Source: Nitrosococcus wardiae (GTDB lineage: Bacteria; Pseudomonadota; Gammaproteobacteria; Nitrosococcales; Nitrosococcaceae). Taken from it: DNA of 32,000 nt. Of the stretch, positions 1 to 32,000 are shown one piece after another. A model generated the notes under the pieces. It was not told the origin of the DNA and made no database searches. It saw only the letters and a program-made list of their open reading frames with translations. The number at the start of each line of letters is the position of its first letter. Position 1 is the first letter of the stretch. Position numbers and translations under genes: made by a program. Where the stretch lies: positions 173,659 to 205,658 of the forward strand of contig NZ_CP038033.1 in assembly GCF_004421105.1 (NCBI RefSeq), read 5' to 3'.

Positions 1-72
1 CCCGACTAGCTCGGGTTCCAAACGGGCATGGGAATCAAGATAGGACCGCCAAGCTTCACTTACCCCATTCAT
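1..72 (-). CDS. sufD: SufD (Fe-S cluster assembly), first 24 codons only; the gene continues past the left edge
   Basis: ATG at 72..70 overlaps the sufC stop codon (ATGA at 69..72). The frame stays open to base 1 ([24 protein letters not shown]). Its position after sufB-sufC fits the sufBCD order. The short N-terminus is not itself diagnostic. Confidence 0.45.
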
Positions 73-841
73 AGGGAGGCTGCTCCTGTCACTGGGTTGT
101 TATCTTGTTCAATCCAACCGTACCCTTTCTCCTCCAACTCCAGCGCAAGTTCCTTATCCCCAGATTTTACAATGCGCCCTTGGGAGAGCACATGGACATA
201 ATCCGGCACAATGTAATTGAGGAGACGTTGATAATGGGTCACCAAGATAAGTCCTCTCTCGGGACTCCGTAGGGCATTAACTCCATCGGCGACGATCCTG
301 AGGGCATCAATATCCAATCCCGAGTCAGTCTCGTCCAAAATGGTCAATGTGGGCTCCAAAATAGCCATCTGTAAGATTTCGTTACGCTTCTTTTCCCCCC
401 CGAGAAACCTTCATTAACTGCCCGCTGCAGGAAGCTTTCATTCATCTTGACCAGCTTCATTTTTTCCCGCACCAGAGCCAAAAAGTCCATGGCATCCAGT
501 TCATCTAGTCCACGATGCTTGCGCACGGAATTCAAAGCCGCCTTCAACAAATACACATTGCTCACGCCGGGGATCTCCACGGGATACTGGAAAGCCAAGA
601 AGATTCCTGCGCGGGCGCGCTCTTCGGGAGCCAGATCCAATAAATTCTGATCCTGATAAAGGATCTCCCCTGCTGTGGCCTCGTAATCCTCCCGCCCTGC
701 CAGAACACTGGCCAGGGTACTCTTCCCCGAGCCGTTCGGTCCCATAATGGCGTGCACCTCACCGGGATTCACATTTAAATTAATACCCCGGAGGATGGGT
801 TTGCCATCCACACTGGCATGCAGGTTGCTGATGGTTAACAT
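69..841 (-). pseudogene. sufC: SufC Fe-S assembly ATPase, frame interrupted by a 1-nt frameshift in a C7 (mRNA G7) homopolymer at 395..401
   Basis: ORF 344..841 has Walker A (GPNGSGKST) and reads ...NEGFSGG before leaving frame. ORF 69..368 continues the same protein ([21 protein letters not shown] is Walker B, followed by VTHYQRLL). One extra G would give [20 protein letters not shown], which matches the SufC signature region as I recall it from E. coli SufC. Confidence 0.9.
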
Positions 842-892
842 TTAAAAACCTCTATCACTTTGTTGTCGATGCCATCAATAGGTGGGTAAGCG

Positions 893-2341
893 TTAGCCGA
901 CTGCCCCTTCCAAGCTCACCCCCAGTAGGTTCTGGGCTTCTACTGCGAACTCCATGGGCAATTCCTTAAACACTTCCTTACAAAAACCATTGACGATCAT
1001 AGAGACAGCATCTTCCGCGGAGATTCCCCGCTGTTTACAATAGAACAGTTGATCTTCGCTGATCTTGGAGGTCGATGCCTCATGTTCCACCTGTGCTGAA
1101 GGGTGTTTTACCTCAATGTAAGGAAAGGTATGGGCGCCGCATCGATCTCCTAGAAGTAGGGAATCACACTGGGTATAGTTACGGGCGCCAACAGCAGTGG
1201 GCATAACCCGCACCAAGCCTCGGTAGGTATTTTGTCCTCGCCCGGCAGAAATCCCTTTAGAAATGATGGTGCTGCGGGTATTGCGCCCCATATGGATCAT
1301 TTTGGTGCCCGTATCCGCTTGCTGGAAATTATTAGTGAGTGCCACTGAATAGAATTCACCCACTGAGTGATCTCCTTGCAAGATAACGCTAGGATACTTC
1401 CAGGTAATGGCCGAACCGGTCTCCACCTGGGTCCAGGAGATCTTGGAGTGGGCTCCCCGGCAAGCACCTCGTTTAGTCACGAAGTTATAGATTCCGCCAC
1501 GGCCCTCCTCATCGCCGGGATACCAATTTTGCACTGTGGAGTACTTGATCTCGGCGTTGTCTAGAGCGACAAGCTCCACCACCGCAGCATGGAGTTGGTT
1601 CTCATCCCGCATCGGCGCGGTACAGCCTTCTAAATAACTAACAGATGCTCCTTCATCAGCAACGATCAGGGTGCGCTCAAACTGGCCAGTTTGAGCGGCA
1701 TTGATACGGAAGTAGGTGGATAATTCTAAGGGGCAACGAACGCCCTTGGGCACATAAACAAAGGAGCCATCGCTAAAAACGGCTGAATTTAAAGCGGCGT
1801 AGAAGTTATCTCGGTAGGGTACCACCGTGCCGAGATATTTTTCTACCAACTCAGGATATTTCTGCACCGCTTCGGAAAAAGAGCAAAAAATCACTCCCGC
1901 TTCAGCCAGTTTCTCCTTGAAGGTGGTTGCTACAGAGACACTGTCGAATACCGCATCCACAGCCACGCCCGCGAGCCGGGCCCGCTCATGGAGGGGCACG
2001 CCTAGTTTCTCATAGGTTTCCAGTAATTTGGGATCAACTTCATCTAAGCTCTTGGGACCATCTTTCTTTGATTTGGGCGCGGAATAATAAACAATAGATT
2101 GATAGTCCACGGGTGGATAGTGGACATGAGCCCATTTTGGCTCTTTCATCTCCAACCAATGGCGGTAGGCCTTGAGGCGCCACTCCAACATAAACTCCGG
2201 CTCATTTTTCTTGCCAGAGAGGAGGCGAATAACGTCCTCATTGAGGCCGGGAGGTATAGTGTCCGCTTCGATATCGGTGATAAAGCCAGCCCGATATTCC
2301 CGATGAACAAGATTTTCAACCTGAAGGGTTGATTTACTCAT
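893..2341 (-). CDS. sufB: Fe-S cluster assembly scaffold protein SufB
   Basis: 482 aa with long conserved SufB blocks ([73 protein letters not shown]). It lies directly upstream of sufC. Confidence 0.95.
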
Positions 2342-2356
2342 AGTCTGCTCCCGCGG

Positions 2357-2833
2357 TTATCTGGTCGTATTACCTGTACTCAGTGGCACCGAACGTCTAG
2401 TCAATTGATGAAACTGGATGGGATACACCCCCATCGGCTGAACCATGTCAGACAATTTAATCTCATTTAAGGCCCCATAGACCGCTTGATTAATCCGCTC
2501 CCAGTGGACACGGGTGGAACAATGGGACTCCTGCCCACATTCCCCTGGTGTACTAATGCACTCAGTTAAACCGATAGGTCCCTCTAGGGTGGTAATGATT
2601 TCTGCTACTGAGATTGTCTCAGGCGGTCTTGCTAAACTATAACCCCCCTGGGCCCCCCGCGATGATACCAATAACTGGGCTCGGGCCAATTGTTTAAGGA
2701 TTTTACTGACGGTCGGCAAAGGCATTTCCACCTGAGCGGATAAATCAGCGGCGGTATGCTGACCCTTGGAAGCCGCCGCCAAACGTGTCATTAGCACAAT
2801 ACCGTAATCGGTCATCTTACTCATGCGGAGCAT
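2357..2833 (-). CDS. Rrf2/IscR-family transcriptional regulator, probably the SUF-system regulator
   Basis: N-terminus MLRMSKMTDYGIVLMTRLA plus a winged-helix region (PTVSKILKQLARAQLLVSSRGAQGGYSLAR) and a Cys cluster (CISTPGECGQESHC). It is the first gene of the suf cluster. The ORF-track start at 2851 is a TTG. ATG 2833 has a GGAGG Shine-Dalgarno 6 nt upstream, so I use that. Confidence 0.85.
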   Translation of the reverse strand: MLRMSKMTDYGIVLMTRLAAASKGQHTAADLSAQVEMPLPTVSKILKQLARAQLLVSSRGAQGGYSLARPPETISVAEIITTLEGPIGLTECISTPGECGQESHCSTRVHWERINQAVYGALNEIKLSDMVQPMGVYPIQFHQLTRRSVPLSTGNTTR

Positions 2834-2855
2834 GTAGAGCCTCCGTTCCAATTTA

Positions 2856-2870
2856 GGACTATTATAGTCC
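2856..2870. promoter_or_regulatory. Perfect 7-1-7 palindrome GGACTAT-T-ATAGTCC, candidate operator for the Rrf2 regulator
   Basis: It lies 23 bp upstream of the regulator start codon. The core GACT-A-TTA-T-AGTC fits the GACTRWWWYAGTC core of the IscR type-1 site as I recall it. Confidence 0.5.
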
Positions 2871-3031
2871 CGATTAAGTTCAAAACCAAGTAATTTAGTA
2901 AAGTATTAACTATGAGGCTCCCTTATCAAAAAGCAAGCTGAAAAATAACTAATAATGGGGTAAAGTGCACAGCTTTACCAAACTGAAAGCCATTTGGATC
3001 GGAATAGCTAATAGTTTAAGAGGTAATGACC

Positions 3032-3703
3032 ATGGCTGATTATAAAATTGCTCCTTCTATCCTATCGGCGGATTTTGCTCGTCTGGGGGAAGAAGTGACT
3101 GCCGTATTGGACGCGGGTGCTGACATAGTGCACTTCGATGTGATGGATAACCATTATGTTCCCAATCTGACAATCGGTCCTCTCATCTGCGAAGCGCTGC
3201 GCAAACATGGTATCACCGCCGATATCGATGTTCACCTGATGGTGAAACCTGTTGATCGAATCGTGCCTGATTTTGCCAAGGCGGGCGCCAATTATATCAC
3301 TTTTCATCCGGAAGCCTCCGACCATATCGACCGGACCCTTCAGCTTATCCGCGATGAGGGCTGTAAAGCTGGCTTAGTATTCAACCCAGCCACTTCCCTC
3401 GATTATCTTCAATACGTCCTAGACAAAGTGGACATGGTGCTTATCATGTCGGTTAATCCAGGGTTCGGCGGCCAGAAATTCATCCCCTCGGCACTCGATA
3501 AGTTACAGCAAGCTCGTCGGATAATTGACACTAGTGGTCACCCGATTCGCCTTGAAATTGATGGCGGCGTTAAGGTCGATAATATTCGGCAAATCGCGGC
3601 AGCGGGGGCAGATACTTTCGTGGCAGGTTCGGCCATTTTCCAAAGCGAAAATTACAAAGCCACCATTGGTGAGATGCGTGCCGAGCTAGCCAAGGTAAAA
3701 TGA
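3032..3703 (+). CDS. rpe: Ribulose-phosphate 3-epimerase
   Basis: [43 protein letters not shown] and EIDGGV motifs. The track start is 3026, but AAGAGG at 3018..3023 is better spaced for ATG 3032 (MADYKIAPS...). Confidence 0.95.
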
Positions 3704-3762
3704 AGGGCTGCGGTATAAATATAGGACAGTATCATTAAAATCTTACTTTTAATAAACAAGGG

Positions 3763-3901
3763 TTCGGACAGTTTTTACTCAGAATGATCAATGAGTTGCC
3801 ATTCCCAGACGAATAAAATGCAAGTTAGGACTCTCCTTAAGTTACATTTAATTCGGTAAGTCTCTGATTGTTGGTAGCAAGCTCGCCCAAAACTGTCCGA
3901 A
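3763..3901. repeat. Pair of perfect 13-bp inverted repeats (TTCGGACAGTTTT at 3763..3775 and AAAACTGTCCGAA at 3889..3901) flanking 113 bp
   Basis: Read directly from the sequence. A third GGACAGT copy is at 3724..3730. The pair lies in the rpe-gph spacer. Confidence 0.7.
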
Positions 3902-3933
3902 GTATTGAATAAAGCAAAACGATAGTCATAAGA

Positions 3934-4611
3934 ATGTTGAAAAAACCAGAGATGGTGCTTATCGATGTGGATGGTACTTTGGTGGACAGCGTGCCTGATC
4001 TCGCCTTCTGCACCGATACCATGATGAGGCAGCTAGGCCTGCCTCCCCGGGGTGAAACCAAAGTTCGACAGTGGGTAGGGAACGGCGTAGAGCGGCTGAT
4101 TAAACGGGCCCTACTCGATAACTTAGAAGGGGAGCCGGAGGAGGCTTTATATCAAAAGGCTAAACCTATTTTTCTAGCCCTCTACCAGGAAAACACAAGC
4201 AAGCGCAGCTGCCTATATCCTGGGGTAAGCGAGGGATTAATCTGGCTAAAATCTCAAGGATATCGCTTAGGCAGCGTCACTAATAAAGCAGCCCAATTTA
4301 CCTATCCTCTGCTTAGAGATCTAGGAATAATTGACCATTTTGAGATAATTGTAAGCGGCGACACATTGCCAGAGAAAAAACCCCATCCTGCACCGTTACT
4401 CCATGCCGCTAGTTTTTTCGGCATTGCCCCTGAGAAGGCGCTCATGATTGGGGATTCCATCAGCGATGTGAAAGCAGCAAGGGCAGCCGGTTTCCAGATC
4501 GTCTGCCTAAGCTATGGTTATAATCATGGCGTAGATATCGCTGACAGCCATCCGGATGGTGTCATCGATTCCTTAATTGAAATCAAAAGCCTATTAAGCG
4601 AGGCGGCCTAG
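3934..4611 (+). CDS. gph: Phosphoglycolate phosphatase (HAD superfamily)
   Basis: HAD motif I DVDGTLVDS, motif II SVTNK, motif III/IV KKPHP...GDSISDV. The rpe-gph-trpE synteny is common in gamma- and betaproteobacteria. Confidence 0.85.
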   Translation: MLKKPEMVLIDVDGTLVDSVPDLAFCTDTMMRQLGLPPRGETKVRQWVGNGVERLIKRALLDNLEGEPEEALYQKAKPIFLALYQENTSKRSCLYPGVSEGLIWLKSQGYRLGSVTNKAAQFTYPLLRDLGIIDHFEIIVSGDTLPEKKPHPAPLLHAASFFGIAPEKALMIGDSISDVKAARAAGFQIVCLSYGYNHGVDIADSHPDGVIDSLIEIKSLLSEAA

Positions 4612-4621
4612 GGAATACACT

Positions 4622-4678
4622 ATGACTCACTTCCAGACAAGAGGCCTATGGCGGGAAAAAAGACGATGGTGGTGTTAA
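4622..4678 (+). promoter_or_regulatory. trp leader peptide ORF (MTHFQTRGLWREKRRWWC) ahead of trpE
   Basis: The 18-codon ORF has 3 Trp codons, two of them tandem (TGGTGG at 4667..4672) just before the stop. AGGGA Shine-Dalgarno lies 7 nt upstream. The ORF ends 47 nt before the trpE ATG. Confidence 0.6.
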
Positions 4679-4725
4679 CTCCCACTAAACCCGGCTAGTC
4701 ATCTCTTTAATTCTGGAAGTAAACC

Positions 4726-6204
4726 ATGGAACTTGAACAATTTAAACAGCTCGCCGCCCAAGGTTATAATCACATTCCTCTTGTGCGAGAGGTTTTGGCC
4801 GACTTGGACACACCTCTCAGCACTTATCTTAAGTTAGCTAATGGCCCCTATTCCTATTTATTTGAATCGGTCCACGGCGGGGAAAAATGGGGCCGATATT
4901 CGTTTATCGGTCTACCTTGCCGCACTGTGGTCAAGGTGCGAAATCAAGAGGTGGTGGTGGAAACCAACCACCGCATCGAAGAAACGTACCGCACGGATGA
5001 TCCACTGGCTTGGATAGAAGCCTTTAAACAGCGTTTTAAAGTTCCAGCAATCGATACTTTGCCTCGTTTTACGGGTGGACTGGTGGGGTACTTTGGTTAC
5101 GATACTATCCGCTATATTGAGCCCAAGCTTGTCCACGGGAATAAGCCCGATTTCTTGGGAACACCGGATATCCTGTTACTCGTATCCGAAGAAATTGTTA
5201 TCTTTGACAATCTCAGCGGCAAACTCTACCTCATTGTTCATGTCGGCCCAGAAGGTTATGGGGAAGGACAACGACGCCTAGATGCCCTTGAAGAGCGCCT
5301 TCGGGTAGGCGTTCTCAGCCGTCACCCCATTGAGGCTCCTCGGGTGGTGGTCGAAGATGATTTTATCTCCGGGTTTACCGAGGAAGGCTTTAAGACAGCA
5401 GTCAGCAAGGCACGCCAATACATTACCGACGGTGATGTAATGCAAGTAGTGCTATCCCAGCGCCTCTCAGTACCCTTTGCCTCTTCCCCCCTAAACCTCT
5501 ATCGAGCACTCCGTTGCCTCAATCCATCCCCCTATATGTTTTATTTGGATCTCCATGACTTCCATGTCGTCGGCTCCTCTCCGGAGATCCTGGTACGCCT
5601 AGAGGAGGGTGTGGTGACGGTACGTCCCATCGCCGGAACCCGACACCGGGGCGCAACAGAAGAAGAAGATCGCGCACTGGAGGAGGAATTACTGGCGGAT
5701 CCTAAGGAGCTTGCAGAACATTGGATGCTCATTGATCTAGGCCGAAACGACGTCGGCCGGGTCGCCAAAATTGGTAGTGTCAACGTAACCGAAAAAATGT
5801 TCATTGAACGCTACTCCCACGTAATGCACATCGTCTCCAATGTGACGGGGCAGCTCAAACCGGGGCTCTCAGCCATGGATGTTTTACGGGCGACCTTTCC
5901 TGCCGGTACGGTTTCTGGTGCCCCCAAAGTTCGGGCCATGGAGATCATCGACGAATTAGAACCTACTAGGCGTGGAATCTATGCAGGTGCAGTGGGCTAC
6001 TTAGCATGGTCGGGTAATATGGATACCGCCATTGCCATTCGCACCGCAGTGATTAAAGATCAAACCCTTCATATTCAAGCAGGCGCGGGAATTGTCTATG
6101 ATTCGGTGCCCCAGAGCGAGTGGAATGAAACCATGAATAAAGGCCGGGCCATTTTCCGAGCAGTGGCTTTGGCTGAAGCCGGTCTTGATGGTTCTTTCCG
6201 CTAG
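4726..6204 (+). CDS. trpE: Anthranilate synthase component I
   Basis: 492 aa with [15 protein letters not shown]-type N-terminus, [20 protein letters not shown], and [20 protein letters not shown]. Confidence 0.95.
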
Positions 6205-6213
6205 GAGATGAGT

Positions 6214-6795
6214 ATGTTATTCATGCTCGACAACTATGATTCATTTACCTACAATTTAGTCCAATATTTAGGCGAATTGGGTGAAGAAGTCTGCGTTTTT
6301 CGTAATGATCAAATCAGTATTGCAGAAATAAAGCGATTACACCCAAAACGTCTTGTAATCTCTCCGGGCCCTTGCACCCCTAACGAAGCGGGTATTTCCC
6401 TTGAAATTATCCGCCACTTCGCTGGCAAGCTCCCTATATTAGGGGTATGCCTTGGTCACCAGTGTATCGGCCAAGCCTTTGGCGGCCAGATAGTGCATGC
6501 CAAAACTATCATGCATGGTAAAACCTCAAGGGTACATCACAATCATAAAGGGGTGTTTCAAGGCCTTGAGAATCCCTTTGAAGCTACCCGCTATCATTCT
6601 CTAGTCATCGACCAGGCTAGTCTCCCTTCATGTTTGGAAGTTACTGCCTGGACTGAAACTGATACAGGAGAATTAGACGAGATCATGGGGATCCACCATC
6701 GGGAACTTGCCATCGAAGGGGTACAATTTCACCCCGAATCAATTCTTACCCAGCAGGGGCATGATTTGCTTCTCAACTTTCTCAAATACACCTGA
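6214..6795 (+). CDS. trpG: Anthranilate synthase component II (glutamine amidotransferase)
   Basis: [23 protein letters not shown], the catalytic GVCLGHQ, and HPES. The track start is 6208, but AGGAG (6203..6207) abuts that ATG and is properly spaced for ATG 6214. Confidence 0.95.
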
Positions 6796-6852
6796 ATTTT
6801 CCTCAGAGTCTTAAAAAATCTCTCTATTCTCAGAATTTACAAGAAACACCCT

Positions 6853-7869
6853 ATGGATATTCAGACTGCCCTTCGTACTATCACTGCAGGGCGCGATCTT
6901 ACCAGTGAAGAGATGGCATCGGTTATGAACCTGATCATGACTGGTCAGGCAACCCCCGCACAGATTGGCGGCCTACTCATTGGGCTTCGGATGAAAGGAG
7001 AAACGGTGGAAGAGATTGCCGCCGCTGCCAAAGTGATGCGCAAATTAGCCACTAAGGTAAAGGTCACAGGGGCCCACCTTGTGGATACCTGCGGGACGGG
7101 GGGAGACGGTGCCAATACTTTCAATATTTCAACCGCTAGTGCTTTTGTTGTTGCCGCAGCAGGAGGGAAAGTGGCCAAACATGGCAACCGTTCCGTCTCT
7201 AGCCAATGTGGCAGCGCTGATATTCTTGAAGCTGCTGGGGTTAAAATTGAGATTACACCCGCACAAGTGACCCGTTGCATTGAAGAATTAGGCGTAGGCT
7301 TTTTGTTTGCCCCTCGACACCACGGTGCCATGAAATACACCATAGCCCCACGGCGAGAAATGGGAATCCGCACCCTCTTTAACCTCTTGGGTCCCCTCAC
7401 TAACCCTGCCGATCTCCCCAATCAAGTAGTCGGGGTTTTTAGCGAGGAATGGCTTGAACCTCTAGCCTGGGTCTTACAGCGTTTAGGTAGCCAGCATGTG
7501 CTCATCGTACACGCTGAAGATGGCTTGGATGAAATCAGTATTGGAGCAGCGACCCAGATCGCTGAATTGAGGAATGGCACCGTCAAAAGCTATAAGATCA
7601 CCCCTGAACAGTTTGGCTTTGAACGGGTTTCAATCGAGTGCCTAGCGGTTAACAATGCTCAAGAGAGTCTTGACGTTTTACGTTCAGCCTTGGCTAATCA
7701 CCCCGGCCCAGCCCGGGATATTGTGGCTTTGAATGCAGGGGCCGCCATTTATGCAGCAGATCTCACCCCAACCCTGGAAAAAGGAATAAACAAAGCGTTA
7801 AAGGTTCTATCCGAAGGCAAAGCTCAAGAGAAATTGGCCGCCTTAATTGCATTTACCCAGACTGATTAG
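6853..7869 (+). CDS. trpD: Anthranilate phosphoribosyltransferase
   Basis: [36 protein letters not shown], and [10 protein letters not shown]. Confidence 0.95.
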
Positions 7870-7918
7870 CTAACAATAACAATAAAAATAATCTCGAAAA
7901 AAGGGAGATAGTTGAAAG

Positions 7919-8728
7919 ATGAACGAGGCCCCCGATATCTTACAGAAGATCTTGCGACGGAAAGCCGAGGAGATTACCGCACGGGCTCAACAGCTTTCAA
8001 TCCGGGAACTCAGCCAACAAGTAGAGGGGGCACCTCCAGTACGTGGCTTTGTTAACGCTATCACTCAAAAGGTAAATGCCCAGCAATTCGCCGTTATTGC
8101 TGAAATCAAAAAGGCTTCCCCTAGTAAGGGGCTTCTGCGCGAGACCTTTGATCCGGCAGCAATTGCCCGTAGCTATGAAGAGGGGGGGGCAACTTGCCTG
8201 TCAGTACTCACCGATCTCAGTTTCTTTCAGGGCAGCGAAGCAGACCTCCGCCTAGCCCGAGATGCTTGTGAATTACCCGTGTTAAGAAAAGATTTTATCA
8301 TTGATCCCTATCAGGTCTATGAAGCTCGGGTAACAGGCGCCGACTGTATTCTACTGATTGCAGCGGCCCTAGGCGACGCTTTAATGCTGGAACTCTCACA
8401 ACTCGCCGAGCACCTGAACATGGACACGCTTGTAGAAGTACATAATGCCGAAGAACTTGAGCGGGCCCTAGCCCTAAACACACTACTCATCGGCATTAAT
8501 AACCGCAATTTAAAAAACTTTGAGACAAAGTTAGAAACCACTCTTGGCCTGCTTGCTCAAATACCTTCTAATCGCCTAGTAGTCACTGAAAGCGGTATTC
8601 ACAGTGCCGCAGATGTAATGAGGATGAAGGAAGCCGGGGTCTATGCCTTTCTTGTGGGCGAAACTTTTATGAAAGCAGAAGAGCCCGGCGAGAAACTGGC
8701 AGAACTATTCCCATTCCCAGAGGAATAA
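7919..8728 (+). CDS. trpC: Indole-3-glycerol phosphate synthase
   Basis: [40 protein letters not shown], and ESGI. Confidence 0.95.
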
Positions 8729-8801
8729 CCCCTAATAGCCGCAGGAAATTTATGTTAAATTGTGACTTTATCCCTTTCCCATTGGGATTTATACAGTCCT
8801 T

Positions 8802-9233
8802 TTAATCCAAAAGCCCTGAGCGACCCAGTCGCCAAGTGTAGGCGCAGGCTCCAACCAATATGCCGAGGATCAATGCTCCCCCGCCTAATTCTGATGAAAA
8901 AATGGCGACTAAGGATCCTTTATTAAAGGCCGTCAATCCAAGTTTCCCCAAGCTGGCCCCAATAGCCCCAAGAAAAAAATAAAGAGCCAATCGGCGGTGC
9001 AAATAGAGGAGCAGGGCTGCAGCCAAGATCGCAATATTAATAAACAAAGTCACCCCTATTTCTGACCATGTCAGAGTCTCAAGCATCATTTGCTGTTCAA
9101 GGGAGAGTTTTCTAACGCCGGTAACCGTGGAAAGATAGCTCACCAAAGCGGTACCCGAAGCAATAGCAAGAAAAAAAGATAGGAAGATCGTCCCTGGACG
9201 ACGCTGTTCTAGATGGGGTTGTTTGCCGTTCAT
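8802..9233 (-). CDS. Hypothetical integral membrane protein (about 4 predicted TM helices)
   Basis: 143-aa ORF with four hydrophobic stretches. I recognise no family. It is on the same strand as the lipoprotein gene and downstream of it. Confidence 0.55.
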   Translation of the reverse strand: MNGKQPHLEQRRPGTIFLSFFLAIASGTALVSYLSTVTGVRKLSLEQQMMLETLTWSEIGVTLFINIAILAAALLLYLHRRLALYFFLGAIGASLGKLGLTAFNKGSLVAIFSSELGGGALILGILVGACAYTWRLGRSGLLD

Positions 9234-9273
9234 AAAAAATACCTCAAAGAAGAAACAAGCCCTAACTTAAGCC

Positions 9274-9305
9274 GGGCATACCCGCCCCCTCAGGCAGGTA
9301 TGCCC
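9274..9305 (-). terminator. 9-bp GC-rich hairpin (GGGCATACC / GGTATGCCC) after the lipoprotein gene
   Basis: Perfect 9-bp stem with a 14-nt loop, starting 14 nt after the stop at 9319. The tail on the minus strand is only moderately U-rich (GGCUUAAGUUAGGGCUUGUUUCUUCUUU). Confidence 0.35.
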
Positions 9306-9318
9306 TATGCGACAAGAT

Positions 9319-9828
9319 TCATTCCTTTTTAGTATAGATAACCGTTTCAGGCATACCTATCACGTCATCAAAGTCGCCATCAAGATTATAGTCCTCTTTT
9401 AAAGTGAGCTTATCGCCTTCAACAGTATAATAGATGGCATAATCATTGGTAGTTGATTTCATATCAACAGCGCTCCAACTCTGTGTCCCTTCATTATATT
9501 CCGCTGTACCGTAGGAATTCGCCGTCCACTCCATATAATCAGGCGACACAGAAACGCTTCCGGTTTCTCTTGAAGTTTCCGACCAATCATAAACTGCAGA
9601 ACCATCTTCATCGATTAGTTTTTTATACCAAGAGTATTTATAAGTATTACCAGAAAAGGTGACTTCTCCCTTAGTTTTCAGGGTTCCACCATTCTGCTTC
9701 TCGGTCCCAAGCTCCGCCTCCCAGGTTCCTGCAAGGCCAAAATCCTCTGCACCTGGGCCACCCGACTGACAAGCCGCCAATACTAAGGCAAGAAACGCCA
9801 TAAACAACATCAAGGGAAACCGTTTCAT
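9319..9828 (-). CDS. Hypothetical lipoprotein (possible lipocalin-like fold)
   Basis: Signal peptide plus lipobox (LVLAAC, with Cys followed by QSGG). GTWE motif near the mature N-terminus. A Ser/Thr/Tyr/Trp-rich, beta-type sequence. Three sampled 60-nt lines give about 35, 47 and 28% GC, against about 53% in an amoB line. Confidence 0.65.
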   Translation of the reverse strand: MKRFPLMLFMAFLALVLAACQSGGPGAEDFGLAGTWEAELGTEKQNGGTLKTKGEVTFSGNTYKYSWYKKLIDEDGSAVYDWSETSRETGSVSVSPDYMEWTANSYGTAEYNEGTQSWSAVDMKSTTNDYAIYYTVEGDKLTLKEDYNLDGDFDDVIGMPETVIYTKKE

Positions 9829-10011
9829 CTAAGCTCCTTATTTCTATTGATTAGTATTAGATAGCCTATTAAGCCAAAAGGTTGCTAGCGCAATTTTTCT
9901 TTGTCTAGATCAATTGTATCATCACAACATAACAAGCATTAGATATCAACTGCCCGCTCAGCTCTATTTAGTTTGATATTGCCTTACAAGATAGCAGCAC
10001 ATTCCTTTTTC

Positions 10012-10049
10012 CCCCGGCATTCAATTACTTATATAATTGAATGCCGGGG
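10012..10049 (-). terminator. 15-bp perfect hairpin (CCCCGGCATTCAATT / AATTGAATGCCGGGG) 60 nt downstream of amoD
   Basis: Perfect inverted repeat with an 8-nt loop. There is no U tract after it on the minus strand (GAAAAAGG follows), so it may be a 3'-end stabiliser or a non-canonical terminator. Confidence 0.35.
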
Positions 10050-10108
10050 ATCTCCCCTATGAATTTAGGAATCCAGCTATTATAAATATGATTTAGACGA
10101 TGCTGATG

Positions 10109-10669
10109 CTAGGCGCTCGCTTCCTTTTTACCGCGGCGGGCAAACCAAACCATTAACCCTATAACAACAGCAGCAAAAGCAATAGCACCAATCCACTGAA
10201 CGGTCTGCTCTCCTTGAAGAGCAACCCGAATTGGCGCTTTGAACACCAACGGCTGATCACCCCCCAGGGTAACCACTGCAGTGTATTCTCCTGGATTAGC
10301 AAAAGCAGCCTCAAGCTCGATAGTCCCTTTCGGGTACCTCTGAACAGGTCGCTCCACTATGGTTTTGTAATTTGACGGACCCGAAGCGGTTTCCTGCTCT
10401 TCCACAACCCGAACTTCCACAGGCCGATCACGCAATACCCTTTCCACCAAGTCAAAAACCAAAATGGAATTTCCGGCGGTCGGCAAATCCCAGCATAACT
10501 CTTCCCCGCCAATGGTTTGTGGCTGGTAAGCGGTAAAGTGCATCCGATAATTACCGATATTAACAACACACTTATCCGCCTCGATTCCGCCCCCTCCATG
10601 GGCCATGGCAGAGGTGCTGGCTAACAATAATCCAAATAATGCAAAGCAGCTAAATAGTACTCTCTTCAT
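10109..10669 (-). CDS. amoD: AmoD/PmoD-family periplasmic copper protein, C-terminally membrane anchored
   Basis: It lies immediately downstream of amoB. Signal peptide (...STSAMA then HGGGG), a beta-rich domain of about 130 aa, and a single C-terminal TM helix (WIGAIAFAAVVIGLMVWF) followed by RRGKK. This architecture and synteny match the amoD/orf5 family. Confidence 0.75.
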   Translation of the reverse strand: MKRVLFSCFALFGLLLASTSAMAHGGGGIEADKCVVNIGNYRMHFTAYQPQTIGGEELCWDLPTAGNSILVFDLVERVLRDRPVEVRVVEEQETASGPSNYKTIVERPVQRYPKGTIELEAAFANPGEYTAVVTLGGDQPLVFKAPIRVALQGEQTVQWIGAIAFAAVVIGLMVWFARRGKKEASA

Positions 10670-10761
10670 TAGCTAATACCCTTTAATTTAGCTTTGAGGG
10701 ATTGGCATGAAATGCAACTTCAGAGCTTTAGTGTCTGAGCTACAGAGATAGATAAGAATAG

Positions 10762-10798
10762 GCCGACCCTTCACTCCAATATGGAGTGAAGGGTCGGC
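10762..10798 (-). terminator. 16-bp perfect hairpin between amoB and amoD
   Basis: GCCGACCCTTCACTCC-aatat-GGAGTGAAGGGTCGGC, 70 nt after the amoB stop. On the minus strand it is followed by a pyrimidine/U-rich stretch (CUAUUCUUAUCUAUCUCU). Confidence 0.55.
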
Positions 10799-10868
10799 TT
10801 ATCAATTACGAATAGCTTAACTCATATTACGCATCTTTGACTACACGCGCGCCAAGAGTGACCATTCT

Positions 10869-12116
10869 TTAGACAAAGATTGGGATTAACGCCCCGCCAA
10901 CAGGGATCGGCAGTCTGTTCCCTTCGGCGTCGACAAAGAACAACAGTCCACCAAACCGGCTATCCGGATCGTAGATAACGTCAGCCATACGCTCGACTTC
11001 CCAAGCTGCATCGGTACCGGAGACTTCGACCACTACCGTTTCACCCGGAGCAATATCCTGCTGGCTCACTTCTAGCCCTTCCGGTGCCAATAGATTATCC
11101 GGATAATCCGTGTCATCTACAACCACATCAGGGTTCAAGAAGCGAATACCACCGGTGGCAAACTCGCCTATGGAAATAACTCCATCGGTATGGTTAGTGA
11201 TTTCAAGCTTCATTGAGATAGTCCGGCCCGGCACCCGATAGTTAGCCTTGAGCACATCGACCGACACCATCCTATCGTAATCGACCGGTAGCGGTTCAAT
11301 CTCACCTAGCAGACCAGCCTGCAAAGGCACAGTAACGGGATGCTTACTTTCGGCGCTCTGATAGCCATACAGAACGATGACGAGGACGCCGACCATTACA
11401 CCCAGGGTTACCTTCTTGTCTGTATCGGTGATGAGATCATTGGCCTCCCCTGCTTCTACTCTCATGTAGCGAGGTAAAAACATGGGACGGCGAGCCCACC
11501 ACCACATCCAAGCGATACCCAAAACATACCAGAACACGTGCCAACCAACGACGGTGCCTAGACCCAACCTTTCTATGTCAACGGTGTTACCCGTCAGGTC
11601 GGTGATGGGGTTTTCAAAGTCCTCAATATTACCCGTAATGGTTATATATTTGCCGGGACCGATAAGTGGACCGCCCCCCTCGATGTTCATCATGGTATGG
11701 ACGTGCCAAGTTCCCGGACGACGGCCTTTGAGTTCCACCGAAAAGCTATAATCGCCGCCGAGCTCGATACCCACTGAACGGGGCACGAACACGTCATTGA
11801 TGTAAGAAGACATCCGAGTGGACACCGGTCCAGGTTGACCGACATTCAAAAAGGACACATGGGGATGACGCACCGCTTCCGGCCAATCCTCGAAAACACG
11901 GAATTTGCCGCTCATGGTGTAGGTTTCGTTGACTGCAATCTGGTCCTTGGACCATTTAAGGTCATACCAATGGATGGTCCGCATCCGCAGGAAGGCGGCC
12001 TGTGACTTTTCACCGTGGGCGGCTACTGTAGGAACGTAGAAGACGCTCGATGCCACCACGGTGGCAAAGCCGATGGCTAGCCATTTTCTGGCTCGATTCA
12101 TTATATTACCTTTCAT
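10869..12116 (-). CDS. amoB: Ammonia (copper membrane) monooxygenase subunit B
   Basis: After the signal peptide, the mature N-terminus HGEKSQAAFLRMRTIHWYD is the hallmark PmoB/AmoB copper-binding N-terminus, and two internal TM helices follow. The track start at 12161 is a TTG only 3 nt after amoA. ATG 12116 (MKGNIM...) or ATG 12101 (MNRARK...) is more plausible. Confidence 0.93.
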   Translation of the reverse strand: MKGNIMNRARKWLAIGFATVVASSVFYVPTVAAHGEKSQAAFLRMRTIHWYDLKWSKDQIAVNETYTMSGKFRVFEDWPEAVRHPHVSFLNVGQPGPVSTRMSSYINDVFVPRSVGIELGGDYSFSVELKGRRPGTWHVHTMMNIEGGGPLIGPGKYITITGNIEDFENPITDLTGNTVDIERLGLGTVVGWHVFWYVLGIAWMWWWARRPMFLPRYMRVEAGEANDLITDTDKKVTLGVMVGVLVIVLYGYQSAESKHPVTVPLQAGLLGEIEPLPVDYDRMVSVDVLKANYRVPGRTISMKLEITNHTDGVISIGEFATGGIRFLNPDVVVDDTDYPDNLLAPEGLEVSQQDIAPGETVVVEVSGTDAAWEVERMADVIYDPDSRFGGLLFFVDAEGNRLPIPVGGALIPIFV

Positions 12117-12164
12117 GTTCTCCGTCTCTCTGTTTAGGATTTTAGAATTATTATCTTCCAAAAC

Positions 12165-12908
12165 TTACACTTGTTGGACGTTGTAATCTCTGGAGAACCA
12201 GCGGCCGACAAAGTGCCACGTAAAGTACATGACCATGCAAACAAAGCCTGAGAAGAATGCCGATACCGGAACGACGTCTTTACCAAATGTTCTCAGGGTA
12301 CCTTTCTCGACCATCCGGATATATTCAGGAGTACCCGTCCGAACATAGTGATACCCCATGATGTCGGCGATGGACATAACCAAGCCATTGTATTCCACGG
12401 GAACATGGTACTGGGCTAACAGCGGCCAGTTTGCAGGATAAAGCAACAAGCCGTAGAACAACCCACCCACGATGGCGGTCAAACCATAGCTCTTGGTCAG
12501 CACGAGAACGGCATCCAAGAACAAGGCCATGGGGACTAGAACGGCCGGCCAAACGAAGTTAATGGGGAAGTAGGTAAAACCGTAGAAGTTAAAGTAACGG
12601 TTAGCCCACTCACCGGCTAGCACCCCGAGCGTCACGATGGTGGCGCCAAAGGGAAGACGGAATCTTTCCCAGAAAAATGCCTGCATGGCGGCAGGGTAAG
12701 CAATCGCCACGATGGGAGCCACCGTGACCCACATGCGCCGGTCTTTCCAGTCAGTCCAGAAATCCCAGTCGCCAAACAGAAGCATACAGTGAACATGGTA
12801 CGAAGCGAGAAAAATACCGAAGAACGCTCCTAACGCTAACAAATCAAGCGTTCTAGAGATCTTTGCAGCTTCCTCCGGTGTACGAACCGCAGACGCAAGT
12901 GCACTCAT
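12165..12908 (-). CDS. amoA: Ammonia (copper membrane) monooxygenase subunit A
   Basis: 247 aa with GDWDFWTDWKDRRMW, GEWANRYFNF, and YVRTGTPEYIRMVEKGTLRTFGKDVVPVSAFFSGF. The N-terminus and the GEWANRYFNFYGFTYFPINFVWP block resemble Nitrosococcus AmoA more than methanotroph PmoA, from memory. AGGAGG Shine-Dalgarno 6 nt upstream. Confidence 0.95.
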   Translation of the reverse strand: MSALASAVRTPEEAAKISRTLDLLALGAFFGIFLASYHVHCMLLFGDWDFWTDWKDRRMWVTVAPIVAIAYPAAMQAFFWERFRLPFGATIVTLGVLAGEWANRYFNFYGFTYFPINFVWPAVLVPMALFLDAVLVLTKSYGLTAIVGGLFYGLLLYPANWPLLAQYHVPVEYNGLVMSIADIMGYHYVRTGTPEYIRMVEKGTLRTFGKDVVPVSAFFSGFVCMVMYFTWHFVGRWFSRDYNVQQV

Positions 12909-13171
12909 ATCTGCCCTCCTAAAATAGGGTTTTTATTTGATATCTGTTATGATTATTCATTCACCGGTCCGTAGATCCGTGAATTCCTAAGGCCTGCTTC
13001 CCTGCTGCCTGTTCTTATCGCCACTCGTTAAGGTTGCTTTGTTTTGGGGTTCCACTTTTCCCATCCTCAACAAGGAGACATATCCGTCAATCGTTCTTAA
13101 TTAAAGCTCCCTTACCCTCTTTTCAATCTTGGCAGAACTCCTTCCTGCCCAGGGTTTAATACAGAAGGTAT

Positions 13172-13220
13172 ATAAAAAGGCGGCCGCGAACCCTCAATTA
13201 ATTGTTGGATTGCGGCCGCC
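13172..13220 (-). terminator. Intrinsic-terminator-like hairpin plus U5 tract, 40 nt downstream of amoC and inside the amoCAB operon
   Basis: The minus strand reads GGCGGCCGC-[24 nt partly paired]-GCGGCCGCC followed directly by UUUUUAUAUACC. The 9-bp all-GC outer stem is made of two NotI sites (13180..13187 and 13212..13219). Confidence 0.65.
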
Positions 13221-13260
13221 CCATTTAACACTTTAACTGAAAACTCATTAACACAAGCGA

Positions 13261-14037
13261 TCAGCTACGGGAGTAATCCGGGCTTTGCTGGAGCGACTGG
13301 CCAATTAGCTCGCGCATGCGGCCTTGGACCTGCAAGAATACGCCGAACATCGCCAGGATAAACCAAGCAAAGAACACAAAACCCCAATGCAGCGGTGCAA
13401 CAAACAACTCCTCCATGAACCAGAAGGTGTGACCCCACTCATTCAGGCCCACATTCGGGAAGATCATAAAGGGTCCAAACACCAACATCAGGTAAGGCAC
13501 AGACCAGCCCTTAGCAAAGTAAGGAATACGAGTCTTGGCATACACAAAGGAACCCAAGCCTACCATAACGTAGATCGGGTAACTCATGTAGAACTCGATA
13601 ATGTGGCTAGGAGTGAAGTCCGTATCCCGGACCACCGTCTGATGCCAGGTACCATCCTGCTCGGTAAAGAAGCTTGCACCCCAGAACAGACCAACGCCAT
13701 AAACCACCCACCACATATACAGGGTGCAGTAACGGCGCAGTTCCTCACGGGGTTGAACAGCCTCTATATTGCGATCCCGGGTCTTGATCAGGTAAGCCAC
13801 TAAGCCCGCAGTCGCTAACGCTTCAACAACGAGCTCAATGTACAGCAGATTCATCCAATACTTTTCGAATTCCGGAGTAAAGGAATCCAACCCGTACTTC
13901 CATCCGTAAACGCCTTCATACCAACGTACACCGATGTAGAAGATAAAGAATGCCGCGACGGCCCCCCACATACCTTTCCAGGCAAAGAGGGATTCCTCTT
14001 CAGCTACTCCCGCAACAGCTCTACTAGTTGCAGCCAT
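13261..14037 (-). CDS. amoC: Ammonia (copper membrane) monooxygenase subunit C
   Basis: 258 aa with FFTEQDGTWHQTVVRDTDFTPSHIIEFYMSYPIY and NEWGHTFWFMEELFVAPLHWGFV, the PmoC/AmoC metal-site region. AGGAGG Shine-Dalgarno 8 nt upstream of the ATG. Confidence 0.95.
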   Translation of the reverse strand: MAATSRAVAGVAEEESLFAWKGMWGAVAAFFIFYIGVRWYEGVYGWKYGLDSFTPEFEKYWMNLLYIELVVEALATAGLVAYLIKTRDRNIEAVQPREELRRYCTLYMWWVVYGVGLFWGASFFTEQDGTWHQTVVRDTDFTPSHIIEFYMSYPIYVMVGLGSFVYAKTRIPYFAKGWSVPYLMLVFGPFMIFPNVGLNEWGHTFWFMEELFVAPLHWGFVFFAWFILAMFGVFLQVQGRMRELIGQSLQQSPDYSRS

Positions 14038-14196
14038 ATTGATAGCCTCCTATTTGACTGAACTATTTCGATTGAGAAGCCATCCCAGTCTTAGACATCA
14101 CTGGTGACTGGCTCTCACCTCTCTCCCCCTCTTTGAACTGGTTTTTCGAGGGAAGAGTAAAATCCCTTATCGTTACAATAAGTCCTTTAGAAATGG

Positions 14197-14224
14197 AGTG
14201 TAGCATCCCCAAAGTGTGTGTCAA
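14197..14224 (-). promoter_or_regulatory. Candidate sigma70 promoter for amoC (TTGACA-N16-TGcTACACT)
   Basis: On the minus strand there is a perfect -35 TTGACA (14224..14219), a 16-nt spacer, an extended -10 TG, and a -10 TACACT (14202..14197). This implies a leader of about 150 nt before the amoC ATG. Confidence 0.45.
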
Positions 14225-14464
14225 GCAATAATAAATACGAATTTTTTATGCTTATTTTCATGAGATGCATTCAGAAAAGCTCAATAGCCTTTTCAATAAG
14301 TCCGGTATTGTATCTTCCCTAGATTTTACCTACAAGAAGTAAGGTTAATCCCCATAAAAAAAACCTTTTGAAGCACTTAAGGCCCCTATTATCGGTCTTT
14401 ATCCCCCTCTGGGAATGTTATGATTTAGCTGCGTCTATAAAAATTTCAGCGAGAATTCTCACCC

Positions 14465-15301
14465 ATGTCTACCCTTATTCTTCAAGGGCCGCAGTTAACT
14501 CTGGATCTGGCTAATCAAATTGCTCAACAAACTCATACCGAACTTCACCCCCAAGGACAAGGTTATCGGCTTTATGGCAGGCAACCGTTTTCCCCTCAAA
14601 CTTTAGCGAGGCTACGGTCAACTTATGAGGGTGTGGATATTAATCTCCTTCCGGAGGGCTACCACCCTGAGCAGGTACGCCTTCTAGTCACCGACATGGA
14701 CTCCACCTTTATTAATATTGAATGCATCAATGAAATTGCGGCCTTCTTTGGCAAAGAAACACAGGTTAGCAGGATCACTGCCGCCGCTATGCGAGGTGAA
14801 ATCAACTTTGAAACTTCTCTCATCCAACGGGTAGCGCTATTGAGGGGAGTCCCCGCCAACGTCCTTGCCGAAATCTATGAAAAGCGGCTTGCCGTCAACC
14901 CAGGGGGAGAAGCCTTGCTTGCTACACTGAGACAACGCGGTCTTAAAATCGCCTTAGTCTCTGGGGGGTTTACTTATTTTACCGAGCGTTTAAAGCAAGA
15001 ATACAATTTGGACTATACGCTAGCAAATCAGCTAGAAATTAAAAATAATCGGCTGACCGGCACTGTAGTAGGCAGTATCGTGGGAGCGACTGCTAAGGCC
15101 AGATTTTTGCAGAGGCTGTGCAAGGAATTAGATATCGAGACAAGACAGACAGTGGCTATCGGCGATGGAGCCAATGATTTGGAAATGTTGAGAGTTGCAG
15201 GCCTTAGTGTGGCTTACCATGCTAAACCCAAAGTACAGGCAGAAGCCCACGTCGCCCTTAACCATAGTGCTCTGGATGGAGTGTTACCCTTTTTATTTTG
15301 A
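14465..15301 (+). CDS. serB: Phosphoserine phosphatase
   Basis: HAD motif I DMDSTFI, EINFETSL, VSGGF, and GDGANDL. The N-terminal extension of about 70 aa is typical of SerB. Confidence 0.85.
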   Translation: MSTLILQGPQLTLDLANQIAQQTHTELHPQGQGYRLYGRQPFSPQTLARLRSTYEGVDINLLPEGYHPEQVRLLVTDMDSTFINIECINEIAAFFGKETQVSRITAAAMRGEINFETSLIQRVALLRGVPANVLAEIYEKRLAVNPGGEALLATLRQRGLKIALVSGGFTYFTERLKQEYNLDYTLANQLEIKNNRLTGTVVGSIVGATAKARFLQRLCKELDIETRQTVAIGDGANDLEMLRVAGLSVAYHAKPKVQAEAHVALNHSALDGVLPFLF

Positions 15302-15353
15302 TAAATGATGGAAACCTGCTGTCCATTGTTCGATCCCGTAGAAGGAGATGCCC

Positions 15354-15806
15354 ATGTCAGTGGGACAATATTGCAATCGCGAGGTTATTGTGGCCTCTCA
15401 GGACACCTCTATTTTAGAGGTCGCGCAGCTGATGCGTCGGCACCATGTGGGAGATGTACTTATAGTAGAACAGCAAAGGGAACAGAATATCCCTATCGGC
15501 ATTGTGACTGATCGCGATCTCGTTGTTGAAATCTTAGCCGAGGAGGTATCCCCAGATGCTGTCACGGTGAGGGATGTCATGAGCCCTGTAATCACCATAC
15601 CTGAGAAAGCGGACCTTTGGGACACCCTACAGCAGATGAGGTATCAAGGTATCCGGCGGATGCCCGTGGTCAACGAGAAAGGTGGCCTAGAGGGGATTCT
15701 GACGGTTGATGATGTCCTGGCATTGCTTGCCGAGGGGCTTACCGATCTCGTTAAGCTGATAAAACATGAAATAGAACAAGAAGCTCGCTTGCGGAGTAAG
15801 CCTTAA
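15354..15806 (+). CDS. CBS domain pair protein
   Basis: Two CBS repeats (VIVASQDTSILEVAQLMRRHHVGDVLIV and VITIPEKADLWDTLQQMRYQGIRRMPVV). The track start is 15348, but GAAGGAG (15341..15347) abuts it and is well spaced for ATG 15354. Confidence 0.8.
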   Translation: MSVGQYCNREVIVASQDTSILEVAQLMRRHHVGDVLIVEQQREQNIPIGIVTDRDLVVEILAEEVSPDAVTVRDVMSPVITIPEKADLWDTLQQMRYQGIRRMPVVNEKGGLEGILTVDDVLALLAEGLTDLVKLIKHEIEQEARLRSKP

Positions 15807-15837
15807 TCTAGTTCAACCTTATGATATGGAAAGCAAC

Positions 15838-15894
15838 TTGCCGACGTACCCTGTCACTAACTCTCTAGGAATTTGGTACAAGGTACGCCGGCAA
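15838..15894. terminator. 13-bp (one mismatch) inverted repeat between the convergent CBS and cupredoxin genes
   Basis: TTGCCGACGTACC (15838..15850) pairs with GGTACGCCGGCAA (15882..15894) across a 31-nt loop. There is no clear U tract on either strand. Confidence 0.3.
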
Positions 15895-15939
15895 ACAAGA
15901 GAAATTGCTCGAGGGCGTGAAATGACCCCTGGGCTTTAC

Positions 15940-16983
15940 TTACTTGCCAAACGACCACCACTTACGCGGCTTGGCTTCCGGCTTAGAAACCTGTTGTTGC
16001 TGCGCGGCTTCCTTTGTTTTTGCCACAGCCTTACGCTTGAAACGCCCCAGACCCACAATCGCCAGCCCTAGGCCTGCCAAACCTGCGCCCAAGGAGGAGC
16101 CTATCGTGCTCCAACTGGTTTCCGTTTCATAGGGATCCGGATAGTTTGGCGCTGTAAGCCCGGGAATGCTGGGGAAATCTTGATCGCCACTCCCTACTTT
16201 TAGTTGGGCCTTCATGCCTTTTTCCGTGTGTTGGGCAATATCGCAGTGGACAAAATAGGTTTTTTCCACGCTTGGCACGATAAAGGTACCCGTTCGACGA
16301 CCCGGCCCTGCCACCTCAAGGTGAAACATTCCCTGAGGATAGATGTACTTGGGCAACATGTGAACCATCCATTGGTGGCGAACCTTGTCCTCATTAATAA
16401 AGGTGACTGTAATGCGCGTACAGGGTTCGACTTTCCATTCATGTTGGTCAAAACCAAACACTGTTCCTGGAAACTCTTTAGCATACTTAGTCCCTGCTCG
16501 CACTGTAATTTCCACATCACCGGCAAGCTGAGGGCAATCACGGGGCAAGTTATCCGTATTTTCATTCATGACCATGCCCTCAGCATCCATATCCATCATG
16601 TGGTGTTCATGCTTAAATTCATGATGAATGTGAGCCTCTTCTTCCTCAGAAGACGGCTTGACTTTTACCTCTGCTGCCTCTGCCGGATGCTCATGGTGGT
16701 GGTGATGCTCCGGCTCTTCAGTTGCCGCTGCTTCTCCTTCAGCCTCCGTTTTTCTTTCAGCCTGAGCCTCCTGGGCCGAATTTTTTGCCTTCGAATCCGG
16801 CGTAGGCTGCCCTTTATCTTGAGCATCCGCATCCCCCGGGTGCTCATGATGATGGTGATGTTCCGGCGCAGCCGCTTCGGATGGCGGCTTGCTCTGCTCT
16901 GGGCTGTCAGCCGATTCTACCGCGGCGACACCAAGGGAAAACATAAGTGCCGCACTAAAAATGAGCCATTGATATCCAACCAT
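15940..16983 (-). CDS. His/Met-rich, membrane-anchored type-1 cupredoxin (CopI-like)
   Basis: Signal peptide, then an acidic low-complexity region with EHHHHHEHP twice plus HIHHEFKHEHHMMDMDAEGMVM (18 His in residues 41..128). A cupredoxin domain follows, with RHQWMVH and YFVHCDIAQHTEKGMKAQLKV (Cys-x4-His-x4-Met). A C-terminal TM helix (LGAGLAGLGLAIVGLG) and a Lys-rich tail complete it. Confidence 0.75.
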   Translation of the reverse strand: MVGYQWLIFSAALMFSLGVAAVESADSPEQSKPPSEAAAPEHHHHHEHPGDADAQDKGQPTPDSKAKNSAQEAQAERKTEAEGEAAATEEPEHHHHHEHPAEAAEVKVKPSSEEEEAHIHHEFKHEHHMMDMDAEGMVMNENTDNLPRDCPQLAGDVEITVRAGTKYAKEFPGTVFGFDQHEWKVEPCTRITVTFINEDKVRHQWMVHMLPKYIYPQGMFHLEVAGPGRRTGTFIVPSVEKTYFVHCDIAQHTEKGMKAQLKVGSGDQDFPSIPGLTAPNYPDPYETETSWSTIGSSLGAGLAGLGLAIVGLGRFKRKAVAKTKEAAQQQQVSKPEAKPRKWWSFGK

Positions 16984-16989
16984 TTCTAC

Positions 16990-18678
16990 TTACACCTCCT
17001 GGGGACGGCGCCGCCTAAAAATCCTAATTAGGCGAACCCCAATGACAATACCGCCGAGCAGCACACCTATCCCGAAAGAAACCAAGACTGGCTGAAGCTG
17101 CAGTTGGGCAGGTGCCTTGTTAACATCGCCAAACAAGTTTTCTTGGTCGAAGCTCGCCCATACCGGCACTTCCCTTTGATAGAATTCCTTACTAAAGTAG
17201 GGTTTGAGATCAACTCCCCTGCCCAGTGGCAAGCCATTTTCGCTGAGAAACGATTCATAGACAATGTTGGTTACGTCCCCGCCGGGATTTACCCCATCGG
17301 TGGTGACCGCCCTCTCCGTGTGATCATGCAACAGCCAAATCCCTTCCCCATAGCTGTGCAAGCCATCAATAGAGGTATTCAAAGTTAAATCGAGGCGCTG
17401 GGCTGGCCCCACGGTATAGACGTCCCGGGTGATCCAGGCCTCCGGGTTATGGGGCGCGCCATCATAGGCGGTAATAGTCATCTTATGGCCATGGCTATGC
17501 ACATAAACAGGATCTTGGCCTGCATTCGCCATCCGAAGCTTCACCTGCTCATCAGGTTTTACCACTACCAGCGATTCTCGAATGGTATAGGGAAAAGAAC
17601 GTCCATTAAGCAGAAAATAGTTGGTTGGCTCTTCAGTTATGTTGTAATCGCGGTTAATGGCCTGGGCGATCAAGCGGGCATCATTGGCGATTTTAATCTT
17701 ATCTGCCAACGTCTGATCGACACTCTGATAAAGAAGATCATATTCTCGATCAAAGGATTCTTTTATCGCCACCGAGGGATGGCGCACTTGTCCTCCTCCC
17801 ACATTCAAGGTCTGAACCCAGTTATTGGGGCGATTTTCTTCCACCGCCATTATCCCTACTAATCCCATCCCAATATGGGAATGGGGTTGAACATGGCAAT
17901 GGTAAAGCATAGTCCCCGCATGCCGGGGAGTCATTTCGTAGGTACGACTCTCTCCAGGCATCACAGGCAATTCACTGGTCTGGGGAACCCCATCATTCCC
18001 TTCGCCTGCTGCATCGATAAAGGGATGATCAACCCCATGAAAATGGATGGTATGGGGCAAATAGTGGGTGTTTTCAAGAGTAACTTTTATCGTATCCCCC
18101 TGCTCAACACGGAGAGTGGGGGACGGGGCCCGCAGATAGTAATTGGCCTGCAGACTCTCGAAATTAAGAGTGGACATGCCCCGGGTCTTGGGGGCAAAAA
18201 CCCAGAATCCAGGTTGGACGCCCGGCGCAACAGAGTAAGCGGGAATAGGCGCCGGGAAATCTGGTGAGAATCCGTTTAACTCAGCCACTTCCAGCCGAAC
18301 ATGAATCACATCCGGGTCGCCGTCCCCATCCCGGTCCTTACCTTTGGTCACAGCGTCCATCGCGAGCTGGGTCTCCATAATGGTGTCATGGGAGACGTTG
18401 TTCGTACCTTTTACGAAGGCCGCGATATCCGCCGGGTTATCCGGATTGCAAAGAGGCGAAGCTTTCACCGCCACCCCATCAATTACCTGAGGCTCTCGCC
18501 AGACGGGATCTACCTCAGGACAAATCGGCTCGTTGTCCAATTCAGCCAGACTGAAGCTTTCAGCCGCCGGAGGTCGTTGATAGGGAGCCGATTGCACGAC
18601 AGAGGGAAGCAAGAAAGCAACGCCCCCCAGTCCTATCACGGTGGCTAAGAAAGCTTGACGTATACTTATCATTTGCAT
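16990..18678 (-). CDS. Multicopper oxidase with permuted copper-motif order, C-terminally membrane anchored
   Basis: Signal peptide MQMISIRQAFLATVIGLGGVAFLLPSVVQSA. The copper motifs are HTIHFHG, then HCHVQPHSHIGM (Cys282 codon at 17896..17898), then HSHGH, then LLHDH. A C-terminal TM helix (VLVSFGIGVLLGGIVIGV) is followed by RLIRIFRRRR. The track start at 18741 is a TTG. ATG 18678 starts the signal peptide. Confidence 0.85.
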   Translation of the reverse strand: MQMISIRQAFLATVIGLGGVAFLLPSVVQSAPYQRPPAAESFSLAELDNEPICPEVDPVWREPQVIDGVAVKASPLCNPDNPADIAAFVKGTNNVSHDTIMETQLAMDAVTKGKDRDGDGDPDVIHVRLEVAELNGFSPDFPAPIPAYSVAPGVQPGFWVFAPKTRGMSTLNFESLQANYYLRAPSPTLRVEQGDTIKVTLENTHYLPHTIHFHGVDHPFIDAAGEGNDGVPQTSELPVMPGESRTYEMTPRHAGTMLYHCHVQPHSHIGMGLVGIMAVEENRPNNWVQTLNVGGGQVRHPSVAIKESFDREYDLLYQSVDQTLADKIKIANDARLIAQAINRDYNITEEPTNYFLLNGRSFPYTIRESLVVVKPDEQVKLRMANAGQDPVYVHSHGHKMTITAYDGAPHNPEAWITRDVYTVGPAQRLDLTLNTSIDGLHSYGEGIWLLHDHTERAVTTDGVNPGGDVTNIVYESFLSENGLPLGRGVDLKPYFSKEFYQREVPVWASFDQENLFGDVNKAPAQLQLQPVLVSFGIGVLLGGIVIGVRLIRIFRRRRPQEV

Positions 18679-19022
18679 ACACACAACCTTTATTAAAGGT
18701 TCAACTCGATAATTAGCAGCAGTTCGAACCCTAATATCCAAACCTGCATCTCAGCTAAAAATTAGTTATATTAGTTGCCGCTAATCCTACTTAGTTCCCT
18801 AGTAACAAACAAGGAATTTTCTGTTTAGGCTTAACTTGTGAGTGTTATTACAGTGACTAAAGCATGGGGTTACTTAACACTACTAGGCTTGCGCAATAGC
18901 TTCCAGCACGAACCTTAATCATAATTTTATTGCGAGGAAGGGAAGAGCAGGAACGAGCGAAGAGGCGCAACAGCACCAAAACTTTGGAAAATTCCTAACA
19001 AGGAATTTTTTCTAGCGAGTGG

Positions 19023-19085
19023 GGAGACGCAAAGACACTACGGTTAATATAGCCCCCGTCAATTCCTTTTCGCCTCTGCGTCTCC
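19023..19085 (-). other. 63-nt stem-loop (12-bp outer stem) in the spacer upstream of the oxidase gene
   Basis: GGAGACGCAAAG (19023..19034) pairs with CTCTGCGTCTCC (19074..19085). The single non-Watson-Crick position is G-U when read on the minus strand but A-C on the plus strand, which weakly favours a minus-strand RNA. Confidence 0.3.
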
Positions 19086-19253
19086 TACATGGGATTAAGC
19101 CTATTTATCCGGTTAAGAAATTAACCTTTAGACTTAACCCACAATAAACAAAGTGCACACTTAAATTTTAGAAACTTAGCCAGTAACAAAAGGAAACAAA
19201 AGTGACTACCCTTTGCAACTCCCCTTTTTACGTGCGCACCAAATTTTTAGATC

Positions 19254-19367
19254 CTAGTCCTTCATGATCCAGCGAACAAAGTAGTAAATCCCAGCGATGA
19301 GCGCTATGGTCACGACAAATCCGACGGGGGTGAATATTTTATCTGTTAATTCTAGGATCGCTCCCAT
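19254..19367 (-). CDS. 37-aa single-TM small protein (MGAILELTDKIFTPVGFVVTIALIAGIYYFVRWIMKD)
   Basis: ATG preceded by AGGAG at 8-nt spacing. One hydrophobic helix flanked by charged ends. A promoter-like TTGTCA-N17-TATACT lies upstream. It falls below the ORF-track size cutoff. Confidence 0.4.
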   Translation of the reverse strand: MGAILELTDKIFTPVGFVVTIALIAGIYYFVRWIMKD

Positions 19368-19435
19368 TATATAATCTCCTTTTTCAAGTTATTTATGTCC
19401 CCGCATCTCGGCCAGGCGGGAATTTAAAGTGGCGT

Positions 19436-19464
19436 AGTATAGTGAGGATCATACCTCATGACAA
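19436..19464 (-). promoter_or_regulatory. Candidate sigma70 promoter (TTGTCA-N17-TATACT) for the 37-codon ORF
   Basis: On the minus strand the -35 TTGTCA is at 19464..19459 and the -10 TATACT at 19441..19436, with a 17-nt spacer. It lies just after the spoVR stop. Confidence 0.4.
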
Positions 19465-19479
19465 GCCCATAGTTTGGGA

Positions 19480-20922
19480 TCAACGAAAACGGCCTAGGGT
19501 TTTTTGTACAAAGCCATCCTCCCCATAACCCAGGCGGACTTTCCTATCATTAAGCTGAGTTTCTAGCCACACATCCCGTTCCCAAAGCTGGTAGAGATGG
19601 GCGAGTGTCCTCTCAGCATATTCTGCCTGGAGGTCACGTCCATCATGCTGATGTTTAAGATAAAGCTGTCGGTTATGCCCATAATCGGCATCCTCGATCC
19701 GAATAACAGGGATCCCCCCCATGCCCACATTCTTTAGTAAGGTTTCTTTGACCTCACGCCAATGTTCCTCATCAGAGATCTTACTAACCACCAGATCCTC
19801 CCCCTTGGGCTGGTATTCAAACATGTCCATCTCGCGCATCAATGCCTCGGTCAGGAAACGGCGCAAGAAAGAGGTATCCCTATCGACTTCGCGAACCTGA
19901 AAGATTTTCTCATGGCCCCCCAATTGGGGTTCACCGTAGCGTTCCCTTTCTTCTGGAGAGGGGACCTCGCAGCGACGGTAAATATCATGCCAAATTTTAA
20001 AACCTAAATAATAGGGATTAATATCACCAGGATGGGGGCGCACCACCTGATTGTGATGAACTAAGAATTCAAGATAGAGATCCTGGGGTAAATCCAAACT
20101 ATTCATAATTTTATGGTGCCAATAACTGGCCCAACCCTCGTTCATGATCTTAGTTTCTATCTGAGGGATAAAATAGCGTGCCTGCTCATGTACAATAGTG
20201 AGCAAATCCCGCTCCCAGTTAGCAAGGTAGGGATTGTTATCCCGGATAAAGAGTAAGATATCCTCTTCCGGAAACAAGGGAAAATGATTCAGATCGGGCT
20301 CTACGTACTCAGGCTGTTTATGCAATTCTCCATAGGGATCAGGAGCAGGATGGGCAGCAGCTAGCACCTGCTCCCTTTGCTCTTCGGGACTCAGCTTGCG
20401 TATCGCTTGGTTTCTGCGGCACTGTAGGGATAAAGCATGGGCCGCATCAAGCACTGCCTCTACCTTATCAAGACCAATGGAAGGATCTTCAATATAATCC
20501 CGTACCCGATCAGCACGAAGTTTGAAGTTAGAAAGAGTCAGTTCAGGTTGGGTATCCCTAAAAGTAAAGTTATTTTTAAAAAAATCGTTATGGCCATAGA
20601 CATGGGCAATAGTCAGAATCTGCAAGCACAGAGAATTCTCCCGCACTAAATAGGCTAATGCAGGATTTGAGTTGATAACCATTTCATAGGGTAGTCCGCT
20701 CACTCCATGCTCGTAAAGGGTCTGAAGCTTCTCGTAGGCTTTGCCATAGGACCAGTGGGGATAATGGGCAGGCATACCCGAGTAGGCCATATAGCCCAGC
20801 ATTTGGGCATGGTCACACACTTCAAATTCCTGAGGAAAGCAAGACAGCCCAAACTCCTCGACTTTTTCACGAATTTTGGCATCCCAATATTCTAGATCCT
20901 TAATCGTCCAATGACTGGCCAT
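19480..20922 (-). CDS. SpoVR/YcgB-family protein
   Basis: 480 aa, with NEGWASYWH and the overall sequence typical of the SpoVR family. It is the third gene of the conserved prkA-yeaH-spoVR trio. Confidence 0.9.
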   Translation of the reverse strand: MASHWTIKDLEYWDAKIREKVEEFGLSCFPQEFEVCDHAQMLGYMAYSGMPAHYPHWSYGKAYEKLQTLYEHGVSGLPYEMVINSNPALAYLVRENSLCLQILTIAHVYGHNDFFKNNFTFRDTQPELTLSNFKLRADRVRDYIEDPSIGLDKVEAVLDAAHALSLQCRRNQAIRKLSPEEQREQVLAAAHPAPDPYGELHKQPEYVEPDLNHFPLFPEEDILLFIRDNNPYLANWERDLLTIVHEQARYFIPQIETKIMNEGWASYWHHKIMNSLDLPQDLYLEFLVHHNQVVRPHPGDINPYYLGFKIWHDIYRRCEVPSPEERERYGEPQLGGHEKIFQVREVDRDTSFLRRFLTEALMREMDMFEYQPKGEDLVVSKISDEEHWREVKETLLKNVGMGGIPVIRIEDADYGHNRQLYLKHQHDGRDLQAEYAERTLAHLYQLWERDVWLETQLNDRKVRLGYGEDGFVQKTLGRFR

Positions 20923-20960
20923 ACTATTTACCCCAGCATTTTCACTTTATTGAATAAAAT

Positions 20961-22151
20961 TTATTCATATTCACTGTTCTCCCGCTCTCGGGATAATAGC
21001 TGCCTAAAACTAGGCCAAATATCTTCCTTGCGTTGGATTAACACAGGCTGGAAATTATCAGCCCTAACGTTTCGGAATAAATCTAACATAGTCCCCTCAT
21101 AGAAACCCGAAGGTCGGGGTTTGATCTCGCCATAGCCAAATAAATTACAGGCCTGGCACAGTTCTTCGGCAGCTTTTAAGGTGGCAACATTATCGCTATC
21201 AAAATTGTCACCATCTGAGCAATGAAAAGCATAAATATTCCATAAGGAAGGGTGATAGCGATTCTGAATCACCTCTAACGCTTTGTGGTAGCCTGAAGAG
21301 ATAAAAGTGCCGCCGGATTCACCCTTATGAAAAAACTCCTCCTCCGTCACTTCCCGGGCTTTAGTGTGATGGGCGATGAAAACCACATCCACATGAGCGT
21401 AACGGGAGCGGACAAACTGGTAGAGTAAAAAGAAAAAGCTCCGTGCCAGATACTTCTTTAATGTATCCATAGAACCAGAGGTATCCATAATACAGAGCAC
21501 TACGGCATTGGACTGGGGGCGCAAATCCTCCCGTAGCCGGTGATAGCGCATATCATCACGATGGAAGGGGAACCGCCGTTCTGGCTCGCTGGTCCCACTG
21601 GCCTTATTACTTGCCAAGCGCCGCCTAACCCGAGCCTTAGCTGTGCGCCGCTTATCCATATGGACCCGAACACCGACACGACGGAAGCCTTTTCGCTTGC
21701 TGGTACGCTCCGATAATACTTCACGGAAACGCTTACGTTCCAAGTCTGGCAGTTCTAGATCCTCAAACATAATCTCGATCAACTCTTCCAGAGTGATCTC
21801 AGTCTCATAATAATCCATGCCTGGACGGTCACCGGCATGGCCCGGCCCCCCATCCCCCTGAGACGCTTCGCCCACAGTTTGGCCAGGCTCCGAATCTCCC
21901 TGGCCTGTGCCTACTCCCGGCGTATTCCGTCCATAAACAAAACGGTATTCCCGAATGCCTCGAATGGGAACTTTGACAATACGATCGCGGCTTTGACCAA
22001 TAATGGACTCCTCAGCCACAATATCAGCCACATTATCACGGATGGCTCTCCGCACCTTCTGCCGGTGCCGTAACCGATCTCTGGCGCTGCGGTCCGAACG
22101 TAAAGCATCAGATTGAGAATAAGGACGGAACACTGTAGTCATAATATTCAT
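20961..22151 (-). CDS. YeaH/YhbH-family protein (DUF444, vWA-like)
   Basis: 396 aa with a basic N-terminal region (RDRLRHRQKV) and a MIDAS-like CIMDTSGSMD motif. The gene follows prkA. Confidence 0.9.
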   Translation of the reverse strand: MNIMTTVFRPYSQSDALRSDRSARDRLRHRQKVRRAIRDNVADIVAEESIIGQSRDRIVKVPIRGIREYRFVYGRNTPGVGTGQGDSEPGQTVGEASQGDGGPGHAGDRPGMDYYETEITLEELIEIMFEDLELPDLERKRFREVLSERTSKRKGFRRVGVRVHMDKRRTAKARVRRRLASNKASGTSEPERRFPFHRDDMRYHRLREDLRPQSNAVVLCIMDTSGSMDTLKKYLARSFFFLLYQFVRSRYAHVDVVFIAHHTKAREVTEEEFFHKGESGGTFISSGYHKALEVIQNRYHPSLWNIYAFHCSDGDNFDSDNVATLKAAEELCQACNLFGYGEIKPRPSGFYEGTMLDLFRNVRADNFQPVLIQRKEDIWPSFRQLLSRERENSEYE

Positions 22152-22205
22152 CGCTCAGGCATATTCTGTACATAGTTCAGACATTGCTATATCCAACTCT
22201 CCTCT

Positions 22206-24137
22206 TTAATCTTTCCACAGGTTATTGGCGGCATATTTCAACACCACCTCTGCCGAATATTCGTTGTAGCCCCGCTCAAGGAGATTTTTGAGCAAATCAT
22301 CATATTTCTTGGTCTGCTCCTCATCCCGGGTCCGGGATTTGGTAATAATACGGCTTATATCCCGCACCGAACTGGTCAGTTTTTTCTCAATGGCTTCCTT
22401 TAAGGGTTCGTATGACTGATAACTTATCTTTTCACCACGGCGGGTAGCCGCCCAGAGAAAAGCAATCACTTCCTGCCGAAAACCCTCGGCAGCACTGCCT
22501 ACAATAGCGATTTGCTCCTCCACCGATTTTAAGAAATTCTCGTCAGGCTGTAATTCTTCCCGTGTATCCCGATCCTTAACCCGGGTCTTATTCACATAAG
22601 CCTCAGCATGATCCAAGTAATTCTGGAATAAGGTCTCTGCTTGTTCTTCATAGGAGTAAACAAAAGCTTTAGTGATTTCCTTTTCCAAAACCTCAAGATA
22701 AACCTTATGTAAGGTGTCTTGGAGCAGTTCCAGATAGTGCTTCCGAACATCGTCCGCCAGCTCCGATTGCTTGACCATGGTGATCAAGGCCTCACGGACG
22801 TTGATGGGGTTAATCCCCTCCTCACTATCGGCCAGTGCATTATCCAGGGCCTTGGTGATGAAGCGGGTTGAAATGCCAAACATTCCTTCTCGGGAAGCAG
22901 CCTCCTGAAGTTCCTTGGCATTAATCTTGAGAGTAGTTCCTTTCTCTACAACCTCCTCGCCATTATAGAGCCGCAGTTTGGTCATCAAGTCACATTTAGG
23001 GGTAGGCTCTAATCGGGAAAGAATAGCAAACATGGAGGCTAATTCGAGCGTATGAGGAGCAATATGGGCCCGGAAATCAGAGTGGCGCAAAAGCTTCTCA
23101 TAGATTTTGATTTCCTCTGACAGACGCAGATTATAAGGAACCTTAATGACTACAATCCGGTCGAGAATAGCCTCGTTAGTATGGTCGGCTTTGAATTTCT
23201 GCCACTCAGCTTCATTGGAGTGGGCAACGATACAGGTATCCACATACACGGTACCGTGGCGACCAGGAGCCGGGACAAACTTCTCCTGGGTGGCCGTAAT
23301 CATAGAATGCAGATACTCAGTCTCGTTTTTAAAGACCTCGATGAATTCCACCACACCTCGGTTGCCCACATTAAAAGCGCCATTTAGGTCTAGCACTCGA
23401 GGATCGCCTTCGGAGTAGATGTCCAGTTTGGAGATATCCTCTGAGCCAATGAGCACTGAAGTATCCTGGTTATTGGGATCTACCGGCGGTACCACACCAA
23501 TACCCCGGCGATCCCGCTTGGAAAAGTCTGCGGTAATGACCGGTACGTCTTCATAACGGCCATCAAACTCTTCTTTGAGACGAAAACGGCATACAGGGCA
23601 CAAATCGCCCTCAATATGGACATCGAGCATCTTCTCAAATTCTTTTCGTAAATGGCGCGGTAGAAGATGCAACGGTTCCTCACGCATCGGACAGCCGTCG
23701 ATGGCATAAATGGGCTCTGCCTTCTCTAATCCCCGGTGCAAATGCTCGATAAGAGAGCTCTTACCGGCTCCCACAGGCCCCATCAAATAGAGTACCTGGC
23801 GGCTTTCTTCCCCATGCAGGGACGCCGAATGGAAATAACGTACTAGTTGGGCTAAGGTCCGCTCGATACCAAAGAATTCGTCCTTGAAAAAGTCATAGAC
23901 TTTCACCGGCTCATCGCCATAGAGGCGCTTGACATGAGGATCGCCCAAAGCATGGATGTCCTCCGCCCCCTCCCGCATGATCATGTCATAAACCCGAGAA
24001 TGAGCTAGCCTCGCAATAGTAGGATCCTTTTTGACTTTTTCTAAATAATCAATAAACGTTCCACGCCATTCCTGACGTTCTCGCTTTGCTCGGTCTTTTT
24101 TAATAATCTCAGTAAATCCGTTTTTTGTATCGACCAC
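22206..24137 (-). CDS. prkA: PrkA/YeaG-family AAA+ protein (annotated Ser protein kinase)
   Basis: P-loop LMGPVGAGKSSL. The N-terminus (EWRGTFIDYLEKVKKDPTIARLAHSRVYDMI) resembles Bacillus PrkA. The first 16 codons of the track ORF lack support. GTG 24137 has AGGAGG 6 nt upstream. Confidence 0.9.
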   Translation of the reverse strand: MVDTKNGFTEIIKKDRAKRERQEWRGTFIDYLEKVKKDPTIARLAHSRVYDMIMREGAEDIHALGDPHVKRLYGDEPVKVYDFFKDEFFGIERTLAQLVRYFHSASLHGEESRQVLYLMGPVGAGKSSLIEHLHRGLEKAEPIYAIDGCPMREEPLHLLPRHLRKEFEKMLDVHIEGDLCPVCRFRLKEEFDGRYEDVPVITADFSKRDRRGIGVVPPVDPNNQDTSVLIGSEDISKLDIYSEGDPRVLDLNGAFNVGNRGVVEFIEVFKNETEYLHSMITATQEKFVPAPGRHGTVYVDTCIVAHSNEAEWQKFKADHTNEAILDRIVVIKVPYNLRLSEEIKIYEKLLRHSDFRAHIAPHTLELASMFAILSRLEPTPKCDLMTKLRLYNGEEVVEKGTTLKINAKELQEAASREGMFGISTRFITKALDNALADSEEGINPINVREALITMVKQSELADDVRKHYLELLQDTLHKVYLEVLEKEITKAFVYSYEEQAETLFQNYLDHAEAYVNKTRVKDRDTREELQPDENFLKSVEEQIAIVGSAAEGFRQEVIAFLWAATRRGEKISYQSYEPLKEAIEKKLTSSVRDISRIITKSRTRDEEQTKKYDDLLKNLLERGYNEYSAEVVLKYAANNLWKD

Positions 24138-24793
24138 ACTCCACCTCCTCGCCGGAAATACCAAATTAGGGCACCACAACAACCGCTAAAGTAAAGACAC
24201 AACAGTCCCCCCAGAGTTCCAAGTCTCCGCCCGCAAAAATGCTAAAGAACTTAATAAATCAAGGAGTTGTTTTTGGGTTTTAAGGTACGACTGCTGTTTT
24301 AAACTCTTTTTCGAAAACATCAGCAATCGTGAAAGATCCCCTCGCACAAAAGCGGGAGCCTGTACCTTCAGTATAGTCTCTAAAAAACTGAAGGGGAGAG
24401 GGAAAACAGTCGCGTGTTGCTTGAAGGAACTAGCGCACATACTGCACCAGAGCAAATGAAAGTCGTGACTGACAAATACACCATCAACCGCTTGCTCGCA
24501 TGGACAAGCCAAGCCTTATTCCACAACGAATACCCATCCCGGTGATTTGCAGCCATTCTCGGTTCGTCCTTGTGAGATCCTGCCTAGATATGCTTTAAAC
24601 CAACAAATAAAGCTTAAACAACTCACAAAAATATAATCTACCAAACAGTAGTTTTATAACCAAGGGTACTTCTAAGGGACGGAGCCCTTTTTACCTCGGT
24701 TGATCACAAAAAATTCATCAAAAATTAACTGCCTAGTCACACTTATCCCCTAAAGTCAAAACCGAGATTATTTTTCTAGTCAGCGAGGATTTG

Positions 24794-25882
24794 GTGCGGA
24801 TACTCATCGTAAGCGACGCTTGGCGCCCTCAAACCAATGGAGTGGTTACCACTCTTTCCCGAACTCAAAACGAACTTGAACAGGCAGGGCACTCCACCTT
24901 TGTGATTGGCCCGGATCGGTTTCGAACCCTCCCCTGTCCCACCTACCCTGAAATCTCTTTAGCCCTCAATGGGAGTAGCAAACTGCCCGCTTTAATTGAG
25001 GAACTGCAGCCGCAAGCCATCCATATTGCCACTGAAGGCCCCTTAGGCTTAGCAGCCCGAAAATGGTGCCTCCGCCACGGTCATCCCTTTACCACCTCCT
25101 TCCATACCCGCTTTCCAGAATATATTAAATTACGCACCGGTCTTCCCCTGGGGGTAGGTTACCGCTATCTCCGTTGGTTTCATGGGGCTAGCACCCGCAC
25201 AATGGTCGCCACTCATTCCCTCCAAAGAGAACTTTTCTCCAAAAGATTTAGAAACCTAGTGCTATGGCCTCGGGCTGTTGATACCCACTTGTTTTACCCC
25301 CGGGATAAAAATTTTCTTAAACACTCCCGCCCTCTATTTATGTATGTAGGGCGGGTCGCGGTAGAAAAAAACATCCGTGCCTTTTTAAGATTACAGCTAC
25401 CGGGAACCAAAATCGTGGTGGGGGATGGCCCCCAGCTTGATAAGCTCAGTAAGGAATATCCAGAAGTAGTGTTCACAGGGGTCCAAAAAGGGAAAGAACT
25501 GGCCTCCCATTTTGCCGCTGCCGATGTTCTTGTCTTTCCCAGCCGCACTGATACTTTCGGCCTGGTCATGCTGGAAGCTATGGCCTGCGGCGTTCCCGTA
25601 GCCGCGTACCCCGTTCCCGGCCCCATTGATGTGGTTATCAATGGCGAGACGGGCTATCTCAATGAAGATCTGGCCGCTGCCGCCCTCTCTGCCCTGTCTT
25701 TAGATCCCCACCAATGCAGGGTCTATGCAGAAAAATTTACCTGGCCTGTGATTACCCAGCAATTCTTGAATAACCTCGCCCCGATTTCCTATCAACGGGA
25801 TGGGGAAGATCGCGAGACTTCCCCAACTTCACCGCCCATTGAACAAAAAAGTGGCTCCCATCAGCTCAAGCAACATATTTAA
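24794..25882 (+). CDS. Glycosyltransferase family 4 (GT-B, retaining type)
   Basis: N-terminal RILIVSDAWRPQTNGVVTT and C-terminal FPSRTDTFGLVMLEAMACGVPV (E-x7-E region). Either TTG 24791 or GTG 24794 is possible as the start. GAGGA at 24785..24789 favours GTG 24794. Confidence 0.8.
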   Translation: MRILIVSDAWRPQTNGVVTTLSRTQNELEQAGHSTFVIGPDRFRTLPCPTYPEISLALNGSSKLPALIEELQPQAIHIATEGPLGLAARKWCLRHGHPFTTSFHTRFPEYIKLRTGLPLGVGYRYLRWFHGASTRTMVATHSLQRELFSKRFRNLVLWPRAVDTHLFYPRDKNFLKHSRPLFMYVGRVAVEKNIRAFLRLQLPGTKIVVGDGPQLDKLSKEYPEVVFTGVQKGKELASHFAAADVLVFPSRTDTFGLVMLEAMACGVPVAAYPVPGPIDVVINGETGYLNEDLAAAALSALSLDPHQCRVYAEKFTWPVITQQFLNNLAPISYQRDGEDRETSPTSPPIEQKSGSHQLKQHI

Positions 25883-26650
25883 CCCCAGGTATCCAAGACA
25901 AATGGCAAATATCCTTTTTAGAGTTATCGAAGCCACTCTATGGGCAAGCCTTGCCCCTAGGGGGGCAAACAACATACTAGTCGCCACGACACCCACAGCA
26001 GCTGGCCAATACACATAACCGCTGCTCCAAGCAGGTAGCCCCAACTTATCCCATCCCATCCAGATAAACCCACAAGTACCACCGGCTGCGAGGGGAAAAC
26101 CACAAGCACTTGCCGTCCCCACCGCGTTCCGCATGGGAATACCATGCCAAGAGAGGTAGGGCACCGTAAAACTCCCCCCCCCAATCCCAAAAAGCGCGGA
26201 GACTCCCCCAATGACCACACCGACTAGTGCCAGAATCCAGCGTCGCGGTAGGGGATGGACTGCCGTTGGGCGAAACCCCATCCCCATTTGCCATGCAATC
26301 AATAAGGCAAAACCACCGAATAACCCTTTAAGGAGTTGCCCAGAAAGGGCATCGGCAATGACTGCGCCCAACAGTGCGCCGAGCACAATCCCCGGCGCCA
26401 TTGCTGCCATGATTAGCCACAATACGCCCTTCCGGCGGTGATGAGCCCAGATCGCAGTCATCGAGGTGAGCACAATAGTGGCCTGGGAGGTGCCAATAGC
26501 CATGTGCATGCTAAGCTCATCGCTAATCCCCTGGGCCGAGAACACATGCACTAGGACGGCAACAATCACCAGCCCCCCCCCGATTCCAAGTAAACCCGCC
26601 AAGCTCCCCACCAGGGCTCCCAAAGCCAAATAGGTCATCAAATCGCTCAT
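25829..26650 (-). CDS. TauE/SafE (TSUP, DUF81) family anion exporter/permease
   Basis: 273 aa with about 8 TM helices and two internal repeats, each with a GIGGG motif (LLGIGGGLVIV and LFGIGGGSFTVP). Confidence 0.8.
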   Translation of the reverse strand: MSDLMTYLALGALVGSLAGLLGIGGGLVIVAVLVHVFSAQGISDELSMHMAIGTSQATIVLTSMTAIWAHHRRKGVLWLIMAAMAPGIVLGALLGAVIADALSGQLLKGLFGGFALLIAWQMGMGFRPTAVHPLPRRWILALVGVVIGGVSALFGIGGGSFTVPYLSWHGIPMRNAVGTASACGFPLAAGGTCGFIWMGWDKLGLPAWSSGYVYWPAAVGVVATSMLFAPLGARLAHRVASITLKRIFAICLGYLGLNMLLELMGATFLFNGR

Positions 26651-26667
26651 GGCTTGTCGATTTTGTA

Positions 26668-27243
26668 ATGGTATTCAAGTTAATATCAGATTATCTTGAG
26701 ATTGGAGAATTTAACCCCGTGCCAAATCAACGGACCCCCCTTTACCACGGTCGCATTGTCGATCTTGGTCTTGAGATGGTCACATTACCCAATGGCCAGC
26801 AGATCAGTTTAGAGATCGTCCGCCACCCAGGTGGCACGGTGGTGGCAGCTATCGATGACAAACAGCAAATCTGCCTTCTTCGCCAATATCGGCACGCCAC
26901 CGGCGGTTTTATCTGGGAAGTCCCTGCAGGTAAGCTAGATCCGGGCGAAGCTCCATGCACCGCCGCCCAGCGAGAACTTAAAGAAGAAGCCGGAGTCCTT
27001 GCCAGTCATTGGCACGAGCTCGGCGCTATTTATAGTACCCCAGGCTTTTGCGATGAGGTCTTGCACCTTTATCTCGCTCAACAGTTGACTTTTACCTCTT
27101 GCGCTCCTCAGCCTGAGGAATATCTGGAAGTTCATTGGCTTCCCTTTGCCAAAGCCCTAAAGTGGGCCCATAGGGGACAGATCAAGGATGCCAAAACATT
27201 GGTTATCTTATTTCGAGCTGCGGGAGTATTAGGCTTATTCTAG
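26668..27243 (+). CDS. Nudix hydrolase (ADP-ribose pyrophosphatase type)
   Basis: Nudix box GKLDPGEAPCTAAQRELKEEAGV. The N-terminal domain is typical of NudF-like enzymes. Confidence 0.85.
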   Translation: MVFKLISDYLEIGEFNPVPNQRTPLYHGRIVDLGLEMVTLPNGQQISLEIVRHPGGTVVAAIDDKQQICLLRQYRHATGGFIWEVPAGKLDPGEAPCTAAQRELKEEAGVLASHWHELGAIYSTPGFCDEVLHLYLAQQLTFTSCAPQPEEYLEVHWLPFAKALKWAHRGQIKDAKTLVILFRAAGVLGLF

Positions 27244-28503
27244 CCCAGGGATACTGCCATCCCAAAACAACAGGCTGCCCCCCCCCGTAACGACGGAGAG
27301 CAAAAAAACCCCTAAGACAGGCAACCCGAAACGCGCCCCTCCTATGCCCCAAGCAAGCCCGCCTTTCACCAAGGTGTTCACCACCGCAGCTAAAAAAATC
27401 CCTATGGCGGCAACTATTAGAGCATTAGCCTCATCTTGAGCCATCCGGGCTAAAGTAAGGGAAATAGCATCCACATCACTGAGGCCTGAGATTCCAGCCA
27501 CCACATAGAGTCCAATATCCCCAAACCATTCCTTCAAGGCCCGTGAAGCCAACATCACCAACGCCAATAAACCACCAAATTTCACCGCCATCCCCAAATC
27601 ACAGGGATTTTCCAGTGCAAGATGGGGGGTAGTCTGGCGTTTAGCTCCCCGCCAAAGCCAGTACCCTCCCCCAAAGATGATGATACTCATCAAGCCCAGG
27701 GGGAAGAGTAAATCAACCGCCACGGGAGGGTAGATAATGCCCACCACCAGCAAGAGCCGCGGAAACATGGTCGCAGCGGCAAACGCGATCCCTGCTCCCA
27801 GTAAACGCTGGCCTTGGGGATTTGCGCGGGCGACTCGGGAAAAATTCAAGGTCAAAGCAGTCGAAGACACTAACCCCGCAGACAAGGCAGTCACAAGTAC
27901 GCCTCGGCCTGCTCCTCCAATGCGGACAGCAAAGTAACCCATAAAAGACACCCCGGCAATCAAAACCACCATCCACCAAATTTCATAGGGATTGAGCGCT
28001 TGCCAAGGGCCAAATCCTTGATTGGGTAATACCGGCAACAATACTACAGAGATAAGCAAGAGCTTATAAACCGCATACAGTTCTTCCTGGCGCAGCCGCG
28101 CTATCCAGCCATGCAAAACGGGCTTAAGGCCCAAGAGTACGGTGACCACCACAGCCACTGCTGCCGCAACGCTCTCATAGCCCATCACAGTCAAAGCGCC
28201 TAAGGCAAAGGTCACCAAAGTCGCAACAACCGTGGTCATTCCCCGATCGCCACTTCGCCTGACACTGTCAAAGTAGGAAACAAACACCAATAAAGCGAAG
28301 GCTAAAAAGGTAAACCCCAGCAGAATAGACCCCGCTTGCTCAGCCAAAAGGGCACATAACCCCCCTAACAGGCTAATTAATCCAAAGGTGCGGAGTCCAG
28401 CGATCCGGGTCCCCTCTTCCGCATGGCGCTCCTGCCATCCCCGCTCCAACCCTACCAGCAAACCTAATGCAAGGGCCAACCCCAACTGCTCAAAGAGCTC
28501 CAT
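27235..28503 (-). CDS. MgtC/SapB-family membrane protein with a DUF4010-type C-terminal half
   Basis: The N-terminus LALGLLVGLERGWQERHAEEGTRIAGLRTFGLISLLGG is the MgtC-family signature region. 422 aa, polytopic. Confidence 0.75.
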   Translation of the reverse strand: MELFEQLGLALALGLLVGLERGWQERHAEEGTRIAGLRTFGLISLLGGLCALLAEQAGSILLGFTFLAFALLVFVSYFDSVRRSGDRGMTTVVATLVTFALGALTVMGYESVAAAVAVVVTVLLGLKPVLHGWIARLRQEELYAVYKLLLISVVLLPVLPNQGFGPWQALNPYEIWWMVVLIAGVSFMGYFAVRIGGAGRGVLVTALSAGLVSSTALTLNFSRVARANPQGQRLLGAGIAFAAATMFPRLLLVVGIIYPPVAVDLLFPLGLMSIIIFGGGYWLWRGAKRQTTPHLALENPCDLGMAVKFGGLLALVMLASRALKEWFGDIGLYVVAGISGLSDVDAISLTLARMAQDEANALIVAAIGIFLAAVVNTLVKGGLAWGIGGARFGLPVLGVFLLSVVTGGGSLLFWDGSIPGLE

Positions 28504-28539
28504 GGGCTACCCCCTGCCAACAATCAAAGGGCACGAGAA

Positions 28540-29025
28540 CTAATCAGCCAGTTGCAAGGCCAGCAAAAGTGCATCTTCACGCCCTTTATGGGCCGGATAA
28601 TAGCCTTTGCGGGTACCGACCTCATTAAAACCAAATTTATGGTAGAGACCTAGCGCTGGATAATTGGAAGGACGCACCTCCAGGAAGACTGTACTTGCCC
28701 CCCGCTCCCTGGAGATCTTTAAAAGGTGGCGTAAGATATACCGTCCACAACCTTGGTGTTGATGGTCAGGATGAACGCAAATATTCAGCACATGAGCTTC
28801 ACCGGCCCTCACCGCGACAACGCCATAACCATAAATCTCGCCATCCCGCTCATAGACCCAAGCATCATAGCCAGCCTGGAGGCAGTCGGTAAAGGTACCC
28901 TCGGTCCAGGGAAAGGCACAAGCCGCCCGCTCAATTGCCCCGACCACCTTCAGATCGGCATCCCTCATAGGCCGGGGCGCAAATCCCCGCAGTCTACTTA
29001 GTAACTTTTGCAACAATTTCGCCAC
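28540..29025 (-). CDS. rimI: Ribosomal-protein-alanine N-acetyltransferase (GNAT)
   Basis: IERAACAFPWTEGTF, NICVHPDHQHQGCGRYILRHL (acetyl-CoA site Q/RxxGxG/A), LEVRPSN..A..LY.K.GF, and YYPAHKGREDAL. The start is uncertain: GTG 29025 or ATG 28968. Confidence 0.75.
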   Translation of the reverse strand: MAKLLQKLLSRLRGFAPRPMRDADLKVVGAIERAACAFPWTEGTFTDCLQAGYDAWVYERDGEIYGYGVVAVRAGEAHVLNICVHPDHQHQGCGRYILRHLLKISRERGASTVFLEVRPSNYPALGLYHKFGFNEVGTRKGYYPAHKGREDALLLALQLAD

Positions 29026-29070
29026 CCTTTAATCTACCTTTGATAATATTTGATAACACCAAAGGCATTA

Positions 29071-29763
29071 TCAAAGTTCCCGGTACACTTTAAGCGCCAA
29101 TCGCAGATCCTGCCAAGCCCGTCGTTTTTCCCGTGGCGAGCGCAGCAGATAAGCAGGATGATAGGTCACAACCAAAGGGATTGTGGTATCTGGGTATTGG
29201 TGCACGATTCCGCGCAGGCGCCCCAAGGGTGCCGAAGTCTTGAGAAGATTTTGCCCCGCCACCCGCCCTACCGCGAGGATAATTCGGGGCTGTAATAAGG
29301 CCATTTGGTGCCGAAGGTAAGGTTCACAACTGGCGACCTCTTCGGGTAAGGGATCCCGATTCTTGGGTGGGCGACATTTGAGGATATTGGCAATGTAGAC
29401 CTGCCCCCGTTGGAGCCCTAGCGCCTCTAGCATGGCATTGAGCAATTGCCCCGCGCGACCTACAAAAGGCTCCCCCTGGCGATCTTCATCAGCTCCTGGC
29501 GCTTCCCCCACAATCAACCATTTGGCCTCCCGATCCCCCACTCCAAATACGGTTTGAGTCCGGCTACAGTGCAATGAACAAGCCGTGCAGCCGGCAACGC
29601 GAGCGGCAAGTTCTTCCCATCCCGGTGCGATTTCAGCAGGCATACTCTCCCCAGGCATTCCACCAACTTCCATGGTCGGTGCTCTTTCAGCATTTGCGGG
29701 TTGGCGCTGCCGCCAAAGTTGGATTCCCATCACCTCTAGATAACGCCGATGGCGTGAGTCCAT
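29071..29763 (-). CDS. Uracil-DNA glycosylase, family 4 (Fe-S type)
   Basis: GEAPGADEDRQGEPFVGRAGQLLN motif, the Cys pattern CTACSLHC, and HPAYLLR near the C-terminus. Confidence 0.85.
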   Translation of the reverse strand: MDSRHRRYLEVMGIQLWRQRQPANAERAPTMEVGGMPGESMPAEIAPGWEELAARVAGCTACSLHCSRTQTVFGVGDREAKWLIVGEAPGADEDRQGEPFVGRAGQLLNAMLEALGLQRGQVYIANILKCRPPKNRDPLPEEVASCEPYLRHQMALLQPRIILAVGRVAGQNLLKTSAPLGRLRGIVHQYPDTTIPLVVTYHPAYLLRSPREKRRAWQDLRLALKVYREL

Positions 29764-29773
29764 AGCGTCCGCC

Positions 29774-31309
29774 TCAAACCTGAGGGTAAGCGCGCTCTAC
29801 CGGGTACAGGATCTTATTGAGGGCATTAACATACGCTTTGGCCGAGGCCACCACGATGTCGGTATCCGCCCCTTGCCCATTGGCAATACGCCCATTTTTT
29901 TTCAGCCGAACGGTCACTTCTCCCTGGGCATCGGTACCACCAGTAATACTATTCACCGAGTAAAGCAATAATTCCGTATTGCTCTGGAGAATAGAATCGA
30001 TAGCTTTATAAGCCGCATCCACTGGCCCACTACCCAGGGCAGTCGCTTGCTGCTCTATACTATCTACATTTAAGGCCACAGCAGCCGTGGCAGTTTCTCC
30101 TGTTTCAGAGGCCACCTTGAGCCATAAGAGTTTGAAACGCTCGTTTTCAGCAGCCAAATTAGTATCGGTTACCAGCGCTTGGAGATCATCATCGTAAATT
30201 TCATGCTTTTTATCCGCCAACTCCTTGAAACGCTGAAAAGTCGCATTTAATTCCTCTTCCGTCTCTAGCTCAATGCCCAGTTCTCGCAAACGAGACCGGA
30301 ACGCATTGCGTCCAGAATGCTTGCCAAGAACCATGCGATTGGCATGCCAGCCCACATCTTCCGGACTAATAATCTCATAGGTCTGACGTTCCTTGAGCAC
30401 GCCATCCTGATGGATGCCGGATTCGTGGGCAAAGGCATTCGCTCCCACAATGGCTTTATTCGGCTGCACAGGAAAACCGGTAATCCCCGAGACTAAACGG
30501 GAGGTGGGAACGATCTGGGTGGTATCGATATTAGTGTCGCAGGGAAAGAAGTCCTGGCGAGTTCTAACGGCCATGACCACCTCCTCCAGGGCAGCATTGC
30601 CAGCCCGCTCCCCAAGCCCATTGATGGTACACTCTACCTGGCGAGCACCGTTCATTACGGCAGCCAAAGAGTTGGCCACCGCCAATCCTAGATCATTATG
30701 GCAATGGACTGAGAAAATAGCCTGGTCTGAGTTTGGCACTCGCTCAAGGAGGGTGCGGATAAGTTGACCAAACTGATCTGGGAGATTGTAGCCTACTGTG
30801 TCAGGAATGTTAACAGTCCGAGCACCGGCAGCAATCACAGCTTCCAAGATCCGGCATAGAAATTCAATATCCGAACGCCCTGCATCTTCGGGGGAAAACT
30901 CCACATCGTCGGTATATTTTCTCGCCCGTTTTACCGCTTTCACAGCATGTTCTAGGACTTGGTCTGGTTCCATCCGGAGCTTCATTTTCATATGGATAGG
31001 CGAGGTCGCAATGAAAGTGTGAATCCGGGCCGCTTCAGCCCCAGCCAAAACTTCACCAGCCCGATCGATATCTGCTCCTAAAGCTCGAGCCAGACCGCAC
31101 ACCGTGCTCTCACGCACCGCCTTGACTACCGCCTGTACCGCCTCAAAATCACCCTGACTAGCCACGGGAAAACCCGCCTCAATGACATCCACCCCCATAC
31201 GCTCCAGGGCTTTAGCGATACGCACCTTTTCTTCCCGAGTCATGGATGCACCGGGGCTTTGTTCGCCATCCCGCAAGGTAGTATCAAAAATGATCAATTT
31301 ATCTTTCAT
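29774..31309 (-). CDS. leuA: 2-isopropylmalate synthase
   Basis: [45 protein letters not shown], and a C-terminal LeuA regulatory domain. The track start at 31324 is a GTG without a Shine-Dalgarno. ATG 31309 aligns with the usual LeuA N-terminus. Confidence 0.95.
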
Positions 31310-31415
31310 TACTGGCTGCTCCACTCACTATATACGGCGTTGAAACACCGCCGGAACTTGAATCTCCGTCGGCGAGACTGCTGGTTGAATTGTTGAGTTG
31401 ATTATTTTCCTGCCC

Positions 31416-31505
31416 CTAGCAGGGCAGCAGCAGGGCCAAAGCAGCCAGGTACAGGCCAGGAAGCCCCAGGAGGGGGTAGTTGAAAGGATAAGTGAACAGC
31501 GTCAT
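31416..31505 (-). promoter_or_regulatory. Candidate Leu-rich leader ORF upstream of leuA (MTLFTYPFNYPLLGLPGLYLAALALLLPC)
   Basis: 29 codons, 10 of them Leu, with CTGCTGCTG two codons before the stop. It ends 106 nt before the leuA ATG. No convincing Shine-Dalgarno and only weak hairpins downstream. Confidence 0.25.
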
Positions 31506-31552
31506 GACGAACATAACATTACTATATAGGGATTATTGGCAAATGCCAATGC

Positions 31553-32000
31553 CTATTTTTCGTCATCGTCTATTTTAGTAGAACCCAACGGAACACGACG
31601 CTGTAGCCGGTGCTGGCGAAGCTGGATCAAAGTCACCACGGGTCCCGACAAGGCATACAACAAAAAGGCAATAAATAATACCTTAGGCGGATCGGTCGAT
31701 ATCAAAACAAAGATCAACACGACCAGCAATATAGCCACAAAGGGGACCTTTTCCCGACTATCCAAACCCTTGAAACTATAGTAGCGGATGTTACTGACCA
31801 TAAAAGCAGCCGTCAGGATGGTTAGCACCCAAGCAGGAAGCAGGAGAGTTGCACCCGCGATGCCAGCATCCACGGCAAACCACACCAAACCTGCTAAACA
31901 AGCAGCCGCAGAAGGGCTGGCCAAGCCCTGGAAATAACGCTTATCAGCAATCCCCACCTGAGTATTAAAACGGGCTAGCCGGAGAGCAGCACAAGCCGCA
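31553..32000 (-). CDS. pssA: CDP-diacylglycerol--serine O-phosphatidyltransferase, C-terminal part (5' end beyond the window)
   Basis: The frame is open to base 32000 upstream of the track ORF (…AACAALRLARFNTQVGIADKRYFQGLASPSAAA). LRLARFN and YFxGLPSPAAA-type motifs plus C-terminal TM helices fit the small CDP-alcohol transferase type of PssA. Confidence 0.8.
   Translation of the reverse strand, partial: AACAALRLARFNTQVGIADKRYFQGLASPSAAACLAGLVWFAVDAGIAGATLLLPAWVLTILTAAFMVSNIRYYSFKGLDSREKVPFVAILLVVLIFVLISTDPPKVLFIAFLLYALSGPVVTLIQLRQHRLQRRVPLGSTKIDDDEK

What the first reader, a model, noticed from the sequence alone, without database searches (positions are those of the whole stretch)
15940..18678. 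Two-gene, tail-anchored copper module (permuted multicopper oxidase plus His/Met-rich cupredoxin) beside amoCABD
Two same-strand genes are separated by only 6 nt (16984..16989). Each encodes a protein with an N-terminal signal peptide, copper-binding domains, and a single C-terminal TM helix followed by an Arg/Lys tail, so the proteins face the periplasm and are tethered by their tails. AmoD (10109..10669) has exactly the same topology. The pair lies 1.9 kb from the amoC start, with only serB and a CBS gene between. That makes three tail-anchored periplasmic copper proteins within 9 kb of a copper monooxygenase, which suggests a dedicated membrane-surface copper redox, delivery or electron-transfer set for AMO. 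A more ordinary alternative is a copper detoxification pair (Cu(I) oxidase plus CopI-like binder). The oxidase has the NirK-like motif layout, so a role in N-oxide chemistry is also conceivable. That would bear on the unresolved NO-to-nitrite step of bacterial ammonia oxidation, but it is pure inference. I know of no functional description of this gene pair.
Basis: partly seen in the sequence, partly recalled or inferred. Interest (0 to 1): 0.75.

Follow-up and report, generated by a model that had tools for sequence, protein, structure and literature searches.

The report
Copper oxidase pair linked to monooxygenases
Beside the ammonia monooxygenase genes of a Nitrosococcus sit two membrane-anchored copper proteins, an oxidase and a small blue-copper partner, and the same pair recurs next to related methane, alkane and ammonia monooxygenase genes in several bacterial phyla, so it is probably an overlooked copper-handling accessory of these enzymes.

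Summary
Genes at 16990-18678(-) and 15940-16983(-) lie 6 nt apart. Each product has hydrophobic segments only at its N- and C-termini.

- **Large protein.** It is a complete type C two-domain multicopper oxidase (T1 copper in the N-terminal domain, full trinuclear ligand set). It is not permuted and not a NirK.
- **Small protein.** It belongs to an uncharacterised cupredoxin family with no Pfam or NCBIfam model. It carries a T1 ligand set, an invariant Met/His/His/Asp set at half-trinuclear-cluster positions, and a His/Met-rich leader.
- **Pairing.** The small gene follows the oxidase in 70/73 genome loci and 50/50 metagenome loci.
- **PmoD/AmoD.** A homolog sits directly upstream in 52/74 and 24/44 loci.
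- **xmoCAB.** The monooxygenase genes sit directly upstream in 23/57 and 7/27 loci, spanning Binatia, Methylococcales, Methylomirabilota and Alpha/Gammaproteobacteria.
- **Fusions.** Natural fusions join oxidase to cupredoxin, and CopC-CopD to cupredoxin.

Best reading: a two-subunit, membrane-tethered copper oxidase working with AmoD in periplasmic copper redox handling for AMO. The gene linkage is shown; the biochemistry is inferred. An N-oxide role is unlikely. I rate it a new variant of a known kind, interest about 0.68.

The parts
16990..18678 (-). Multicopper oxidase gene, 562 aa, a type C two-domain MCO with extra N-terminal domain and C-terminal membrane anchor
   Evidence: ORF. Pfam Cu-oxidase_3/2/1. 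Best solved relatives are 2zwn and 3g5w, by sequence (E 2e-31 and 2e-30) and by fold. AF2 model pLDDT 88.
18586..18663 (-). Oxidase residues 6-31: N-terminal hydrophobic segment, either a signal peptide or a signal anchor
   Evidence: Hydropathy scan. Helix 2-26 in the model. Present in 76 of 79 homologs. Cleavage was not tested.
18139..18561 (-). Oxidase residues 40-180: family-specific N-terminal domain with invariant Cys53/Cys77 and a DxDxDGDxD motif, absent from 3g5w and 2zwn
   Evidence: Invariant columns. pLDDT above 90. No Pfam match. PDB matches start at residue 183.
17824..18132 (-). Oxidase cupredoxin domain 1: T1 ligands His209, Cys261, His268, Met271, and trinuclear-cluster ligands His212, His214, His260, His262
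   Evidence: His209, His212, His214, His260, Cys261, His262 and His268 are invariant in 66 sequences; Met271 is at least 90% conserved. Motifs align with 3g5w and 2zwn.
17179..17631 (-). Oxidase cupredoxin domain 2: trinuclear-cluster ligands His394, His396, His451, His453 (HSH and HDH), with no Cys and so no T1 site
17014..17103 (-). Oxidase residues 526-555: C-terminal transmembrane helix followed by RIFRRRR
   Evidence: window protein, and 74 of 79 homologs. Helix 528-556 in the model.
16984..17002 (-). AGGAGG ribosome-binding site inside the oxidase 3' end, stop codon and 6-nt spacer before the small gene, indicating one transcription unit
   Evidence: Sequence read directly.
15940..16983 (-). 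Small cupredoxin gene, 347 aa, 100% identical to a Nitrosococcus wardiae protein
   Evidence: No Pfam or NCBIfam family at threshold.
16909..16983 (-). Small protein residues 1-25: N-terminal signal-like hydrophobic segment
16609..16908 (-). Small protein residues 26-125: disordered His-rich region (two copies of EHHHHHEHP). Its length varies across the family and it is longest in ammonia oxidisers
   Evidence: pLDDT about 45-55. Alignment shows most homologs are about 225 aa. A Nitrosomonas homolog also has a long His-rich stretch.
16189..16608 (-). Small protein residues 126-265: conserved His/Met motif (HHMMDMDAEGMVMNEN) plus cupredoxin domain. T1 set is His203, Cys247, His252, Met257. Met206, His208, His246 and Asp248 occupy half-trinuclear-cluster positions
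   Evidence: His203, Met206, His208, His246, Cys247, Asp248 and His252 are invariant in 64 sequences; Met257 is at least 90% conserved. pLDDT 87-97. Foldseek finds auracyanin and T1 domains of MCOs. Motif register to oxidase domain 1 comes from one search, which is a weak alignment.
16048..16104 (-). Small protein residues 294-312: C-terminal transmembrane helix followed by RFKRK
   Evidence: Helix 291-331 in the model.
10109..10669 (-). amoD (PmoD family, Cx8MH class). It is most similar (37-45% identity) to the PmoD copy that lies between pmoB and the oxidase in Binatia loci
   Evidence: Motif class as defined in PMC6189053.
10869..14037 (-). amoC (13261-14037), amoA (12165-12908) and amoB (10869-12161): the copper membrane monooxygenase that the module accompanies
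   Evidence: ORFs. The same gene order in N. oceani carries Pfam AmoC, AMO and Monooxygenase_B.
19436..19464 (-). Candidate sigma-70-like promoter (TTGTCA-17-TATACT) about 760 nt upstream of the oxidase start; weak evidence only
   Evidence: Eleven such sites were found against 6.8 expected from shuffles, so this is not significant by itself.

Best explanation
The two genes encode the subunits of one membrane-tethered, periplasm-facing multicopper oxidase system. With AmoD they form a conserved accessory module (PmoD - oxidase - cupredoxin) of copper membrane monooxygenases.

The large subunit is a self-sufficient type C two-domain oxidase. It takes electrons at the T1 copper of domain 1 and reduces O2 to water at a trinuclear cluster built between subunits of a trimer.

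The small subunit is a single oxidase-like cupredoxin domain. Its T1 copper is wired through the His246-Cys247 bridge to a remodelled surface site (Met206, His208, His246, Asp248). A conserved His/Met-rich leader flanks that site.

I propose that this site and leader capture labile periplasmic copper. Cu(I) is oxidised there, and the electron passes from the small subunit's T1 to the oxidase T1 and on to O2. The resulting Cu(II) is the form handled by Cu(II)-specific carriers (AmoD/PmoD, and CopC or YcnI where present) that supply or protect AMO.

What is shown: gene structure, ligand sets, predicted topology, conserved synteny and the fusions. What is inferred: the physical complex, the substrate, and the direction of copper and electron flow.
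For: Enzyme identity:
- Pfam MCO domains.
- Closest solved relatives are 2zwn and the Nitrosomonas europaea oxidase 3g5w, by sequence and by fold.
- The three T1 His/Cys ligands and all eight trinuclear-cluster His are invariant in 66 homologs; the axial Met271 is at least 90% conserved.

Small subunit:
- The cupredoxin fold is predicted with high confidence and resembles T1 domains.
- His203, Cys247 and His252, together with Met206, His208, His246 and Asp248, are invariant in 64 homologs; the axial Met257 is at least 90% conserved.
- The leader motif HHxHHGMxMDxxGMVMNEN is conserved.

The two work together:
- A 6-nt gap with the ribosome-binding site inside the upstream gene.
- Adjacency in 70/73 and 50/50 loci.
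- Natural oxidase-cupredoxin fusions. P0305 has no membrane helix between the parts; P0283, P0311, P0374, P0375 and P0377 are further examples.

Link to copper membrane monooxygenases:
- PmoD lies directly upstream in 52/74 and 24/44 loci.
- xmoAB lies directly upstream in 23/57 and 7/27 loci.
- Synteny with amoCABD is kept in N. oceani.
- Window AmoD is most similar to the PmoD copy that precedes the oxidase in Binatia.

Copper handling rather than electron supply:
- The cupredoxin domain is fused to CopC-CopD (P0258, P0263, P0269).
- Locus L167 reads AmoC-AmoA-AmoB-PmoD-oxidase-YcnI(DUF1775)-CopCD::cupredoxin, with a Csp copper-storage gene nearby.
- Locus L168 reads YcnI-CopCD::cupredoxin-oxidase, with SCO1 nearby.

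Expression:
- In M. capsulatus Bath, an MCO-family gene (MCA2129) and the adjacent pmoD homolog (MCA2130) are both lower without copper (-2.35 and -3.94; PMC4831470 supplement; direction as stated in PMC6688271).
Against: - There is no biochemical or genetic datum for any member of either family.
- The alignment of the small protein to oxidase domain 1 is weak (hhalign E 0.045, probability 1.2%). The 'half-cluster' reading therefore rests on motif register and known MCO/NirK geometry, not on a measured structure.
- Model coordinates could not be inspected, and no complex could be predicted.
- In Nitrosococcus the pair is not in the amo operon, because serB and the CBS gene on the other strand separate them.
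- Some loci have PmoD-cupredoxin-DedA without the oxidase, and some paralogous oxidases lack the cupredoxin. The partnership is therefore not obligatory.
- Asp248 is replaced by Ser or Gly in the archaeal-type fusions.
- I did not verify that MCA2129 belongs to this exact oxidase family.
- Each locus sample is the best 80 of more than 500 matches, so it is biased towards closer relatives.
Confidence: 0.5

Rival explanations
1. Electron-transfer chain for the monooxygenase. The tethered T1 cupredoxin, perhaps through the CuA-type site of PmoD/AmoD, carries electrons to or from AMO/pMMO, whose physiological reductant is unsettled. The oxidase acts as a redox-poising or overflow valve.
For: Three membrane-tethered cupredoxin-type proteins are co-encoded with xmoCAB. 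PmoD has been suggested to act in assembly or electron transfer (PMC8262859). The small protein has a canonical T1 site. PmoD-cupredoxin loci without the oxidase exist.
Against: A four-electron O2-reducing oxidase would waste the reductant. The cupredoxin domain is fused to the copper importer CopCD and embedded among YcnI, Csp and SCO1 genes. Fused oxidase-cupredoxin enzymes occur in an archaeal-type genome with no PmoD upstream. The conserved His/Met leader and the Met/His/Asp site look like metal-ion binding sites rather than a protein-docking surface.
Confidence: 0.2
2. Generic periplasmic copper detoxification: a CueO/PcoA-like Cu(I) oxidase plus a CopI/PcoC-like binder. Its position beside amo is only lineage synteny, with no dedicated role for AMO.
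For: MCOs next to copper genes are usually cuprous oxidases (established knowledge of CueO and PcoA). Fused homologs occur without a monooxygenase context (L166). L168 shows CopCD, the oxidase and SCO1 but no xmoCAB within 6 kb. Loci L012, L019, L021, L039 and L055 have neither a monooxygenase gene nor PmoD in the flanks.
Against: Adjacency to pmoD or xmoCAB recurs across several phyla, and PmoD is restricted to monooxygenase-encoding genomes. No copA, cus or copRS genes are conserved neighbours or present in the window. The oxidase is far below NCBIfam cut-offs for CopA-type (48 vs 479 bits) and CueO (36 vs 525 bits).
Confidence: 0.13
3. Oxidase for another substrate, such as Mn(II), Fe(II), phenolics or a metabolite, with the cupredoxin as an electron-entry domain.
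For: JGI labels several homologs 'manganese oxidase'. Type C two-domain MCOs such as 2zwn were deposited as laccases. Cupredoxin partners of metal permeases that oxidise the transported metal are known, for example FtrB (PMC11966278).
Against: The labels are automatic and untested. Every conserved neighbour with a known role concerns copper or the monooxygenase. There is no iron or manganese transporter in the module.
Confidence: 0.09
4. N-oxide or hydroxylamine chemistry: NirK-like activity, or activity like the Nitrosopumilus MCO that oxidises NH2OH, feeding into the NO-to-nitrite step of ammonia oxidation.
For: T1 lies in the N-terminal domain as in NirK. Foldseek also lists NirKs and the N. 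maritimus MCO with a C-terminal cupredoxin domain, 9cck. That archaeal enzyme consumes NH2OH with O2 (PMC13058606). The His-rich leader is longest in ammonia oxidisers.
Against: The full eight-His trinuclear set is invariant, and the position of NirK's catalytic Asp is a cluster His (His212). TIGR02376 scores 39 bits against a cut-off of 296. The module accompanies methane-type and alkane-type monooxygenases in Methylococcales and Binatia, so its conserved role cannot be specific to nitrification.
Confidence: 0.05

Closest known systems
Type C two-domain multicopper oxidases: Nitrosomonas europaea blue copper oxidase (PDB 3g5w) and metagenomic mgLAC (PDB 2zwn)
   Same: Two cupredoxin domains. 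T1 ligands sit only in the N-terminal domain, with the same Cys-x6-His-x2-Met loop. The four HxH-type motifs include HDH in domain 2. These are the best sequence and fold matches. The class definition is taken from PMC13151041.
   Different: Only about 23-25% identity over the fold alignment. The window protein is 562 aa against about 320 aa. It adds a conserved 140-aa N-terminal domain, a 65-aa interdomain insert and a C-terminal membrane anchor. It has an obligate-looking cupredoxin partner gene. Trimer formation was not tested.
Three-domain cuprous oxidases CueO, PcoA and CopA
   Same: A proposed Cu(I) oxidase role, a Met-rich element next to a T1 site, and periplasmic location.
   Different: Different architecture: two domains plus one separate domain, with the Met/His element on the separate subunit. 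Far below NCBIfam cut-offs. No resistance-operon context. Membrane anchored.
Nitrosopumilus maritimus MCO with a C-terminal cupredoxin domain (PDB 9cck, Nmar_1354)
   Same: A NirK/MCO-like two-domain core plus an extra T1-type cupredoxin domain, in an ammonia oxidiser. This parallels the oxidase-cupredoxin fusions found here.
   Different: A distant sequence relative (E about 1e-13, domain 1 only). Fused rather than split. Reported to oxidise NH2OH, which is unlikely to be the conserved role here.
PmoD/AmoD accessory proteins of pMMO/AMO (Fisher et al. 2018, PMC6189053)
   Same: The third member of the module has the same N-terminal signal plus C-terminal anchor topology. That paper already coloured PmoD sequence networks by proximity to MCO genes and noted a PmoD class 'commonly near' MCOs.
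   Different: PmoD is a different fold family. The oxidase and its cupredoxin partner were not analysed or named in that paper.
FtrB, the cupredoxin component of the FtrABCD iron transporter
   Same: A single cupredoxin-type periplasmic protein that changes the redox state of a metal ion next to its permease (PMC11966278). It is analogous to the CopCD::cupredoxin fusions.
   Different: No detectable sequence relationship was tested. FtrB acts on iron and lacks the T1 Cys site.
CopI-type periplasmic His/Met-rich cupredoxins
   Same: A small cupredoxin with a His/Met-rich region implicated in copper tolerance (from memory only).
   Different: Not tested here, because no CopI sequence or model was available in the tools. 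The window protein is membrane anchored and keeps oxidase-type His residues flanking the T1 ligands.

Membership tests
Type C two-domain multicopper oxidase | Two cupredoxin domains recognised by MCO profiles | tested here: met
   Pfam Cu-oxidase_3 (81 bits), Cu-oxidase_2 (69 bits) and Cu-oxidase (30 bits), all above their cut-offs. Two matched stretches to 2zwn and 3g5w.
Type C two-domain multicopper oxidase | T1 copper ligands (His, Cys, His, Met) in the N-terminal domain only | tested here: met
   His209, Cys261 and His268 are invariant, and Met271 is at least 90% conserved. Domain 2 has HDH with no Cys.
Type C two-domain multicopper oxidase | Eight His ligands of the trinuclear cluster in four HxH-type motifs | tested here: met
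   His212/214, His260/262, His394/396 and His451/453 are invariant in 66 sequences and align with 3g5w and 2zwn.
Type C two-domain multicopper oxidase | Homotrimer with the trinuclear cluster at subunit interfaces, and O2-reducing oxidase activity | not testable with these tools
   Only monomer prediction was available. No assay is possible.
Copper nitrite reductase (NirK) | Type 2 site with three His plus catalytic Asp/His, and score above the TIGR02376 cut-off | tested here: not met
   TIGR02376 scores 39 bits against a cut-off of 296. The catalytic Asp position is His212, and the full trinuclear set is present.
CueO / CopA(PcoA) cuprous oxidases | Three-domain single-chain MCO reaching the NCBIfam equivalog or subfamily score | tested here: not met
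   copper_res_A scores 48 bits against 479. CueO scores 36 bits against 525.
Type 1 (blue) copper cupredoxin (small protein) | Cupredoxin fold with a His...Cys...His...Met ligand set | tested here: met
   AF2 domain 130-265 has pLDDT above 87. Foldseek matches auracyanin and MCO T1 domains with probability 1.00. His203, Cys247 and His252 are invariant and Met257 is at least 90% conserved.
Type 1 (blue) copper cupredoxin (small protein) | Membership of a curated cupredoxin or MCO sequence family | tested here: not met
   No Pfam or NCBIfam hit at threshold. The best is Cu-oxidase_2 at 19.3 bits against 20.4. The PDB profile search gives only E 0.004. It is a distinct, unnamed family with 289 clusters among 1.84 billion representatives.
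PmoD/AmoD | Signal peptide, conserved Cys pair with Cx8MH motif, C-terminal transmembrane helix, and location after amoB | tested here: met
   The sequence reads C-VVNIGNYR-MH ... EELC. Topology. Homologs next to pmoB and the oxidase. Motif classes from PMC6189053.
CopI-like copper-tolerance cupredoxin | Sequence or fold similarity to CopI | not tested
   No CopI reference was available in the tools used.

The most novel reading that the evidence does not exclude
PmoD/AmoD, the tethered oxidase and its cupredoxin together form the missing maturation or activation machinery of copper membrane monooxygenases. They would set the redox state of copper and load or reload it into the AMO/pMMO active sites at the membrane surface. 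Their absence would then be one reason why isolated or heterologously expressed pMMO and AMO have low or no activity.
Probability: 0.2. Interest if true: 0.9.

Novelty: new variant of a known kind. Interest (0 to 1): 0.68.

Why it matters
How AMO and pMMO acquire, keep and redox-poise their copper is unresolved, and so is why they lose activity outside the cell. AMO has never been obtained as an active pure enzyme.

Here a three-gene module (PmoD, oxidase, cupredoxin) is conserved next to the structural genes across ammonia, methane and probably alkane oxidisers in several phyla. In some genomes it is fused to the CopCD copper importer. This gives a concrete, testable candidate for that accessory function. 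It also gives gene candidates to co-express when attempting recombinant pMMO or AMO.

Separately, the finding defines an unnamed cupredoxin family in which T1 copper is wired to a remodelled half-trinuclear site. It also documents a split (2+1 domain) version of a multicopper oxidase, which bears on how these enzymes evolved.

Tried and rejected
- **Second N. wardiae oxidase.** Context of the paralog P0015 could not be retrieved.
- **Literature on N. oceani locus tags.** Searches for Noc_2505 to Noc_2507 found nothing. The N. oceani genome paper is not held.
- **MCA2129 membership.** I tried to show that M. capsulatus MCA2129 belongs to this exact oxidase family. It was not among the listed hits or cluster members, so only genus-level presence (Methylococcus sp. 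EFPC2) is established.
- **Small protein versus oxidase.** Profile-profile comparison gave only a weak match. I use it for motif register only.
- **PDB sequence searches with the small protein.** These gave chance hits to His tags and weak blue-copper matches.
- **Non-coding features.** Rfam and tRNA scans of the window found nothing. Promoter and terminator scans were not above shuffled expectation.
- **'Permuted MCO' rejected.** The layout is the known type C class.
- **NirK membership rejected** (and the ligand analysis).
- **'Manganese oxidase' label.** It appears on some JGI homologs. I treated it as an untested automatic annotation, and a MoxA literature search gave no link.

Full report
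**Where the window comes from.** The window is from a Nitrosococcus. The small protein of the finding is 100% identical to a Nitrosococcus wardiae protein, and the oxidase is 84-90% identical to those of N. halophilus, N. oceani and N. watsonii. On the minus strand lie amoC (13261-14037), amoA (12165-12908), amoB (10869-12161) and amoD (10109-10669). On the plus strand lie serB (14465-15301) and a CBS-pair gene (15348-15806). Back on the minus strand are the small gene (15940-16983) and the oxidase gene (16990-18678). The rest of the window is housekeeping: trpEGDC, rpe, suf genes, and prkA-DUF444-spoVR. It holds no copA, cus or copRS genes, no Rfam match and no tRNA.

**Checking the observation.** The coordinates are right.
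- The oxidase stop codon TAA (16990-16992) is followed by GTAGAA and then the ATG of the small gene. An AGGAGG sits inside the oxidase 3' end. This is the signature of one transcription unit.
- The ATG at 18678 matches the N-termini of the Nitrosococcus orthologs.
- A hydropathy scan finds hydrophobic 19-mers only at the two ends of each of the three proteins (oxidase, small protein, AmoD). Each C-terminal segment is followed by an Arg/Lys cluster. The AlphaFold models place helices at the same ends.
- The C-terminal anchor is a family trait. It is present in 74 of 79 oxidase homologs, in 68 of 71 PmoD homologs, and in 53 of 71 small-protein homologs under a strict threshold; the small-protein anchors are Gly/Ala-rich and score lower.
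- Whether the N-terminal segment is cleaved was not testable. In many non-Nitrosococcus oxidases it looks like an uncleaved anchor, and some carry an RR pair.

**What the large protein is.**
- Pfam finds all three MCO domain models.
- The best solved relatives are the metagenomic two-domain laccase 2zwn and the Nitrosomonas europaea blue copper oxidase 3g5w. This holds both by sequence (E 2e-31 and 2e-30, in two stretches covering residues 183-285 and 350-500) and by fold (E 9e-27 and 1.5e-25).
- Domain 1 carries H209-T-I-H212-F-H214 and H260-C261-H262...H268..M271. Domain 2 carries H394-S-H396 and H451-D-H453. The His and Cys positions are invariant in 66 homologs, and Met271 is at least 90% conserved.
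- This gives a T1 site in the N-terminal domain plus the eight His of a trinuclear cluster. That layout defines type C two-domain MCOs, which are trimers with the cluster between protomers (PMC13151041).
- The layout is therefore not a permutation, and the protein is not a NirK. The position of NirK's catalytic Asp is a cluster His, and TIGR02376 scores 39 bits against a cut-off of 296.
- The protein is also far from CueO and CopA/PcoA equivalogs.
- Relative to 3g5w and 2zwn it has three additions: a confidently folded, conserved 140-residue N-terminal domain (invariant Cys53/Cys77 and a D115-x-D-x-DGDPD motif; no Pfam match), a roughly 65-residue insert between the domains, and the C-terminal anchor.

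**What the small protein is.**
- No Pfam or NCBIfam model reaches threshold. The best is Cu-oxidase_2 at 19.3 bits against 20.4, over the Cys loop.
- No solved structure is detectable by sequence beyond E 0.004.
- A profile search of 1.84 billion representative proteins finds only 289 clusters (97 at E up to 1e-30). This is a narrow, distinct family.
- The AlphaFold model has four parts: a signal-like helix, a disordered His-rich stretch (residues 26-125), a confident cupredoxin domain (130-265, pLDDT 87-97) into which the conserved MMDMDAEGMVMNEN segment is folded as a beta-hairpin, and a C-terminal helix.
- Foldseek matches auracyanin and the T1 domains of two- and three-domain MCOs.
- Invariant in 64 homologs are R202-H203-Q-W-M206-x-H208 and H246-C247-D248...H252; Met257 is at least 90% conserved.
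- The Cys-x4-His-x4-Met spacing is the MCO T1 spacing.
- In register with oxidase domain 1, H203 corresponds to the T1 His. M206 and H208 correspond to the two cluster His of HxxHxH. H246 and D248 correspond to the two His flanking the Cys. That alignment is weak (E 0.045), so I rely on motif register.
- In MCOs and NirK, the residues at the H208 and H246 positions bind the same copper, which is coupled to T1 through the Cys-His bridge. This is established knowledge of those families.
- The small protein therefore looks like an oxidase-type domain whose half of the cluster has been remodelled to Met/His/His/Asp on what would be an exposed face. A His/Met-rich leader flanks it.
- The leader varies in length. 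Most homologs are about 225 aa. It is expanded in Nitrosococcus, Nitrosoglobus and a Nitrosomonas MAG.

**The pair is conserved and belongs to a larger module.**
- *Genome scan with the oxidase alignment.* A scan of one genome per species found more than 500 relatives, of which the best 80 loci were fetched. By record title, 41 are Methylococcales-type methanotrophs, 17 are Binatia, and one each is Nitrosomonas and Methylomirabilota. The remainder are mostly unclassified Alpha/Gammaproteobacteria.
- *Counts in those loci.* The small gene lies within 700 bp downstream, on the same strand, in 70 of 73 evaluable loci. A PmoD/AmoD homolog lies directly upstream in 52 of 74. PmoA and PmoB lie directly upstream on the same strand in 23 of 57.
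- *Typical orders.* The Binatia order is pmoD'-C-A-(x)-B-pmoD-oxidase-cupredoxin-PQQ alcohol dehydrogenase. The Methylococcales order is pmoD-oxidase-cupredoxin-DedA-like protein.
- *Independent metagenome scan with the small-protein alignment.* The oxidase lies upstream in 50 of 50 loci that contain an oxidase. PmoD is adjacent in 24 of 44. PmoAB is upstream in 7 of 27. At least five loci read PmoD-cupredoxin-DedA with no oxidase.
- *Other conserved neighbours.* All are lineage-specific. None is a copper-resistance gene.
- *Why PmoD adjacency matters.* According to Fisher et al., PmoD homologs occur only in genomes that encode a copper membrane monooxygenase (PMC6189053). PmoD adjacency alone therefore places most carriers among such organisms.
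- *Substrate range.* Binatia monooxygenases are of methane-type (TUSC) and short-chain-alkane-type lineages (PMC8262859). The module thus accompanies monooxygenases of different substrate classes.
- *Within Nitrosococcus.* In N. oceani ATCC 19707 the order is spoVR-oxidase-cupredoxin-serB(opposite strand)-amoCABD, as in the window but without the CBS gene.
- *Orthology of AmoD.* The window's AmoD is most similar (37-45% identity) to the PmoD copy between pmoB and the oxidase in Binatia. This suggests an ancestral CAB-D-oxidase-cupredoxin arrangement that was rearranged in Nitrosococcus. One metagenome contig (L106) has oxidase-cupredoxin-pmoC directly.

**Fusions.** The profile search turned up multi-domain proteins.
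- P0305 (712 aa) is the oxidase followed, with no intervening membrane helix, by the His/Met motif, the cupredoxin domain and a single C-terminal anchor. P0283, P0311, P0374 and P0377 are similar. P0375 has the cupredoxin first.
- These Rosetta-stone fusions argue that the two window proteins act as one enzyme.
- P0305 sits in a genome region with haloarchaeal-type HalOD1 genes and has no PmoD upstream. The core enzyme therefore predates, or is independent of, the monooxygenase link.
- P0258, P0263 and P0269 (722-766 aa) are CopC-CopD-FixH-like-His/Met motif-cupredoxin-anchor proteins.
- Locus L167 reads AmoC-AmoA-AmoB-PmoD-oxidase (46% identical to the window's)-DUF1775/YcnI-CopCD::cupredoxin, followed by DUF2946 and PepSY_TM genes and a Csp copper-storage gene. 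Its AmoA is 63% identical to the window's.
- Locus L168 reads YcnI-CopCD::cupredoxin-oxidase, with SCO1/SenC nearby.
- In the CopCD fusions the axial Met is Leu. In the archaeal-type fusions Asp248 is Ser or Gly. H203, M206, H208, H246, C247 and H252 are kept throughout.

**Expression evidence from the literature.** In Methylococcus capsulatus Bath, an MCO-family gene (MCA2129) and the adjacent hypothetical gene MCA2130 change by -2.35 and -3.94 (q = 0) (supplement of PMC4831470). PMC6688271 identifies MCA2130 as a pmoD homolog next to an MCO that is down-regulated without copper. I could not confirm that MCA2129 is a member of this exact family. The family is present in Methylococcus sp. EFPC2 with the full PmoD-oxidase-cupredoxin order, and in Methylocaldum, Methylomagnum, Methylogaea, Methylospira and Methylomonas paludis.

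**How it most likely works.**
- *Shown:* two co-translated, membrane-anchored, periplasm-facing copper proteins; a complete oxidase; a T1 cupredoxin with an additional conserved Met/His/His/Asp set and a His/Met leader; conserved linkage to PmoD and xmoCAB; and fusions to each other and to CopCD.
- *Inferred:* the small subunit binds labile copper at the leader and remodelled site. Cu(I) is oxidised there. The electron goes through the His246-Cys247 bridge to its T1, then to the oxidase T1, and on to O2 at the trinuclear cluster.
- *Consequence:* this would keep periplasmic copper as Cu(II), the form bound by CopC-type and YcnI-type carriers (from my knowledge of those families), and presumably handed to AmoD/PmoD. 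It would both supply the monooxygenase and limit Cu(I) toxicity at a membrane packed with a copper enzyme.
- CueO's labile Met/Asp copper site next to T1, and FtrB at the Ftr iron permease, are functional precedents.
- *Confidence:* I put about 0.85 on 'accessory module genetically tied to copper membrane monooxygenases', about 0.5 on 'copper redox handling', and less on the detailed electron path.

**Rivals.**
- An electron-delivery role for the monooxygenase (0.2) fits three tethered cupredoxin-type proteins. It fits poorly with a four-electron oxidase and with the CopCD, YcnI, Csp and SCO1 contexts.
- Generic detoxification (0.13) fits the monooxygenase-free relatives. It does not fit the recurrent adjacency or the absence of resistance genes.
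- Another substrate such as Mn(II) (0.09) rests only on automatic labels.
- N-oxide chemistry (0.05) is disfavoured by the ligand set and by the module's presence with methane-type and alkane-type enzymes.

**Novelty.** Type C two-domain MCOs are known. PmoD-MCO proximity has been remarked on in passing (PMC6189053, PMC6688271). In the searchable literature I found no description of the cupredoxin partner family, the conserved pairing, the anchors, the fusions, or the pmoCAB-pmoD-oxidase-cupredoxin operons. I therefore rate it a new variant of a known kind, with interest 0.68. It offers a concrete handle on the long-standing problem of copper supply to and activation of AMO and pMMO. Its function is still inferred.

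Noticed in passing
window 9319-9828 (-) and 8802-9233 (-); L055 12447-12965: A 169-aa lipoprotein and a 143-aa membrane protein follow amoD. Both are conserved at the same place in N. oceani (75% and 64% identity). A 53%-identical homolog of the lipoprotein lies directly downstream of the small cupredoxin in a Gammaproteobacteria MAG (L055). The lipoprotein may be a further member of the module.
   Followed up: partly
window 15348-15806 (+): The CBS-pair gene between serB and the small cupredoxin gene is absent from the corresponding position in N. oceani ATCC 19707, where only serB separates the pair from amoC.
   Followed up: partly
window 19480-24182 (-): A prkA - DUF444 (yeaH-like) - spoVR (ycgB-like) triad lies directly upstream of the oxidase. 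It is conserved in N. oceani at 87-90% identity for the DUF444 and spoVR products; prkA was not compared. No relation to the finding is apparent.
   Followed up: no
P0015 (N. wardiae) and P0013 (Nitrosoglobus); L163/L164 10001-11668: Gamma-proteobacterial ammonia oxidisers carry a second, paralogous oxidase of the same family (62-66% identity). In Nitrosoglobus it is solitary, with no cupredoxin and no PmoD, and it sits next to 4HFCP synthase and formyltransferase (H4MPT-pathway) genes. Context in N. wardiae could not be retrieved.
   Followed up: partly
L023, L025, L033, L038, L069 just upstream of the oxidase; also 8 metagenome loci: In some Methylococcales a roughly 180-aa lipoprotein replaces PmoD directly upstream of the oxidase. 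It has a weak Ig-like/CarboxypepD_reg-like match and a strictly conserved C-terminus GFRGDPTKQYGGWH.
   Followed up: partly
L024, L026, L032, L052, L053, L057 and others, directly downstream of the small gene: A 141-aa DedA/VTT-domain membrane protein follows the cupredoxin in 23 genome loci of Methylococcales. It also follows it in the metagenome variants PmoD-cupredoxin-DedA that lack the oxidase.
   Followed up: partly
L001-L015, L020, L035, L040 (Binatia), about +2.5 kb from the oxidase: A PQQ-dependent alcohol dehydrogenase gene follows the cupredoxin directly. The operon therefore reads monooxygenase - PmoD - oxidase - cupredoxin - alcohol dehydrogenase. The monooxygenase genes have the C-A-x-B order described for Binatota.
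   Followed up: partly
L038 and L069, 7.1-9.3 kb: In a methanotrophic endosymbiont and a Methylomarinum MAG, genes that by eye resemble heme d1 biosynthesis genes (two AsnC-type nirD/L/G/H-like, one radical-SAM nirJ-like) lie just upstream of the lipoprotein-oxidase-cupredoxin set. This was not checked with profiles.
   Followed up: no
L002, L012, L019 (record titles): Three MAG records titled 'uncultured Enterobacteriaceae bacterium' carry the oxidase-cupredoxin pair, and L002 has the full Binatia-type gene order. The taxonomic labels are probably wrong.
   Followed up: no
window 16204-17031 (+): A 275-aa ORF runs antisense to the small gene. It is Cys/Phe/Leu/Arg-rich low-complexity sequence mirroring the His/Glu-rich coding strand. 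It is most likely a shadow ORF, not a gene.
   Followed up: no
window 10869-12161 (-): The mechanical amoB ORF starts at a TTG and gives 430 aa. The N. oceani AmoB is called at 416 aa, so the true start is probably the internal ATG (MKGNIMNRARKW... or MNRARKW...).
   Followed up: no
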